In this document: positions 1-64,000 of the stretch, piece by piece | Layout of the letters: each line of letters opens with the position of its first letter | Position numbering within the stretch: the first letter of the stretch is position 1 | Assembly (NCBI GenBank): GCA_963768625.1 | Contig: CAVYIK010000003.1 | Coordinates: 326,715 to 390,714 of the forward strand | DNA from: an uncultured bacterium | GTDB taxonomy: Bacteria; Patescibacteriota; Minisyncoccia; UBA6257; 2-01-FULL-56-20 | Direction of reading: 5' to 3' | Length of the DNA stretch: 64,000 nt | The notes under the pieces: generated by a model | What the model was told of the DNA's origin: nothing | Seen by the model: the letters and a program-made list of their open reading frames with translations, nothing else | Databases searched by the model: none | Translations under genes and position numbers: made by a program

Positions 1-172
1 GTAGAGCTCAAGCCCGTTCTGCATCTCGCGGAGGTCGGAAAGCCGCCGCGCGTCGCGGCCTGCCTGCTGGGTCGGGCCCAGACCGACCAGCACGACCGAC
101 GCCAAAATGGCGATGATCGCGACGACGATCAGAATTTCAATAAGGGTAAAGCCCTGTCTTTCCTTTATTCAT
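1..172 (-). CDS. type IV pilin-like protein, N-terminal part (runs off the window edge)
   Basis: Reverse strand encodes GFTLIEILIVVAIIAILASVVLVGLGPTQQAGRDARRLSDLREMQNGLELY, a prepilin N-terminus. The ATG at 172..170 (MNKGKT) is out of frame by one G in a GGG run just before the G-F-T codons. Confidence 0.7.
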
Positions 173-263
173 TTTCTTTAGATAGAAAATCTTTTCGACC
201 TTTCAAATGATTACTTTTCCATTATACCATAGCGATTTGCGGAGCCGGCAACCTGTGGAAAAC

Positions 264-1495
264 CTACGTGGATGATTTCGCCGTGAGGTTATAGATCGGG
301 ATAAGGATGGAGGCAAAAAGAAGCCCGACCATGAGGCCCATGCCGATCATGAGCACCGGCTGGATGAGATCCACGAGATTGTTCGTCACCTGGTCGGCCT
401 CGCGCGTATAGATGCCGGAAAGGCGGGTGAACATTTCCTCGATCTTCCCGGTCGTCTCCCCCACCGCGACCATCTGCGAAACGAGCGGCGGGAAGAATTC
501 CGGATGCGCTGCGATGCTCTCGGAAAGCAGCTTCCCTTGCCGCACGTCCTCCGCGATGTCATGGATCACGTCTCGATAGAGGACGTTCCCCACCATGTGG
601 CCGATGATCTCCAGCGACTGCGCGATGGGAATGCCGCCGTGCACGAGGAGCGCCGCCGCGTTCCCGAACCGCGCCATGATGACGGGCAGATATACTTTCT
701 TTGCGATCGGCAGGCGGATCTTCGCGTCGTCAAGCAAGCGCCTTCCCTTCGTCGGTCCCGAAATAGTCAACGACGACAACGCCGAGGACAACGACCGCCG
801 ACGACGACGACGATCCACCACTTGCGCAAGAAAGTTCCCGGTCGTCAAGAAGTGCCTGCGTGTACCACGGGAGCTGCACGCCATTCTGCGCGAAGACCGA
901 CGCCGATGGACGGGAAGACAAAGGTGAGAAGGATGAACGCGACGACGATGAAGAGCGCGAGCGACGATGCGCGGGATAGATGAGCGCCGACGACGCCTTG
1001 CTCGCAAGGTCGCCTTCTTTTTCGGTATAGTCGGCAAGGAATCTCGCGACCTCGTTCAAGTTTCCCGTCACCTCCGCGGCGCGCACCATCTCAACATAAA
1101 AATCGGGGAATATCGTTCCCCTGCCGCTCCATCGCCTGCGAAAACGAAAGTCCGGCATCGATATCCTCCGTCACCTGGAAGATCGCTTCTTTCAGCAGCT
1201 GGTTCGTCGGTCTGCTCGCGGAGGATCTTCAGCGCGTTGTTCGAGCGGCAGTCGCGCCTCGAGGAGCGTCGCGAGCTGGCGCGCGAAGATGACCATGTCT
1301 TTGCGTCTCACGCGGTTAAAGAACGCCGACGATCGCGGTCGAGCGACGCCCGGCGCTCTCGGTCGATTCGACGCTCAGCACAAAAAGGTCGTGGCTCGCA
1401 AGGATCGTCGACCGCGCTGTCGCGGTTCCGCCGCCTCCACGAATCCCACCTGCGTCTCGCCTTCTTTGTGTTTTGGCCTGATATTTGAACTTCAT
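264..1495 (-). pseudogene. pilC: type IV pilus platform protein PilC (GspF family), frame broken several times
   Basis: ORF pieces 264..1037 and 730..1158 carry GspF-like sequence (FPDFYVEMVRAAEVTGNL..., ...LIQPVLMIGMGLMVGLLFASILIPIYNL). The N-terminus from ATG 1495 (MKFKYQAK / KEGETQVGFVEAA / NRDSAVD / ILASHDLFVLSVES) switches between all three frames within about 150 nt. Confidence 0.8.
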
Positions 1496-1505
1496 ACGAT
1501 ATCAG

Positions 1506-2587
1506 TTATGTCCGCTCCAGAAGGATGCGGAGCTCCGCCGGGTTCAGCGAATAGAGTTCGGCGTTCTCAAGCGTGATCTCTTTGTTCTTCACGAGATTCA
1601 CGAGCGAGCGGTTCAGCGTCACCATGCCTTCCTGCAAGCACGTCTCGATCACAAGGTCGATCTGGTAGGTTTTCCGCTCGCGGATGAGGTTCCGGATGGC
1701 GGGGTTCACGATCATGATCTCCATCGCGGGAATGCGGCCGCCGGAGATGCGCGGGCAGGAGCCGCTCGGAAACGATCGCGACGAGCGTCGCGGCGAGCTG
1801 GGACGTCACCTGCCCCTGCTGTTCGGCCGGGAATGAATCGATGATGCGGTCGATGGTCTGCGAGGCGGAGTTCGTGTGGAGCGTGGAGAGCACCAAGTGG
1901 CCGGTCTCCGCCGCCGTCATCGCGGTGGCGATGGAAACTGCGTCGCGCATCTCGCCGATCATGACGACGTCCGGGTCCTGCCGCAGCACGGTGCGCAGCG
2001 CGGCGTGGAAGCTCGTGGTGTCGCTCCCCACTTCGCGCTGGGAGACGATGCACTTGTCCTGCGTGAAAAGATATTCCACCGGGTCTTCGATCGTAATAAT
2101 ATGGTCGGAGCGCGTGTGGTTCATCTCGTCCAGGATCGCGGCGAGCGTCGATGATTTTCCGTGCCCGGCCGGACCCACGACGAGGATGAATCCCTGCGAG
2201 AGCTTGGCGAAATCGTGAAGGAGCGGCGGAAGGTTCAGCTCTTCGATGGTCTTGATGCGCGCGGGCACGAGGCGCAGCGCCGCCGCGAGATAGCCGCGCT
2301 GGAAATAGACGTTCACGCGGAAGCGCGCCTTGTCCTCAAAGCTGTAGGCAAAGTCAATCTGCCGCTGGGTGATGAGCTTTGCCTTCTGTTCGCGGCGTGA
2401 TCGAGCTCGCCAACGATGCCCTCCGCCGATTTCCGGCGTCATGATCGGCTCCTTCTGGAGCGGCACAAGCACGCCGTCGATGCGCAAGCGTCGGCCGCCG
2501 GCCGACCGCAATGTGCAGGTCGGAAGCATTCTGCTTCGCGCACGCCGTCAGCAAGTCGTTCAGTTTTTGTTTATAATCTTCCGCCAT
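1506..2587 (-). pseudogene. pilT: twitching-motility ATPase PilT, frame broken at least 2-3 times
   Basis: N-terminal piece 2354..2587 (ASDLHIAVG), core in 1567..2529 (Walker A GPAGHGKSST, DPDVVMIGEMRD, LSTLHTNSA) and C-terminal piece 1506..1724 lie in different frames. Confidence 0.85.
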
Positions 2588-2600
2588 GGATTTGATTTTA

Positions 2601-4337
2601 TCACACTTCCTCGGTTTCCCGTATCACCTCCTCTATAGAAGTGATTCCGTCGAGCGCTTTCATGACGCCATCCTGCCGCAAGCGTGACCATCCCCTGCGT
2701 TTCGCCTCCGCGGTGATCTTCTGGGTGGTGCGCTGCCGCTCGCGATAATCTCCTCCAATGCCGGCGTCATCCGGAACACTTCGTAAATCGGCGGTGCGGT
2801 CCACGATCCCCTTGCCCTTGCAGGTGTTGCAGCCTTTGGTATGCCAGATCTTATAGGGCTTTCGGTATTTCGAAGTGATTCCGGCTTCAACTCCCTCAAG
2901 TGCGCGTACTGATCAACTTCTGGAGTTCCGGCGACGCCGTCTTCCTGGAACCTGCAGTCGGGACAGATCTGCCCGATCAGGCGCTGCGCCATCATCAGAT
3001 TGAGCGGACACGGGAAGGAGGAACGGTTCCACCTTCATATCAATGAGGCGCGGGATGACGCCTGCGGCATTGTTCGTGTGGAGGGTGGAAAGCACGATGT
3101 GGCCGGTGAGTGCCGCCTGCACGGCAAGCCCCGCCGTTTCGTTGTCGCGAATCTCGCCGACCATCACGACGTCAGGGTCCTGCCGCAGGATCTGCCGCAG
3201 GCCCGAAGCGAAATCATAGCCGATCTCCGGATGCACCTGCGACTGGTTCACGCCCGCGACGAAATATTCCACCGGGTCTTCCAGGGTCACGATGTTCACG
3301 TCCTCCTTGTTCAGCTTTTGCAAGAAAAGCATAGAGTGTGGTCGTTTTCCCGGAACCGGTGGGCCCGGTGACGAGCACCATGCCGAACGGCTTCTCGAGC
3401 CCCGCCTTGACGCTTCCAGGTTGCCGTAGCGGAGCGGAAGGTTCTCAAAGTCTTTGAGGCCGGTCGCGGGGTCGAGCACGCGGATGCGCCACCTTCTCGC
3501 CGAGCGGCGTCGGGAAGGTCGCGACGCGGAAATCGATGTCGCGGTCAAAGATCTTCGCGCGGAAGCGGCCGTCCTGCGGGATGCGTGTTCTCGTCGATCT
3601 TCAAATTTGAAATGACCTTCACGCGCGAAACGATCGGCTGCGCAAGCTCTAGCGGCAAGCGACGCCACCTGGTGCAGGTCGCCCTCGTTCCGGAAGCGGA
3701 TGCGCAGCGAATTCTGCTGCGGTTCGATATGGATGTCCGACGCCTTCGAGAGCACCGCCTCGCGGAAGGTGTCCGCGACGATCTTGATCATCGGCGCTTC
3801 TTCGTCGCTCTCGCCTGCCTTCCAAGGCTGATCGAGCTGCTGCGCGCGCCTCCCCTCCTTTTACGTTCGAGCGACTGCACCGCCTTCGCGATCTCCGTCC
3901 GATACGGCGAATATTTTTTCAGCACTGCCTCCCAATCGCCGTAAGAAATAAGATAGACGCCGAGGTTCAAATGGTTCTGCCGCGCGACGAACTTCAGCGC
4001 TTCCTGCGCTTTCGGGTCGTCCGGATGGACCATGCCGACGATGAGAAGATTGTCCTCGAGCGCGATCGGGATCGCCTCGTAGGTGCGCGCCGTCTCCTCC
4101 GGGATAAGTTCAAAAAGCTTCGTCATTGACGTCGGCCGGCGAAACTTTTTTATAGGGAACCTTGAGGAGCGCGCTCTTGAGCTCCGCGATCTTCACGTCA
4201 TCCACCGAGCGCTGTTTCGCAATGATCGCCTCTACGGATTCGCCGGCAACGAGGGCATCGCGCTTCAGTCGGGCCGCAAATTGAGCGTCCACAAGCCCGT
4301 GTGATTGCATTTGTGCGAGAAGTTCGTCGGAGGTCAT
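2601..4337 (-). pseudogene. pilB: type IV pilus assembly ATPase PilB (GspE family), many frame breaks
   Basis: Five ORF pieces in alternating frames (4110..4337, 3788..4126, 2913..3791, 2660..2995, 2601..2804). Motifs include LEDPVEY, DPDVVMVGEIRD, LSTLHTNNA and CPDC. Walker A VTGPTGSGKTTTLY is readable only in an alternate frame around 3340-3385. Confidence 0.85.
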
Positions 4338-4423
4338 ATGAGTATCTCTATTTTACCACACCTTGCCCCGCGGTTTCTCGCGAAACCGCGGGGAATGGGA
4401 CGAGGGGGACGAGGCCGTAAGCG

Positions 4424-4726
4424 CTATGGCGCGAGGAAGGGGTCCGGGCGGCCGACGGCGGCGGGGCCCTGCGGATTGGGCAGCGGGAAGGACGGGGACT
4501 GGAGCGAAACAAAGGAGGGGCTGTTCAGCACGTCTTCCGGATGCAGGGTCACCTGCGCGATCGGGGTGATGTACTGGAAACCTGCGGGCGGCGGGATGAT
4601 CACGTTCTCGGGCGTCACGAAGAAGATGTAGTAGATCGCAACGCCGATGATCAGGATGACCGAAAGCCATCCAAGAAGGCTCACGACATTCACTTTGCTT
4701 TTTTCTTCTTCAACAACGATAGCCAT
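4424..4726 (-). CDS. small single-pass membrane protein in the pilus operon
   Basis: 100-aa ORF with one hydrophobic helix (VVSLLGWLSVILIIGVAIYYIFF), packed between the pilO-like gene and pilB. Confidence 0.5.
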   Translation of the reverse strand: MAIVVEEEKSKVNVVSLLGWLSVILIIGVAIYYIFFVTPENVIIPPPAGFQYITPIAQVTLHPEDVLNSPSFVSLQSPSFPLPNPQGPAAVGRPDPFLAP

Positions 4727-4734
4727 GGTGTTAT

Positions 4735-5367
4735 TTAGGGAAGTTGATAATAGGTACCGATCGAAAAACTATAGGTAAAAAGGTCTGGCGTTGCAGCGGC
4801 GGCCCCTTTCCCGTTCGTGGACGGCGTGGCGGCGCCCTGGAGCGAGAGTGAAGTGAGATCGAAGATGCGGAGGTTCGTCTCAAGCTGGGCAAGGAAGTTC
4901 TTCATGCTCTCGTAGCTTCCTGTCGCGGTGAGCTGGATCGAGAACGTTCCCATCGGCTTCAAGATCTGGTTCGGCGTGAGCGACCCCCCGGCCCCCGCTG
5001 CCTGCGCCTGGGACTGGAGCGAAATGGTCGGCGGCCCCAGGCTGATGGCCGATATTGTAACGCCGTTGTTGGTGGCCACACCGTACACCTGCGCGAGCGC
5101 CGATGCGACATTCGGCCCCGTGGGCATGGCAAGTCCGAGGTTGTTCTGCGCCTGGCTTTCGCTTTCGTACTGGCTGATCAAGGTCTTCGCCTGATTCACG
5201 ACCTGCTGCTCGTTCGTCAAAAAGCTCTGGTCGCTCAATTGCATCCCTTTCTTTGTTTGTAGGTCACCGTAGGTCGGCTGGATCAGCTCAAAGAGAATAA
5301 GAAAGGCGGCCACAAGAAAGAAGAGGGCAAGGAGCATGCTGGTCAATCGTTTGGTGCCTTGTTTCAT
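4735..5367 (-). CDS. PilO-like pilus biogenesis protein
   Basis: N-terminal TM helix followed by a coiled-coil and a C-terminal alpha/beta region. Sits after pilM and the pilN-like gene. Confidence 0.6.
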   Translation of the reverse strand: MKQGTKRLTSMLLALFFLVAAFLILFELIQPTYGDLQTKKGMQLSDQSFLTNEQQVVNQAKTLISQYESESQAQNNLGLAMPTGPNVASALAQVYGVATNNGVTISAISLGPPTISLQSQAQAAGAGGSLTPNQILKPMGTFSIQLTATGSYESMKNFLAQLETNLRIFDLTSLSLQGAATPSTNGKGAAAATPDLFTYSFSIGTYYQLP

Positions 5368-5380
5368 GGGGTCGTCATTA

Positions 5381-5938
5381 TTATGGCGAAGCGCGGAGGA
5401 CCGCCGCCGGGATCACGACGAGCGAAACGTTGAATTGCCATTGGCCGGTCGTACCGACGAGAGACAGTCCCGAGAGGGTTACGGTCTTTACTTCGGGAGC
5501 CGCCTCAAAGATCGCCATTTGCTGGTTTATGTCTGCTTCGCTTTTCGCAATGCCCGAGGCCACTATCTGGTTTCCCGAAGAGAACGTCAGATGCTGATAA
5601 TAGACGTTCGCCTCGGTGTTCTTTTCGAGCCACGAGAGAAAATGGGAAAAGAGGACATGGTTCGCAAGTACGTTCTTCAAATTCGCGATCTCCGAATAGA
5701 ACGTGACGAGCTTCGTTTGGTCATCCGGGGAGATCGACTTGGCGAGCGTGTTGATCTGCGTGTTCACCTGCGCGATCTGCGAATCCAAATATGGTTCGTA
5801 GCCCCAGATGAGGCCGAAGTATGCCAAAAGGGCGACGCACAGAATTCCGCCCGAAAAAAGAAGTATGCCTAAAGACCATCCCGGCGTTTTGGGCGGTTCC
5901 CTGCCTAAGCGTTCGATGACCTGTTGTGGAAGGGCCAT
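5381..5938 (-). CDS. PilN-like pilus biogenesis protein
   Basis: Short cytoplasmic N-terminus, one TM helix and a periplasmic-type domain. Starts 2 nt after the pilM stop. Confidence 0.6.
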   Translation of the reverse strand: MALPQQVIERLGREPPKTPGWSLGILLFSGGILCVALLAYFGLIWGYEPYLDSQIAQVNTQINTLAKSISPDDQTKLVTFYSEIANLKNVLANHVLFSHFLSWLEKNTEANVYYQHLTFSSGNQIVASGIAKSEADINQQMAIFEAAPEVKTVTLSGLSLVGTTGQWQFNVSLVVIPAAVLRASP

Positions 5939-5939
5939 A

Positions 5940-6989
5940 TTATATAAATTCTTTCATACCGAGTCCCAAGGCTACGCTCATCACCGGATTTAGTTCTGCG
6001 ACGAGCGGCTCGATCTCGGAGGCGTACTCGAACCGGAGGAAAGGCGCCGCCTTTACGACCGGCAACGCGAACTCACGTTCACAATACTTCTCGATGCCGA
6101 GGAGGTTCGCGCCGCCGCCCGAAAGCACTACCCGCTCCACCTTCCGCGCCGCGGGGAATTGCTGGGCGTAGACGAACTGCGCTTTCTTCACCTCACTAAT
6201 TATAGCATCTAAAAACGGTAGCATTATTGTGGACAATTCATAGTTCGGGCCGGTCCCTATGATCCCCCGCTCCTTCTTGAGCTCCTCCGCGCGCAGCGGG
6301 TTCACCCCCAGGCTTGAGGCCAGCGCTTGCGTGAGCGAGGCGGAAGCAAAGTCGCTCTGCGAATTCCAGACGAGCTGGCCTTGTTCCAGGAAAACGATGT
6401 TCGTGGACCGGCTGCCGATGTCGACGACGAGCGTGGGCGTGGGGTCCCCGCCGAAGATCCGCGCGATGCTCAAGCTCTCGATCTCGAGCGCGCGGAGCAC
6501 GAGCCCTGCCGCCTTGAACATCCGCTGGTATTTCTCTATCTGCTCCTTCGGGACGGAGATGAGGAGTATTTTCTGATGGGCGAATCCCCGGTCGTCCTCG
6601 TACTCCCCGACCTTCAGCCAGTCAAGTGCCACCTCGGAGAGCGGCAACGGCACATATTGCTTTGCCTGGTAGACCATCGCCTTTTCCACCTCCTTCGGAT
6701 CCATCTGCGGGAAATCGAGCGCGGTCGTAAAAACGGAGAAGGGCGGGAGCGAGGCAACCGCAAGATTGGTGCTCGTCTTCATTTCTTTCGTGATCGCCTT
6801 CAGAAGCTCCACGATGTCCGACTCGAAAATCTTCAAACTGCTCGTTTGGAGCGCCTGGTTCGCGCGCGAAAGATAGCTGCTTGATTCCAAAAGGCCGTAG
6901 TTCACGACCTGTGGCCGCTGCTTGCCGCCTCTTACTTCGACCACCTTGATGGAGGTCGTGCCAATGTCGACACCAAGATAGTTCGCCAT
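5940..6989 (-). CDS. pilM: type IV pilus assembly protein PilM (actin-like ATPase)
   Basis: Intact 349-aa ORF. N-terminal phosphate-1 motif LGVDIGTTSIKVVEV and an actin/FtsA-like fold signature (VVDIGSRSTNIV, VVLSGGGANLLGI). Confidence 0.85.
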   Translation of the reverse strand: MANYLGVDIGTTSIKVVEVRGGKQRPQVVNYGLLESSSYLSRANQALQTSSLKIFESDIVELLKAITKEMKTSTNLAVASLPPFSVFTTALDFPQMDPKEVEKAMVYQAKQYVPLPLSEVALDWLKVGEYEDDRGFAHQKILLISVPKEQIEKYQRMFKAAGLVLRALEIESLSIARIFGGDPTPTLVVDIGSRSTNIVFLEQGQLVWNSQSDFASASLTQALASSLGVNPLRAEELKKERGIIGTGPNYELSTIMLPFLDAIISEVKKAQFVYAQQFPAARKVERVVLSGGGANLLGIEKYCEREFALPVVKAAPFLRFEYASEIEPLVAELNPVMSVALGLGMKEFI

Positions 6990-7042
6990 GTTTTAATGAT
7001 TTTTTGTGCTGTTTTTCATCCCGAATACAGTATCATCATAAC

Positions 7043-7741
7043 ATGAATTTTGGATTCCTCACTTCGATTTTCTTCCCCCGGCGCTGCCTTGCTTGCGGCA
7101 CGGCAGTGCGCGAGGGGACGCTCTGCGAACCCTGCCGCGCCGGGATCGCGATCCGCCGGACGCTCTTCTGCGGACAATGCGGCAGTGGCATCGCGACTGG
7201 CGCAGGCATCACGGCAAGCGCCTGCCATCCCGCCTTCCCCTATGTTCTTGGTGCTGCGGCACGCTACGAGGATAAAGCGGTCTCGGCGCTCATCCAGGCG
7301 CTCAAATTCCGGGGCAGGAAAGCCGCTGCGGCGTCGCTCGCGTCCATTGCGACGGAATATCTTCTCCCGTTCAAGACATCTTTCGCAAGCTATACCATTC
7401 TGCCGATACCCCTTTCCCGCGAGCGCGGGCGCAAACGCGGCTTCAACCAATCGGAGCTTATCGCCCGGCCGCTGGCCGAAACTCTCGGTCTGCCCTGCGA
7501 CACGCAATGCCTTATGCGGATAAAACATACAAAACCCCAGACGGATACGAAAAGCGCCGCGGAACGCAGGGAGAACATCCGCGGCTGCTTCGCGGTCGCT
7601 TCCCCTTCTGTGGCCCGGGGGCGGAATATCATTTTAGTTGATGACGTAAGCACCTCCGGCGCGACGTTCCTTGAGGCAGCCCGGACGCTCAAAGCTGCAG
7701 CGGCGGGGACGATCGTTGCCTTTGCCGTTGCAAAAGCATAA
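7043..7741 (+). CDS. comF: ComF family protein (phosphoribosyltransferase domain)
   Basis: N-terminal CxxC...CxxC zinc-finger-like region and a C-terminal PRTase motif NIILVDDVSTSGATF. ATG at 7043 chosen over the ORF-track start. Confidence 0.8.
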   Translation: MNFGFLTSIFFPRRCLACGTAVREGTLCEPCRAGIAIRRTLFCGQCGSGIATGAGITASACHPAFPYVLGAAARYEDKAVSALIQALKFRGRKAAAASLASIATEYLLPFKTSFASYTILPIPLSRERGRKRGFNQSELIARPLAETLGLPCDTQCLMRIKHTKPQTDTKSAAERRENIRGCFAVASPSVARGRNIILVDDVSTSGATFLEAARTLKAAAAGTIVAFAVAKA

Positions 7742-7764
7742 CCCGTTTCTGGTACTATAAAGGG

Positions 7765-8232
7765 ATGGTACCGTTCCAAATGACATGGGAAGCTCCGGAG
7801 TACGAATATCGCGAAAAGGGCCCTTCGTGGTATTGGTCCTCTATCATCGTCGCCGCGCTTTGCGTCGCCTTCGCCGTATGGCAAAGGAACTTCCTCTTCG
7901 GCTTCTTTGTGATCGTCGCCGAAATACTCTTCATCATTTGGGGCAATCGCGCACCGCGCACAGTATCCTTCATGCTCACCGAAACGAACTTCGTGATCGG
8001 CAACGAAAAGAACCGCCTCCTGAAGGAATTCGAGACCATGAGCATTGATCCCCTGGGAACGGACTGGAACGAGATCGTGTTTACGTTCCACGCGAAACTA
8101 AAAACGCCCTTTAAGATCCTTGTCCCGGAGAGCCGCATTGCCGAGTTCCGCGACCGCATGAAGACCTTGGTGAAAGAAGTGCCGCACGAACCGACGTTCC
8201 TTGATGCCATTGAAAAACTGCTCCGCTTTTAG
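7765..8232 (+). CDS. hypothetical membrane protein (2 TM)
   Basis: 155-aa ORF with two adjacent hydrophobic helices. No family recognised. Confidence 0.45.
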   Translation: MVPFQMTWEAPEYEYREKGPSWYWSSIIVAALCVAFAVWQRNFLFGFFVIVAEILFIIWGNRAPRTVSFMLTETNFVIGNEKNRLLKEFETMSIDPLGTDWNEIVFTFHAKLKTPFKILVPESRIAEFRDRMKTLVKEVPHEPTFLDAIEKLLRF

Positions 8233-8261
8233 TATCGTAAGGTTACCCTTTCGTATCGAAT

Positions 8262-8333
8262 GCCCTCGTCGTTCAACGGATAGGACGCAAGATTGCGGAT
8301 CTTGTAATCGAGGTTCGATTCCTCGCGGGGGCA
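8262..8333 (+). tRNA. tRNA-Arg (anticodon GCG)
   Basis: Hand-folded cloverleaf. Acceptor gccctcg/cgggggc, anticodon stem caaga/tcttg, loop ttGCGga, T arm cgagg-ttcgatt-cctcg. Confidence 0.85.
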
Positions 8334-8348
8334 CCCATAAAGAATAAA

Positions 8349-9407
8349 ATGCTGCTGCCAGCGAAAACGTCCAACAAGATGACGCCGTTCAAGATGGCGT
8401 GGTGGAAACACCTCGGCGTCGCAGGCGTCTTGAGCGTCGCGGTGCTGTGCCTAATAAGCTTCGCGATCGGATGGATCCTTCCTCCCCCTACCGTCCCCGA
8501 GGTAACCCCGCGGCCGCTCCGCGCAACCGGTTATGCCTTCATCAGTCCTCTCCTTTCGTGCAATTTCAACGCGCTGAAGGTCATCCCCGAAGCCCAGACG
8601 ATCAGCGATGATATCACGAAAGTTATTCAGCAACACGAGCAAGCGGGGGACATTACGAAGGCCTCGACGTTCTTCGGGGACTTCGCAACGAGCGCCTGGT
8701 CCGACACATTCCAGAATGAGACCTACTATCCCTCCAGTATCACAAAGATCCCGATCATGATGGCGTATCTCGCGATGGCGGAATCCTCGAGCACGGTGCT
8801 TGATACGCCGATCACCTATCCCGCGGGGAGCTCCGACCTGAACGACGCCCAAGAAACCAAGCCCGAAGCATCGCTCGTCCCCGGCCAGACCTATACGGTG
8901 GAGGAACTTATCGAGCATATGATCAAATACTCGGACAATAATGCTGCAGCGCTCCTCTTTAACGCACTTGATCCCAATACGCTCCGCGAGGTCTATACCG
9001 AGCTCAACATTCCCATCAATCCCGACCCGACCGTTTCGAACCTTGATTTCATCACTCCGACGCAGGTCAGCATTCTTTTCCGCGTGCTCTATAATTCGAC
9101 CTATCTTTCGCGCGACGATTCCGAACGGGCGCTCGACCTCTTGAGCCAGACCACATTCACAGAAGGCCTCGTCGCCGGCGTTCCTACGGGGACTACCGTC
9201 TCTCACAAATTCGGCGTCGTGGGCATCGTGACGGACGGCGTAGAGACCGGGCGTGAGCTCCACGACTGCGGCATCGTCTATGCCCCCGGCCACCCTTATA
9301 CGCTCTGCGTGATGACGCGCGGCACTTCAGGCTTGACGAGCATGGAAAGCGTCATCTCCGATATTTCGAAGACGGTCTATGAAGACGTTGAAAACGGAAA
9401 AGAATAA
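8349..9407 (+). CDS. class A beta-lactamase-like serine hydrolase, membrane anchored
   Basis: SxxK (SITK), SDN (YSDN) and a KTG-like HKFG motif in the expected order, with an N-terminal TM anchor. The start could be 8349, 8379 or 8394. Confidence 0.6.
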   Translation: MLLPAKTSNKMTPFKMAWWKHLGVAGVLSVAVLCLISFAIGWILPPPTVPEVTPRPLRATGYAFISPLLSCNFNALKVIPEAQTISDDITKVIQQHEQAGDITKASTFFGDFATSAWSDTFQNETYYPSSITKIPIMMAYLAMAESSSTVLDTPITYPAGSSDLNDAQETKPEASLVPGQTYTVEELIEHMIKYSDNNAAALLFNALDPNTLREVYTELNIPINPDPTVSNLDFITPTQVSILFRVLYNSTYLSRDDSERALDLLSQTTFTEGLVAGVPTGTTVSHKFGVVGIVTDGVETGRELHDCGIVYAPGHPYTLCVMTRGTSGLTSMESVISDISKTVYEDVENGKE

Positions 9408-9428
9408 CGTATAATAGGAAGCGCAGTT

Positions 9429-9500
9429 GCGGGTATCGTATAGCGGCTATTATGTAACCTTGCCAAGGTTAAGATACGGGTTCGACTCCCGTTACCCGCT
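9429..9500 (+). tRNA. tRNA-Gly (anticodon GCC)
   Basis: Acceptor gcgggta/tacccgc, anticodon stem taacc/ggtta, loop ttGCCaa, T arm acggg-ttcgact-cccgt. Confidence 0.85.
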
Positions 9501-9505
9501 CAGCA

Positions 9506-9577
9506 GGCAGCAAGTAAGAAGCGCTTCGGGAAGAGTACTAAGAAGGGCTCTTCCCGAAGCGCTTCTTACTTGCTGCC
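9506..9577. repeat. long perfect hairpin H1 (30-bp stem, 12-nt loop tactaagaaggg)
   Basis: Left arm 9506..9535 is the exact reverse complement of right arm 9548..9577. Lies between tRNA-Gly and the converging sortase gene. Confidence 0.9.
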
Positions 9578-9611
9578 CGGTTGGCGCGATGACGGGAATC
9601 GAAGTTCCGCG

Positions 9612-10343
9612 CTACCCCGCTAGCTCCGCAAAAACCACCAGACGATGATCGTATGTGGAATGGTCGGCGGTCAACTGTCCGCTGCAGGTGATGAGATTAA
9701 GACGGGCCTCATCCGACCGATTGAAGATCTTTGCGAGTGACGCAGCGTCAGTATAGGGATACACCTCAATTTCAGAAACCACGAAATGCAGCTCCGAGCC
9801 GTCTTCGCGTTCTATATAGATACTGTCTCCCAGCTTCACGTTTTTCAGCTTGGCGAATGATTGGAAAACATGGGCGCCAATGACCGCGCTCCCCGTGGCG
9901 CCCGGCACTGTCCCGTCTTTATACCAGCTTACTTCTCTCGGATCGTTCAATACTCCCATATTCCCCGTAGGCGTGAGGCCAACCGGGCCAACCGCAACAT
10001 TGAGGTCGATTGAGGGGACGATCAGGCGCTCAGGCGAATGGGGCGGCCGGGCGGCAACCGTCGTAACGGTAGTTGTAGCAATGCTTGTAAGTAGAGTTGA
10101 GGTCGGGGTCGTGATGGCGGCCACCGTTACCGGAACCGGCGCTGGCGCTGGAGCCGCCTCCGCGGCAAGCGGCTGGATGGCCGCTACGACCGGCGGGGGT
10201 GCGGCGGGCGTCACTTTTGCGTATGCTGCATGTGCCGTATTCAACTCCTCATCGATCTTTTGGGAGATTGCGCGGATGGAGGACGCAAAAGGAGCGAGCG
10301 AGAGGGCAAGGAGAATGATGATAAATGATTTCTTGGGTTTCAT
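9612..10343 (-). CDS. sortase family transpeptidase (membrane anchored)
   Basis: N-terminal TM, Ala/Pro/Thr-rich linker, catalytic region with GAHV..., LITCSG (TLxTC-type Cys) and RLVVFA. Confidence 0.75.
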   Translation of the reverse strand: MKPKKSFIIILLALSLAPFASSIRAISQKIDEELNTAHAAYAKVTPAAPPPVVAAIQPLAAEAAPAPAPVPVTVAAITTPTSTLLTSIATTTVTTVAARPPHSPERLIVPSIDLNVAVGPVGLTPTGNMGVLNDPREVSWYKDGTVPGATGSAVIGAHVFQSFAKLKNVKLGDSIYIEREDGSELHFVVSEIEVYPYTDAASLAKIFNRSDEARLNLITCSGQLTADHSTYDHRLVVFAELAG

Positions 10344-10411
10344 TGGGGATGATGCGCGAAAGGCCCTTGGTAAAGGGCCTCTGTATCATACTCCCAATCT
10401 GCCTTCCGTGT

Positions 10412-10924
10412 TTATGCGGAACCGTAGAGCAACTTGAGTTTCTCGAGCCCCCGATGCGCTTGCACAGCAAGAGCATTCTTTGATTGTCCGGTGATAAGGG
10501 ACATTTCTTTGAGCGACAGGTCTTGCACGTATCGCATGCGCATCACCTTTTGGTACACGGCGGGAAGGCGTTGAATCAGAAGAAGCGCTGCCTTTCCATC
10601 CAGCTTGTCGAAGAGGCTGCCGTAATGCCCGGCGCTCGGTTCAAAACCTTTTTCAAGAAGGACATCAAGCGAAGTCGCTTTGCGTTTTCGATATTCATCC
10701 ACGACAAGATTGTTGAGGATGTGATAGAGAAAAGCCTTCATCAAGTCGATCTTTCCGCCCTTAACAAGGTAAACCCATGTTTTCATGAAAGTATCCTGCA
10801 CGAGACCTTCCCCAACCGCGTGGTCGTTTGTCTTGAAAAATGCGTAAGTATTAAGCCCCTTTTCGTAGTCGTGGTGCGCTACGGTCAATGCTGCCTGCCG
10901 TTGTGTTTCCTGCTTTGGGGTCAC
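10412..10924 (-). CDS. RNA polymerase sigma-70 family (ECF-type) factor
   Basis: Region 2 (FLYHILNNLVVDEYRKRK) and a region 4 HTH (LSLKEMSLITGQSKNALAVQAHRGLEKLK). Lies directly upstream of the sortase. Confidence 0.75.
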   Translation of the reverse strand: MTPKQETQRQAALTVAHHDYEKGLNTYAFFKTNDHAVGEGLVQDTFMKTWVYLVKGGKIDLMKAFLYHILNNLVVDEYRKRKATSLDVLLEKGFEPSAGHYGSLFDKLDGKAALLLIQRLPAVYQKVMRMRYVQDLSLKEMSLITGQSKNALAVQAHRGLEKLKLLYGSA

Positions 10925-11113
10925 TAGATAAGTTATGCCGTCCGCGGCAACATTCTATTACATGAGTATTACCATGATGCCGTAATAATGATGTAACCGC
11001 GCCGGATGCGGCGATGTTTCATTACGCCGATATTACCCTGAAATTCAAATATACCACCTTATGCGTCCTATAGCGAACCGTAATGATTCAAGCGGCCAAG
11101 CGGCTCCACTTGT

Positions 11114-11734
11114 ATGGAAACAACCAGTGAAAAAGGAGTGGGGCAAGCCCTTGAGGCCGTTGGGACAGATTTCTTCAATCGCCTATGGGAAGAAAGCTGG
11201 ATATACATCAAGACCGTAGTGGATGTCGTGCGGGAGCCGATTTTGATCCTCGATAAAGACCTTCGCGTGATGGCGGCGAATGAAGCTTTCTATCGGACGT
11301 TCCAGGTTGAGCCAAAAGATACGGAGAGCAAGGTGGTGTATAAGCTCGGCGATGGCCAATGGGATATCCCCTCACTGCGGAAACTGCTTGAAGATATCCT
11401 TCCTAAAAATACGTTCTTCAAAGGCTTTGAGGTAACTCATGAATTCCCTACCATCGGGCGCAGGGTAATGATCTTAAATGCCCGCCAAATCTATTCCAGA
11501 TTTGTTAAAGAGGATACCGCGGGGGAACTATTTCCGCCCATCATACTGCTCGCCATGGAAGACGTCACGGAGATAATGGCGGTCGCCGAGACGCTCGCGA
11601 GTCATACGAACCGATCGGAAGCCAAATTCGCGGAACAAACGCAGAAATTGGAGGTGCATATCGGCGCATTAGAGAAAAAGATCAACGAGCTCAATAGCGA
11701 GGTCGGCTATTTGATACATCACCAAGCGAAATGA
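11114..11734 (+). CDS. stand-alone PAS-domain protein with C-terminal coiled coil
   Basis: PAS-like core (ILILDKDLRVMAANEAFYRTF...GRRVMILNARQI). Sits in a visibly AT-richer island. Confidence 0.55.
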   Translation: METTSEKGVGQALEAVGTDFFNRLWEESWIYIKTVVDVVREPILILDKDLRVMAANEAFYRTFQVEPKDTESKVVYKLGDGQWDIPSLRKLLEDILPKNTFFKGFEVTHEFPTIGRRVMILNARQIYSRFVKEDTAGELFPPIILLAMEDVTEIMAVAETLASHTNRSEAKFAEQTQKLEVHIGALEKKINELNSEVGYLIHHQAK

Positions 11735-11788
11735 TCAGAATCAAGATCACACTGTTGGAATTCATACAAAGCATCCTCCACCGCGTTA

Positions 11789-12482
11789 TTAGTATCCTCC
11801 CGGAATAGCTTCGGTAAACACTACGATCCTGTCGTTATAAAGCTTTTGGCTCTTGAGCCAATCCCCTGCGCATGTGATCAGATTAAGGCGCGCCTTCGAG
11901 GCGTCGCCGGAGAAAATATCGCTCGTCGTTGTGGCGTTATAGCTATAGATCTTGCTGCCTACCACCCGGAACTGCCACGTCTGCCCCCGTGCATCCACCA
12001 CTTCTACGAGATCGCCCGGTTTTAGATCGCCGAGCTTATAGAAAACAGCTTCTTTGACATATCTTCCGTCCAGATGACCGTCGATCACAGCGCTACCGGG
12101 CATGCCCGGAAGCGGTCCGCCGTTATACCAGGCCACGTCTGTGAAATTCGTGGGGATGCCCATGCTGCCATCACCTCTCCAAAAGAGCCCCACACTCTGG
12201 ATGTTCGCATCTACGCTGATCGCGGGGATGATAAGCCGGGCCGGCTGGCTGGGCATTGCAAAAGAAGATCCAAGGCCCACTGCCGCGGGCGCCACCGCTA
12301 TGGGCGTCACCGCTGCGGGCTTTGGATCTTCTGCGGAGAACCCCCGGAACTCCCTGGGTCTCGCCCCGCACCTGAAGAAAGACCGAAAGGCCTGCTGCGA
12401 GCAGGCCTACGCCAAGGGACAAGAGGATCGCCGATTTCCAGGAAAATACTTTTGTAGAATTGTTGGTGGCCATCTTGTTCAA
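11789..12482 (-). CDS. sortase family transpeptidase, one frameshift between TM anchor and catalytic domain
   Basis: TM N-terminus in ORF 12171..12482 and catalytic part in ORF 11789..12310 (VIDGHLD, LITCAG, RIVVFTE). The frame change maps to about 12310-12370. Confidence 0.7.
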
Positions 12483-12507
12483 AGGCGCTGGGCCTGCTTG
12501 CTCGCTT

Positions 12508-13131
12508 CTATTGGCCGAAACCGCCGCCAGTGTTCGGCAATCCCGGAGTGACAGGGACCGTGACGACGGCGTTCGAAAGAACGTTTATCGCACAGGTCGT
12601 GACAAGGCCTCCGCTCATAACCGTCAAGGTCTTAAGGCCGATTGACGAGTAGTTCGCACTGAAGCCAGTGCCGTTCGGGTTCGCAATGGTAAGGTCCGGT
12701 GACGACCAGACGTACGCGCCATTACCTCCCGTAGCCGAAAGAGTAGCAGTCTGTCCCAATACGACATTCTGCGTCGCCGGATAACAGGCAAGGGCGTTCG
12801 TGGAAACCGCTCCCACGACGTTCACGTTGCATGTTGCCGCCTGCCCTGCGCTCGTTACCGTTATCGCGTAGACGCCGACGTTCGGATAACTGACCGCGAA
12901 CTGGGTGCCGCCCGAGTTCGTAACATTGAGGTTCGAACCGGACCAGAAATAGGTCCCAGTGCCGCCTAATGCGGTCAAGATCGCCGCCTGATTTACGTTC
13001 ACGGAAGACACGTTCACGCTACAGCTCAAGGGAGTGACCGTCTGCGCGAAACTCAATGCGCCGAGGCTCATCCCCGTAACCGTAAGAACGGTTACTAAAG
13101 ACAAGAGCAAATACTTTTGATTCGTTTTCAT
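12508..13131 (-). CDS. secreted two-repeat protein ending in an LPNTG sortase motif
   Basis: Signal peptide, two about 85-aa Cys-bracketed repeats, C-terminus ...PGLPNTGGGFGQ-stop. The sortase gene lies immediately downstream. Confidence 0.65.
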   Translation of the reverse strand: MKTNQKYLLLSLVTVLTVTGMSLGALSFAQTVTPLSCSVNVSSVNVNQAAILTALGGTGTYFWSGSNLNVTNSGGTQFAVSYPNVGVYAITVTSAGQAATCNVNVVGAVSTNALACYPATQNVVLGQTATLSATGGNGAYVWSSPDLTIANPNGTGFSANYSSIGLKTLTVMSGGLVTTCAINVLSNAVVTVPVTPGLPNTGGGFGQ

Positions 13132-13205
13132 TAGTGTGATTATTGATGTAGATAATCCGACCTTTACCCTACGACAATGAAGCCGTTACGGGCCTTCGGG
13201 CGTTA

Positions 13206-13281
13206 CAGCCAGCCAGAGGAAGTGGCTTTGGAGAGAGTACTCGGAAGGGCTCTCTCCAAAGCCACTTCCTCTGGCTGGCTG
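13206..13281. repeat. long perfect hairpin H2 (32-bp stem, 12-nt loop tactcggaaggg)
   Basis: 13206..13237 is the exact reverse complement of 13250..13281. The apex AGAGTACTnnGAAGGGCTCT is shared with H1. Confidence 0.9.
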
Positions 13282-13520
13282 GTCGACGCGATGATGCGTG
13301 CACACTGCACGTCTTTTTTTATTTGACAATCCTGCATCGCTCTATTACAAAGAAGACAGCTCGTTGGGAAACGATCAACGAGAGAAGGGTTGCAACGATG
13401 GAAGCGATCAAGAAAAAGGTCTCGCTCGACATGTGGGCGCTGATCTTCGCAGCAAGCATCATACTTCTTGTCCTCGCGAACACGAAGATCCCATGGTGAA
13501 GGACTTTCAAGGAGGAAGGC

Positions 13521-14573
13521 GTGAAAAAGAATCTGTACGCCGCACTTAGGCTTGTGCCGGGAGTCCTGCTGCTTTTCGCCGTAGGATACGCCGGTAAGTT
13601 CCTGGAAAGAGCGGTGAACGGCTATACCAAGGGCCATCACATTACGTTCCCGAACATCGAGTACGTCCTCTGGGCGATCGTGATCGGCCTTATTGTAAGA
13701 AACACTGTTGGCCTCAACCGCTTCTTCGACCCCGGAGTACTGACCTACGAATTTTTCCTTAAGGTCGGGATCGTCCTTCTTGGCGCGCGTTTCCTTCTCG
13801 GCGACGTGCTCCGGCTGGGCGGGTTGAGCCTTGCGCTTGTCGTGATAGAGATCGCCGCGTCATTGCTTCTTATGACATGGCTCGGTCGGCTGTTCGGCCT
13901 CAAACCGAAGCTCACTAGTTTACTTGCGGTGGGCTCCGGGATCTGCGGCGTTTCGGCAATCATTGCGACACAAGGAGCAATCGACGCAGACGAAGAAGAT
14001 TCCTCGTATGCGATCGCGGCTATTCTTTCACTCGGGGCGTTGGCGCTTTTTACCTTTCCGGTGATCGGACACTTCCTGCATCTTGGAGGTAAAGCGTTCG
14101 GCCTCTGGGCGGGGCTTGGCGTTGATAACACCGCCGAAGCAGTGGCGACCGGCATGATCTACTCTGACGCAGCGGGTAAGGTAGCGACACTCGCAAAGAC
14201 CTGCCGCAATGCCATGATCGGCTTCGTTGTTCTCGGCTATGCCATCTACTGGGCAAAGCAAGGGATGGCGAAACAGATCAAGAACAAGAGCGCGTTCTTG
14301 TGGGAAAAATTTCCCAAGTTCGTGCTCGGATTCCTCGTGGTCTCGGCGCTCGCGAGCGCGCATGCGTTCGACAAGGCGCAACTCATAAGCTTGGCGAATG
14401 CTTCCCGCTGGGCATTCCTTCTCACCTTTGCCGGCGTCGGGCTCCGCACCGACTTCCGGGAAATGCGCAAGCAAGGCCTGCGGCCGTTCTTGGTCGGCGC
14501 TCTCGGAGAGGTCGGCATCGCTTTGATCACACTCGGCCTCGTTCTCGCGGCAAACCACTTCTTTGTTCTATAG
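13521..14573 (+). CDS. YeiH/UPF0324 family integral membrane protein (putative sulfate exporter family)
   Basis: Intact 350-aa polytopic ORF with the family-typical length and topology. Confidence 0.7.
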   Translation: MKKNLYAALRLVPGVLLLFAVGYAGKFLERAVNGYTKGHHITFPNIEYVLWAIVIGLIVRNTVGLNRFFDPGVLTYEFFLKVGIVLLGARFLLGDVLRLGGLSLALVVIEIAASLLLMTWLGRLFGLKPKLTSLLAVGSGICGVSAIIATQGAIDADEEDSSYAIAAILSLGALALFTFPVIGHFLHLGGKAFGLWAGLGVDNTAEAVATGMIYSDAAGKVATLAKTCRNAMIGFVVLGYAIYWAKQGMAKQIKNKSAFLWEKFPKFVLGFLVVSALASAHAFDKAQLISLANASRWAFLLTFAGVGLRTDFREMRKQGLRPFLVGALGEVGIALITLGLVLAANHFFVL

Positions 14574-14597
14574 CGTGGTGGTTTTTCGGAAATGCAG

Positions 14598-14630
14598 TAA
14601 GCCCCATTTTCCATCGGGGCTTATTTTTTT
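14598..14630 (+). terminator. rho-independent terminator after the yeiH-like gene
   Basis: Stem taagcccc/ggggctta followed by a T7 tract. Confidence 0.7.
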
Positions 14631-14666
14631 CTCTTTTTGAGGATTTGCTATCATTAAATAACGTAC

Positions 14667-15713
14667 ATGGAGAAGGTCTTCCTCTGGCTTCTCGTCTTTA
14701 TCCCGATCGCCGCGCTCGCGAACTTTTTCCACGCATCCGCGACGGCAGTGTTTTTTCTTTCCGCGCTCGCCATCATCCCACTCGCAAAATATATTGGGCA
14801 GGCAACCGAGGAGCTGGCCGCAAAAACCTCGGCGGCATTAGGCGGCTTCCTTAATGTCACGTTCGGCAACGCCACGGAGCTCATCATTGGGATCTTCGCC
14901 CTGCACGCCGGCCTTATCACGGTGGTCAAGGCCTCCGTCACCGGTTCTATCATCGGGAACCTGCTCCTCGTGCTCGGAACCGCCATGGCGGCGGGCGGGG
15001 CGATCCACAAAAAGCAGACGTTCAACCGCACGGGAGCCCTCGCGGGCGGATCCACGCTCTTTCTCGCGGTCACTGCGCTCATCATTCCCGCGATCCTTCC
15101 CATCGCGGCTCCCGCGACGAGCGGCGCAGCCATTGAGCGATTAAGCGTGCTCGTCGCGATTTGCATGATCATCCTTTACATCGGAAATCTTTTTTTCTCC
15201 CTGTTCACGCATAAACATCTTTATGCGGGCGAGGTAGGGAAGATCGAAAATGGCTGGAGCTTGGCCAAGGGCGTATGGGTTCTTCTCGGAGCGACCATCG
15301 CCGTCGCTTGGATGAGCGATGTGCTTGTGGGAACGATCGATGTTATGGCACGGAATTTGGGATGGACCGACCTTTTCATCGGCGTCGTGATCGTGGCGAT
15401 CGTCGGCAACGCCGCAGAGCATGCCTCCGCGGTCGTGATGGCCATGAAGAACAAGATGGATCTCTCACTGCAAGTGGCCATCGGCTCGGCGACGCAGATG
15501 GCCATGTTCGTCGCGCCGATGTTCGTTTTCATAAGCCTTCTTTTCCAGAACCAGATGACGCTCATTTTCGATACATTCGAGCTCGTGAGCATATTCCTCG
15601 CCGTGATCATCGTGAACATCGTCGTTGAAGACGGCGAGAGCAATTGGCTTGAGGGCGCGCAGCTCCTCGTCGCCTATGCGATCATGGCGATAGCGTTCTT
15701 TATTCATCCATAA
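14667..15713 (+). CDS. Ca2+/H+ antiporter (CaCA family)
   Basis: Two alpha-repeat signatures, GNATELIIGIFAL and GNAAEHASAVVMA, in an 11-TM-type ORF. Confidence 0.8.
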   Translation: MEKVFLWLLVFIPIAALANFFHASATAVFFLSALAIIPLAKYIGQATEELAAKTSAALGGFLNVTFGNATELIIGIFALHAGLITVVKASVTGSIIGNLLLVLGTAMAAGGAIHKKQTFNRTGALAGGSTLFLAVTALIIPAILPIAAPATSGAAIERLSVLVAICMIILYIGNLFFSLFTHKHLYAGEVGKIENGWSLAKGVWVLLGATIAVAWMSDVLVGTIDVMARNLGWTDLFIGVVIVAIVGNAAEHASAVVMAMKNKMDLSLQVAIGSATQMAMFVAPMFVFISLLFQNQMTLIFDTFELVSIFLAVIIVNIVVEDGESNWLEGAQLLVAYAIMAIAFFIHP

Positions 15714-15722
15714 GCTGGTAAA

Positions 15723-17255
15723 ATGAAGTTAATGGCCAAGCTATTTTCCGGCTTTGCGCTCGTCGCCGCATTTGCATTTCTCTTCACGGCCGGCGGCATG
15801 CACGCGCAGTCCACCGACACGACGCCTCCAAGCATGCCGGGAACACCCTCGGCATCGATCAATCAGTACCGCGAAGTGCAGCTCTCATGGGGCGCTTCTA
15901 CGGACGATGTCGGTGTCGTCGGCTACTATGTCTATCGGAACGGCGGCTCGGTAGGAAGTGCGCCGAACACGAGTTTTGTCGATATGGTCCCGCCCGGCGT
16001 GTATTCCTATACGGTTGCGGCCTATGACGCAGCAGGGAACGTCTCGCAACAATCGGCCGCTTCCAATCCTATTTCCCTCGTCCTTGATACGACGCAGCCC
16101 ACGGCGCCCACGAATCTCGTCGCGACCTCGGCTACCTCAAGCGTCTCGCTTTCCTGGACCGCCGCGATGGACAACGTCGGCGTCGTCGGCTATTACCTCA
16201 CGCGGAACGGCGTCCAGATCGTTCTTTCAAGTTCAAGCGCATATGCGGCGACGACCTATACCGACATGGGCCTCGCGCCCGGCACGACGTATACCTATAG
16301 CTTGGTCGCGTACGACGCGGCCGGAAACGTGTCCAATCATTCGAATTCCGTAACGGTGGTCACGGTGAACGACACGACTCCCCCTTCGGTCCCGCTGGTC
16401 TTCACCCCAACCGTAAGATCCCAGAGTGAGATCGACTTCGCCTGGACCCAATCGACCGACAACGTCGGCGTCGTCGGCTATTACCTTTATCGCGACGGAA
16501 GCCAGATAACGAGTGTTTCTTCGAGCCTCTTGCAATATGCCGACACGGGCCTCTCGCCCGGTGCCACGCATTTCTATACGGTCGCGGCATATGACGCCGC
16601 GCAAAACATATCCGCGCAAAGCATCCCGGTCATCGCGACGACCTTTGTCGCCGATACGATCCCGCCGACCCAGCCGAACTATTTCGTAGCGACGGTCGTC
16701 TCGGCCTCCGAGATCGACCTCCGATGGCAGGCCTCGGCGGACAATATCGGCGTCACGGGATACGACCTCTACCAGAACGGCAACCAGATCGCGAACACAT
16801 CCTCGACCTTTTTTGCGAACACCGGCCTCGCGTCGGGCACGGCGTACACCTACACGGTGAACGCCTATGATGCGGCAGGGAATGTGTCCACGCAGGCAAC
16901 CGTAAGCGCCACGACGTGGGCGACGAACCCTGCGGCGCCCGCCGCGACAACGCCCGCGGGATCCGGCGGCGCGGGCGCCGCTTCCCCCTCAGGAGCATCA
17001 TCCGCCCTGGTCGTTTTCACGACAACGCTTTCATATGGAGCACGTAACAGCATGGTCACCGCGCTCCAAGGATTTTTGATACGGAAAGGATATCTCGGGC
17101 CGAGCTATGCAACCGGGTTTTACGGCGCGCTGACCCAGAAGGCAGTGCAGTCATTCCAATGCGACCAAGCGATCGTCTGCGCGGGAACCACGGGGACGAC
17201 GGGGTGGGGCACGCTCGGGCCGAAAACGCGCAAGACCCTGAACGCGCTTTTTTGA
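15723..17255 (+). CDS. secreted protein with four FN3-like repeats and a C-terminal peptidoglycan-binding domain
   Basis: Signal peptide. Four repeats of the unit DTTPP...W..S.DNVGVVGYY.YRNG...Y.V.AYDAAGNVS. C-terminal LQGFLIRKGYL...GFYGALTQKAVQSFQ (PG_binding_1-like). Confidence 0.7.
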   Translation: MKLMAKLFSGFALVAAFAFLFTAGGMHAQSTDTTPPSMPGTPSASINQYREVQLSWGASTDDVGVVGYYVYRNGGSVGSAPNTSFVDMVPPGVYSYTVAAYDAAGNVSQQSAASNPISLVLDTTQPTAPTNLVATSATSSVSLSWTAAMDNVGVVGYYLTRNGVQIVLSSSSAYAATTYTDMGLAPGTTYTYSLVAYDAAGNVSNHSNSVTVVTVNDTTPPSVPLVFTPTVRSQSEIDFAWTQSTDNVGVVGYYLYRDGSQITSVSSSLLQYADTGLSPGATHFYTVAAYDAAQNISAQSIPVIATTFVADTIPPTQPNYFVATVVSASEIDLRWQASADNIGVTGYDLYQNGNQIANTSSTFFANTGLASGTAYTYTVNAYDAAGNVSTQATVSATTWATNPAAPAATTPAGSGGAGAASPSGASSALVVFTTTLSYGARNSMVTALQGFLIRKGYLGPSYATGFYGALTQKAVQSFQCDQAIVCAGTTGTTGWGTLGPKTRKTLNALF

Positions 17256-17292
17256 CCATAGGGTCATAAGGAGGTATAATGAAACTAATAGC

Positions 17293-17319
17293 AAAATGCC
17301 CTTAATGAGAGGGCATTTT
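17293..17319 (+). terminator. hairpin terminator after the FN3 protein gene
   Basis: aaaatgccct / agggcatttt, a 10-bp stem with a 7-nt loop. Confidence 0.55.
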
Positions 17320-17366
17320 GCTTGAAAAAGGCCCTCGTAACCATATCCACTCTTTATACGTTTCCT

Positions 17367-17909
17367 ATGTTAGACGGCGAGAAAACGCTAATAGATCAGG
17401 CCGTTCAGGGTAAATCCTCGGCGTTCGGCCCCTTGTACGATCACTATCAACCGATGATATATCGGTTTGCGTTCGTAAAGGTGGGACGGCGTGAGGACGC
17501 CGAGGATATTACCCATCAGGTCTTCCTCGCGGCATGGCAGAACATCCGGAGCTACAAGCATCGCGGGCATCCGTTCTCCAGTTGGCTCTATGAGATCGCG
17601 CGCAACCAGGTCGTTGACCACTACCGCGCGAAAAAGAACGAGGCCAGTCTGGACAAAATAGATCCCGAATACTTCATTGCTCCCGCAAGCGCCCAGTTCG
17701 ATCTTTCAGTGAAGCTGGATATCGAAAAGGTGCGCACCGCTATCGCGAAGCTCAAACCTGAATATCAGGACGTTATCATCCTGCGGTTCATAGAAGATCT
17801 TCCTCTCGGCGAAGTGGCAAGTGTGCTTGCGAAGACCGAGGGAGCAGTAAAACTTATGCAGCATCGGGCCGTCAAAGAACTGCGGCAATTGGTAGGAGAA
17901 AGAGAATAA
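17367..17909 (+). CDS. RNA polymerase sigma-70 family (ECF-type) factor
   Basis: Region 2 (DAEDITHQVFLAAWQNIRSY, WLYEIARNQVVDHYR) and a region 4 HTH (LPLGEVASVLAKTEGAVKLMQHRAVKELR). Confidence 0.75.
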   Translation: MLDGEKTLIDQAVQGKSSAFGPLYDHYQPMIYRFAFVKVGRREDAEDITHQVFLAAWQNIRSYKHRGHPFSSWLYEIARNQVVDHYRAKKNEASLDKIDPEYFIAPASAQFDLSVKLDIEKVRTAIAKLKPEYQDVIILRFIEDLPLGEVASVLAKTEGAVKLMQHRAVKELRQLVGERE

Positions 17910-17914
17910 ATGCA

Positions 17915-18391
17915 ATGAACCTTTTAGAAACCCTTAAGCAATTAAAGAAGATACAACCGGATCCCGCGTTCACGGAAAACGCCAAGCGGGCGATTTTGGC
18001 GCGCGAACCCCTGTCCCCCATGGGCCACGGATGGAGCGCGCAGCGGACCATTTGGAAGATAATCGAAACGGGCGCGGCGGTTGCCCTGACCGGATTTTTC
18101 ATACTGCTCATCACGGGCGCTTTGTCGGGCTCAAGCATCGCGCCGGTGCAATACTCGGCCATTGATCCGCAAAGCCTGCGGGCGGAAGCGCAGGCCATTG
18201 ATATGCAGATCCAGCTTGCGAATTTGAACTATGGTGAGCTCACGGCAGAGTCTACGGCAAAGACGGCGGGAGCGAAGCAGGGCACAGCAGTGAAGGCTGC
18301 TGCCCCTGCAGTCTCCGCGGCGGGAACTGCCTCAACGACCGCCACGACCACGGTGAGCATTGACCAAGCGCTCCAAAGTTTGGCAAACTAA
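17915..18391 (+). CDS. putative anti-sigma / single-pass membrane protein
   Basis: Follows the sigma gene by 5 nt and has one TM helix. Function is inferred from position only. Confidence 0.4.
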   Translation: MNLLETLKQLKKIQPDPAFTENAKRAILAREPLSPMGHGWSAQRTIWKIIETGAAVALTGFFILLITGALSGSSIAPVQYSAIDPQSLRAEAQAIDMQIQLANLNYGELTAESTAKTAGAKQGTAVKAAAPAVSAAGTASTTATTTVSIDQALQSLAN

Positions 18392-18398
18392 TTCCATA

Positions 18399-19175
18399 AT
18401 GAACCAGAAGCGCGTAGCGTTTATCGCGTTTTTCATTGCGTTCCCGATCGTCGCGGGCGTATTTCCCATAAAAGCGGCTTCCACGGCCCGCGCTGCCGGA
18501 GACTGCCCCATCATGGCCGCCGACGTTGGCGCCGTGACGGCTGCGGCGGCCCAGGGGCTCACTGCAGAGCTTGCCGCAAGGAAAGCGCTCCTTGTGCGGA
18601 CGATCTCCTGCGCGCAGGCGGACGCACGAACACTCCAGACGAACCTGAACGCCCTCACGGTGAGCGGCGATGCGAAAACCATACAGGTGCATCTTTCGGG
18701 ACAGCTTGACGATGCGATGACCTTTTATAATATCGAACTCGGGAAGGTAGACGGTACGGGCATCGCGGGAACCCAGGCAGTCGCGCGGGAAGTGCTTGCC
18801 TGGCGCGACGCGAATTACACTCCGCTCGCCGCTTCGGTCGCAAACCTCACGCTCTGGGCGCAGAACCAAAATCTTTTCATGATCGCTGACGGCCGTCTGA
18901 GCAAAGTGAAGGGCGTGGGCTCTTTCATTGAGCAGGCGGCGCCGAACACCGACCTTGAAAGCGACCTCGCGGCTGCGGAGACGCTTATGCAGAGCGCGGA
19001 CGACGAGAACCACGCCGCCCTTAATGCCATGCTCCAATCCCTGCCGCCCGACCAGACGCTCTCGCTCATCCAGCAGTCGCTCCAGTCGCTCTCATCCGCC
19101 TACCAGAAATTCTTCGACCTGAGCACCGTTATCCAAACACTGCTTTCCGCAACCCCGGCGCAGCAAGGGAAATAG
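18399..19175 (+). CDS. hypothetical secreted helical protein
   Basis: Signal/TM N-terminus MNQKRVAFIAFFIAFPIVAG. Third gene of the sigma module. Confidence 0.45.
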   Translation: MNQKRVAFIAFFIAFPIVAGVFPIKAASTARAAGDCPIMAADVGAVTAAAAQGLTAELAARKALLVRTISCAQADARTLQTNLNALTVSGDAKTIQVHLSGQLDDAMTFYNIELGKVDGTGIAGTQAVAREVLAWRDANYTPLAASVANLTLWAQNQNLFMIADGRLSKVKGVGSFIEQAAPNTDLESDLAAAETLMQSADDENHAALNAMLQSLPPDQTLSLIQQSLQSLSSAYQKFFDLSTVIQTLLSATPAQQGK

Positions 19176-19190
19176 CGCGGGCAGAGGCGA

Positions 19191-19229
19191 CAACAAAAAG
19201 ACCCCGTCCATACGGGGCCTTTCTTTTGC
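19191..19229. terminator. bidirectional terminator between the sigma module and hup
   Basis: Stem ccccgt/acgggg flanked by an A-tract on the 5' side and a T-tract on the 3' side. Confidence 0.65.
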
Positions 19230-19258
19230 GCTTGGGACAAAGGATCCCTTGTCAGTTC

Positions 19259-19534
19259 CTACAATACTGCTTCCTTGAGCAGCTTCCCGGCGCGGAACTT
19301 CGGCTTCGTCGAGGCCTTGATCTGGATCTTCTCGCCCGTCTTCGGGTTCCGGCCTTCGCGCGCCGCCCGCTTTGCAACGCGGAACGTGCCGAATCCTGCG
19401 ATCGCCACTTCTTCGCCGTGGCTCATTGTCTTCACGATCGTGTCAAAGAGGGCATCTACCACCCGCTCGGCAGCCACCTTTGTTTCGATCTCCGCGGCCT
19501 TCATGACCGCCTCCACCAATCCTTTTTTATTCAT
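19259..19534 (-). CDS. hup: HU family DNA-binding protein
   Basis: 91 aa. GFGTFRVAKRAAREGRNPKTGEKIQI is the canonical HU arm. Confidence 0.9.
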   Translation of the reverse strand: MNKKGLVEAVMKAAEIETKVAAERVVDALFDTIVKTMSHGEEVAIAGFGTFRVAKRAAREGRNPKTGEKIQIKASTKPKFRAGKLLKEAVL

Positions 19535-19619
19535 TGATGATTATTATTGTTTCCCGACCTTTGATATGTTCCCTATAAGTATAGCAAATACAAGGGAAGA
19601 GAGGCAAAGGGGGTCGGGG

Positions 19620-20150
19620 TCACGCTTTGAAACCGAATTCTTTCTTGTCTTCCTCGGACGGCGGCCCCATAAGCTGCTTAATGGCGGCAAAAACAACCCG
19701 GAACCGCCCATCATATTTCTTTTCCATAGCTTCCAATTTCGTAGCAAGGTCTTTATTCGTCGCCAAAATTTGCCGCAACTGCACAAAAGCCCGCATGATG
19801 GCGATGTTCACTTGTATGGCGCGCTTGCTGTTTAACACGCTCGATAACATGGCAACGCCCTGCTCCGTAAAAACATACGGTAAGTAGCGCTGCCCGCCGC
19901 GACCTGCTTTTGAGGTCACAATTCGTGACCTCAAACTCCCCGCCTCCTCTGGTCGAAGCCTGAACATAAAATCTTCTGGGAAGCGATCCTGGTTCCGTTT
20001 CACCGCTTGATTCAATACCTTGGTTTCCACTTGATAAAGTTCCGCCAGGTCGCTGTCCAGCATCACTTTGCGTCCGCGTAAGAAATAAATCCGCCGTTCA
20101 ATTATTTCAAGGGGAACAATTTGCTGCTCTCTGGAAAGTTTTTTGTTCAT
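19620..20150 (-). CDS. ORF6N/KilA-N-like DNA-binding domain protein
   Basis: IYFLRGRKVMLDSDLAELYQVETKVLNQAVKRNQDRFPEDFMFRL is the ORF6N signature. The gene is AT-richer than its neighbours. Confidence 0.65.
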   Translation of the reverse strand: MNKKLSREQQIVPLEIIERRIYFLRGRKVMLDSDLAELYQVETKVLNQAVKRNQDRFPEDFMFRLRPEEAGSLRSRIVTSKAGRGGQRYLPYVFTEQGVAMLSSVLNSKRAIQVNIAIMRAFVQLRQILATNKDLATKLEAMEKKYDGRFRVVFAAIKQLMGPPSEEDKKEFGFKA

Positions 20151-20203
20151 AAAAACATAGTACTCGCGCCGCATTAAATCTCCCTAAAATATTCCTAAAA
20201 CGC

Positions 20204-20229
20204 AAAAGGCCCCCGTGAGGGGGCCTTTT
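20204..20229. terminator. bidirectional terminator
   Basis: aaaa-ggccccc-gtga-gggggcc-tttt. Confidence 0.7.
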
Positions 20230-20268
20230 GGAATTCCCGTCCGTCACAAGCGGAGGGAAAGCGCTCGA

Positions 20269-23200
20269 CTAGGAGCCAGGAGCAAACGTGGCTGAGATCA
20301 CGTTCAACGGTGTGATCGTGAACGGATACGCCACCGCGTTCGCGCCGCTTACCTGACCAGCGTCATAGTAAGCCGTGGTTGTCGTGGCCGGAATCGTTAC
20401 GCCCAAGGTGACCGAGTTGTTGCTGCTCCCTGATTGGAGGGCACTCGTGTCGTTCACGCGGAGCGTGAACGAGTAGGACGAACCGCCTGAGACCACGAAC
20501 GGAGTCGTGGTCGTCGAGAAGGTCCATGTCATAGTGCATGCACCAAGGGTGCCGCAAGAGCTCGTAGCTACCGAGGCGTTGTCAGACACCGTCACATCGT
20601 TGTTGTTCGCGTCGAGCAAGGTAACCGTGCTTGACGGAGCAGCGAAGGACGAGGAAACTGCGTTGCCCGTGAAGTTGAGGACCAAGGTCTTCAACATCGC
20701 GGAACCAGCGCTGTTTGCCGTGAAGGTGAGGGTCGCAAGGTTGTCCACTGCCGACTTCGTGCGGTTCGTGGTGTTGCCAAGAGCCGTCGCAGAAGGAGTA
20801 ACTACCGTGCGCAACACCGTCATCGTGTTGCCAACCGCACCGCCCGAGAGGGTCGTCGTCAGGTTGGAGCTTGCGCCCAACGCCGTCGCCGAGACCACGG
20901 AGAAGGTGGAGGTTGTGTTGTCCGTTGAACCAAGCGAGTTGTAGGAAGCAACGTCACCCTTTAAGGTCAACGTTACCGAGTTCGCTTGCGGGACGATCAC
21001 CGGCGTTCCGAAGTGGAACGAGTAGGTGTAACCGCCCTGTGCGCCGAAGAGCGCAACGTTCTTCGTTATCGCCAAACCACCCACGGTCGCCGTTGTGATC
21101 GAGAGCGTGTTGTAGTTCGAAGACGTAAGGACCACGGTGTTGTTAGTCGCCGCAGCCGATATGCCCGTCGGATAGGAAGCCGCCGCCAAAGCGATAGCCG
21201 CCTGGTCCGTGGTGCTTGCCGCCGAGACCGTAACGCTCACCGGGAAGCCGTCTACGACAATCGTAAGCGTTGAAGTAGCCGTAGTCGTGGCAGTATCATT
21301 GCTGCCGATCGTGACGATACCCGTAGCAGCGCCAGGAAGTCCGGTGGACGAAGCACTGCCCGCCGTACCAAGCAACGTGGAGCCGTTGTAGATGGCCACG
21401 TTCTGGAAGTCCGCCTTTGAACTCGTAGAGTTCTGGGCAATCGTCAAGTCCGTGATCTTCACGTTCTCAATGTTCTGGGTCTCCGCAAAGCGGTAGGCCG
21501 CCAAGGTATTCCCCGTGGAACCCATGACGAGCTGGGCTGACGCCGGAGCAGAAGAGTCAAGTCCCACCGACATCGTCGTGCCGCCGCCCGCGATGGTCAG
21601 GTTCTGACCAGTGACGGAACCACTGCATGAAATGGCATTGTAGGACACAACGCCCGTACCGGAGCAAGCCGTAAGGGATGCCGCGCCGCCCGTAGAAGAC
21701 GCCGCGCTTGAGAGCACGTCAGCGTAGACATCAACGTACGTCGTACCACCGGCAGGCACTGTGAAGGGCGAGCCGGAGAACGTGTACGTGCCCGCGTCAG
21801 CCACGACGCCCTGCGTCGTGCCGAACTGGGTACCTGCGATTATGAGCTTCAAGTTCTGAATGTCGGTGGAAACCGAGCCATTCGGATAAGGCTTGATGCT
21901 CACTGTGTTGATCTGCACGCCGCTCGCGGACGAAGCCGTGAAGGCGAACGAACCAACGTGGACATTCGTGGAGTTCGGCGTCACGTCTGTCGCCGTAGGC
22001 CGCGTTCTGCGTCACCGAGAGCAAGGTCGTCGCCAAAGAGAGCGAGCCGCCCTGCGTACCGGCCGAAGAGGCCTGCTGGCTTGAGATCAAGCCCTGCAAG
22101 TTGTTCTGGCCCGACTCGCTCGTCAGCTTGCCGACGATCGTCGCGAAGTTCGCCGTTGACTGAATGTCAGCCTTGAGCGAAAGGACGCGGGTCGTGTTCG
22201 CCGGAACAATGTAGTTGATCGGCGAGCTCGAACGTGCCAAAACAGTCCTTGTACGTTCCTGTAGTGGTCGTCGTCGCGTAAGAAGCAGCGGCGTTACGTT
22301 GCCGTACAGGTGTTGGAGGACGGAGGCGTGTTGATGGTTGTACCCACCTGGCCGCCTGCATCATCCGTCAATGCGACGTTCTTCAGCTGCAAAGCCAACG
22401 TAGTGGTGGCGTTGCCCGAAGCTGCCGTCGTGTCGATCTCGAAGTCAAAGAATTTGACCTTCACAGCCTCACCGGCCGCGTAGATGTCAAATTTCGCGAT
22501 CGTTACGCCGGACTGGCCCGCGGCAACATTGCCCGTCGGGAGTACCCGAGTCCTGCGTTACCGTGATCTGACCCTGTTGGATCGTGACCAGGGCGTCAAC
22601 GCCAGAGAGCGTCTGAAGCGCGATCGGAATGTTGTACTGCGAGTCGACCGCGTTCACGTCATAAGCGTTCAATACCTCGAACTGGAAGTTCTTGGAAGGA
22701 GAACCCATGACGTCTGCTGCGATCTGGACGTTGTTGTTGCCGGTGTTCAAGCCAGCGGGCGCAGCGGAGAGGTCGAAGTAGGCCGCCCCGTTCGCCGCGA
22801 CGGTCGCAAGGGTCGTTACCCACCTGCGTGCCGTTCACCATCAATTTCACGTTCCGGATGTCAGCCATGTTGGCCGAACCAATGACCGTGAACTTGATGC
22901 TCTCGAGCCACACCTTGCTGTTTGAACCGTTGAAGGTCCAAGCACCAACAATGTTGCCCTGCGTACCGGCCGTCACCTGCGTCGCGATGGACGTCGTAGT
23001 GACCGTAAGGCCGGCGATCGCCGGGTTGTTCACCGTGGTAGCGGTGAACGTGGCACCCTGCAACGGGAAGACGCCGGAAGGCGTGATCGCGTTGTTGTTC
23101 ACATCGGATGCCGAGATGTCTGTCGCTGCGTTCACGGAGAAGCTCACCGTGTTACCAGCCGAAAGGCCGGACGACGGGTCAATCGCTACCCAGAGGGTCT

Positions 23201-23984
23201 GTGTCTGGCCGGCAGGAACCGAGAAGTTCAAGCCGGAGAAGTCAATGACGCCCTGGTTAAGCGAGTTGTACTGGTAGAGCACCTGACCGTTTTGGATCAA
23301 GTACGCACCGCTGATGGAGCTGTCCGAAAGCACGCCGACTTTGTGCACCTTGATCTCATTCACCACGACCGCACCGGAGTTCGATGCCGTCAAGCTAATG
23401 GCCAAGACCGGAATGCGCGCGGCCGATGTGCTACCGTACCCACTCTGGGTGGTAACAAACGAACCGCTCGCCGGATTTTGGGAGCTGAGCGAGACCGCGA
23501 GGCCTGATGCCGGAGGCGTCACCGTTGTGGTCCCGGTGCCCGTTCCCGTACCAGTACCGGTACCCGTCCCAACCGCCATGGAATTCACGAATGCCCTGGT
23601 CTTAGGACCAAAGTATCCGGCTGCAGGAGAGATACCCTTTGCAGCCTGCCAGGCCGCCAAGGCCTTCTGGGTCAATGCCCCGAAGTAGCCCGTCGGCGAG
23701 GAGACTGCCGTAAGGTATCCACCATTGATCAGGAGCTGTTGCAGCGCGGTCACGCCTGCGCCCTTCGAACCAACGGTGAGGTCGCTGGTGAAGTTATACG
23801 CAGAGGTGGAACCGGTGCTTGAGCCCAACTGAGCCTGCAACTGATTGATCTGTGCCATCAAAGCCTGGATCTGCTGTTGAATTGTGGAAGCAGTCTGGGC
23901 GTTCGCGGCAGGAAGTGCAGCAATCCCCACTCCCCACACTATGGTGGAAAGGGTGAGTGCTACTGTTGCTATTTTTTTACTCAT
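20269..23984 (-). pseudogene. very large cell-surface (S-layer-like) protein, frame broken several times in the middle
   Basis: N-terminal piece 22659..23984 (signal peptide, PG-binding-like domain, Gly-Thr linker, beta-rich repeats). Middle pieces 22487..22750 and 21797..22240. C-terminal piece 20269..21984. All have the same Thr/Ser/Ala/Gly-rich composition but lie in different frames. Confidence 0.7.
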
Positions 23985-24270
23985 TTAGGAATTAGGTTTT
24001 TCGACGATTTATTTTGGAGATATCGACCGTTTGGCCGTCGACCTTTTTGTTTTTACGCTTTTTCTGGAACCGCTTTCTCCATCCTTGTCCGCTGCCGCTG
24101 TGAGGTTGCGGCGGTGGGAAGAACGAAGAATGCGGGGTTATATCGATAAAAAAGAAAAAACTCGCTTTTGGGCGAGGCTGAGAGCCGAAAGGGCGCATAC
24201 ACTAACACGCTCGGGCTCAGCCTCACACTGAACCTTTACAGCTAATTATAACGCGGAAATACTGAAAAAG

Positions 24271-24978
24271 TTACCCACCGGGCTGCCGGATCCGATAGAA
24301 TACCGACGGCCCCCCCATCCCCACCCTCTCTACCAAGTTTTGCTCAATAAGGGACTGGAGATCATATCGAATTGTCCTTTCGCTCGAACCCGGCAAAAGG
24401 TCCTGTATATCCTTAATCCGGCAATTGCCGGATTGCCGGATTCTATCCAAAATTGCCGTTTGCCGGTTCCCTGGCTCTGCCGCATTACTTGCCGGATTCA
24501 TTGCCGGATGGATTGCCGAATGAATTGCCGGATTATTAACGTTGCCGGATTCCCCATTGCCGCTTTCACCGTTGCCGGATTCGATGCTTCCATTGCCGCT
24601 TTTGCCACCACTATTCTTAAAAAGTGCCTCGTGCCCAGAAAAAATATCCCCCAAGGGCACTTCTTCGGCGGTTGCCGCTTTCTCTGGTCCGGCAACAGCA
24701 GCATTCATGCTGCCGAGCTGGGATATGATCGTCTCGGCATTTGCTTCGTGCACCAGCCCAACATCACTTCCGAACCTAATGAGATATTCTATCGCTCGCG
24801 CGACGGTGCTTACCCAGGCATAGTTTTCAACGGTTGCAGCATCTAGAAGAGATAACGCTTGCCGCTCAAGGTGCTCCTTAAGGGCAGAATTCGAAATCCT
24901 AGAACCCACGCGGAATACCGCGTAGCTGATTTCATAGGCCTTTTTGAAGATAAATTGGCGTTTGCCGGTTTCTTTCAT
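24271..24978 (-). CDS. DNA-binding protein with C-terminal DeoR-type winged HTH
   Basis: C-terminus RQTAILDRIRQSGNCRIKDIQDLLPGSSERTIRYDLQSLIEQNLVERVG. The central low-complexity SGNG/NPA region is encoded by TTGCCGGA repeats. Confidence 0.55.
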   Translation of the reverse strand: MKETGKRQFIFKKAYEISYAVFRVGSRISNSALKEHLERQALSLLDAATVENYAWVSTVARAIEYLIRFGSDVGLVHEANAETIISQLGSMNAAVAGPEKAATAEEVPLGDIFSGHEALFKNSGGKSGNGSIESGNGESGNGESGNVNNPAIHSAIHPAMNPASNAAEPGNRQTAILDRIRQSGNCRIKDIQDLLPGSSERTIRYDLQSLIEQNLVERVGMGGPSVFYRIRQPGG

Positions 24979-25028
24979 ACGGCAAAAGCATAATCCGGCA
25001 ATGCGGCAAAAGTCAAGCTAGGGATCCC

Positions 25029-25742
25029 CTATAAACCCCAGTGGGCAGAGGCGAGCACGATCACGAGAAGGCTGAGGACAGTCATGCTCGTGGTAAGGAT
25101 CTTTGTCCGCGTGAGGCCCGCGGAAAGGTATTCCGGCAAAAGATCGGCAAAGAGAACGGCAATAAGGAAAACGACGAGCGATTGGGAAATAAAATCGACA
25201 GGAAGGAAAAGCCCCATAATGAGGACCTGAGCAAGGGTAATAAAAGAAAGCCAGAGGGCGGAGCGCCGGACCATAGGATCCACGCCCGCATCCCGGGAAA
25301 ATGCGCTTATAAGATTTTTTAAGAGAAGGGTGAGGGCGGCCGCCATAAGGAATGTGGAGAAGAGCGCCACCCCTCCTACCCCCCCGTCGAACCGTAGGTA
25401 GAAGTCACGCAAAAGCAGGAAAGTGAGAACGAGCATGAGGAATTCGTGCGCCGAACGCCGGTCAATGACGATGAGGTCCTTAATAAGGAGGATCGCATAA
25501 AAGACCACTGCAAAAACGAGCGCGAACGCGATGCCGGGCGTCTCCAGATAGGCAAGAAGCAAGAGGGCAAAAAATGGCACTGCGAGCTTGCCCACGTGGA
25601 ACCAGGGCATGAAATAAAGGTAGAGGGCAACAAAAAGGAAAAGCCAGAACGGCAGCCAATACCAGGCAAGCGCGAAAATACCGGCCTTAAGGAGTGAAGA
25701 CCAGTGAATTCGCCTTGAAATTGACTTTAACCTTTCCGCCAT
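25029..25742 (-). CDS. hypothetical polytopic membrane protein
   Basis: 237-aa ORF with about 7 hydrophobic helices. The N-terminus overlaps the clpB 3' end by 56 nt, so the start is uncertain. Confidence 0.5.
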
Positions 25743-28332
25743 CTTTGAATTCGCCTCGAATGATCTTATCGGCTAGCTTATCAAGGATAACCTTCTGGAT
25801 AAGCCGTTTCAAGGGACGCGCGCCGAATTCCGCGCTGAACCCTTCCTTCGCAATATATTCGCGGGCCCCGGCTTCGATCTCAAGCTTTATATTCCGCTCC
25901 GCGAGCCGTTTCTCAATAAGCGCGATCTGGAGGTCAACGATCTTCTGGATCTCCGCCCTGTGGAGCGGGTTGAATATGACCACATCGTCAATGCGGTTCA
26001 GGAATTCCGGACGGAAGTTGCCCTTGAGGGCGTCCATCACTTTCCCTTTATAATCCTCCTCTTCCGCGGATGATTCCGGCCCTTCGGCGCTGAAACCGAT
26101 GCGGGACATCGCTTTCAGGTACTGGCTGCCTACGTTTGAGGTCATGATGATGATCGTATTCTTGAAATTCACCACTTTCCCCTTGCTGTCCGTGAGGCGG
26201 CCGTTGTCGAGCACCTGCAGAAGCAGGTTGAAAACCTCCGGATGCGCTTTTTCTATCTCGTCAAACAGAACTAAGCTGTACGGCCGATGGCGCAGCATTT
26301 CCGTAAGCTGCCCGCCCTCTTCGTGGCCCACGTAGCCGGGCGGGGATCCCACAAGCCGCGAGACCGCGTGGCGCTCCATGTATTCCGACATGTCAATACG
26401 CACGAGCGCCTTTTCGTCATTGAACATGAATTCCGCGAGCGCCTTCGCAAGCTCGGTTTTGCCCACACCCGTAGGTCCAAGGAACATAAAGGAACCGATG
26501 GGGCGGTTCTCGTCGGAAAGCCCGGCGCGGGACCGGCGGAGTGCTGAAGCGACCGCCGTGATGGCCTCTTCCTGGCCTACGACGCGGCTGTGGAGCACCT
26601 CTTCTATCTTTATGAGCTTCTCCGATTCGGTCTCAAGCATCCGCCGCAAGGGTATACCCGTCCAGACCGAGACCACCGCCGCGACGTCCTCCTTATCTAC
26701 CGCTTCCTTCAAGAAGCGGTCCGCAGGGGCGCCTTTCGGCTTTTTCGCGCCCTTTGGCGTGCCGAAATTCTTCTTTTCGAAACTTTGGAAGTCCTTTTCC
26801 GACTGCGGCAGTTCGCCGTAAATGATCTGCGCCACCCGTTCCAGGTTGCCCCCGCGCTCCGCGATCTCCGCTTCACGCTTCAGGTTGTCCACCTTTTGCC
26901 GCAATTGATGCAGTGTTTCAAATTTTATCTTCTCCGAATGCCATTTGCTCGAGAGCTCGTCGTTCTGCTCCTTCAGCTTTCCGATCTCCTTGTCAATCTC
27001 TTTTACGCGCTCGTTCCCCTTCCCGTTCTCCTTCGTAAGCGCCTGCTTTTCCACCTCGCGCCGCGTGATCTCGCGCCGAAGCTGGTCGATCTCCTTCGGC
27101 AAACTTTCCGATTCCAGCCGCCGGGCAGCCGCCGCTTCGTCAATCAGGTCCACTGCCTTGTCCGGCAGGAACCGGTCGGTAATGTAGCGGGCAGAAAGAT
27201 TCACCGCTTCAATGATTGCTTCGTCGCTGATCCGCATGCCGTGATGGATCTCATACTTCTCCTTGAGGCCGCGGAGGATGGCGATGGAGTCGTCTATTGA
27301 CGGTTCCTCCACCATGATCGGCTGGAAGCGCCGCTCGAGCGCTGCGTCTTTCTCTATATATTTCTGGTATTCGCGGATGGTGGTCGCACCGATCGCGTGC
27401 AGCTCGCCCCGCGAGAGCGCCGGCTTCAAAAGGTTTGATGCGTCAATCGCGCCCTCGGCGGCGCCCGCCCCCACGATCGTGTGTATCTCGTCTATGAAAA
27501 GGATTATCTGTCCCGCGGCATTCTTGATCTCTTTCGTGAACGCCTTGAGGCGGTCCTCAAACTCGCCGCGGAACTTGGTGCCGGCGATAAGGGAGCCCAA
27601 ATCAAGCATGATAACCTGCTTCCCCTTGAGCGGCTCCGGGACGTCGCCCGCAACGATGCGTTGGGCAAGGCCTTCCACGATCGCCGTTTTCCCTACGCCC
27701 GGTTCGCCGATGAGGCATGGGTTGTTCTTGGTACGGCGCGAGAGCACCTGCATCACACGGCGCAATTCTTCCTCACGCCCGATCACGGGGTCAAGCTGTC
27801 CCGCCTTCGCCTTCTCGCTCAAATTGATCGCATATTTTTCTAAAACTTGGAATTTGCTCTCGGGGGTCTCGTCCGTGACGCGCGTTGAGCCGCGGAGCTG
27901 GGCCAGGATCCGGAAAGCCGTCTCCCGCCGAACGCCGAATTTTTCTAGGACGCTCTTCGCGGTTCCGGGTATCTCAAGGAGCGCAAGGAGCAGGTGCTCG
28001 CACGAAATGAACTCATCCTTCTGCTGCGCCGCTACCTTCGCCGCCTGGTCGAGCACTTTCATCAGTTCCTGTGAAAGATAAAGCTGCCCAACGGTGGAGT
28101 TCGCGAGGATCGGCGGGATGCGGTCCAGCTCCAGCTCTATCTGCTCATCCAGTTTTTCAACGTTCACGCCAGAGCGTTCAAGGACGGGTACCACAAGCGA
28201 TTGCTCGTCTTCCAAGAGCGCCGCCAAAAGATGCAGTCCTTTGAGTTCGCCATGGTTCTTCTTTGCAGAGATCTCCTGTGCGTTCTGCAATGCTTCCTGG
28301 GCCTTTATGGTGAAACGGTGGAAATTGGGCAT
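25687..28332 (-). CDS. clpB: ATP-dependent chaperone ClpB
   Basis: Intact 881 aa. Clp N repeats, two AAA+ modules ([15 protein letters not shown] and [15 protein letters not shown]) and a long coiled-coil middle domain. Confidence 0.95.
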
Positions 28333-28372
28333 AGGGTTATATTGGCAATCTTACCGCGAGACTGCTAATCGG

Positions 28373-29650
28373 TCAAGAACCCGCTGGGCGCTTTGCGAGC
28401 GTGGCGGTCAAGGTTACTTGCTTGCCTCCGCGGTTCACGATGAGAGTCACGGTGTCCCCCACATTGTATCCCGCAATCACCGTGCCAAGGTCATGGTCGC
28501 TGTCCAACTTTTCACCGTTCACCGAAAGGATGATGTCCTCCGCTTGGAGGCCTGCCTTCGCGGCGGGCGAATTGGGCTGCACCGCCGGCCCCTGGTCGCT
28601 CCCCCGCACGAGCGCCCCATAGTCGACAGGCAATTTTTGCTGTTGGGCAATGTCCGCGGTCACCGCAAGATAGCGTACGCCGAGATAGGGCGTCTGGATC
28701 TGCCCGGTGGACTCCACGGAGCTAATGTCGTGCTTCGCACGGTTAATTGGTATTGCGAAGCCGATGTTCTGCGCATCCGACGCGACAGCGGTGTTAATGC
28801 CCACCACCTCGCCGCGCAGGTTAAGGAGCGGTCCGCCCGAATTCCCTGGGTTGATCGCCGCATCGGTCTGGATGACGCCTTGGATGGTCTCCTGCGCTCC
28901 CGTATCAGGGGCGGACGCCGTCACCGTCCGCGCGAGGCCCGAGATTACCCCCACAGAAACGGTGTTCGAGAATTGTCCGAGTGCGTTCCCGATCGCGATC
29001 GCCGTCTGGCCGAGCGCCAGACCGTCGGAGTCGCCAAGCGTAACGGTGGGGAGCCCTGTCGCATTTATCTTCACGACTGCGAGGTCCTGGTTCGGATCCC
29101 GCGCGAGCACTTTCGCATCATATTTTTTCCCGTCGTCCGTGATCACCGTATACGAAGCGCTCGCGTCGGAGACTACATGCTTATTCGTGAGTATCAAGCC
29201 GTCCGAAGAGACAATAAATCCGCTCCCGCCGCCTACCTGCTGCAGCTGGGTCTTCCCCGTATCGCAGGGCTGGGTAAGCCCCTGGTCATTCCCAAGAAAT
29301 TGCTGGAATTGGGGCGGCAGGTCGCCGAAGGGATTGTAAGGACATTGCTCAACGATCGGCACGTTTTCCGAGATGACGATGGAAACAACCGCGGGCGACG
29401 CCGTTTTTACGCCGTTCACGACCGCCTGTTCATAATCGATGGCCGGCTGATACAGGGAGACCGAGGACGATCGGGTGGAGGACTGCGTCCCCGACGGAGA
29501 CGCGGCGAACGGCGAGAATAACTTGCCGAAGAAGTCCGTAAAGGCGTTTGCCTGTGCCGTAGGGGCGCTTACTGCAACACCCAAGAGCAGCCCCACGACG
29601 AGGGCTCCCGTAATGATCGCGAGTATTTTCTTGTTTCGGTCATCCATCAT
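28373..29650 (-). CDS. HtrA/DegP family serine protease with PDZ domain
   Basis: Intact 425 aa. TM anchor, TNKHVV (His), GNSGGPLLN (Ser) and a C-terminal PDZ. Confidence 0.9.
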   Translation of the reverse strand: MMDDRNKKILAIITGALVVGLLLGVAVSAPTAQANAFTDFFGKLFSPFAASPSGTQSSTRSSSVSLYQPAIDYEQAVVNGVKTASPAVVSIVISENVPIVEQCPYNPFGDLPPQFQQFLGNDQGLTQPCDTGKTQLQQVGGGSGFIVSSDGLILTNKHVVSDASASYTVITDDGKKYDAKVLARDPNQDLAVVKINATGLPTVTLGDSDGLALGQTAIAIGNALGQFSNTVSVGVISGLARTVTASAPDTGAQETIQGVIQTDAAINPGNSGGPLLNLRGEVVGINTAVASDAQNIGFAIPINRAKHDISSVESTGQIQTPYLGVRYLAVTADIAQQQKLPVDYGALVRGSDQGPAVQPNSPAAKAGLQAEDIILSVNGEKLDSDHDLGTVIAGYNVGDTVTLIVNRGGKQVTLTATLAKRPAGS

Positions 29651-29713
29651 GGCTTACTTCTATAATACGATACTACGAAGCGTGCCGCGAAAAAGTTTCG
29701 CTAGGACGCCATT

Positions 29714-30886
29714 TCAGAGCGCCGCTTTTATAATGCTGGCGGCCGCGCTTATCTCCGCCTCTGTCGTCGGACGGCCCAAACTGAAACGGATGCTCGATTT
29801 CGCGCGTTCCTTGGAATGACCGACTGCCTCGATGACATATGAAGATTTGATCGCGCGCGAGCGGCAGGCGGAGCCAGCAGAGACAGCAAGGCCGTTCAGG
29901 TCGAACTTGGCAAGCAGGTCTTCTGCGGCATGGCCGGGGAAATATACATTGAGGATGTTTGGCAACGCTGGCGTTTCCCCGCCGATCGCGGATCCATTTA
30001 TTTCCGCTTCCGGGAATATCGATCGTATCCTCTCCCAAAGGCGGCTGCGAAGCGCCGCGATCCGTTTTGATTCTTCCCCTCGTGCAGCGCAGGCAAGCTC
30101 CACTGCCTTTGCGAAACCGACGATCCCGGGAACATTTTCCGTCCCCGAGCGCAGCCCAAACTCCTGTCCGCCGCCCGTTACCATTGGGGCGAGGAGCGAA
30201 AGTTCCTTTACGTACAAGGCGCCAATCCCTTTCGGACCGTAGATCTTATGCGAAGAAATGGTCATAAGGTCAACGCCCATTTTTTTTACGTCACAATCCA
30301 AAAACTGGAACGCTTGTGCTGCATCAGTATGAAAAAGCGGGAAGGCGCCCTTGCCGCGGAATGCGGCAATTATCCGCGCGATTTCGACAATAGGCTCGAT
30401 GGTCCCGATCTCGTTATTCGCGTACATTACGGAAACAAGCGCGGTGTGTCCCGTCAAGTTTTCTTTAATCTTTTTTAAATCCACTGTCCCGTCCGCGCTC
30501 ACGGGAACAAAGATCACCTCAACGCCTTCCTGAGCAAGGTCCCGCGCCGTCTCAAGCACCGATTCGTGTTCGATCGCAGAGATGATGATGCGCGACTTCC
30601 CTTTACGCATGGTCTCGTGCGCGTCTCGGAATTTCCGCACCGCGCCCCGGAGCGCAAGATTATTCGCCTCCGACGCGGAGCTCGTGAACACTATCTGCCG
30701 GAAGTCCGCTCCGATTGCCCGGGCGATCGTTTCGCGCGACCGGTCTACTGCGGCAATGGCCTCCTGCCCTTCGACGTGCAGCGACCCCGGATTCCCGAAA
30801 TGCCCGGAAAAATAAGGCGTGATCGCGCGCAAAACCTCCGGGTCAACCGGCGTCGTCGCGGCGTAATCAAGATATATCCTCTTCAT
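29714..30886 (-). CDS. cysteine desulfurase (NifS/IscS-like, class V aminotransferase)
   Basis: Intact 390 aa. PLP-lysine motif SSHKIYGPKG and active-site loop SAGSACRS. Confidence 0.9.
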   Translation of the reverse strand: MKRIYLDYAATTPVDPEVLRAITPYFSGHFGNPGSLHVEGQEAIAAVDRSRETIARAIGADFRQIVFTSSASEANNLALRGAVRKFRDAHETMRKGKSRIIISAIEHESVLETARDLAQEGVEVIFVPVSADGTVDLKKIKENLTGHTALVSVMYANNEIGTIEPIVEIARIIAAFRGKGAFPLFHTDAAQAFQFLDCDVKKMGVDLMTISSHKIYGPKGIGALYVKELSLLAPMVTGGGQEFGLRSGTENVPGIVGFAKAVELACAARGEESKRIAALRSRLWERIRSIFPEAEINGSAIGGETPALPNILNVYFPGHAAEDLLAKFDLNGLAVSAGSACRSRAIKSSYVIEAVGHSKERAKSSIRFSLGRPTTEAEISAAASIIKAAL

Positions 30887-30898
30887 GGCGCGCCGTCT

Positions 30899-31477
30899 TT
30901 ATAAGAGCATCGCGGACGCGGAGGGCTTCGCGAACGCCACCTTCATTGTCTCCCCGGTCTTCTTGTCGGGCATGAGGAAATAATTCTGTTTCCGGTAAAG
31001 GTCGTAGAGCGCTTTCGTGAGCTCCACATCCTTCAGACAATATGCCTTGAGCTCTTCGATTTTGCCCTCGCGATAAAGGCCGATTGCTTCCGAGCCGTGC
31101 CGGTCCTTTTTGACCCCCAGGTTCATCTCCGCAAGCCGACTCAAGCTCACGCGTTGTTTTGCCGCCATTTCGATCTCTTCAAGCAGGTCCACACGCTCCT
31201 TCTCCCAAAGATTCGGCGCCGCGGCGTGAAGCCGCTGGAAATAATTATTGAGCACCGGTACGTCATACCGATTCATGCTGAAACCGACGATACGGCTCGC
31301 CGAGCGGAAAAGCTCTGCGAGCTTTTCCATCTCTTGCTCTTCAAAAACGAAATATTTGTCGTAAAGATAGGAATAGACGCCGACGACGGATATCTTGAGC
31401 GCCGCGAAATTGTCCCATCCGACGTCCGGGTCGGTGAAAAAATTCTGTGTTTCAATGTCGAAAACGAGTGTGTCCAT
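30899..31477 (-). CDS. RNase H-like fold 3'-5' exonuclease family protein
   Basis: N-terminal DIET acidic motif (LVFDIETQNF) and a distal YCLKDVELT motif, typical of DEDD-type exonuclease domains. Confidence 0.55.
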   Translation of the reverse strand: MDTLVFDIETQNFFTDPDVGWDNFAALKISVVGVYSYLYDKYFVFEEQEMEKLAELFRSASRIVGFSMNRYDVPVLNNYFQRLHAAAPNLWEKERVDLLEEIEMAAKQRVSLSRLAEMNLGVKKDRHGSEAIGLYREGKIEELKAYCLKDVELTKALYDLYRKQNYFLMPDKKTGETMKVAFAKPSASAMLL

Positions 31478-31486
31478 GTGCCCGGC

Positions 31487-31966
31487 CTAGACGTGCCGGT
31501 CGGCGACGTTGGACGCCGCATAGCTTTCCGGCTTTGTCTTCGCTTCAAAGTTGTTCGCGCGGATCATCGCCACCACTTCTTCAATCATCGCCTTGGTCGG
31601 GCCGTTCTTACCAATGTCCGCATGGATCTCAAACTCAAATTCGGGAAGCGGGTATTTCCGGAGCTCCGCGAGCACTTTGCCCGCGACCTCGATCGAGACC
31701 AGCACCTCTTTGATGATGCGGTCGCGCAGATTGTGGAACTTCCCCAGCGTGAAGCGCCGCCAGAAATAACGAGCGCCGTTCCCTACCCGGTGTACGACGA
31801 TCGCCGTCACAAAGTCCGCCTGTTTCTCCCGCAAGAGCTCGGAGTCGGTTCCGATCGTTACCCTATAATGGCGCGCGGGTTCCATCCGCATGAAATCCAC
31901 GATGTTCCGGACCACTTCGTCCACGGTCATCCGGATCCCCAACGAACTGTTCAAGAAGTCTGGCAT
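31487..31966 (-). CDS. YkuK/DUF458 RNase H-like family protein
   Basis: IGTDSE...FVTAIVVHRVGNGARYF...HADIGKNGPT...KPESYAASNVADR matches my memory of the family. Confidence 0.6.
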   Translation of the reverse strand: MPDFLNSSLGIRMTVDEVVRNIVDFMRMEPARHYRVTIGTDSELLREKQADFVTAIVVHRVGNGARYFWRRFTLGKFHNLRDRIIKEVLVSIEVAGKVLAELRKYPLPEFEFEIHADIGKNGPTKAMIEEVVAMIRANNFEAKTKPESYAASNVADRHV

Positions 31967-32009
31967 GTAGGGGCATCATACCCCTTCGCACGAAGGACTG
32001 TCAATCTTG

Positions 32010-32804
32010 TCAAGCTTCCTTTAAGATCTTTTTAATTATTTTCTTCGTGTCCTCCGGATCCCGCACGGCGATGCACTGCACGCCCGTCCGCTTTGCCGCA
32101 TAATCGTTGCCGCCCGGATAGAGGGCATCCCCGATGAAAAGCATGCGCGCTATGGGCACATGCAGATATTCTTTAATCTGGTGGATGCCGTAGGCCTTAT
32201 CGCCCCCCTTCCGTGTGATGTCGATCGTTGTTATCCCGCCAACGCGCACTTCGAGATGCGGCAACTTTTTCTGAAGTAACTTTGCGATCTTGAGTCGCAG
32301 GCGGTTATTTTCTTTTTTCCATTCTTCTTTAAGCTGGATGCCCTTCTCGCCGAGCGCCTTAACAATATCTTGCCCTAAGGGAGAAAAGCTCATTTGGGTC
32401 ATCCTGTCCTCAAGCGTCGTCCCGTATACTTTTTCGGGGGGCAGATATCCTACCTCACGGAAGACCTCCTTAAACGCCTTTCTGATCTTTGTTTTTTCCC
32501 GTCGAGAGAGATTGAATTTATAGATATTTTTCCAACCATTCTCGTAGCGATAGAATGCGTTTGCGGTCGTCGGAAAAAGAAAAAGATTCTTAAGTCGGGC
32601 GTCGCGGCGCGGCAGGGGACCTAAAAGCTGTTCCCTGAAGAGGGCGTACTTTCCGCCGCCTATCACCGCTACGTGTTTTTTCTCCAGAAGGCGGAGGAGA
32701 AATCCGACCATTTCGCGGTCGGCGATCGACTTGCTCGGCGTGAGCGTGCCATCCATATCAAAAACGATAAGCTCCTTGTTCTTTATCTGTGACATCCTTT
32801 TCAT
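32010..32804 (-). CDS. HAD-superfamily hydrolase (IIB-like)
   Basis: Motif I FDMDGTLT and motif IV FIGDALYPGGNDY. Confidence 0.7.
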   Translation of the reverse strand: MKRMSQIKNKELIVFDMDGTLTPSKSIADREMVGFLLRLLEKKHVAVIGGGKYALFREQLLGPLPRRDARLKNLFLFPTTANAFYRYENGWKNIYKFNLSRREKTKIRKAFKEVFREVGYLPPEKVYGTTLEDRMTQMSFSPLGQDIVKALGEKGIQLKEEWKKENNRLRLKIAKLLQKKLPHLEVRVGGITTIDITRKGGDKAYGIHQIKEYLHVPIARMLFIGDALYPGGNDYAAKRTGVQCIAVRDPEDTKKIIKKILKEA

Positions 32805-32842
32805 TGTAGCAATGGCGGGAATTACAGTACAATAGAACTGTA

Positions 32843-34984
32843 ATGGCGAAACGGAATGGCGGGAATGATAGAGACAAGAGGAACGGTGGCACGGGGAGTG
32901 GCGGCGAAAAAGCAGATTTCTCCGGGCATCGCCTCCACCCGGATACCAAGAAGAGCGTCTGGGCGCTTTGTTTTATTGGCGTAGCGGTCATCCTTACGCT
33001 CGCAGGATTCAGCGGCGCCGGACCTGCGGGAGACGCCATTTTTAAGGGCCTCTCGGCGCTCTTCGGCTGGGGATACTTTATCCTACCCACGACGCTCGTT
33101 TTCGCTGCAATCGTCTTCTTCCTTACCGGCCGGAAAAAGATCGTAGGGGTCACGCTTATCGGCGCCGCGCTTCTTATTTTCTCGTTCCTCGGCCTCATTG
33201 ATATTTTTTCTCCGGAGAAAGGAGGCTTGCTCGGATTGGTATTGGGCTCGCTCCGCTACCCTTTTGGCAGGACCGCGGCAGGCATCATTGATGGATTTAT
33301 TTTGGTCATCTCGGTCCTTGTGACAGCGAATGTTCCTCTCAAGATCAAGTGGCCGGAAAAGGAACGAGATGAAGATCTTGTAGTGACCGGAGCGGAGGAA
33401 TCGAAGAAGAAAGGAAGCGCGGCCGCCGAACCCGGCGCCGAATCTGAAGAAACAGAAGGGACGCCGGAAGAAGAGGAAAACGCGAAGATGGCCGTTGTCT
33501 CGCACAAGCAAGACCTCAAACCGCGCAAGGCAAAAGCGCCGGTCTTTGCGAACTATGTCCCGCCGCCGCTCTCACTCCTCAAAGCCGAAACGGGGAAGCC
33601 AACGACGGGCGACCTCCTCGCAAACGCAAATGTCATCAAGCGCACGCTTGAGAGCTTCGGCATTTCGGTGGAGATGGGCGAGATCAATGTGGGCCCGGCA
33701 GTCACGCGCTACACCCTGAAACCGGCGGAGGGCATGAAGCTCTCGCGCATCACGGCGCTTTCCTCCGACCTTGCGCTTGCTTTGGCCGCGCATCCGATCC
33801 GCATTGAAGCACCGATCCCGGGGAAGGCGCTCGTGGGCATTGAGGTACCGAACAAGGCCGCCGCGCTCGTGCGCCTCGGCAGCTTGATGAACTATCCCGA
33901 CTTCAACCAATCCGGCCCGCTCGGTTTCGTCCTTGGCCGCGATGTCTCGGGAGAACCCGTCTTTACGAGCATAGAAAAGATGCCCCACTTGCTCGTTGCG
34001 GGAGCGACCGGCTCCGGGAAGTCCATCCTCGTCCACTCGCTCCTTATCTCCCTCCTTTATAAGAATTCGCCGCAGACCTTGAAGCTCATCTTGATCGACC
34101 CGAAACGCGTGGAGCTTTCTATCTATGAAGGCATCCCGCACCTCGTGAGCCCCGTCATCACCGACAATAAGAAGGCCGTCAGCGTTTTCCGTTGGGCGAT
34201 CTCCGAAATGGAGCGGCGCTATGAGTTACTCCAGAAAGCCGGGAGCCGCGACACGAAGAGCTACAACGCGAGCCATCTGGACGAAGCGCTTCCATTTATT
34301 CTCATCGTGATCGATGAAATGGCGGACCTCATGACCTCCTACGGACGCGACGTGGAGGGCTCCATCGTCCGCCTTGCGCAGATGGCGCGCGCGACGGGGA
34401 TTCACCTCTTGCTTGCCACACAGCGGCCGTCAGTCGAGGTCATCACCGGCCTCATTAAGGCGAACATCACTGCACGGGTCGCCCTGCAGGTCGCCTCGCA
34501 GATCGACTCACGGACCATCTTGGACACCTCCGGCGCGGAAAAGCTGCTCGGGCACGGCGATCTTCTCTTTGTTTCGGCGGAACTTTCAAAACCGCGGCGC
34601 ATCCAGGGCTCGTTCATCACCGAAGAAGAAATAAAGAGCGTCGCCGACTTCATCCGCGAACATAATCAAGCCGAAGCGGCGGGAGGGGAAGCGAACTTTG
34701 AAAACGGAACGGGGAACGGCGCTGCCCATGCGATAGACGGCCCGCAGAACTTTGATGAATACGTGGATGACGGAGATACCGACGAACTTTTTGACGAAGC
34801 CGTCGCCATCGTCGCTGAAGCGAAAAAAGCGTCGGCGTCACTGCTCCAGCGCAGGCTGAAGGTCGGCTATGCCCGCGCCGCCCGCCTGCTTGATCTTATG
34901 GAAGCCGCCGACCTTATTGGTCCCGGCGACGGCGCAAAGCCCCGCGACGTGAACTTGGAAAAAATCGAGGAACGGTTATCATAA
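32843..34984 (+). CDS. ftsK: DNA translocase FtsK/SpoIIIE
   Basis: Intact 713 aa. N-terminal TM helices, Walker A AGATGSGKS, Walker B VIDEMADLM and a C-terminal gamma winged helix (LLQRRLKVGYARAARLLDLME). Confidence 0.9.
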   Translation: MAKRNGGNDRDKRNGGTGSGGEKADFSGHRLHPDTKKSVWALCFIGVAVILTLAGFSGAGPAGDAIFKGLSALFGWGYFILPTTLVFAAIVFFLTGRKKIVGVTLIGAALLIFSFLGLIDIFSPEKGGLLGLVLGSLRYPFGRTAAGIIDGFILVISVLVTANVPLKIKWPEKERDEDLVVTGAEESKKKGSAAAEPGAESEETEGTPEEEENAKMAVVSHKQDLKPRKAKAPVFANYVPPPLSLLKAETGKPTTGDLLANANVIKRTLESFGISVEMGEINVGPAVTRYTLKPAEGMKLSRITALSSDLALALAAHPIRIEAPIPGKALVGIEVPNKAAALVRLGSLMNYPDFNQSGPLGFVLGRDVSGEPVFTSIEKMPHLLVAGATGSGKSILVHSLLISLLYKNSPQTLKLILIDPKRVELSIYEGIPHLVSPVITDNKKAVSVFRWAISEMERRYELLQKAGSRDTKSYNASHLDEALPFILIVIDEMADLMTSYGRDVEGSIVRLAQMARATGIHLLLATQRPSVEVITGLIKANITARVALQVASQIDSRTILDTSGAEKLLGHGDLLFVSAELSKPRRIQGSFITEEEIKSVADFIREHNQAEAAGGEANFENGTGNGAAHAIDGPQNFDEYVDDGDTDELFDEAVAIVAEAKKASASLLQRRLKVGYARAARLLDLMEAADLIGPGDGAKPRDVNLEKIEERLS

Positions 34985-34989
34985 AGCAC

Positions 34990-35694
34990 ATGAACCACGG
35001 CACCGATCGGAACGAACTGACCTTTGAGGAATTCCTCGCAGCGCGGCTGCGGGACAAGGGTATTTCCCTCAAGCGGCTTTCGGAGATCACGGGCATCGCT
35101 CCGATCCATATAGAGAACCTGTTCCACGGGAACTTTGAGCATATGCCCTCACGACCCTATTTCCGGGGCTACTTGATCCGCCTGGGGAAAGTGCTGGACT
35201 TCGACGGAGAGGAATGGTGGGAAAGGATACAGAAGGACGACTTTGTAAAAGATTCCGGGCCGGCCGACGCGCTGCCGCACAATCGCTTCATTAAACGCGC
35301 GCTGCCGAAATCCGCCTGGATCATCGGGATCGTCGCCCTTATCGTTGTCATCTATCTTCTTGTCTCACTCCCCCATATCCTCGGGAAACCCGCGCTTACC
35401 TTCACCTTCCCTCCCGCGAACCCCTATACCACCACCTCGACCACCCTCGTTTTTCGGGGCATGGCCCAGAATGCTGATGCGCTCTATCTTTCGAACGGCA
35501 ACGCCTCAAGCGGCGAGGAGGTTCCGGTGGCTACGGACGGCTCGTGGCAAAAAACCGTATTGCTCTCGGAGAGTGGCCTGAACACCTTTGCTTTCACGGC
35601 AAAGAAATTTCTCGGCGGCGAGACCACGTTCACGGAACAGGTCATCTACGAGGCAGCAAGCTCGTCCGCAGCCGCGACGTCAAGCCAGCTTTAA
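34990..35694 (+). CDS. RodZ-like HTH membrane protein
   Basis: N-terminal HTH (ISLKRLSEITGIAPIHIENL), one TM helix and an extracytoplasmic beta-rich C-terminus. Confidence 0.5.
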   Translation: MNHGTDRNELTFEEFLAARLRDKGISLKRLSEITGIAPIHIENLFHGNFEHMPSRPYFRGYLIRLGKVLDFDGEEWWERIQKDDFVKDSGPADALPHNRFIKRALPKSAWIIGIVALIVVIYLLVSLPHILGKPALTFTFPPANPYTTTSTTLVFRGMAQNADALYLSNGNASSGEEVPVATDGSWQKTVLLSESGLNTFAFTAKKFLGGETTFTEQVIYEAASSSAAATSSQL

Positions 35695-35729
35695 TAACTT
35701 TTTAATGCCCGCTCTGGTATAATAAGGGC

Positions 35730-36788
35730 ATGACACCAATTAAAAAGGATACGAAGGAGCCGAAGGAGGCCAAGAAGGAAGAAAAGGCGGAGACAACAAC
35801 AAAGGACATCGACGACCTCCTCTCGGCGCTCCAGGAAAAATTCGGCGAAGGGGCAATCATGAAGCTCGGCGACGTGGGCCACGTGGATGTGGCCGTTGTG
35901 CCTACGGGCTCGTTTTCGCTTGACCTTGCGCTCGGCGTGGGCGGCCTCCCGAGGGGACGCGTCGTAGAGATATTCGGCCAGGAAGCGAGCGGGAAAACCA
36001 CGCTTGCCCTGAATGTTGTAGCGCAAGCCCAGAGGCAGGGCGGGCGCTGCGCGTTCATTGACGCGGAACATGCGATGGACCCGGAATACGCGGCGAAGCT
36101 CGGTGTGCGCGTGAACGACCTCCTGATCTCGCAGCCGGACAACGGCGAAGAGGCGCTTAATATTTTGGACAGCCTGGTGCGCTCCAAGATGATCTCCGTC
36201 GTCGTCGTGGACTCCGTTGCCGCGCTTACCCCGCGCGCGGAGCTTGAGGGAGAAATGGGCGAACAGCACGTGGGCCGCCAGGCGCGGATGATGGCGCAGG
36301 CCCTGCGCAAACTGACCGCTATCGCGAGCCAGAGCCAGACGCTCATTATTTTCATAAACCAGATCCGTATGAAGATCGGCGTAATGTTCGGGAATCCCGA
36401 GACGACACCGGGCGGAATGGCCTTGAAGTTCGCCGCCTCGGTGCGGATCGACATCCGCCGCATTGCACAGGTAAAGAAAGGCGAAGCAGTCGTCGGCAAT
36501 CGCGTACGGGCGAAGGTAGTGAAGAACAAGGTAGCAGCGCCTTTCCGCACTGCGGAGTTTGATATTATGTTCGGCGAAGGGATCTCTTACGAAAGCGACG
36601 TCTTGAATACGGCGGTAAACCGCGGCGTCGTCAAGAAATCAGGTGCAAGTTTTACTTTTGAGGGAGAGAGATTGGGCGTCGGTTTTGATAACGCACGCCT
36701 TAAGTTGAAGGAGGATAAAAAAATGATCGAGGCGATCAAGAAGAAGGTATTGGAGGAGATCAAGAAAGAAGAACTGAAGCTTCTCTAG
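35730..36788 (+). CDS. recA: recombinase RecA
   Basis: Intact 352 aa. Walker [19 protein letters not shown], loop L2 region [20 protein letters not shown]. Confidence 0.95.
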
Positions 36789-36807
36789 GAGCTACAACCG
36801 CTAGGGA

Positions 36808-37854
36808 TTACAACCGCTTCGTCGCCGCAGTGAAGCCGTTCTCTGACGTGCTTAAAATAAGGTCAGTCTGATACCAGCCGTAAATGAAGTAGGCTGGCGG
36901 AGTCGCGTTGGGAAAGGACAAGACCCTTACCGCCGTACTCGATATTGCGCTGTCCGCGAAACCGCTCCCTGCGGGCGTACCCACATTTTGCAAAAAGAGG
37001 TTCACGATGTCCGGCGAGGATTCAAGTTGGGCCACGTCGTTTTTTGCGTAGAGCCAATTGTCCCCCGATTTGAGCGAAAGCACGATGCCGGGCGAGAAAC
37101 CGCTCTTGTCCCGGTAGACAAAGAATGTCGCGTCAGGATTGAAGTGCGCGAGCGCTTGGGCATTCAGGATCCCCGCGTTCGCCTGCGCGAGAAGGTCGCT
37201 TACCGCGACGCCGTGCCCGTCAGGGGTTTGCATATCAACCTCGATCATCCCCGTGTTCTTATTCGCCGCCGCGAGCAATGACGAAAGTTTTTGGTTGAAC
37301 GTCTGGAGGTCGGCTGCGCCGGTCGCGACCCCGCCCGCGGAAAGCGCGAGTGTAAGCGTTTGGTCAGCCGGCCGTTTGAAAAGCGACTTGTGCATAAAAG
37401 GAGCTGCGGGGCCGGATGCAGACGCCGTGGCTGATGACGATGCCGCAGTGGGTGGGACCACCTGTGGCACAGCTGCCGCAGCCGGAGCCTGCGCACCGTA
37501 CCGGGAAGACGGTGCGCCCGCGGTGCCACCGGCAAAAAATATGGTGTAGGCGAGGTAGCCTACGAGCCCAAGCGCAGCCACGGCCGCTATCGCAACGAGG
37601 ATGATGACCGTATTGTTCTTCTTCGGTTCCGCTGCGGCAGCAATCTCCGCGCCGGTCTTCCCGAGCGATAATCCCATGACCTTCACGCTTTCAAAGCTCG
37701 GCAATCCGCCGCCGCTCTTTGCCATAGCGGCGAGATCCGACCGCATCGTCCGCACCTTTACTTCCGGTGGCGGAGGCGGCGCGGTGGGCACATTGGCCAT
37801 CGGAGGCGCCGGAGGCACGAAGTTGGCATTCTCGTTCCCGTCCATTGGCTTCAT
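36808..37854 (-). CDS. hypothetical membrane-anchored protein (Pro/Ala-rich N-terminus)
   Basis: 348-aa ORF with one TM helix (VIILVAIAAVAALGLVGYLAYTIFF). No family recognised. Confidence 0.45.
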   Translation of the reverse strand: MKPMDGNENANFVPPAPPMANVPTAPPPPPEVKVRTMRSDLAAMAKSGGGLPSFESVKVMGLSLGKTGAEIAAAAEPKKNNTVIILVAIAAVAALGLVGYLAYTIFFAGGTAGAPSSRYGAQAPAAAAVPQVVPPTAASSSATASASGPAAPFMHKSLFKRPADQTLTLALSAGGVATGAADLQTFNQKLSSLLAAANKNTGMIEVDMQTPDGHGVAVSDLLAQANAGILNAQALAHFNPDATFFVYRDKSGFSPGIVLSLKSGDNWLYAKNDVAQLESSPDIVNLFLQNVGTPAGSGFADSAISSTAVRVLSFPNATPPAYFIYGWYQTDLILSTSENGFTAATKRL

Positions 37855-37913
37855 TTTAGCATGAAAAGGAAAAGGTCGTTCCGCGCGGGGCGGCGTCCGC
37901 AGGCCAAAAAGGC

Positions 37914-40033
37914 CTACTGTAATTGCTTGATGGACATCCGGATCCTCCCGTCGTCGTCAACGCTGATGATTTTTGCCCGGACGAAATCACCCACCTTCAC
38001 GACGTCCTCCACTTTCTTTACAAAGCCCTGCTTGAGCTCCGAAACATGGATCATACCGTCCTTCCCGCCGCCCAAGTCCACGATCGCGCCGAATTCCAGC
38101 GTCTTTATCACATTCCCCTCTATAATCTCGCCCACTTTGAACTCCCGGGCAATACCCTTGATCTCCGCGACCGCGGCGTCCACCTTCTCGAGGTCCATGC
38201 CGGATACGAATACGCCGCCATCTTCGTCAATATCAATCCCCGCGAGAGCGTATTTTTCAATAAGGCCATTGATGATCTTCCCTCCGGGCCCGATGACCGC
38301 GCCGATCTTGTCGGTCGAGATCTTGAGCGTCCGGATCTTGGGCACGAAGGGCGACAACTTCTCGCGGTGCGTCGGAAGCACCTCTTTTATCACTTTCAAA
38401 ATCTCGAGCCGCGCCTTGCGCCCCTGCAGGAGCGTCTTTTCCACGATCTCAAGCGTGATGCCGTCCACTTTGACGTCCATCTGCACGCCCGTCACGCCGT
38501 CATCCGTGCCGGCCACTTTCAAGTCCATGTCGCCGTGGTGATCTTCGGGGCCCTGGATGTCGGTCAAAACTTTGTAATTATTTACATCCTTCATCATGAG
38601 CCCCATCGCGATGCCCGCCGCCGGTTTCTTGATCGGCACGCCAGCATCCATGAGCGACAAGGATGAAGCGCAGACGGTCGCCATGGAAGACGAACCGTTC
38701 GAAGACATGATCTCGGAGACGACGCGGATCGTGTAGGGGAACTCCTCTTTCGTGGGAATCAGCCGCTCAAGCGATTTCCGCGCAAGGTTGCCGTGGCCGA
38801 TCTCGCGGCGCCCGGGCCCCGGAACGTCCCCACTTCTCCCACCGAGAATGGCGGGAAATTATAGTGGAGCATGAAGCGCCGCTTGGTCGTCGTTTCCATT
38901 GTTTCGATCATCTGCTCCGCGCCGGGCGCCGCGAGCGTCGTTACGGCAAGCGCCTGGGTATTCCCGCGCACGAAGAGCGCCGAACCGTGCGTCCGCGAAA
39001 ACATCGCGACCTCGCCGTCCAATGCGCGCAGCTCGTCGAGCTTGCGCCCGTCCGGCCGCCGCTCTTTCGTAAGCGCCTCGCGATGCACGAGGTCGTTGAT
39101 CGCCTCCTCAAAGAGGAAATCTGCGCCCTTCCAATCCATTGTCTTCTCATGGGCACTTTCGCCCTTCGCCTCGCCCAATTCCTTAAGATGCAAAAAGAGT
39201 GCGGTCTTGAGCTCTCCGATGGCGCTCTGCTGTTCCATTTTATTGGGACGAAATACCGCCGCCTCCAACTTGTCGGTCAAATATGCGTTCACGGCCGCCT
39301 TTAGCTCTTCGGCCGGATCCGCGATCGTGAGCTTCGCTTTCTGCTTGCCGATCTCCTTCCGGATCTTTTCCTGGAACTCAACAAGTTTGTTCACCTCTTT
39401 CTGCGCCATCTCGAACCCATGCACAATATCTTTTTCCTGCGCGTCCAAACCGCCGAGCTCGATCATGTTGATGCGGTCCTTTGCACCGGAGAGGAAAGCA
39501 TCAAAGACCGGAGGGTTCTGGAGGACGTATGAATTGTCGGGGTTGAGCTTGAAGTCATTCCCTATTTGCGCCACGCGCACGCCCGCCACCGGTCCCGCCC
39601 ACGGGATATCCGAGATGAGGAGCGCCGTTGACGCGCCCAAAAGCCCCACAAATTCCGGATCGTTCTCCTCGTCGATCTGTAAAACGGTCACGACCACCTG
39701 GATCTCGTTCCGTACGCGATGGTCAAAAAGCGGCCGGATGGTGCGGTCAACGAGCCGGCCCGCGAGCACCGCTTCTTCAGAAGCGCGCCCTTCGCGGCGG
39801 ATGAACCGGCTGCCGATGATCTTTCCCGCAGCGTAAAATTTTTCTTCGTAATCAACCTTGAGCGGCAGGTAGTCGGTTGCTGCTTCCTTCCGCGACATGA
39901 CCGCGGTCGCAAGGACCACCGTCTCGCCGTATTTCGCGAGCACGGCCGCGTTCGCCTGCTCGGCGAGCGACGAAACTTCTATAGTGAGTGTTTTGCCGGC
40001 AACGTCAATCGAGAATTGTTTTTTCTTCAACAT
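37914..40033 (-). CDS. pnp: polyribonucleotide nucleotidyltransferase (PNPase), single 1-nt frame break
   Basis: N-terminal ORF 38759..40033 ends ...FPPFSVGEVGTFRGPG. The continuation RREIGHGNLARKSLERLIP...SEIMSSNGSSSMATVCASSL (KH and S1 domains follow) is in the frame of ORF 37914..38708. The shift maps to ggcccgggcgccgcg near 38812-38826. Confidence 0.9.
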
Positions 40034-40054
40034 GATCTATTCGTCTTTTATTTT

Positions 40055-40666
40055 TTATATGCGCGACTTCATAATGACCCGCGGGAGTTCTTCAATGTTG
40101 ATAAATTTATCCGCCACTTCCTGGATCTTGGACGATGCGCTCCGGCGGAACGCAGCCACTTCCACAAGGCGCCCAGCGCCCCATTTTAGATAATCGATAA
40201 GGGGAAGGAAGTCGCCGTCGCCCGTAACGAGGATGACGACATCAAGGAACGATGACATCCGGATCGCATCCACCGCCATGCCGACGTCCCAATCCGCCTT
40301 CTTCATGCCACCCGCGAAGATCTGCAAATCCTTCATGCGGAGCTCAAACCCGGCCTTCTCCAGGGCTTCAAAGAACGCCGCTTCGGAGGACAGCGTCTCG
40401 CCGGTCTCTTCGGAACGCGCGATACGCGGACGCGACAGAGCCGTCCGGCCGGCCTCGCCGCGCGGAGCGCCGTGCTGCGGTTCCACGCCTTCGCTTTTCA
40501 CGACGTAGGCAAGCGCCCGGATGAGCTGCCGGTCGCCCACGAGGTGTTTCATCAATTCCGCGTAGTTCACGCGGCCGTGATACAAGTTCTTCGCGGAGTG
40601 ATACAGGTTCTGTACGTCTACAAAAATCCCAACCCGGTGGTTGGAATATTCAGGTGCTTTCTTCAT
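40055..40666 (-). CDS. NYN-domain (LabA-like) protein
   Basis: VGIFVDVQNLYHSAK... and ...VILVTGDGDFLPLIDYL motifs. ATG overlaps the rpsO stop (TAATG). Confidence 0.7.
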   Translation of the reverse strand: MKKAPEYSNHRVGIFVDVQNLYHSAKNLYHGRVNYAELMKHLVGDRQLIRALAYVVKSEGVEPQHGAPRGEAGRTALSRPRIARSEETGETLSSEAAFFEALEKAGFELRMKDLQIFAGGMKKADWDVGMAVDAIRMSSFLDVVILVTGDGDFLPLIDYLKWGAGRLVEVAAFRRSASSKIQEVADKFINIEELPRVIMKSRI

Positions 40667-40932
40667 TATTTTTTAAGCTCGAGCTTCTTCACGAGTTTGT
40701 CGTACGCGGCCGGCTCGTTCTTGCGGACATACGCCAAAAGCTTCCGGCGGTTCGAGACCATCTTCAAAAGCCCGCGGCGCGAGTGGTTGTCCTTCGGATT
40801 CTTCTTGAGATGCGCCGCGAGGGCGTCGATCTGGCGCGACAACATGCCGCTCTGCACTTCCGCCGAGCCGGTATCTTTGTCGTGCTTCCGATGCTCCACA
40901 ATGATGCGGGCCTTTACACGTTTACTAAGCAT
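40666..40932 (-). CDS. rpsO: 30S ribosomal protein S15
   Basis: HRKHDKDTGSAEVQSGMLSRQIDALAAHLKKNPKDNHSRRGLLKMVSNRRKLLAY. Confidence 0.9.
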   Translation of the reverse strand: MLSKRVKARIIVEHRKHDKDTGSAEVQSGMLSRQIDALAAHLKKNPKDNHSRRGLLKMVSNRRKLLAYVRKNEPAAYDKLVKKLELKK

Positions 40933-41020
40933 ATTTGCATTATATCCCACGAACGGGAAAACCGCAACCCCGCCGTCCGTTTTACGACAGATGCTCTATA
41001 ATAAGGGTGAGCCAGAAAAT

Positions 41021-41911
41021 ATGCCCGAGACCGAGGTCCAAAAATTATTGCGCGACTACCTTAACTACCTGGAGATAGAAAAAAACCGGTCGCCCAAGAC
41101 GCGCGAGAACTACGAACATTATCTTGAGGAATTTTTGAAGTCCTCCGGCGTGCGCGCCCCGAAGGACATTACGGACGCCGCCGTCCGCGAGTTCCGCATG
41201 GCGCTCGCCCGCCGCGGCATCAAGAAGGTAACGCAGAGCTATTACGTCATTGCTATTCGTAACTTCCTCAAATATCTTGCGAAGCGCGACATAAAATCGC
41301 TTGCGGCGGAGAAGATCGAGCTCCCAAAGACGCCCTCGCGACAGATAGAGATACTTGAATACGGCGACCTTGAGCGGCTCCTTGCGGCGCCCAAGGGCAA
41401 CGACCTTCGCTCGCTCCGTGACAAGGCGATCCTTGAGACGTTTTTCTCCACCGGCCTGCGACTTGCGGAATTATGCGCCATGGATCGCCGCCTTGATCTC
41501 AAACGCGGCGAGGTCACTGTGCGCGGGAAGGGAGATAAGCTGCGCGTGGTCTTTGTGGCCGACTCGGCGCGCGCCGCCATACAAAAATATCTCGCGAAGC
41601 GCGGCGACGCGGAGGAAGCGCTCTTTGTAAGCTTGGACAAGGCCGGGAAAGTGATCGGGCGCATAACGCCCCGCGCCGTCCAGCGCCTCGTTGCGCTTCG
41701 GGCGCGTGAGGCCGGCATCGCAAAGCGCGTCCACGCGCACGAACTTCGCCACAGTTTCGCTACGGACCTCTTGATGAACGGCGCAGACCTTCGCTCGGTG
41801 CAGGAACTCCTCGGCCACTCGAACATCTCCACCACGCAGGTCTATACTCATCTCACGAACAAAGCGCTCCGCGAAGTCCACCAGGCGTTCCACGGGAAGA
41901 GAAGAAAGTAG
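41021..41911 (+). CDS. tyrosine recombinase XerC/XerD family
   Basis: N-terminal SAM-like domain (YLNYLEIEKNRSPKTRENY) and catalytic R...HxLRHSFAT...LLGH..ISTTQVYTH. Confidence 0.85.
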   Translation: MPETEVQKLLRDYLNYLEIEKNRSPKTRENYEHYLEEFLKSSGVRAPKDITDAAVREFRMALARRGIKKVTQSYYVIAIRNFLKYLAKRDIKSLAAEKIELPKTPSRQIEILEYGDLERLLAAPKGNDLRSLRDKAILETFFSTGLRLAELCAMDRRLDLKRGEVTVRGKGDKLRVVFVADSARAAIQKYLAKRGDAEEALFVSLDKAGKVIGRITPRAVQRLVALRAREAGIAKRVHAHELRHSFATDLLMNGADLRSVQELLGHSNISTTQVYTHLTNKALREVHQAFHGKRRK

Positions 41912-41936
41912 GAACTACCCGCCTCAGACCGATTTC

Positions 41937-42560
41937 TTACTTAATTTTTTCAAGAGAATCGCCTGTGTTTGCCTGTATCTGCGTGTTTTGTTCTGCTTCT
42001 TTTTTTTCGCGCAAAAACTGATTCACCGCAATAATTCTCTTTTTTGCAATTGGACCATATTCGTCATAAATGTTCCTCGCATCAGGTTCAAACATTTCTT
42101 TCCCATTTATTGAACCTTTATAGCTTTCTTTTTCCCTTGTTTTACCATCGCCTCCCACATGAAGCTCGTTCAATCCTAAAAAATATTCATTTTGCACATT
42201 GACGTCCTGTCCCTTGATTTCTCCCTTTATAATATCGGTGCGCCAAGGATAAATGCCTGCGCGGATTGACCTAACCGTCTGATTAAAAACTAAATCAGAA
42301 TTTAACATTCTATCAAGATATTTTTGCTCTTCGCTATCGGCCCCTTTCCCCTCTGCAGCTTTTCTGGCTTCAGACTCAAGCTCAGCATCTATCCTTATGA
42401 CGTCTTCTTTGGCAATCCCTCTTCCTTGAAGTTCGGAAAAGTCCGCAGTTTCAAAGAATTTCGAAAGTCTCTTCCCTAAGGAAGGGTTCGCGATCTCCTC
42501 GGCCCTTTTGTCATAGTTTTCCCTCGATGATTCAATTTGCTCCTGGGGCATTCTTCCCAT
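41937..42560 (-). CDS. hypothetical protein, AT-rich gene
   Basis: ORF 41937..42704 trimmed to Met at 42560 because the upstream part overlaps tRNA-Leu. No family recognised. Clearly lower GC than the flanks. Confidence 0.4.
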   Translation of the reverse strand: MGRMPQEQIESSRENYDKRAEEIANPSLGKRLSKFFETADFSELQGRGIAKEDVIRIDAELESEARKAAEGKGADSEEQKYLDRMLNSDLVFNQTVRSIRAGIYPWRTDIIKGEIKGQDVNVQNEYFLGLNELHVGGDGKTREKESYKGSINGKEMFEPDARNIYDEYGPIAKKRIIAVNQFLREKKEAEQNTQIQANTGDSLEKIK

Positions 42561-42637
42561 GAATAACGATGATAGGTTTTTTATCGTCGACTTTGTGATT
42601 ACACGATACCACAGATTCGAACCCGTAACCAGGTGTG

Positions 42638-42718
42638 TGCTGGGGGTGGGACTTGAACCCACAAGCCTTGCGGCGCTGGCTCCTAAAGCCAGTGCGTTTG
42701 CCATTTCGCCACCCCAGC
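42638..42718 (-). tRNA. tRNA-Leu (anticodon UAG)
   Basis: Acceptor gctgggg/ccccagc, anticodon stem ctggc/gccag, loop ttTAGga, long variable arm, T arm gtggg-ttcaagt-cccac. Confidence 0.85.
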
Positions 42719-42871
42719 AAGCTTTATGACCACCATTATCTTACGGCAACGGGACTGATTTGACAAATCATATATTATATGTTACGCTAACCCCAGGTAT
42801 TTCACACTCAACATAACGTAACGTAAATCGAACGTAGGACGAGATTATGAAAGGGAAGGAGAAAGGAACCC

Positions 42872-43519
42872 ATGGGGAAATTCTGGGATTGGATCAAGGA
42901 GCCGCTGAGCGATGCGGGCATCTTCGCCGCCGTACAGCTGCTCATGAAAGAGGGCCTCAGGAAAGTCGCGGAGCACGGGGCCGAGCATACTGCCCGGCAC
43001 GTGAAGAACACGGTTTTCTTTGAGGACCTGCGCGGAGAACTTCTCGCGCAGATAGCCATGATGCAAGCAGCAAATGTCGACATCGGGAATATGCTTCGAC
43101 GTCACCAGGAAGCCAAAGACAAGGGGGAGGAGGCGCGTTTCATCAAGCTCATCTCCAAGATTCCCCGAAAACAATGGTGGGTGACACTGAAGTTCCTCAA
43201 CCAACAACAAGACGACAAGACCTTCAACCAGTTGATGTATTGGCTGGAAGACGATCGTGCCGGTCAGCACGCTCACCAACTTACCAAATGGGCACGCCAG
43301 TATTTCGAAAAAGGGTCGATCTTCACTGAAAAGGCCCTTTTCGCAAGTATCACCTCCATCAACAAGGCGTCCGACCAGATCACCGGGTCTCTTAGCAAAT
43401 CAGCCGCTTTGTTCGAGAAACGGGAACGGGCAAGGCAACGGGCCAAGAAGAAGCAAGGGGTCCCGATCTTACAATGGTTATGGCAACGGCTATGGCCGCG
43501 GCCACAAGGAGGTTCGTGA
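42872..43519 (+). CDS. hypothetical soluble protein
   Basis: 215-aa ORF preceded by RBS-like gaaggagaaagg. No family recognised. Confidence 0.45.
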   Translation: MGKFWDWIKEPLSDAGIFAAVQLLMKEGLRKVAEHGAEHTARHVKNTVFFEDLRGELLAQIAMMQAANVDIGNMLRRHQEAKDKGEEARFIKLISKIPRKQWWVTLKFLNQQQDDKTFNQLMYWLEDDRAGQHAHQLTKWARQYFEKGSIFTEKALFASITSINKASDQITGSLSKSAALFEKRERARQRAKKKQGVPILQWLWQRLWPRPQGGS

Positions 43520-44670
43520 TGTATCATCAGAATCCGCATGATGAATGGCTCAGAAAGACCTGGGAGTGGATAGCCCAAAAAGGCGGCGCATTCACCATCC
43601 TCCTCGCGGCAGGCCTTTTGTACTTCAAGCCTGAACTCCGGACGCAAGTAGCCCGGAACGTAAGGGGGATCTTCTATGAGGTCCGCCAGTTGTTGGAAAT
43701 CGGGGACCGGTGGGCAAGGAGAACACTGAGGATAGTCCTCTTCTCTCCTTTCCTCTTCCTGGTGATGGCGCTCTTTCTTTCGAGGGAGCACTCGCTGGAG
43801 TGGATCCCGTTCGTCGCCATCATCTCTTTGATCGCGGTGCTCCACCTCTATACCCGACGACCGTCGTTCACGGGGGCAGTGATGCTCGCGCCGCTTGGGC
43901 GCCAGGTCATTACCTGGCTCCTAGGCCTCGTAGGCGTGAGCTTCGTCGTAAGCATGCTGATTGCCGCCGTCCCATTGGCGAACGATCGGCATCTTATCCC
44001 CGTCTTCTTCCTCTGCTTATTCGCTTTGATTCTCCCAATAGGCAATTTTATCGGGAGAACGGCGGGTAGCGTAGTGAAGATGTGCCTCGCAATCTTCCTT
44101 GTGACCCTCATTGTCATTTTTGCTTTGGGGGGCCGCACGGAAGCGCGGGCAAAATGCACGAGCGCCTGGCCATCGATCAAGGCGAGTATCGTACAATGGC
44201 ATGAAAAGCGGGAGAAAGCGAAAGAAGCTTCCGCTCAACCTGCTTCACCGAATCCCACAAAGCCAGAGCCCGGGCCTCCGCCTCCGAACCCCTATCCGAA
44301 CTACAATCCCGATCCGAACGCGGTATCAAAGGACGTAGTCGACGCGGACGAACGGGGGACGAACAACCACGAGAACGACAACGGGAGCAAGCGCTTCTCT
44401 GTTGTACTCGTCGGCGACGGAGAGTTCGGAAAGGAAGGCCACGTCCGTCCTCCCCATTCTTGTCACTTCTGGAGGAAGGATTGGGAAAGCGATGAACCGA
44501 ACCGCCACGTGGGCTTCCGACAGGAGCTTGCGAACGGTACTGTCCGTTCTGTAGGACCCTTCGGCCCAAATGACCTGCCCGGCCCCAATGATCCCCGCTT
44601 CAACGGATGGATCCTTAGGGAGTGGATGGTCCAAGGTGAAGGGACATTAGTGTACACCTGCATTTCGTAG
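43519..44670 (+). CDS. hypothetical polytopic membrane protein with Pro-rich linker and C-terminal globular domain
   Basis: ATG 43519 overlaps the upstream TGA (TGATG) and is preceded by aaggagg. The ORF-track start at 43474 was rejected. Confidence 0.5.
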   Translation: MYHQNPHDEWLRKTWEWIAQKGGAFTILLAAGLLYFKPELRTQVARNVRGIFYEVRQLLEIGDRWARRTLRIVLFSPFLFLVMALFLSREHSLEWIPFVAIISLIAVLHLYTRRPSFTGAVMLAPLGRQVITWLLGLVGVSFVVSMLIAAVPLANDRHLIPVFFLCLFALILPIGNFIGRTAGSVVKMCLAIFLVTLIVIFALGGRTEARAKCTSAWPSIKASIVQWHEKREKAKEASAQPASPNPTKPEPGPPPPNPYPNYNPDPNAVSKDVVDADERGTNNHENDNGSKRFSVVLVGDGEFGKEGHVRPPHSCHFWRKDWESDEPNRHVGFRQELANGTVRSVGPFGPNDLPGPNDPRFNGWILREWMVQGEGTLVYTCIS

Positions 44671-44692
44671 CTGCACGACAGCTACCAACCAT

Positions 44693-44731
44693 CCCCGCTG
44701 GGCTTTTTACGCCAGCGGGGATTTTTCTTTT
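44693..44731 (+). terminator. rho-independent terminator
   Basis: ccccgctgg / ccagcgggg stem followed by atttttctttt. Confidence 0.7.
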
Positions 44732-44768
44732 ATATATAAAACCAGAAAGGCCCTTGCGGGCCTTTCTG
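44732..44768 (-). terminator. hairpin terminator for the pilin-like array
   Basis: cagaaaggccc-ttgc-gggcctttctg, an 11-bp stem. On the minus strand it is followed by ggttttatatat. Confidence 0.55.
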
Positions 44769-44791
44769 AAACTTCGCAATAGAGAAACGGG

Positions 44792-45169
44792 CTAGCAACC
44801 GACGGTAACGTTCCCGCCGAGGAAGCTCGCCGCAATGAGCGGAATGCCACGCGCAACGAGCGCGATGACAACTGCGATCGCCGCGTAGAGCAACGTCGCG
44901 CCCGCCTTCTTCACCTTCTCCGGGTCGCCTGCGGCGGTCAGATACCTGAACGCAGCAATAAGGACGAAAACGACCGCAGCGATGATGAGAAGATAGAATA
45001 TCCAGTCAACCACCGCACAGATCACCGCGGTAACGTCACCCGTCGACTGTATCGCCGAGTTCGGCGCTGCACCGGTCGGGGGCTCCGCAACCGCAAAAGC
45101 GAAGAGGGGCAACGCAAGCGCAATGACCGGCGCACCCAGCTCCTTCGCGAATTCCTTTATTTTTCTCAT
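44792..45169 (-). CDS. TrbC/VirB2-like (T4SS-pilin-like) small membrane protein, paralog A
   Basis: Signal peptide, two TM helices and a loop motif FRYLTAAGDPEKVKKAGATLLYAAIAVVIAL. Cys near the C-terminus. Confidence 0.6.
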   Translation of the reverse strand: MRKIKEFAKELGAPVIALALPLFAFAVAEPPTGAAPNSAIQSTGDVTAVICAVVDWIFYLLIIAAVVFVLIAAFRYLTAAGDPEKVKKAGATLLYAAIAVVIALVARGIPLIAASFLGGNVTVGC

Positions 45170-45234
45170 AGATTTTGTAAGGCTTTCGACCTTTCAATAA
45201 TTGCTAGTTCAGTATACCTTTTGCAATGGAATGG

Positions 45235-45672
45235 TTAAAGGCAGACGTCTATATTACCGCCTCCACTCAAGAAGTCGCTTACTACGGCGGGGACGCCTGC
45301 GGCAACGAGCGCCACAACGACCGCAATCGCCGCATAGAGGAGGGTCTTATTGGCGCTCTGGACGCGTTCGGGCTCGCCCTGCGCCGTCGCATATTTATAG
45401 CCTCCGACGAAGAACATGATTATCGAAAAGATAATGAGCCCCCAGAAGATCCAAACAACAACCCCGCAAACGATTGCCGTGATACTTCCCGACGTGGAAA
45501 TGGCGGCTGGTATGTCACCATAGTCCAGATTGTTCGGCATAGGGAACGCGAACGCCCTTGAGGTCAAGGCGAACGAGCCCGCTAGGGAGCCGGTTATTAT
45601 GACCGCAAAGAGAGATGCTCGCTGCGCCCACGGAGCCAACCCCCACAATATTGTTTTTAAGGCTTTTTTCAT
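45235..45672 (-). CDS. TrbC/VirB2-like small membrane protein, paralog B
   Basis: YKYATAQGEPERVQSANKTLLYAAIAVVVAL. Start moved to MKKALK (45672) to avoid overlapping paralog C. Confidence 0.6.
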   Translation of the reverse strand: MKKALKTILWGLAPWAQRASLFAVIITGSLAGSFALTSRAFAFPMPNNLDYGDIPAAISTSGSITAIVCGVVVWIFWGLIIFSIIMFFVGGYKYATAQGEPERVQSANKTLLYAAIAVVVALVAAGVPAVVSDFLSGGGNIDVCL

Positions 45673-45691
45673 ATTATTCACTATACCATAT

Positions 45692-46081
45692 TCAAGGACA
45701 GACGTTATTAACCCCATTTGTTGCCCCCAAGAAGCTCCCGATGAGGAGCGGCACTCCTTTCGCGACAAGCGCTATGACGATCGCGATCGCGGCGTAGAGG
45801 AGCGTCTTGTTCGCCCCGCTTACCCTTTCCGCGTCGCCCCCTGAGGTCGCATATTTGTAGCCGCCGACGAAGAACATCGCAATGCCGAGGACAACGAGCC
45901 CCCAGAACATCCAAACCAATATGCCGCAGAAGATAGCGACAACAGCGGACGGGCTCGAGAGGAGATTCGTGGGCGCGGGAGTGATGCCCGAGTCCCCGAG
46001 CGCCAATGATGCCACAGAAAGGATCGCGGCCGCACTTATCGCGGGACCAAGTTTATAAAAATAACTCTGGATATGTTTCAT
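45692..46081 (-). CDS. TrbC/VirB2-like small membrane protein, paralog C
   Basis: YKYATSGGDAERVSGANKTLLYAAIAIVIAL. Confidence 0.6.
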   Translation of the reverse strand: MKHIQSYFYKLGPAISAAAILSVASLALGDSGITPAPTNLLSSPSAVVAIFCGILVWMFWGLVVLGIAMFFVGGYKYATSGGDAERVSGANKTLLYAAIAIVIALVAKGVPLLIGSFLGATNGVNNVCP

Positions 46082-46083
46082 CT

Positions 46084-46383
46084 TTATGAACCCTTGAACA
46101 AGCTTTGGATGAGAGCGGCGACGCTGCCGGAGAGGAGGATAACCACGAAGCCAATCACCGCGTAGAGCAGAGTTTTTTTTCCCGTGGAGAACTTTTCGGG
46201 ATCCCCTGCCGCCGTCATCATCTGGAACCCTCCCACGAGAATAATAATACCGCAGAGCGGAATTGCAATAGTGAAGAGAAAGTTAATGACCGCGGTCGCG
46301 GGACAGCTGAGATTGTTGCAGTTCCCGAGAGGATTCGGGAAGGACACGTCGGCGAATGCGGTCTTGGCGAGGATCCAGGACAT
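46084..46383 (-). CDS. TrbC/VirB2-like small membrane protein, paralog D
   Basis: FQMMTAAGDPEKFSTGKKTLLYAVIGFVVIL. Confidence 0.55.
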   Translation of the reverse strand: MSWILAKTAFADVSFPNPLGNCNNLSCPATAVINFLFTIAIPLCGIIILVGGFQMMTAAGDPEKFSTGKKTLLYAVIGFVVILLSGSVAALIQSLFKGS

Positions 46384-46402
46384 GTCTTTATTCTATCACA
46401 AA

Positions 46403-46858
46403 TCAGAACGTACAGATCGGGGTGGTGCCCCCCGAGCCGCTCGAAAAGCTTCCGATGAAGTTGACGCCGAGAACTCTCACGAAGGTGAGGACGATGAGAT
46501 AAGCGCATAGCACGATAAGCAGCCCTACGACGGTCCCCCATATCATCTTTTTCGCGCTTTCGAGCTGGCCGGGGTTGCCTCGGGAAAGCATTATCCGTAT
46601 CCCTCCTAGCGCGACCATGATGGGTGTGATGATCCAGATGACGACGCCGATGAAGAAATAAATGACGTTCGCTACGGTGCAGACGAGGTCGCAAAGGCTC
46701 TTGCATACGGTCCCGCTGCCGTTCACGTTGCCGGTGCAGGTGACGAGCGGCCCTGCCAAAATGTTCGGATTCCACACATTGGCATTCGCGCTGCACGCCG
46801 CGAGCGCCATGGTCGGGACGACGAGCAATATCAAAAATGTTATAAGCCCGGTCTTCAT
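46403..46858 (-). CDS. TrbC/VirB2-like small membrane protein, paralog E (Cys-rich N-terminal extension)
   Basis: IRIMLSRGNPGQLESAKKMIWGTVVGLLIVL, with seven Cys in the mature N-terminal part. Confidence 0.5.
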   Translation of the reverse strand: MKTGLITFLILLVVPTMALAACSANANVWNPNILAGPLVTCTGNVNGSGTVCKSLCDLVCTVANVIYFFIGVVIWIITPIMVALGGIRIMLSRGNPGQLESAKKMIWGTVVGLLIVLCAYLIVLTFVRVLGVNFIGSFSSGSGGTTPICTF

Positions 46859-46865
46859 TATTGTG

Positions 46866-48164
46866 TTAGTGCATCAGTTGGGTCACCGCCGCTTCCGCCT
46901 GCTTGAGCGCACTCGCGGGGGTTGAGGCGCCGCTCTCCGCGTTCCCGATGGCCGCATTCAGGATGCCATCTATCTTTGCGTCATCCGCTTCGTACCAGGA
47001 TTTCGCGGTGAGGGCCTGTGTGGCGAAAACCGAGAACGCGGGATCATTTTCATATTCCTGAATGACCGTCCGCAGAGCGGGCGGCTTACCCGTTTCGCTT
47101 ACATACATCTTCGCGCTTGCCTCGGTCGTCGTCAAATAAAGGATGGCGTTCCATGCTGCCGCAACCTGCCCTGCTTTTGCCGCAACAAAGCCTTCATAGC
47201 TCGGATAGTTGATCGTGACGGTCGCTCCCGTGGGCTGCGGCATGGGCGCGATGCCAATGCTTAAAAAGGGCGCCTTGGCTTTGATGGTCGCGAGGTCTGA
47301 CTGATAGGCGAAAACGATCGCCGTTTTCCCGGCAACAAAACTATCGAACGCGTTGCCCATTGTATCGCTCCAAGTGTAATAGGGCGATGCAGCGGACGCG
47401 AACTGCAGATAGAAATTGAATGCGATGAGGCCCGTCCCACCCCCTGAGGTGCCGCCGGAGGCAAATGCCGCCGTGGAAAGGCCCGCGTCGGTCATCGTTG
47501 TCCCGTTCTGGAGCATTAAAAGCGCCAAGAGGTCCGCCGCGTGCGGGACACTCGCCTCCAATCCCCCGATCGCCGCCGCCGACTGAATGATCTGGCCCTG
47601 AGCGTTCAGCAAGCGCAGCTTCACAATATCCGCATCAAAATCGTCCCAGGTCTTCGGCGGGAACGCGATGCCCGCCGAATTGAAAAGGTCTTTATTGTAG
47701 GCCATGACCAACGTGTCGATGGAAAGTGGCAATCCGTATATTTGCCCGCCCGAAACGAAATCCTGCCCTACGACATCAGGGAAGGTCTGTGAGAGCTGGA
47801 GCGGGCCGAACTGCGCCGCGAGCGTCGCAGGCATCGGCGCGAGCACCGACTTCCACTGCGGCAAGGCCCGGTTCCCTATCTCAAACACATCCGGCCCCGT
47901 GCCTGCCGCAAGTGCAGAGAGCAAGGACTGCTGATAGTTTGATGGGTCGATCTGAGTATAGGTTATCTTCGCCCCCGCATAGGTGCCGAGGACATCATTG
48001 AATGTCACTGCGTCCTCGGTGCCCCATACTGTCAATTTCGCCTGCGTGGAAGTATTCGCCTTCGGGCGCATGCTCAAGAAAATCACTACAACAATGATAA
48101 CGACGAGAGCGACGCCCCCGCCGACTATGATGAGCTGTCTTTTTGAAAGTGAAATGTTCGGCAT
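46866..48164 (-). CDS. extracellular solute-binding protein (ABC sugar-type), TM anchored
   Basis: Intact 432 aa. N-terminal TM anchor and a family-1 SBP-like fold. No permease or ATPase gene adjacent. Confidence 0.7.
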   Translation of the reverse strand: MPNISLSKRQLIIVGGGVALVVIIVVVIFLSMRPKANTSTQAKLTVWGTEDAVTFNDVLGTYAGAKITYTQIDPSNYQQSLLSALAAGTGPDVFEIGNRALPQWKSVLAPMPATLAAQFGPLQLSQTFPDVVGQDFVSGGQIYGLPLSIDTLVMAYNKDLFNSAGIAFPPKTWDDFDADIVKLRLLNAQGQIIQSAAAIGGLEASVPHAADLLALLMLQNGTTMTDAGLSTAAFASGGTSGGGTGLIAFNFYLQFASAASPYYTWSDTMGNAFDSFVAGKTAIVFAYQSDLATIKAKAPFLSIGIAPMPQPTGATVTINYPSYEGFVAAKAGQVAAAWNAILYLTTTEASAKMYVSETGKPPALRTVIQEYENDPAFSVFATQALTAKSWYEADDAKIDGILNAAIGNAESGASTPASALKQAEAAVTQLMH

Positions 48165-48192
48165 GTTCTCATTGCGCGCCTGCCCTTTCCCG

Positions 48193-50617
48193 CTACATGA
48201 CGACTGTCCCTGCCAACCGATCCCCGCTCTTCAGGTTCATGATATGGACGCCTTGTGCTGAGCGGCCCGTCGTGCGCACGGTCTTAAGCTCCGTGCGGAT
48301 CATCTGGCCCTTCGCCGAAAGCGCGAAGATCTCTTTTTCTTCCATCACGACGTGCGCGGAAACCAAGGGCCCGGTCTTCGGCGTGATCTCCGCCGTCTTT
48401 ATCCCCGAGCCGCCACGGCCCTGCGTCTTGTATTCTTTGAGCGGCGTCTGCTTCGCAAAACCATTTTCCATGACGACGAGCAGCTTCGCCTCTCCTCCTT
48501 TGATTATATCAAAGCCCGCCACCTCGTCGTTCTGCTTTTTGAGCTTTATCGCACGCACGCCCGACGCGCCGCGCCCCATCGACCGCACCTGTTTTTCCTC
48601 AAACCGGATGGATTGCCCTTGCCGCGTGGCCAAGACCACCTGGTCCGCGCCGCCCGTGAGCTTCGCCCACTTGAGTTGGTCGCCCTTCTTCAGTTTGATC
48701 GCGATGATGCCCGTGCGTCGGATGTTCTCAAAGTCCTCAAGCGGCGTCTTCTTGATCACGCCTTGCTTCGTCGCCATCATCAAATATTTCTTCTTCTCGC
48801 CTTTCGCAGAATAGTTCACGATCGCACTCACGGTCTCATCCGCCGGCAGCTCCAAGGAAGTTCTGGATCGCCTTACCCTTGGATGTACGCGTCGCCTGCG
48901 GGATCTCGTATACCTTGGTCTGGAACACGCGCCCGCGGTTCGTGAAGAAGAGTACGTTGTCGTGCGTCTCCGCGCTGAAGAAATGCGAGAGGAAATCTTC
49001 GTCCGCGACCTCCGAACCGATGAGTCCTTTGCCGCCACGCTTCTGCATACGGAAGGTTTCCGGGGGCAGGCGTTTGATATAGCCGCCGCCCGAGACCGTG
49101 ACGATCGCGCCCTCGTTCGGGATAAGATCCTCGTCAGCGACCTCCGCAGGCGCGTGTGCCACGACCTGCGTCCGCCGTTCGTCGCCATATTTTTCCTTCA
49201 GTTCCTTTACTTCATCTTTAATAATTTTGAGCATCTTCGCCGGGCTCTTCAGGATGAGCGTGAGTTCTTCTATGAGCGTTTTCTTTTCCTTCAGTTCCGC
49301 TTCTATTTTTTCGTGTTCAAGCGCGGCAAGCGTCTGTAGCCGCATTTCCAAAATTGCGCTCGCTTGGACATCCGAGAATTTGAACGTCTTCACGAGATTT
49401 GCGTGCGCGTCCTCTTTGTCCTTGGATTTCTTGATCGTCGCGATCACGCGGTCGATCGCGTCAAGCGCTTTCGCGAGCCCTTCCAAAATGTGTGCGCGTT
49501 CCTCCGCCCGCTTCAAGTCGAACTGCGTGCGCCGCTTTATGATCTCCTTCCGGTGCACGAGATATTCAGCAAGGATGTCTTTGAGTGTGAGGAGGCGCGG
49601 CACGAGCCCTCCTTCCACAAGCGCGATCATATTGAGATTGAAATTGCGCTGCAGATCGGTGTGCTTGTAGAGCCAGTTCAAAACGCGCTGGGGCGCGACG
49701 TCGTTTTTGAGCTCTATCACGATGCGCATTCCCGTCCGGTCGGATTCGTCCCGCAGGTCCCGTATTCCCTCGATTTTCTTCTCCTGCGCGAGCTCGGCAA
49801 TGGTCCGCACGAGTTCCGCCTTGTTCACCTGGTAAGGGATCTCCGTAATCACGATGTCAAACTGCTTGCCGTCCTTTCTTTCGACAATTTCCGACTTCGC
49901 GCGCGTGATGATCGCTCCGCGGCCGCTCACATACGCTTCCTTGATCGCCTTCGCATCGTAGATGATGCCGCCGGTCGGGAAGTCCGGCCCTTTCACGAAT
50001 TGCAAAAGGTCCTCGCTCGTCGTGTCGGGATTGTCGGCAAGGTTAAGAATGGCATCAGTAAGTTCGCCTAGATTGTGCGTCGGGATACTCGTCGCCATGC
50101 CGACCGCGATGCCCTGCGAGCCGTTCAAGAGCAGGTTCGGCAGCTTCGCCGGCAGGACTTTCGGCTCCTCGCGCGTCGCGTCGTAGTTTGGCATCCAATC
50201 AACGGTCTCTTTTTCAATGTCCATCAGCAGCTCTTCCGAAACCGCCGACATCTTTGCTTCCGTGTACCGCATCGCCGCCGCCGAGTCGCCATCCACCGAA
50301 CCGAAGTTCCCCTGTCCATGCACCAGTGGGTACCGCAGCGAAAAGTTCTGCGCCATACGGACAAGCGTATCGTAGATCGCCGAGTCGCCGTGCGGATGGT
50401 ATTTCGCCATCACTTCGCCGACCACGTTCGCCGATTTCCTGAACCGCGAAAGGTGCGTGAGGCCCGTGTCCCACATCGCCCAAAGCACGCGCCGGTGCAC
50501 CGGCTTCATGCCGTCGCGCACATCGGGAAGCGCCCGCGCGACGATCGTCGAGATCGCGTAGTCAAGGTATGACTCGCCGAGCTCTTTTGTAATTTCTCTT
50601 TTTTCCAAATGGGCCAT
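48193..50617 (-). CDS. gyrA: DNA gyrase subunit A, single 1-nt frame break
   Basis: ORF 48836..50617 carries ISTIVARALPDVRDGMKPVHRRVLW and AAMRYTEAKM. The C-terminal beta-pinwheel continues in the frame of ORF 48193..49188 (LELPADETVSAIV...). The shift is inside aacttccttggag near 48848-48860. Confidence 0.9.
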
Positions 50618-50642
50618 GTTTGATAAAAATATTGTCTAGGTG

Positions 50643-50939
50643 TTACCGCTGCGGCTGGATAAGGTATTGCTGCGGCGACTGGAATATTCCCGTAAGGCCC
50701 CTCCATGCGTCCGCGAACCAGCCCGCGATGGACCCAAACCAGCTCCCTACGCCCTGCACGGCGCCGCCCGATACGCCTTGTGCCGGCTGGTTATTCTGCG
50801 CAGTGCCTCCCACAACTAAAGCGTTGAAATAGGCCAGCCAGAGGTAAATGATGATAATCATGACGGCGACCGTCGCGATCACGATAATCTTGTTCTTCGT
50901 CGGTTCGTCAAGCGATTGCAGTTCTTCCCAAAAACGCAT
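50643..50939 (-). CDS. small single-pass membrane protein
   Basis: 98-aa ORF with one TM helix (IIVIATVAVMIIIIYLWLAYF). Confidence 0.4.
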   Translation of the reverse strand: MRFWEELQSLDEPTKNKIIVIATVAVMIIIIYLWLAYFNALVVGGTAQNNQPAQGVSGGAVQGVGSWFGSIAGWFADAWRGLTGIFQSPQQYLIQPQR

Positions 50940-50940
50940 G

Positions 50941-51516
50941 TTAGCTTTCGCTCAAAACTACGGGCCGGCCTTTTTCATTCTCGATGTCCTTCTTCTTAAA
51001 AACGAATTTCTCTGTTTTTTCCGCCTTTTTCCCAAGCGCCTTCAAAAACTCATCCGGGTTTTTATAGAAGCTCGGCACAATGATCTTCGCCTCAAGCTGC
51101 TTCGCAAGCTTCGCAGCCACTTCCGGCTCAAGGAAATGCCCGCCACCCACCGGCAGGAAGAGAACATCGGGCTCTGAAAATTCCTCAATGAGCGCCGCAT
51201 CGATCGGTTTAGAAAGATGTCCCAGAAAAACGAATTTCATGTCTTCCCAATAGACCGCGTATGCCGTCTTCACGAATTTTTCCGTTGATTCGCCCGCGAC
51301 GGGAAATCCCAAGATCTCTATTCCCTTGATCTCGTATTCGCCGGGGAATGCGACCGCGGCCGCGTTTTCCCCCTCAGCCGCAAGCGGGTCTTCGGACGCC
51401 ACGATCGTCTTTAAAGTAACATCCGCCTTGAGGCGGTTGTTCTCCGGGTTCACGAGGATCGAGGTCTCCCCGCTCTGCAGCCGGAAGGCGCCGTTGCCGA
51501 AATGGGTAAGGACCAT
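50941..51516 (-). CDS. MBL-fold metal-dependent hydrolase-like protein (UPF0173-like)
   Basis: MVLTHFGNGAFRLQSG...VLFLPVGGGHFL pattern. Start taken at the internal Met. Confidence 0.55.
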   Translation of the reverse strand: MVLTHFGNGAFRLQSGETSILVNPENNRLKADVTLKTIVASEDPLAAEGENAAAVAFPGEYEIKGIEILGFPVAGESTEKFVKTAYAVYWEDMKFVFLGHLSKPIDAALIEEFSEPDVLFLPVGGGHFLEPEVAAKLAKQLEAKIIVPSFYKNPDEFLKALGKKAEKTEKFVFKKKDIENEKGRPVVLSES

Positions 51517-51678
51517 ATGGGATAATTTTATCAAAAAACGGACCAAATTGCAAACGAAAAATCGTTAAAAAATCATTGAAAAAACCTCGCGCGCGCGCCG
51601 CCTGAACCCTCCATATGGCATGCGGGTTGCGCGGCAAGACCTTGCCAAAAAACGCTCCCCCCTCTATAATCTCCCGTA

Positions 51679-52779
51679 ATGCCTCAAATAGAAGAAAAGA
51701 ACGCCGACGCGGCGATGATTGCCCAGATCCTGAAGACGGAGCTCTCGTCCGCCGACTGGCCTAAAGAAGGGAGCGTCATTGAAGTGTCGCTCATGAAAAA
51801 ACTTCCCCGCAAGGCCTATTTTGATGTTGGCCGTTTCGGCACGGGCATCGTCTACGGGACCGAACTGCAGAACGCGAAGGAAGCGGTCCGCAAACTGAGC
51901 CCGGGCGACAAGCTCCAGGCGAAGATCGTAGCACTCGACGGCGAAGAGGGGTGTATTGAGCTTTCGCTCTCCGAGGCCGGGAAACAAAAGCTTTGGCAGC
52001 AGGCGAAGGAGCTCGCAGAAGCGGGCGAGGTGGTAAAAGCGAAGATCATGGGCGCGAACGCGGGCGGGCTTATGGCCTCGATCTCCGAAGAGCTCAAGGC
52101 CTTCCTCCCCGTTTCCCAGCTTTCCCTTGAACATTATCCGAAGGTACCGGATGGCGACCGCGTGAAGATCGCGGACGAACTCAAGAAATTCATCGGTGAA
52201 GAACTTTCGGTGAAGATCATTGACGTGAACCCGCGCACCGCGAAGATCATTGTCTCCGAGCGGGAGGTGCTCTCCGCGAACGTGAAGGAGCTCCTGAACG
52301 CCTACACGCTGGGCCAAGTAGTTGACTGTATCGTCTCCGGCGTCGCCGATTTCGGCGTCTTCGTCCGCTTCACCGACAACCCCCAGATCGAAGGCATGAT
52401 CCACATTTCCGAGCTGGACTATAAACTGATCGACAACCCGAAGGACCTCGTAAAGGTGAACGACGAGCTCAAAGCGAAGATCGTGGACATAAAGGGAGGC
52501 CGCGTGTTCCTGTCCCTGAAGGCGCTCAAGGAAGATCCGTGGGCAAATCTCGGCGACCGCTTCAAGCCCGGCGAAACCGTCCAGGGCCGCGTATACAAGT
52601 TCAATCCGTTCGGCGCCATCATCGCGCTTGAGGGTGATTTCCAAGGCGTGGTGCACATCTCCGAGTTCGGCGGGCAAACCGAAATGAAGAAAGCGCTCAT
52701 CGTCGGCGAGACGTATCCCTTCGTCATCGACTCCGTGAAGCTGGAGGAAAAGAGAATAATGCTGAAGGTGAAGAGATAG
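51679..52779 (+). CDS. rpsA: 30S ribosomal protein S1 (four S1 domains)
   Basis: Four repeats of the S1 OB-fold pattern (G.V..V....a.V.l..g..G.ihiSE). Confidence 0.85.
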   Translation: MPQIEEKNADAAMIAQILKTELSSADWPKEGSVIEVSLMKKLPRKAYFDVGRFGTGIVYGTELQNAKEAVRKLSPGDKLQAKIVALDGEEGCIELSLSEAGKQKLWQQAKELAEAGEVVKAKIMGANAGGLMASISEELKAFLPVSQLSLEHYPKVPDGDRVKIADELKKFIGEELSVKIIDVNPRTAKIIVSEREVLSANVKELLNAYTLGQVVDCIVSGVADFGVFVRFTDNPQIEGMIHISELDYKLIDNPKDLVKVNDELKAKIVDIKGGRVFLSLKALKEDPWANLGDRFKPGETVQGRVYKFNPFGAIIALEGDFQGVVHISEFGGQTEMKKALIVGETYPFVIDSVKLEEKRIMLKVKR

Positions 52780-52793
52780 GCCCCGCGCGTATC

Positions 52794-52826
52794 AAAAAAT
52801 CCGCCGGTGGCGGATTTTTTGTTTTG
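52794..52826. terminator. bidirectional terminator between rpsA and tRNA-Phe
   Basis: aaaaaatccgcc-ggt-ggcggatttttt. Confidence 0.7.
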
Positions 52827-53104
52827 TGCCGCGGGGGTGAATCGAACACCCGACGCCAGCCTCTTCCGAAGCTGAATTTGGACTATATCATCTTCCTGAC
52901 TCCAGGAAGCCGGGCGCTTGTGCGAGATTATTGTTGGGACTCACTCGCTAGTCTCTACGCCTTCTTCGCAACCTTAAGCCCTGCGAAGCTTGGTTCGGGA
53001 TTGTCCAAAAGGAGTTCCCCCGAGTTCACCCAGTTATTCAATCCGCATTGCTGCGGAAGGCCCCGAAGATCCAGGGCTGCGCTCTGCCACTGAGCTACCG
53101 CGGC
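52827..53104 (-). tRNA. tRNA-Phe (anticodon GAA) interrupted by a 206-nt intron in the anticodon loop
   Basis: Exon 1, 53104..53073: gccgcgg-ta-gctc-agtggca-gagc-g-cagcc-ct. Exon 2, 52866..52827: GAAga-ggctg-gcgtc-gggtg-ttcgatt-caccc-ccgcggc-a. The joined exons give a canonical cloverleaf with loop cuGAAga. Confidence 0.8.
52867..53072 (-). ncRNA. group I intron (IC3-like, tRNA type)
   Basis: P1: exon gcccU pairs with intron ggggc, with a U.G wobble at the splice site. P10: intron ucuuc pairs with exon 2 gaaga. The intron ends in G. Core strings ccaagcttcg, gtagagactag and atatagtcc resemble the Azoarcus and Anabaena tRNA introns as I recall them. Confidence 0.75.
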
Positions 53105-53106
53105 AT

Positions 53107-53805
53107 TCAAACTTTCCCCTTTATGCCCTCAATCCACCCCATAATTCTATGAAACAGATTGGTGTTATTTATTCTAATCTGCACGATTCCATAAGGCAAG
53201 CGATTAAACGGCTTTTTGCCCATACTAGACTTACTGATGCCGAGATATGTTTTCGTAAAGTTTCCTCTGGGAATTTGAAGTGTTTCGCTCCAATATTTTA
53301 AAACACTTTCCTCGTTAAGATGTTGGAAGATTCTCACTCCTACCTTTATTTTTCCTCGGTCCACTCCGCATATCTCAACCAAAAACTTTATAAACATTTT
53401 TAAAAGTTGCGGATCTGCGTTCGTGAGAGAGACGGGGTGATTGGTCACCTCCACCCCATTCTTTCTCTTAGCTCTTTTATATCCTTCTGCCCAATACAGC
53501 GAAGCTCCTATGAGCAATAATTCCTCTTTCGAAATATTCACTATTTGATTTTTCGCCTCCGTTTGAATATCGAATTTGCGCCGTACCGCAAGGATTGTCT
53601 GACGTTTATTTCTCTTAAGCAGCCCAGCCAATGATCTTTCTCGGGTCCGGCTCGTCAAAACCCCTCTCGCAGCATCAGAAAGAACCACGTTCTTCAACCA
53701 TGACGAGAGGGTAGATTTTGGTATCCCGCCAAGGGAGTTTCGGATTTCCGAATAACTTCTTCCGGTGAGACGTAGGCGAATAGCTGCTTGTTTGTCGCTC
53801 CGCAT
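53107..53805 (-). CDS. AT-rich ORF: N-terminal HTH plus LAGLIDADG-like homing-endonuclease-like domain
   Basis: N-terminal resolvase-type HTH (GRSYSEIRNSLGGIPKSTLSSWLK). LLLIGASLYWAEGYK resembles a LAGLIDADG motif, followed by a beta-sheet-like region. Ends 3 nt from the tRNA-Phe 5' end. Confidence 0.45.
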   Translation of the reverse strand: MRSDKQAAIRLRLTGRSYSEIRNSLGGIPKSTLSSWLKNVVLSDAARGVLTSRTRERSLAGLLKRNKRQTILAVRRKFDIQTEAKNQIVNISKEELLLIGASLYWAEGYKRAKRKNGVEVTNHPVSLTNADPQLLKMFIKFLVEICGVDRGKIKVGVRIFQHLNEESVLKYWSETLQIPRGNFTKTYLGISKSSMGKKPFNRLPYGIVQIRINNTNLFHRIMGWIEGIKGKV

Positions 53806-53857
53806 GCACCAAGAATAACCAATCGACCATTAAAAAATTATTAAACGAACCTTGACG

Positions 53858-53928
53858 TCGGGCCGCTGGGAATTGAACCCAGTCTACCTGCTCCCAAAGC
53901 AGGCGTACTGCCGGTATACGACGGCCCG
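53858..53928 (-). tRNA. tRNA-Pro (anticodon UGG)
   Basis: Acceptor cgggccg/cggcccg, anticodon stem cctgc/gcagg, loop ttTGGga, T arm ctggg-ttcaatt-cccag. Confidence 0.85.
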
Positions 53929-53986
53929 CAATGCCTCTTTAAACTATCTTATTTCTCATGTAGAATCAATGCGACGAAGCCAGTAG

Positions 53987-54058
53987 GCCCTCGTAGTTCA
54001 ATGGATAGAACGCCAGACTTCTAAGCTGGTTATGGGGGTTCGATTCCCTCCGAGGGCG
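53987..54058 (+). tRNA. tRNA-Arg (anticodon UCU)
   Basis: Acceptor gccctcg/cgagggc, anticodon loop ctTCTaa, T arm ggggg-ttcgatt-ccctc. Confidence 0.85.
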
Positions 54059-54073
54059 CCGACAGCGAAAGAA

Positions 54074-54148
54074 GCGCGCTTAGCTCAGTGGTAGAGCGAC
54101 TCGTTTACACCGAGTAGGTCCGAGGTTCGATCCCTCGAGCGCGCACCA
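54074..54148 (+). tRNA. tRNA-Val (anticodon UAC), CCA encoded
   Basis: Acceptor gcgcgct/agcgcgc, anticodon stem actcg/cgagt, loop ttTACac, T arm cgagg-ttcgatc-cctcg, 3' acca. Confidence 0.9.
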
Positions 54149-54162
54149 GAAGATTTTTGCCC

Positions 54163-54191
54163 TTGACAAGAAGGTCGTTTTTTGCTAAACT
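54163..54191 (+). promoter_or_regulatory. sigma-70-like promoter for the DGR target gene
   Basis: TTGACA (54163..54168), 17-nt spacer, TAAACT (54186..54191). Confidence 0.5.
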
Positions 54192-54303
54192 ATTAGCGTT
54201 CTTTCACAATCGTGAATTACAAGGTTTCAGGGACTATGAAGCGAGTATTTAGCGGATTGCATTGTCCATTAAACACTCGCCTCATAGAGAGCGGGTAGAA
54301 AGG

Positions 54304-55311
54304 ATGGCTCCGATGTCAAAAACATTGGCTCCGTCTCAAAACGTTACCCACCGGGACCCAAAAGGTCTCAAATTTATGTCTATCGTGGAAGCCGCCTACA
54401 ACAAGGCCGGCCTTTCCGAGGATGAAGCCCAGCACGTAAACGATACGCCGGGCCTCGCTGATCTGCTGGGTAACTTCATCGCCGAGAACCGTCTTGCCGA
54501 CCAGTTCAAGGGCGAGGAAGTCCCTTCCGCCTACACGTACCCGAAGGAATACAGGGGGCCGAAGCCAATCGAGGAACAGATTGAGGCGCTTGCCGCGATA
54601 TTCAACCTCAACCCGGCCTCCGCGCTCGAATACGCAAAGCATTTGCCGGCGCTCGACTCGTTTGTTCCGGCGGATGCTCTTAAATGGACTGGGTGGTTCG
54701 CCATTCCGTCCCCCGTCGCGCTCGCCAAGAAGCATTTCCCCGAAGCGACCGAACCGGCGGAGCAATACTGCCGGGCGATCCAACTCATTCACAAGAAGAT
54801 CGCGGCCTCGCGCCCGTTCTACAACTACCGCGAGGGCGAGATCGCGCCGAATCAGCTTCGGCTTCACGCTCGCACCGCCCACGCGCTCGATGTCATCGCC
54901 GAAATGCAGAATGGAGGCGACATCCTGATCGTGGCGGCCCAGCTCGGTATGCGGCATCGCGGCCGCTCGGTTCGCCGGGCACGCGAAGTGTTCGTCGCAA
55001 ACGAGTTCGGCCTCGGTTCACTCGCGGTCGGTTCCGTCGTCCTCACTCATCCCGAACGGCTTGTTCGTTGGGAAGAGCTGGACATGGACTGCGCCGGGGA
55101 CGAATTTAGTCCGAGCGCGGGCGGCCGGTTCGTGGGGGCGCCGGTCTTCCGCTTCCGCGACGACGAGGTGAGGTTCCGCACCTACGATGCGGGCCGCGCC
55201 TCGAGGACTGTGGCTCCGTGTCGGGCTTTCTCCCGCAGTAATCGCTCCTTGAAACCTCGGTTGCTTGGGTCTTTTGATTCTTCATATCTTGATCCCTTGC
55301 ATTCGCGCTAA
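54304..55311 (+). CDS. DGR variable (target) protein with the VR at its C-terminus
   Basis: ATG 54304 follows gtagaaagg. The C-terminal 128 nt is the VR. As written the frame runs on to 55311, but the TR-matched frame would end ...GSVSGFLPQ at TAA 55239..55241. Confidence 0.8.
   Translation: MAPMSKTLAPSQNVTHRDPKGLKFMSIVEAAYNKAGLSEDEAQHVNDTPGLADLLGNFIAENRLADQFKGEEVPSAYTYPKEYRGPKPIEEQIEALAAIFNLNPASALEYAKHLPALDSFVPADALKWTGWFAIPSPVALAKKHFPEATEPAEQYCRAIQLIHKKIAASRPFYNYREGEIAPNQLRLHARTAHALDVIAEMQNGGDILIVAAQLGMRHRGRSVRRAREVFVANEFGLGSLAVGSVVLTHPERLVRWEELDMDCAGDEFSPSAGGRFVGAPVFRFRDDEVRFRTYDAGRASRTVAPCRAFSRSNRSLKPRLLGSFDSSYLDPLHSR
55108..55235 (+). repeat. DGR variable repeat (VR)
   Basis: Aligns base-for-base with TR 55643..55771. 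There are 21 substitutions plus a 1-nt gap, all opposite TR adenines. The last 24 nt (ggctccgtgtcgggctttctcccg, no A) are identical. Confidence 0.9.
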
Positions 55312-55319
55312 TTTTTACA

Positions 55320-55360
55320 GGGCTGTCCACAACTCATCGCGGATGGCCCTTTTCTTTTTC
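55320..55360 (+). terminator. putative terminator after the target gene
   Basis: gggctgtcc / ggatggccc, a 9-bp stem including two G.U pairs, followed by ttttctttttc. Confidence 0.45.
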
Positions 55361-55375
55361 CATAAACAAGAATTT

Positions 55376-55384
55376 TGATATAAT
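55376..55384 (+). promoter_or_regulatory. extended -10 element (TGaTATAAT) upstream of the TR
   Basis: tgatataat with a weak -35. Would start a TR-containing transcript about 250 nt upstream of the TR. Confidence 0.35.
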
Positions 55385-55642
55385 TTCTTTGAGCATAGGC
55401 CAATGCGCGGCCGTCTACGGATTGCCGTCGCCGAACTCTCTCTTCAAAAAGAGAAGCCGGAATCCGGGCAATCACGGTTTCCCGGAGCGTGCTGTCTTGG
55501 GGAGATTACTGCTTGCCCCTGCCTCGCGCGGGTGTTTCATCTCGAAACTGCCGCCGGATAAAATTCAGGGATGAAAGGATATACCTGGCTCCCTTTGAGC
55601 GGAAAACCTCGAATCCCGGTGACGCGAATGGGCGAGGGCAAT

Positions 55643-55771
55643 AGTCCGAACGCGGACGGCCAGTTCGTGAAGGCGCCAATCTTCAACTTCAACGACGACA
55701 AGGTGAAGTTCAACACCAACGATGCGGGCAACGCCAACGAGAACTATGGCTCCGTGTCGGGCTTTCTCCCG
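55643..55771 (+). repeat. DGR template repeat (TR)
   Basis: Adenine- and AAC-rich copy of the VR (reads SPNADGQFVKAPIFNFNDDKVKFNTNDAGNANENYGSVSGFLP in the VR frame). Confidence 0.9.
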
Positions 55772-55788
55772 AAGTCGCTTCCCAAGAG

Positions 55789-55823
55789 ATGCGATGCCCC
55801 CGATATGGCAGGGGGCATCGCAT
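55789..55823. other. 13-bp perfect GC-rich hairpin just 3' of the TR, touching the avd stop codon
   Basis: atgcgatgccccc-gatatggca-gggggcatcgcat. Confidence 0.85.
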
Positions 55824-56176
55824 TATTGCCGAGTTGACCGTATCCATCCCCCAAGCATCCTGCCGATTTCGTCGATTGCCGCTTGGAGTGCAAGATATTT
55901 CTTCGCGTCAATCGCCCGCGTTTCCTTCATCAACCGGATGAAGACGCGCAGGAGATTGAGCTTCGCGCTCGCCCGTTCGAGCGTCGCCGGTTTTTCCTTA
56001 TCGGTTTTTGACAGCTTGCTCGCCACGAGGATGTTTTCGAGGACATCGAGTATCAGCGATTCGCAACGCTCATAAATCGCGTAGCGGTCCTGTTTCGGAA
56101 TGAGGTTTCGGTAGCCGTAAAACGTCTTGTAGAGATCGTAGGTCTGCTTGAAAATTGGGACGTCAAAATCGTCCAT
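55823..56176 (-). CDS. avd: DGR accessory variability determinant (Avd, four-helix-bundle family)
   Basis: 117 aa, helical. The C-terminal IDEIGRMLGGWIRS and the KQDRY...ERCESL pattern match bAvd / four-helix-bundle (23S IVS protein) family members as I recall them. Confidence 0.75.
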   Translation of the reverse strand: MDDFDVPIFKQTYDLYKTFYGYRNLIPKQDRYAIYERCESLILDVLENILVASKLSKTDKEKPATLERASAKLNLLRVFIRLMKETRAIDAKKYLALQAAIDEIGRMLGGWIRSTRQ

Positions 56177-56188
56177 ATATTTATTTCA

Positions 56189-57312
<1,124 letters not shown>

Positions 57313-57393
57313 ATAAAAAAATCACTGATCCTCCGAAGGGAGGTGATCCTTCTCTTGGGGGTGCGTAAGGACCTCCTCGCGTTTCAGGCCATT

Positions 57394-57428
57394 GCGGGCG
57401 GATGTCGTGTGTCCGCCCGCGTTTTATT
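57394..57428 (+). terminator. rho-independent terminator after the RT
   Basis: gcgggcgga-tgtcgtgtg-tccgcccgc followed by gttttatt. Confidence 0.7.
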
Positions 57429-57467
57429 CCATCATTCAAACGTTCACGCACCATAGCCAAAGAAGTC

Positions 57468-57517
57468 GCTAGGCAAGGCAAAAGAGCTCTGGAAGGAGCC
57501 CTTTTGCCTTGCCTAGC
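57468..57517. repeat. long hairpin H3 (22-bp stem with one mismatch, loop tggaag)
   Basis: gctaggcaaggcaaaagagctc / gagcccttttgccttgcctagc. Overlaps the folD stop codon. The apex resembles H1 and H2. Confidence 0.85.
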
Positions 57518-58336
57518 CCTTACTGGAGTTGAGTGAATAGAAGTTCTCAAACAGCTTCGCGACGAGCACCGGCCCGGTGCCGCCCGGGGTCTTCGTATAA
57601 TGAACGTTCTTCGCGTCGGCGCCCGCGGGATCAAAATCGCCCGCGATCTTCCCGTTCGCGCCGCGGCTGAACCCAAAATCTATCACCGTCGCCCCTTCCT
57701 TTAGGTGCTCCTCGCCGAAGAGCCCCGGGTGCCCGGCGCCGCTTATCACGATGTCTGCCTCGTCAAGCTTTTTATGCAACTCCTTCACCTCGGCATCAAG
57801 CACGACGAGCTCCGCTACTTTGTTCTGCAACCAGAAACCGACCGGCTTCCCGATCAAAAATCCTGCGCCCACCATGACCACTTTCAGTTCGCGCAGGTTG
57901 CAATGCTCCAATTTCAAGATTTCCTCTACGGTGCCTGCCGACGGCGGGACGACAGCGCTGCGACCAGTATAGAACGCGCCGAGTGCCGTCTCGCTTAAAA
58001 AATCGACGTCCTTTTCCTTCGGGATCGCATTCAGCGCATAATGCCGGTTCACCGTTTCGGGAAGCGGCAACTGGACGATGAACCCGCCGCAGTTTTTCGG
58101 CTTGGCAAGGTGCCCGATGTCCTCGCGGAGTTTATCGGTCGTAATGCTGACCGGCAGTTCATAGAGCCGGAACTCAAGGCCGAGTTCCTTCGCCACTTTC
58201 TCCTTTTGTTTGAGGAAGTTGACTGATGCGGGATCGTCGCCCACAAGGACCGCGCCGAAAAAATTCGTCGGGCTTCGGGAGATGCTTTAAGCCGAGAGAG
58301 GATGCCATCCGCGATCTTCCTGCCGTCTATGACCAT
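57513..58336 (-). CDS. folD: bifunctional methylene-THF dehydrogenase/cyclohydrolase FolD, one frame break near the N-terminus
   Basis: ORF 57513..58244 holds the catalytic and NAD(P) domains ([21 protein letters not shown]). The N-terminus [17 protein letters not shown] lies in another frame, starting at 58336. Confidence 0.85.
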
Positions 58337-58337
58337 A

Positions 58338-59589
58338 TTAGTCGATCCCCGGCACCGGGAATCGCAGAGAAAACTCCCTGACTTTTTCCTTGGCCGGCGG
58401 AGAGTTTGCCGGCATCCGAACGATTCATCAAAGTTTCGTCCATCAGGTCGGCCACGGTTTGCATATCGTTTTCCTTGCATCCGCGCGTGGTGAGCGCGGG
58501 CGTACCCAAGCGGACGCCCGAAGGATCGAGTGGCTTTCGCGTGTCAAAGGGGATCATGTTCTTGTTGACGGATATCCCCGCGTTTTCCAGGGCCTTCTCC
58601 GCCTCCTTGCCCGTGATGCCCTTGCTGCCGAAAAGGTCTACGAGCATCAAGTGATTGTCCGTGCCGCCGGAGATCATGCGATAGCCCTTGCCCTGCAAGC
58701 GCTTTTGCAAGCGCCCGGGCATTCTGGATCACCTGCCGCGAATATTCCTTGAATTCCGGCTTCAGTGCTTCGCCGTATGCCACCGCTTTCGCTGCGTTCA
58801 CGTGATCATGCGGCCCTCCCTGCACGCCGGGGAAGACGGCTTTATCTATCGCGGAAGCGAATTTTTCTTTGCACATGATCATTGCGCCGCGCGGCCCGCG
58901 CAGCGTTTTGTGCGTCGTCGTAGATACTACGTCGCACAGGGGAACTGGATTTTCCAATTGTTTGCCGGCGATAAGCCCTGCGATATGGGCGATGTCGGCG
59001 AACAAGAATGCGCCGGCCTTGTCGGCGATCTCGCGGAACCGCTTCCAATCCAATGAACGGGAATAAGCCGAAAAACCAGCGAGAATCATTTTGGGCCGTT
59101 CTCTCACCGCGATGGCCTCCACTTCATCCATATCAATGACCTCGGTCTCCTTCTTCACGAAATACGGAACGATGCTGTAGAGCTTGCCGGAAAAATTCAA
59201 CGGATGCCCGTGGGAAAGATGTCCGCCCTGGTCCAGAGAAAATCCCAGCACTTTATCGCCGGGATTCAAGAGCGCCATATATACCGCAAGGTTGGCTGGC
59301 GACCCCGATAGCGGCTGGACGTTCACGTGCTCGGCACCGAAGAGCTCTTTCGCGCGCGCGATCGCCAAATTTTCTGCCTGGTCAATGATCTCGTTGCCGC
59401 CATAGTAGCGCTTGCCGGGATATCCTTCGCTGTATTTGTTGGTGAGGATGGACCCCATCGCCTCCAAAACGGCCCTCGAAACATAATTTTCGCTCGCGAT
59501 CAATTCTATCCCTTCTTTTGGCGCTGCTCTTCGCGCTTCAGGATCTCGTAGACCTTGGGATCGTTTTTTTGGATGGCGGGATAGTTCAT
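58338..59589 (-). pseudogene. glyA: serine hydroxymethyltransferase GlyA, at least three frame breaks
   Basis: Start [25 protein letters not shown] at 59589. Core in ORF 58544..59767 ([22 protein letters not shown]). C-terminal part in ORF 58327..58722. The natural end ...[21 protein letters not shown] (58340..58338) is in yet another frame. Confidence 0.85.
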
Positions 59590-59624
59590 GCATCCATTGT
59601 ATACCTGTGCTACAATCATTCCAA

Positions 59625-60200
59625 ATGATTCTCTCGGACGGGGACATCAAAAAAGCGCTTGCGTCCGGCCGCATCAAGCTCACGCCCGCGCCGGACTTCG
59701 AGACCCAGCTCGGATCGTGCTCGCTCGATCTGCGCCTCGGCAACGAATTCCAGGTGTTCCGCAACACCGCGACTTCTCATATCGACATACGGCACATGCA
59801 GGAAGCGAAGGAGATGATGGAGAGCGTTACCATCCCCGACGGGAAACCGTTCGTGATCCATCCGAGGGACCTCGTGCTCGCGACGACACTCGAATGGCTT
59901 GAAATGCCGGACGACCTCGTGGGTCGCATTGAAGGGCGCAGTTCGCTTGGCCGCCTTGGCATCATCGTCCACGGCACCGCGTCCGTTTTTGATCCCGGCT
60001 GGAAAGGGAAGCCCGTAATGGAACTCGGCAACCTCGGACCCGTGCCCGTGCTCCTTTATCCCGGCATGCGCGTGTGCGCGTTCACGTTTGAAGAAACCTC
60101 GAGCCCCGTGGAAGTCCCTTATTACTTGAAAAAGGGCGGCAAATACGCCGGACAGAAAAAACCGCTCGCGTCGAAAATGGGACAGGACCTCAAAAAATGA
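59625..60200 (+). CDS. dcd: dCTP deaminase
   Basis: [12 protein letters not shown]...SCSLDLRLG...[14 protein letters not shown]...DPGW.G family pattern. Confidence 0.85.
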
Positions 60201-60276
60201 AAAGAGGGGTGGCTATGAGATAGAGATAAAGTGCCTCCTCGGGAACCGCGGGAACGCGGAACGGCTTGAGGCGCGG

Positions 60277-60873
60277 ATGAAGGAGATCGATCCGATATTC
60301 AAGCAGATCGGCGCGCACAGGCAGCTCAACCATTACTTTGAGGGTAAGGGCGATCTGGCATCTGCAGCCGACGTCCTCGCAGACACAGAGGAACGCAATA
60401 TATTCCTTGATCTCGCAAAAAAGGCGAAGGATTTCTCGCTCCGCACGCGCGACGCGGACGGGAAAGTGCTGCTTGTGCTCAAAGCGTCCATTGACGACAC
60501 TACGAGCGCGAACGGCACCGCGCGGCGGGAATTTGAAGGCGCGGTGGCCATGCCTATTGAGAAACTCGATGAAGCGCTCTTAAAAGCGGGGTTTTCCTAT
60601 CAGGCGAAGTGGTCGCGTGAACGGACGGAATACCAATTTTCTGGCGCGAACGTAACGATCGACAAGAACGCCGGCTACGGCTATCTCGCCGAATTCGAAA
60701 TGGTGGAGAGCGACCCCTCGCGCGCTGACGCGACGAAAGCGCGCCTCCGTGCACTCATCAAAGAGGTAGGATTCGAAGAACTTGACCAGGCGCGGCTCGC
60801 GCGAATGTTCGCTTATTACAATGCCAACTGGCGGGATTATTACGGTACTGAAAAAATCTTCGTGGTAGAGTGA
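60277..60873 (+). CDS. CYTH-domain protein (class IV adenylyl cyclase / triphosphatase-like)
   Basis: The in-frame upstream codons read YEIEIKCLL, a CYTH ExExK start, with no in-frame ATG. An ATG at 60197 is one frame off, so the true start is probably near 60197 with another indel. Confidence 0.55.
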
Positions 60874-60877
60874 GGGC

Positions 60878-61875
60878 ATGGCGGATACTCGCGCTGACCG
60901 CAGCCATCCCGAATATCAATATTTGGATCTTCTCCGCGACATTTTGGATCACGGCGTAAAGCAGGAGGACAAAGGCACGGGCGACGTGACATACAGCGTT
61001 TTCGGCCGCCAGATGCGCTTTGATCTTACAAAGGGCTTCCCGCTCCTCACGACGAAAAAAGTATACTGGAAAGGCATCCTGCATGAACTCTACTTGGTTC
61101 TTGTCCGGCCAATCCAATATAAAATATTTGGTTGATAATAACGTCCACATTTGGGACGACTATCCCTACCGCATCTACCGGGAAAAAATGGAGAAGGGCG
61201 AACTCCCCGAGCTCACGAAGGAGGAATTTATCGCGAAGATCGCGGCCGACGCCGCGTTCGCGAAAGCAATACGGAGAACTTCCGAATATTTACGGCGAGC
61301 TCTGGCGCCGCTGGCCCGCGAAGAACGGCCGGACGGTGGACCAGGTGCAGTGGGTCGTGAACGACCTAAAAAAAGATCCCGACGCGCACAACGCGCTCGT
61401 GAATTCCTGGAACCCGGAATACCTCTATGAAATGGCCCTGCCGGATGAAGCATGCCGCTTCCCTATCTGCCACAATATGTACCAGTGCAACGTAAAGAAT
61501 GGGCGGCTTTCGCTCCATCTTTACCAACGCTCCGCGGACATTTTCCTTGGCGTTCCTTTCAACATCGCGAGCTACGCGCTCCTCACGATCATTCTTGCGC
61601 GCGCGACGGGCAACGAGCCCGGCGAATTCGTCCACACGTTCGGCGACGTGCATATCTACGAAGGGCACATGGCGGCCGTAAAGGAACAGCTCGCGCGCGA
61701 ACCGAAGCCCTTCCCGACCGTCACGCTTGATCCGTCAGTAAAGACCATCGATGACTTCACGCCGAAGAGCGTGACGCTCGCCGGCTACGATCCGCACCCG
61801 GCGATAAAAGCGAGCATGGCGCCCGTCGGCGGCCTCATTACCGACTCCTGGAAGAAGTTCGTGCAGAAAAAGTAA
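60878..61875 (+). pseudogene. thyA: thymidylate synthase ThyA, two frame breaks
   Basis: Pieces 60878..61135, 61020..61430 and 61132..61875 read in order ...[16 protein letters not shown] / [12 protein letters not shown]...AAFAK / YGELPNIYGELWRRW...CHNMYQC...DVHIYEGH.... Confidence 0.85.
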
Positions 61876-62350
61876 GGTAGTCGTAGTCAAACGGATTCTT
61901 CTCGTCTTTTTTGTGCGGCTTGGTGTCCACGAGCTGCCATTCTTTTTCGTCCAACTTCGGGAAGAAGGCGTCGCCGTCAAATGTGCCGTGCACTTTGGTG
62001 AGATATATTTTCTGCGCTGCGGGGAGTGCGAGCGTATAGATCTGCGCCCCGCCGATTACAAAACATTCGTCCGCTCCGGGCGCGCCCTCGGCGAGGCGGA
62101 ATGCTTCTTCCAGCGAGTGCGCAACCGCGCACCCTTCGGCGCGATAATCCGCGTCCGTGGTGACCACAATGTTCGTGCGTTTTGGGAGCGGTCTGCCGAT
62201 CGATTCAAAAGTTTTCCGGCCCATCACGACCGGATGCCCGGCCGTAATTTCCCTGAAGTGCTTAAGGTCCGCCGGCAGGTCCCAGGGTATCTTCCCGCCC
62301 GCGCCAATCGCGCCGTTCTCGCCCGCCGCCGCGATGACAGAGATTTTCAT
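61838..62350 (-). CDS. folA: dihydrofolate reductase
   Basis: ISVIAAAGENGAIGAGGKIPW, VVMGRKTFESIG, FVIGGAQIY. The 3' end overlaps the thyA 3' end by 38 nt. Confidence 0.85.
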   Translation of the reverse strand: MKISVIAAAGENGAIGAGGKIPWDLPADLKHFREITAGHPVVMGRKTFESIGRPLPKRTNIVVTTDADYRAEGCAVAHSLEEAFRLAEGAPGADECFVIGGAQIYTLALPAAQKIYLTKVHGTFDGDAFFPKLDEKEWQLVDTKPHKKDEKNPFDYDYLTFSARTSSRSR

Positions 62351-62353
62351 CGC

Positions 62354-63184
62354 TTAAAACGCGCCGCTGCAAAAACTCAAGCTATGCTGATTGGAAGTAG
62401 CTGACACATCTTCAGGGAAAGTTTCGTACGGATTTAACCTGCAAGCATCCTGCTGCGAGATGCCAAGTGAAGCCAAAAATCCTGCTTCTGCCGCTTGGCG
62501 TACAGCTTTGGACGGAGTTCTAAAAATAGCAAGCTTGAAGTTACTGCCCGAAATATCATAAAAAATACCGTAGGTCGAATTCTGTTGAATTACCACGACC
62601 CGTTCGTTTTGGTCGATATAGGCAGCGTTATTATAAAAATTGTTCATCGTCACAACCCCGCGCGGTGTTCCTATGGCAATAGTATCACCTGCCGGAATGG
62701 CTACTGATGAAGTGGCAATGGCTGATGTCCCGTTTGTCAGGCCTGCGACTAATTGCTCCGCAACCGATACGGGTACGCCTTCCTGTATGAGCGAAAGCAC
62801 CGACCATTCGCCGCCACCGAGAGATATCAGAGTCCATCCCGTCGATGATGCATATTCCAGCAACGCCTCTCCCCCTTTATTCGTGTCGCCCCACACCTGT
62901 AAGGCGTATGGAGGCACGACCACAGTGCCGCCGAGCGCAATCTGATTCGCATTTTGTATTTCACCAAGAAAATCGTTGACAACCTGTGGGTTCTGCGGAC
63001 CAGAAACTCCTTGAACGCTCGCGATCGTTCCGTTTTGTGCCTGACCCTGAACGGACGGCAACGAACCTAGATGAGCGGCGGCGTTAGGGCCTGAACTTCT
63101 TGAAAACGCAAAGAACCAGACGCCCCACGCGATGAGTCCAATAACGACCACCACTACTATTATTAAAATAATTTTTTTTATCAT
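62354..63184 (-). CDS. hypothetical membrane-anchored protein
   Basis: 276-aa ORF with an N-terminal TM helix (IILIIVVVVVIGLIAWGVWFFAF). Confidence 0.4.
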   Translation of the reverse strand: MIKKIILIIVVVVVIGLIAWGVWFFAFSRSSGPNAAAHLGSLPSVQGQAQNGTIASVQGVSGPQNPQVVNDFLGEIQNANQIALGGTVVVPPYALQVWGDTNKGGEALLEYASSTGWTLISLGGGEWSVLSLIQEGVPVSVAEQLVAGLTNGTSAIATSSVAIPAGDTIAIGTPRGVVTMNNFYNNAAYIDQNERVVVIQQNSTYGIFYDISGSNFKLAIFRTPSKAVRQAAEAGFLASLGISQQDACRLNPYETFPEDVSATSNQHSLSFCSGAF

Positions 63185-64000
63185 TAGCTGTTAAGTCGAT
63201 AAATGCGTCCGGGGCCACCACTGTATGATGGCGAAAAACTCGTATCGCTTATCCAGGTAAAACTTGCGTTCGACGATGAATTGGATATGACCTGGGTGCA
63301 GCCAACATTCACGCAGATACCAACATGGCCGTCTTGCGCTTGTATGACGATATCACCGGGCATGGCCTGCGATGGACTGACGAGCGTCCCACGGCCAGCC
63401 TCCAATGCATTTTCCATGCCCTGCACGGAATTGGAATCGAGTGGTGCGATGGCCACACTCGCGAGAACATTATTAACTGCCCATGCGCACGAGACAGTAC
63501 CGTTGCCGGGGCCCCCGGCCGTGCTCGCGCCGCAATATGAGGCCGCCGCAGAGTTAATCTCGTCTGCTTCCGTCACATCCCCATAACTGCCGGCGGCGAC
63601 GCCGGCGGTCAGACTTCCACAATTTGCTGAGCTGCTGCCACTAAGGCTACTGCCCGTTGACCCCATGCCCGACTGCACCGAGGACATACCGTTGAGGCTC
63701 AACTGATTGATCGCATTCAGATTGGTCAGCGCGGGATTTATTACGCGCAAAAGGACATACGCCCCCGCGAGCAACAGTAGTCCCCACAGGGCACCCGTGA
63801 TCCAGCTTCTCCCCTCGCTCTCTGCCGTAGGATTCCCTCTCCCTGTGGCATACTTCACCCCTCCATAGACGATAGCCCCAAAAGCAAGCAGACCTGATAC
63901 CAACAACGCATAGAGATAGAAGTTGGCCACGAAGCCACCGGGGCCCGTGGTGGAGATGTTATTCGGGCCCGGGATGTTGCCATTCACGGTGATGGTGGCA
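63184..64000 (-). CDS. T4SS-pilin-like N-terminal module fused to a CHAP/NlpC-P60-like cysteine peptidase domain (N-terminus may lie outside the window)
   Basis: YGGVKYATGRGNPTAESEGRSWITGALWGLLLLAG matches the pilin-like loop. The C-terminus has CAWAVNNVL ... GDIVIQAQDGHVGICV (Cys...His). The reading frame stays open to the window end. Confidence 0.55.
   Translation of the reverse strand, partial: ATITVNGNIPGPNNISTTGPGGFVANFYLYALLVSGLLAFGAIVYGGVKYATGRGNPTAESEGRSWITGALWGLLLLAGAYVLLRVINPALTNLNAINQLSLNGMSSVQSGMGSTGSSLSGSSSANCGSLTAGVAAGSYGDVTEADEINSAAASYCGASTAGGPGNGTVSCAWAVNNVLASVAIAPLDSNSVQGMENALEAGRGTLVSPSQAMPGDIVIQAQDGHVGICVNVGCTQVISNSSSNASFTWISDTSFSPSYSGGPGRIYRLNS

Follow-up and report, generated by a model that had tools for sequence, protein, structure and literature searches.

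Long perfect hairpins with an invariant apex form a dispersed palindrome family at gene ends in CPR bacteria

In the 64-kb stretch of DNA analysed here (the window, to whose positions all coordinates of H1, H2 and H3 refer), two long hairpins, H1 and H2, have a common apex. Are they long terminators whose loops are alike by chance, or are they copies of one element, and what might such an element do? The features at the two sites are as follows.

9388-9415, + strand: promoter-like TTGAAA-16-TATAAT, predicted by consensus scan (11/12 matches)
9429-9501, + strand: tRNA-Gly(GCC), CCA not encoded (ARAGORN; Rfam tRNA 60.2 bits)
9506-9577, + strand: H1, with 5' arm 9506-9535, loop 9536-9547 (TACTAAGAAGGG) and 3' arm 9548-9577
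9578-9605, + strand: right flank of H1, the motif GGTTGGCGCGATGACG (common with H2) followed by GGGAATCGAA
12508-13131, - strand: LPXTG-protein gene, left neighbour of H2
13206-13281, + strand: H2, with 5' arm 13206-13237, loop 13238-13249 (TACTCGGAAGGG) and 3' arm 13250-13281
13281-13296, + strand: right-flank motif of H2, GGTCGACGCGATGATG, homologous to 9579-9594
13296-13320, + strand: canonical terminator-like hairpin with a T7 run (terminator scan: 7-bp stem, tail CTTTTTTTAT)
13521-14573, + strand: YeiH-like gene, right neighbour of H2

The first-pass annotation had described H1 and H2 as perfect hairpins of 30 and 32 bp with a common apex, and the arm coordinates bore this out. The arms of H1 form 30 Watson-Crick pairs and those of H2 form 32 pairs, in both cases with 100% complementarity around a 12-nt loop, and the 12-nt centre TACT-MR-GAAGGG is common to both. 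The apex GAGTACTNNGAAGGGCTC occurs exactly twice in the window, in H1 and in H2, whose fold z-scores were -9.1 and -10.2, respectively. A common right flank had also been reported; the motif GGTYGRCGCGATGAYG was found as an exact match in the window only at 9579-9594 and 13281-13296, so the motif stood while its coordinate at H2 (13282) was off by one. The right flanks align in the same register as the arms (TTCGATTCCCGT versus TTCGACTCCCGT). The claim that the two stems differ completely was not sustained: when the arms were aligned in register from the apex, 18 of the 30 positions were identical (p ~5e-4), and the family conserves the loop plus about 14 bp, the basal 12-19 bp being unrelated.

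H1 starts 5 nt past the 3' end of tRNA-Gly(GCC), and the promoter predicted at 9388-9415 would drive the tRNA and H1 as a single transcript. Within the H1 flank, GGGAATCGAA is an imperfect inverted copy of the T-arm of this tRNA, and base pairing between the flank and the tRNA's 3' half can lengthen the helix (MFE structure; duplex -32.7 kcal/mol, z -2.9). This T-arm-like flank may be a tRNA remnant or a product of palindrome growth. H2 lies in a divergent intergenic region and is directly followed by the terminator-like site at 13296-13320, which argues that H2 is not itself the terminator there.

When the apex pattern was used for searching, 26 distinct copies were retrieved, nearly all of them in contigs of peat metagenomes or in MAGs of Paceibacteria/Minisyncoccia (CPR); the further copies for which the first-pass annotation had suggested a search are thus found in several CPR genomes and in peat contigs. 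The pattern matched 18 stretches in genome contigs, 14 of them in CPR MAGs and with stems of 26-32 bp, or longer ones with one or two mismatches; the other four belonged to other phyla and had stems of merely 4-6 bp. A further 19 stretches came from peat metagenome contigs, and the covariance model R1 recovered additional copies with altered closing pairs. Family members scored 59.6-91 bits under R1, with at least 69 bits for all except the imperfect L001/L029 copy; H1 was the best match (91.1 bits) and H2 reached 87.4 bits. H1 and H2 carry the loop, the apical stem, pairing of at least 26 bp and R1 scores well above the controls. At least 13 distinct copies were counted for one genome of ~0.77 Mb, two of the family's copies lying in the window, and in ~330 kb of related sequence all perfect hairpins of at least 18 bp except one carried the family loop. 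The IMG/VR search with the apex pattern gave no true copies (four chance matches without stems), and H1 had no blastn match among phage and plasmid records. Rfam 15 at gathering thresholds had no family for the hairpins in the window, where it found tRNAs and a group I intron; E-value scans around H2 (both strands) and L010 returned sub-threshold miRNA-precursor models only. H1 and H2 are copies of an undescribed dispersed palindrome family, which, within the reach of the searches, occurs only in a clade of CPR/Patescibacteria (Paceibacteria/Minisyncoccia).

The elements span ~64-80 bp (about 75) with perfect stems of 26-34 bp, and each copy consists of the invariant 12-nt centre TACT-MR-GAAGGG, a conserved apical stem and a variable basal stem. 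The apical stem of ~14 bp reads 5'-G-N-T-T-Y-G-R-R-A-G-A-G. The basal stem of 12-19 bp shows no relation between copies, is always Watson-Crick paired and is purine-rich in its 5' arm; the purine content of the 5' arm was 69%. Copy-to-copy identity was 88% at stem positions 1-4 from the apex, 58% at positions 5-14 (28% in shuffled sequence) and 35.6% at positions 15-26 (32.4% shuffled). The closest relative of H1 is L002, which follows tRNA-Arg in Minisyncoccia SPRUCE 393; their arms are 77% identical and every difference is compensated.

A third hairpin, H3, had been taken for a relative of H1 and H2.

57468-57517, strand unassigned: H3, with arms 57468-57489 and 57496-57517 (22 bp, one mismatch) and a 6-nt loop

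Its structure was as described (fold z-score -5.5), but its membership in the family was not supported, since it scored 31.3 bits (- strand) and 29.9 bits (+ strand) under R1, near the chance apex matches, which reach up to 28 bits. H3 thus lies at the control level and outside the family as defined above, and it is possibly a degenerate or truncated relative. By eye, its basal stem GCAAGGCAAAAGGG is like GCAAGGCAAAAAGGG of L002 and L014. The hairpin overlaps the folD stop codon (- strand), and its lone mismatch would be G.U on the folD strand. It is located 155 nt past the ORF of a diversity-generating (DGR) reverse transcriptase, after the latter's own terminator. The DGR itself is real; a link between it and the family was rejected, as no reverse transcriptase, template or variable repeat was found near H1 or H2.

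Twenty-five of the 30 stem pairs had changed on both sides, and 95.1% (95%) of the cells were paired, compared with 66% in shuffles and 38-55% for slid partners. The covariance model and compensatory changes that had been called for were therefore obtained, and they uphold the earlier view of a structure under selection with a conserved apex. In 500 shuffles, none reached the observed pairing on four of five measures and one did on the fifth. The innermost stem cells were Watson-Crick in 660 of 676 cases, and sense copies contained three G.U pairs in 516 cells (0.6%). Double changes were of the transversion type in 193 cases and of the transition type in 186. Moreover, L002 and L014, the copies behind tRNA-Arg paralogues, differ by a compensated 1-bp indel, and the identity between the two arms of a copy (~100%) was far above that between copies (46% at stem positions 5-26). 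In antisense-transcribed copies, the mismatches on the loop-sense strand were six A.C and one G.T, and those A.C mismatches become G.U pairs in the transcript. The loops of the orthologous antisense copies L006a and L011a differ only at a variable position, which suggests that the apex is constrained independently of transcription. By eye, the stems of these two copies are only about half identical.

Judged from these sequence comparisons, it appears to be at the DNA level that the arms are kept paired. Quasipalindromes are known to be made perfect by template switching (PMC7202029), and such correction fits the compensated indel, the double changes of the transversion type and the lack of G.T pairs. 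Template switching is a process of mutation and not a family of elements, and it leaves both the invariant loop and the position of the copies at gene ends unexplained. Selection for function of both strands between convergent genes is another possible cause of pairing that is Watson-Crick only.

The copies start 0-5 nt past tRNA genes or 0-18 nt from stop codons. Seven of the 26, all in sense orientation, immediately follow the 3' end of a tRNA, about eight come directly after a stop codon, and about ten face the 3' end of a converging gene, the upstream gene also ending at the hairpin in five. With respect to transcription, about ten copies were sense-only and 3-5 antisense-only. The 23S-5S rRNA spacer is filled by two copies, one per orientation, as in the rRNA operon of L006, whose parts run in one direction.

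L006, ~6298: end of the 23S 3' segment
L006, 6206-6277: hairpin B
L006, 6114-6185: hairpin A
L006, 5986-6101: 5S

The same pair was found in L011, L020 and L028. Since these hairpins stand between a 23S and a 5S of one direction, they must be read through, and the element would not be a general terminator. In L009 and L010, the order is tRNA, hairpin and structured RNA, and the unit made up of the hairpin and its 120-140-nt RNA has on either side a direct repeat, 18-20 nt long, of the tRNA 3' end. This repeat is limited to two of the seven tRNA-linked copies, so a reading of all tRNA-linked copies as bounded by attL and attR was rejected. By-eye -35/-10 matches past the hairpin were noted in L024, L035, L009 and the window; the window scan did not report the site after H2.

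Occupancy of orthologous sites varied. Depending on the genome, orthologous tRNA-Gly, tRNA-Pro and tRNA-Arg genes were followed by a hairpin or not; the tRNA-Gly(GCC) orthologue in L017 precedes a long hairpin with a different apex, and that in L008 has no hairpin after the gene. The H2 locus carries no family hairpin in three relatives (YeiH-like gene 80-83% identical), one of which, L043, has a different long hairpin there, and the H1 locus carries no hairpin in four relatives (sortase 55-65% identical). Local GC skew was positive on the loop-sense strand in 18 of 26 copies, a count that cannot separate the influence of replication from that of transcription. No target-site duplications were seen at the copies by eye. 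As a restriction site, AGTACT was not under-represented (4 observed versus 3.3 expected).

The reading that we prefer, with a confidence evenly divided between its being right and wrong, is that of a REP-like dispersed palindrome, transcribed as a very stable hairpin that would mark or protect RNA ends, with arms matched at the DNA level and an apex bound by a protein. The element would be co-transcribed with the upstream gene and fold at a predicted -32 to -71 kcal/mol. The hairpin could then define the RNA 3' end or protect it against 3' exonucleases, and might also separate adjacent RNAs or transcription units, as do REP/BIME and the phage T7 RNase III hairpins. Its arms might be kept identical by intrastrand template switching, in which one arm is copied from the other, or by selection on both strands. 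The apex is probably bound by a protein, and this putative binding site would serve a protein that maintains or spreads the element. Among ~60 window ORFs, Pfam scans detected PNPase, RecA, FtsK and one tyrosine recombinase; PNPase, a 3' exonuclease, was counted as a relevant exonuclease for 3'-end protection. The same scans showed no transposase, HUH/RAYT (Y1_Tnp) or RNase III gene, and a Nop-domain (Tas) gene was not detected in the window.

Some observations weigh against parts of the preferred reading. The copy number is modest (at least 13 in the ~0.77 Mb genome). The window scans gave no transposase or HUH/RAYT gene as an agent of mobility. H2, which stands upstream of a divergently transcribed gene and is then followed by its own canonical terminator, does not suit a 3'-end role. 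The purine/pyrimidine asymmetry of the arms, the excess of sense copies and the mismatches that turn into G.U in antisense transcripts favour a constraint at the RNA level. Among the functions first suggested (protein-binding hairpin, REP/MITE-like element or recombination site), the field has narrowed, as a provisional choice, towards a REP-like element that sits at transcript 3' ends and has its pairing kept at the DNA level.

A purely RNA-level element, spread by ordinary duplication, is possible but somewhat doubtful. Here the hairpin would be a processing or regulatory signal, its 26-34-bp duplex cut by an RNase III-type enzyme, which would separate tRNA, rRNA and mRNA units, and its apex recognised by an RNA-binding protein in the way that Rnt1p recognises AGNN loops and lambda N recognises boxB. 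The copies between co-transcribed stable RNAs (23S-hairpin-hairpin-5S, and tRNA-hairpin-structured RNA in L009 and L010) agree with this, as do the sense-orientation bias, the purine-rich 5' arm and the mismatches of antisense-transcribed copies and H3 that become G.U in the transcript. The apex could fold, by prediction, as U.G, A.G, C-G and U-A closing an NNGA tetraloop, and the 3' half of the loop, AAGAAGGGC, presumably resembles lambda nutL boxB, GAAGAAGGGC, which we counted in its favour. However, G.U pairs at 0.6% in sense copies and double changes of which half are of the transversion type are unusual for compensatory evolution of RNA, and the loop is invariant even in antisense-transcribed copies, where the RNA loop reads CCCUUCUKAGUA. 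Dispersal to many unrelated loci and presence or absence at orthologous sites are also against it; the window has no RNase III gene, which is uninformative for the remaining genome. The compensated indels and the pairing free of G.T speak for a DNA-level site with a 40-bp core (two 14-bp inverted arms and an asymmetric 12-bp centre), whether lox/dif-like or, in the HUH form, nicked by a Rep, relaxase or transposase in the loop of the extruded or single-stranded hairpin, with transcription incidental. Its apex is conserved in both orientations, and we take the loop TACTMRGA to resemble the nick sequence of the pMV158 family, TACTACGA, a point counted for such a site. Copies are associated with tRNA 3' ends, which are classic integration targets, and the bracketing by the tRNA 3' repeat in L009 and L010 is like attL/attR. 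We still consider a site of this kind quite unlikely, because no recombinase or HUH gene adjoins any examined copy, the tRNA repeat occurs in only two of the seven tRNA-linked copies, no copies were found in phage or plasmid records or viral contigs, and both the pairing of the 12-19 bp beyond the conserved arms and the purine bias of one arm are left unexplained. The sole integrase of the window is far from H2.

40472-41911: sole integrase of the window, 27 kb from H2, beside tRNA-Leu

If the hypervariable stems were spacer-like and the conserved apex a processing handle, the copies would be precursors of small guide RNAs, for which TIGR stem-loop units, CRISPR-like systems and the herpesvirus tRNA-miRNA (TMER) hairpins released by RNase Z are analogues. 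Variable perfect stems of ~30 bp, a constant loop and the frequent position directly 3' of a tRNA fit this, as does the existence, in parasitic bacteria, of TIGR stem-loop arrays with variable palindromic stems (PMC12045711). Yet the copies are single and dispersed and form no tandem arrays, the loop has no box C/D motifs or spacers, no Nop-domain (Tas) gene was detected in the window, and mutually complementary arms amount to one sequence, not two spacers; furthermore, the basal arms of H1 and H2 had no exact match in IMG/VR and no match elsewhere in the window at up to three mismatches. Such precursors are thus very improbable. That the hairpins are ordinary long intrinsic terminators or recent duplicates with loops alike by chance is suggested by their location at gene 3' ends and by the U-rich tracts that, by eye, follow some low-GC copies, e.g. 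GUCUUUUGUU in L009. This reading hardly deserves credence, since chance apex matches carry stems of 4-6 bp only, whereas the 26 distinct copies in several genomes have a common loop and differing, covarying stems; no U tract follows H1 or H2, a canonical terminator distinct from H2 stands behind it, and the 23S-5S copies must be read through. The first-pass annotation had itself named chance-similar terminators as what would overturn its view, and the census and the covariation counts refute both these and the duplicates. As a canonical intrinsic terminator, in which a U tract comes directly behind a short GC-rich stem, neither hairpin was accepted: H1 is followed by CGGTTGGCG and H2 by GTCGACGCG, and the scan reported neither, only 13296-13320.

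We also considered an enzymatic variant, which is unlikely, namely that a dedicated enzyme recognises or nicks the apex and would then open the hairpin and recopy one arm from the other, as parvoviral Rep opens and recopies hairpins at inverted terminal repeats. Such a self-homogenising DNA element would seed itself at the 3' ends of tRNAs and genes, and it would account for stems that are perfect and free of G.T, for compensated indels and hypervariable bases, and for a loop that does not depend on orientation. If this is true, CPR bacteria would carry a new class of DNA, mobile or maintained, and an apex that is an enzyme target would define a new kind of element. The loop presumably resembles lambda boxB, the pMV158 nick site, the circovirus nonanucleotide, the sarcin-ricin loop, the SRP apex and a CsrA site; we take these as leads only, and the complete loop is matched by none of them.

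The genomes of CPR/Patescibacteria are tiny and contain little non-coding DNA, and how RNAs are ended and processed there is barely known. An element of ~75 bp stays perfect at many gene ends, including the rRNA operon and the positions behind tRNAs, and its invariant centre with turning-over stems points to a specific protein partner and to arm matching at the DNA level. For annotation, the family supplies a covariance model and a sequence pattern; it also offers a natural system for studying how palindromes are maintained, and predicted RNA ends that are testable with existing peat metatranscriptomes.

Several known systems were compared with the family. TIGR units are tandem, adjoin a Tas (Nop-domain) gene and have variable palindromic stems with a more conserved loop that contains box C/D motifs and two spacers; they occur in parasitic bacteria and phages (PMC12045711). 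A TIGR array was rejected, as the copies are single and dispersed, with a fixed 12-nt loop lacking RUGAUGA or CUGA and no Nop-domain gene detected in the window. Integron attC sites are imperfect hairpins that have extrahelical bases, carry conserved R and L boxes at their foot and stand in cassette arrays beside intI; the CPR family is conserved at the apex, not the base, and its stems are perfect, so attC was also rejected. A MITE, which has terminal inverted repeats, a target-site duplication and copies that are alike over their full length, was dismissed for the want of a consistent flanking direct repeat (by eye) and for basal stem halves that are unrelated between copies. REPs are imperfect palindromes of 20-40 bp, one end of which bears an unpaired tag (GTAG or CGTC). 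They are extragenic, lying mainly downstream of ORFs and between unidirectional or convergent genes, and a role in stabilising mRNA or in termination has been proposed for them (PMC3733652). Like REP/BIME of Proteobacteria and other phyla, the CPR hairpins are dispersed, extragenic, placed at gene ends and plausibly RNA hairpins. However, they total 64-80 nt with 26-34 bp per arm in a perfect stem; GTAG or CGTC stands near an end in only four of 26 copies, in either orientation and at inconsistent positions, which looks like chance; and the conserved part is the centre instead of an end tag, with unrelated basal stems, whereas REP copies resemble one another. REPs reach high copy numbers, and some are linked to RAYT (Y1/HUH) transposases; for the CPR family the tally was at least 13 distinct copies in the ~0.77 Mb genome, and no Y1_Tnp or other HUH domain was found among the ~60 window ORFs. 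The long duplexes between cistrons or stable RNAs of one transcript are shared with T7 RNase III hairpins and rRNA operon stems, a placement like that of the copies in the 23S-5S spacer and beside tRNAs; cleavage of the CPR hairpins is putative, and T7 RNase III sites have internal loops and no conserved apex. The Neisseria Correia, enterobacterial ERIC and Rickettsia palindromic elements, whose RNA hairpins can serve RNase III as substrates or alter how stable an mRNA is, are likewise non-coding, MITE-like repeats that yield long RNA hairpins when co-transcribed with their neighbours. They show target-site duplications, their terminal inverted repeats are conserved around a unique internal region, and their copies are more alike than their arms; in the CPR family the relation is reversed, and the two arms of one hairpin (~100% identical) are far more alike than the copies are to one another.

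An inverted-repeat search of the window returned the three long hairpins at the positions assigned to them by the first-pass annotation, and they ranked as the three longest inverted repeats of the window.

Long hairpins of the window
9506-9535 and 9548-9577: H1, perfect 30-bp stem, 12-nt loop
13206-13237 and 13250-13281: H2, perfect 32-bp stem, 12-nt loop
57468-57489 and 57496-57517: H3, 22-bp stem with one mismatch, 6-nt loop

The folding-energy z scores of H1, H2, and H3 against shuffled controls were -9.1, -10.2, and -5.5, respectively. The apex and right flank thought to be shared by H1 and H2 were confirmed: the apex GAGTACTNNGAAGGGCTC occurred at these two sites alone in the window, and the flank motif GGTYGRCGCGATGAYG matched exactly at 9579-9594 and 13281-13296 only. 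The stems had been described as perfectly paired and unrelated. The pairing was indeed perfect, but the unrelatedness did not hold, for 18 of 30 arm positions were identical in register from the apex (p about 5e-4), and all 12 differences were compensated on the opposite arm. The right flanks align in the same register as the arms, and H1 and H2 are thus diverged copies of one element. H3, which had been taken as a third member, scored 31.3 and 29.9 bits on its two strands with R1, the covariance model of the family. These scores are near the range of chance matches (up to 28 bits), and its membership was therefore not established. The basal stem of H3, GCAAGGCAAAAGGG, is similar by eye to those of copies L002 and L014, and H3 may be a truncated relative.

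An 18-base apex pattern scanned over genomes, one per species, gave 18 stretches, 14 of them in CPR MAGs. Copies were carried by Minisyncoccia SPRUCE 393 (ten), SPRUCE 501, MFD03726.bin.c.4, and Paceibacterota SMAG_U5659 (three), with stems that were perfect over 26-32 bp, or longer with one or two mismatches. The remaining four matches, in other phyla and with stems of only 4-6 bp, were rejected as chance. Scanning of peat metagenomes with the same pattern added 19 further stretches from similar organisms; thus, the copies that the first-pass annotation had proposed to seek elsewhere do exist. R1, built from 17 copies, gave members 59.6-91 bits (all except the imperfect L001/L029 copy at least 69 bits) and gave chance apex matches and viral contigs no more than 28 bits; it also found additional copies whose closing pairs were altered to CGAG, ACAG or TGAG. 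In about 330 kb of related sequence, all perfect hairpins of at least 18 bp but one had the family loop. Searches of IMG/VR, phage records, and plasmid records yielded no real family copy, and Rfam returned only sub-threshold miRNA-precursor models, with no match to the family. A perfect palindrome probably breaks short-read assemblies, and the copies may therefore be under-counted in metagenomes.

The anatomy was compared among 26 distinct copies. The loop was TACT-MR-GAAGGG, varying at positions 5 and 6 only (AA, CA or CG).

Mean pairwise identity of the arms, counted outward from the apex
Positions 1-4: 88%, shuffled 44%
Positions 5-14: 58%, shuffled 28%
Positions 15-26: 35.6%, shuffled 32.4%

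The conserved module thus amounts to about 40 nt, comprising the loop and about 14 bp of stem, and the basal 12-19 bp had effectively no relation from copy to copy. The stems were 26-34 bp long (median 29.5) with 69% purines in the 5' arm, and the predicted stability was -32 to -71 kcal/mol. The compensatory changes suggested for testing were evident in a 17-sequence alignment, in which 25 of 30 pairs were altered on both sides and 95.1% of the cells were paired, compared to 66% in shuffles and 38-55% with slid partners. Moreover, 660 of the 676 innermost cells of the 26 copies were Watson-Crick pairs. For the apex, ViennaRNA predicted U.G, A/G, C-G, and U-A closing an NNGA tetraloop, at invariant positions where covariation is uninformative.

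Seven sense copies started 0-5 nt past a tRNA gene (Gly-GCC for H1, Gly-CCC, Arg-CCG, Arg-CCT, Ile, Glu, and Pro), and two more, antisense, abutted a tRNA 3' end. About eight copies started 0-18 nt from a stop codon, and about ten were met by a converging gene at its 3' end, with an upstream gene also ending there in five. Because they adjoin tRNA 3' ends, stop codons, and converging genes, most copies are end markers of transcription units. In several cases, among them L024, L035, and L009 as well as the stretch beyond H2, a -35/-10 match was read by eye directly behind the hairpin; a promoter scan, which covered the window stretch only, did not list the one beyond H2.

The family hairpins are not general terminators, since neither H1 nor H2 has a U tract, this genome has separate canonical terminators (in the window, one directly after H2 and another after the DGR reverse transcriptase), and the window has only two copies for about 60 genes. 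Furthermore, two copies fill the 23S-5S spacer of L006, L011, L020, and L028, as laid out below for L006.

The 23S-5S region of L006 (SPRUCE 393)
End near 6298: 23S 3' segment
6206-6277: hairpin B, sense
6114-6185: hairpin A, antisense
5986-6101: 5S

The 5S is made downstream of hairpins B and A, and RNA polymerase must therefore traverse both. The 23S rRNA gene itself (L006:6298-8000, -) has an insertion of about 690 nt near model position 2650, with an ORF (6696-7139) that appears by eye, from its LDGDGS motif, to encode a LAGLIDADG-type homing endonuclease.

At orthologous tRNA genes the hairpin was present or absent depending on lineage, and after tRNA-Gly(GCC) of L017 the apex differs from that of the family, a picture of gain, loss, and turnover. 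Long hairpins with 20-30 bp stems, purine-rich 5' arms, and other loops were seen at L017:7520-7591 (-), L043:857-923, and L049:3458-3516. Those of L017 (tRNA-Gly(GCC)) and L043 (upstream of a YeiH-like gene) occupy sites held elsewhere by family members, which suggests sister families or a replaced apex.

The right flank of H1 holds GGGAATCGAA, which nearly repeats the tRNA-Gly T-arm in inverted orientation and in predicted folding can extend the H1 helix into the tRNA 3' half. Inverted T-arm-like sequences also followed the hairpins of L009, L010, and L014 (z -2.2 to -5.2), and in L009 and L010 they begin a conserved RNA, GC-rich and 120-140 nt long, in which several hairpins covary (GGGAATCGAAC ... 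GAGCAGYRAGATTCC).

Copies of the GC-rich RNA
L009:6475-6615
L010:3661-3825
L049:3290-3440, - strand

Every copy lies beside a long hairpin, that of L049 beside one of another kind. In L009 and L010 the RNA ends with GAGCAGYRAGATTCC, and the 3' end of the preceding tRNA then recurs as a direct repeat of 18-20 nt. The RNA had no Rfam match and no copy in viral sequence searches. Either a tiny integrated element or an insertion into the T-loop region of the tRNA could account for it; candidate origins of the H1 flank are a remnant of this RNA, a convergent-tRNA remnant, or outward growth of the palindrome.

H2, possibly a stand-alone small RNA, is the odd copy. It precedes a divergent LPXTG-protein gene by 75 nt and has its own terminator. 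The YeiH-like transporter gene beyond it (PF03601, 13521-14573) has a product with 72-75% identity to proteins for which the named relatives are mostly Acidobacteria, among them Sulfotelmatobacter and Terriglobales, which suggests horizontal acquisition; only four matches were closer (80-100%). Just upstream (13399-13499), and likewise in the orthologues that extend upstream (L042, L043, and L044), is a short ORF, which in these three encodes 34 aa (MEAxKKK...IPW) and is accompanied by a promoter-like box, TTGACAATC. An independent assembly, Logan contig ERR11594402_110276 (L046), encodes a protein identical to the window YeiH-like one, and its sequence starts some 270 nt ahead of the gene, roughly at window 13252, inside H2.

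Near H3 lies a complete DGR (54262-57312), in which the template and variable repeats differ at 23 positions, all of them template adenines.

Further features of the window
54262-55311: DGR target gene, variable repeat 55107-55239
55642-55775: DGR template repeat
55823-56176, -: DGR bAvd gene (Pfam bAvd, 3.8e-18)
56189-57312: DGR reverse transcriptase
56742-56777: 18-unit (GA) run within the reverse-transcriptase gene
52857-53082, -: group I intron match, just above threshold (Rfam 51.9 bits, threshold 50)
40472-41911, +: tyrosine recombinase, 479 aa (Phage_integrase domain)
42637-42718, -: tRNA-Leu(TAG)
37914-40033, -: apparently split PNPase (RNase_PH domains 38759-40033; KH and S1 domains 37914-38708)
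1567-4126, -: apparently split PilB-type ATPase (MshEN 3788-4126; T2SSE pieces 2913-3791 and 1567-2529)

The (GA) run divides the reverse-transcriptase gene into two ORFs that overlap but differ in frame (56189-56779 and 56695-57312). Slippage at the run could serve as an on/off switch, or the run could be an artefact of assembly. The intron match is flanked by ORFs 51664-52677 and 53107-53805, both without Pfam match. The recombinase gene is a close neighbour of tRNA-Leu(TAG). Beyond them are ORFs without Pfam match and two T4SS-pilin genes (44792-45768), and this region may be an integrated element. The two apparent splits could reflect frameshifts, inserted elements or truly divided genes. 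The proteins of the window, by a class F sortase and a typical gene content, assign the organism to Paceibacterota/Patescibacteria.

For a family with modular conservation, covariation, and gene-end placement directly observed, the best-supported reading is a REP-like dispersed palindrome, to which we give about an even chance. Transcription of the element would give a very stable hairpin, by which the 3' ends of RNAs would be defined or protected and adjacent RNAs kept apart; the arm identity would be upheld in the DNA, and the apex would be bound by a putative protein partner. PNPase, whose gene is in the window, is a 3' exonuclease of the kind that this hairpin would stop. A less probable alternative is a signal for processing or regulation that acts purely at the RNA level. 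On its side, the loop-sense mismatches of the antisense-transcribed copies L011a and L033 are mostly A.C (6 vs 1), which become G.U in the transcript, and the lone mismatch of H3 reads as a G.U pair on the strand of folD, both RNA-level signals. Against it, among the 516 cells of the sense copies only 3 were G.U pairs, no commoner than other mismatches; double changes among related copies were 193 transversion-type vs 186 transition-type; and a 1-bp indel that separates L002 from L014, the copies at tRNA-Arg paralogues, appears in both arms. These features are unusual under RNA-level compensatory evolution and consistent with a DNA process that copies arm from arm, quasipalindrome template switching being an established mechanism (PMC7202029). 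Alternatively, hairpins that lie where genes converge may be under selection on both strands, which would keep Watson-Crick pairing.

Two antisense copies at orthologous sites, L006a and L011a, have loops that differ at one variable position only, and their stems are no more than roughly half identical by eye. The loop constraint is thus independent of sense reading, and we take this constancy as evidence for DNA-level recognition or a constraint from the element's making. A recombination or nicking site is improbable, a guide-RNA precursor far more so, and terminators resembling each other by chance, the least probable of all, are refuted.

Literature searches on these bacteria turned up no description of such a palindrome, and Rfam assigned the family to none of its entries. 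The identities of canonical terminator, attC site, MITE, and TIGR unit were rejected. REP/BIME elements (PMC3733652) are the closest in mode of working; however, the CPR palindromes differ from REPs in size and in the perfection of their stems, and they lack the GTAG/CGTC tag. As to a RAYT partner, Pfam scans of about 60 window ORFs showed no Y1_Tnp or other HUH domain. We place the family among extragenic palindromic repeats, with an unusual architecture of an invariant centre and a hypervariable yet perfect base.
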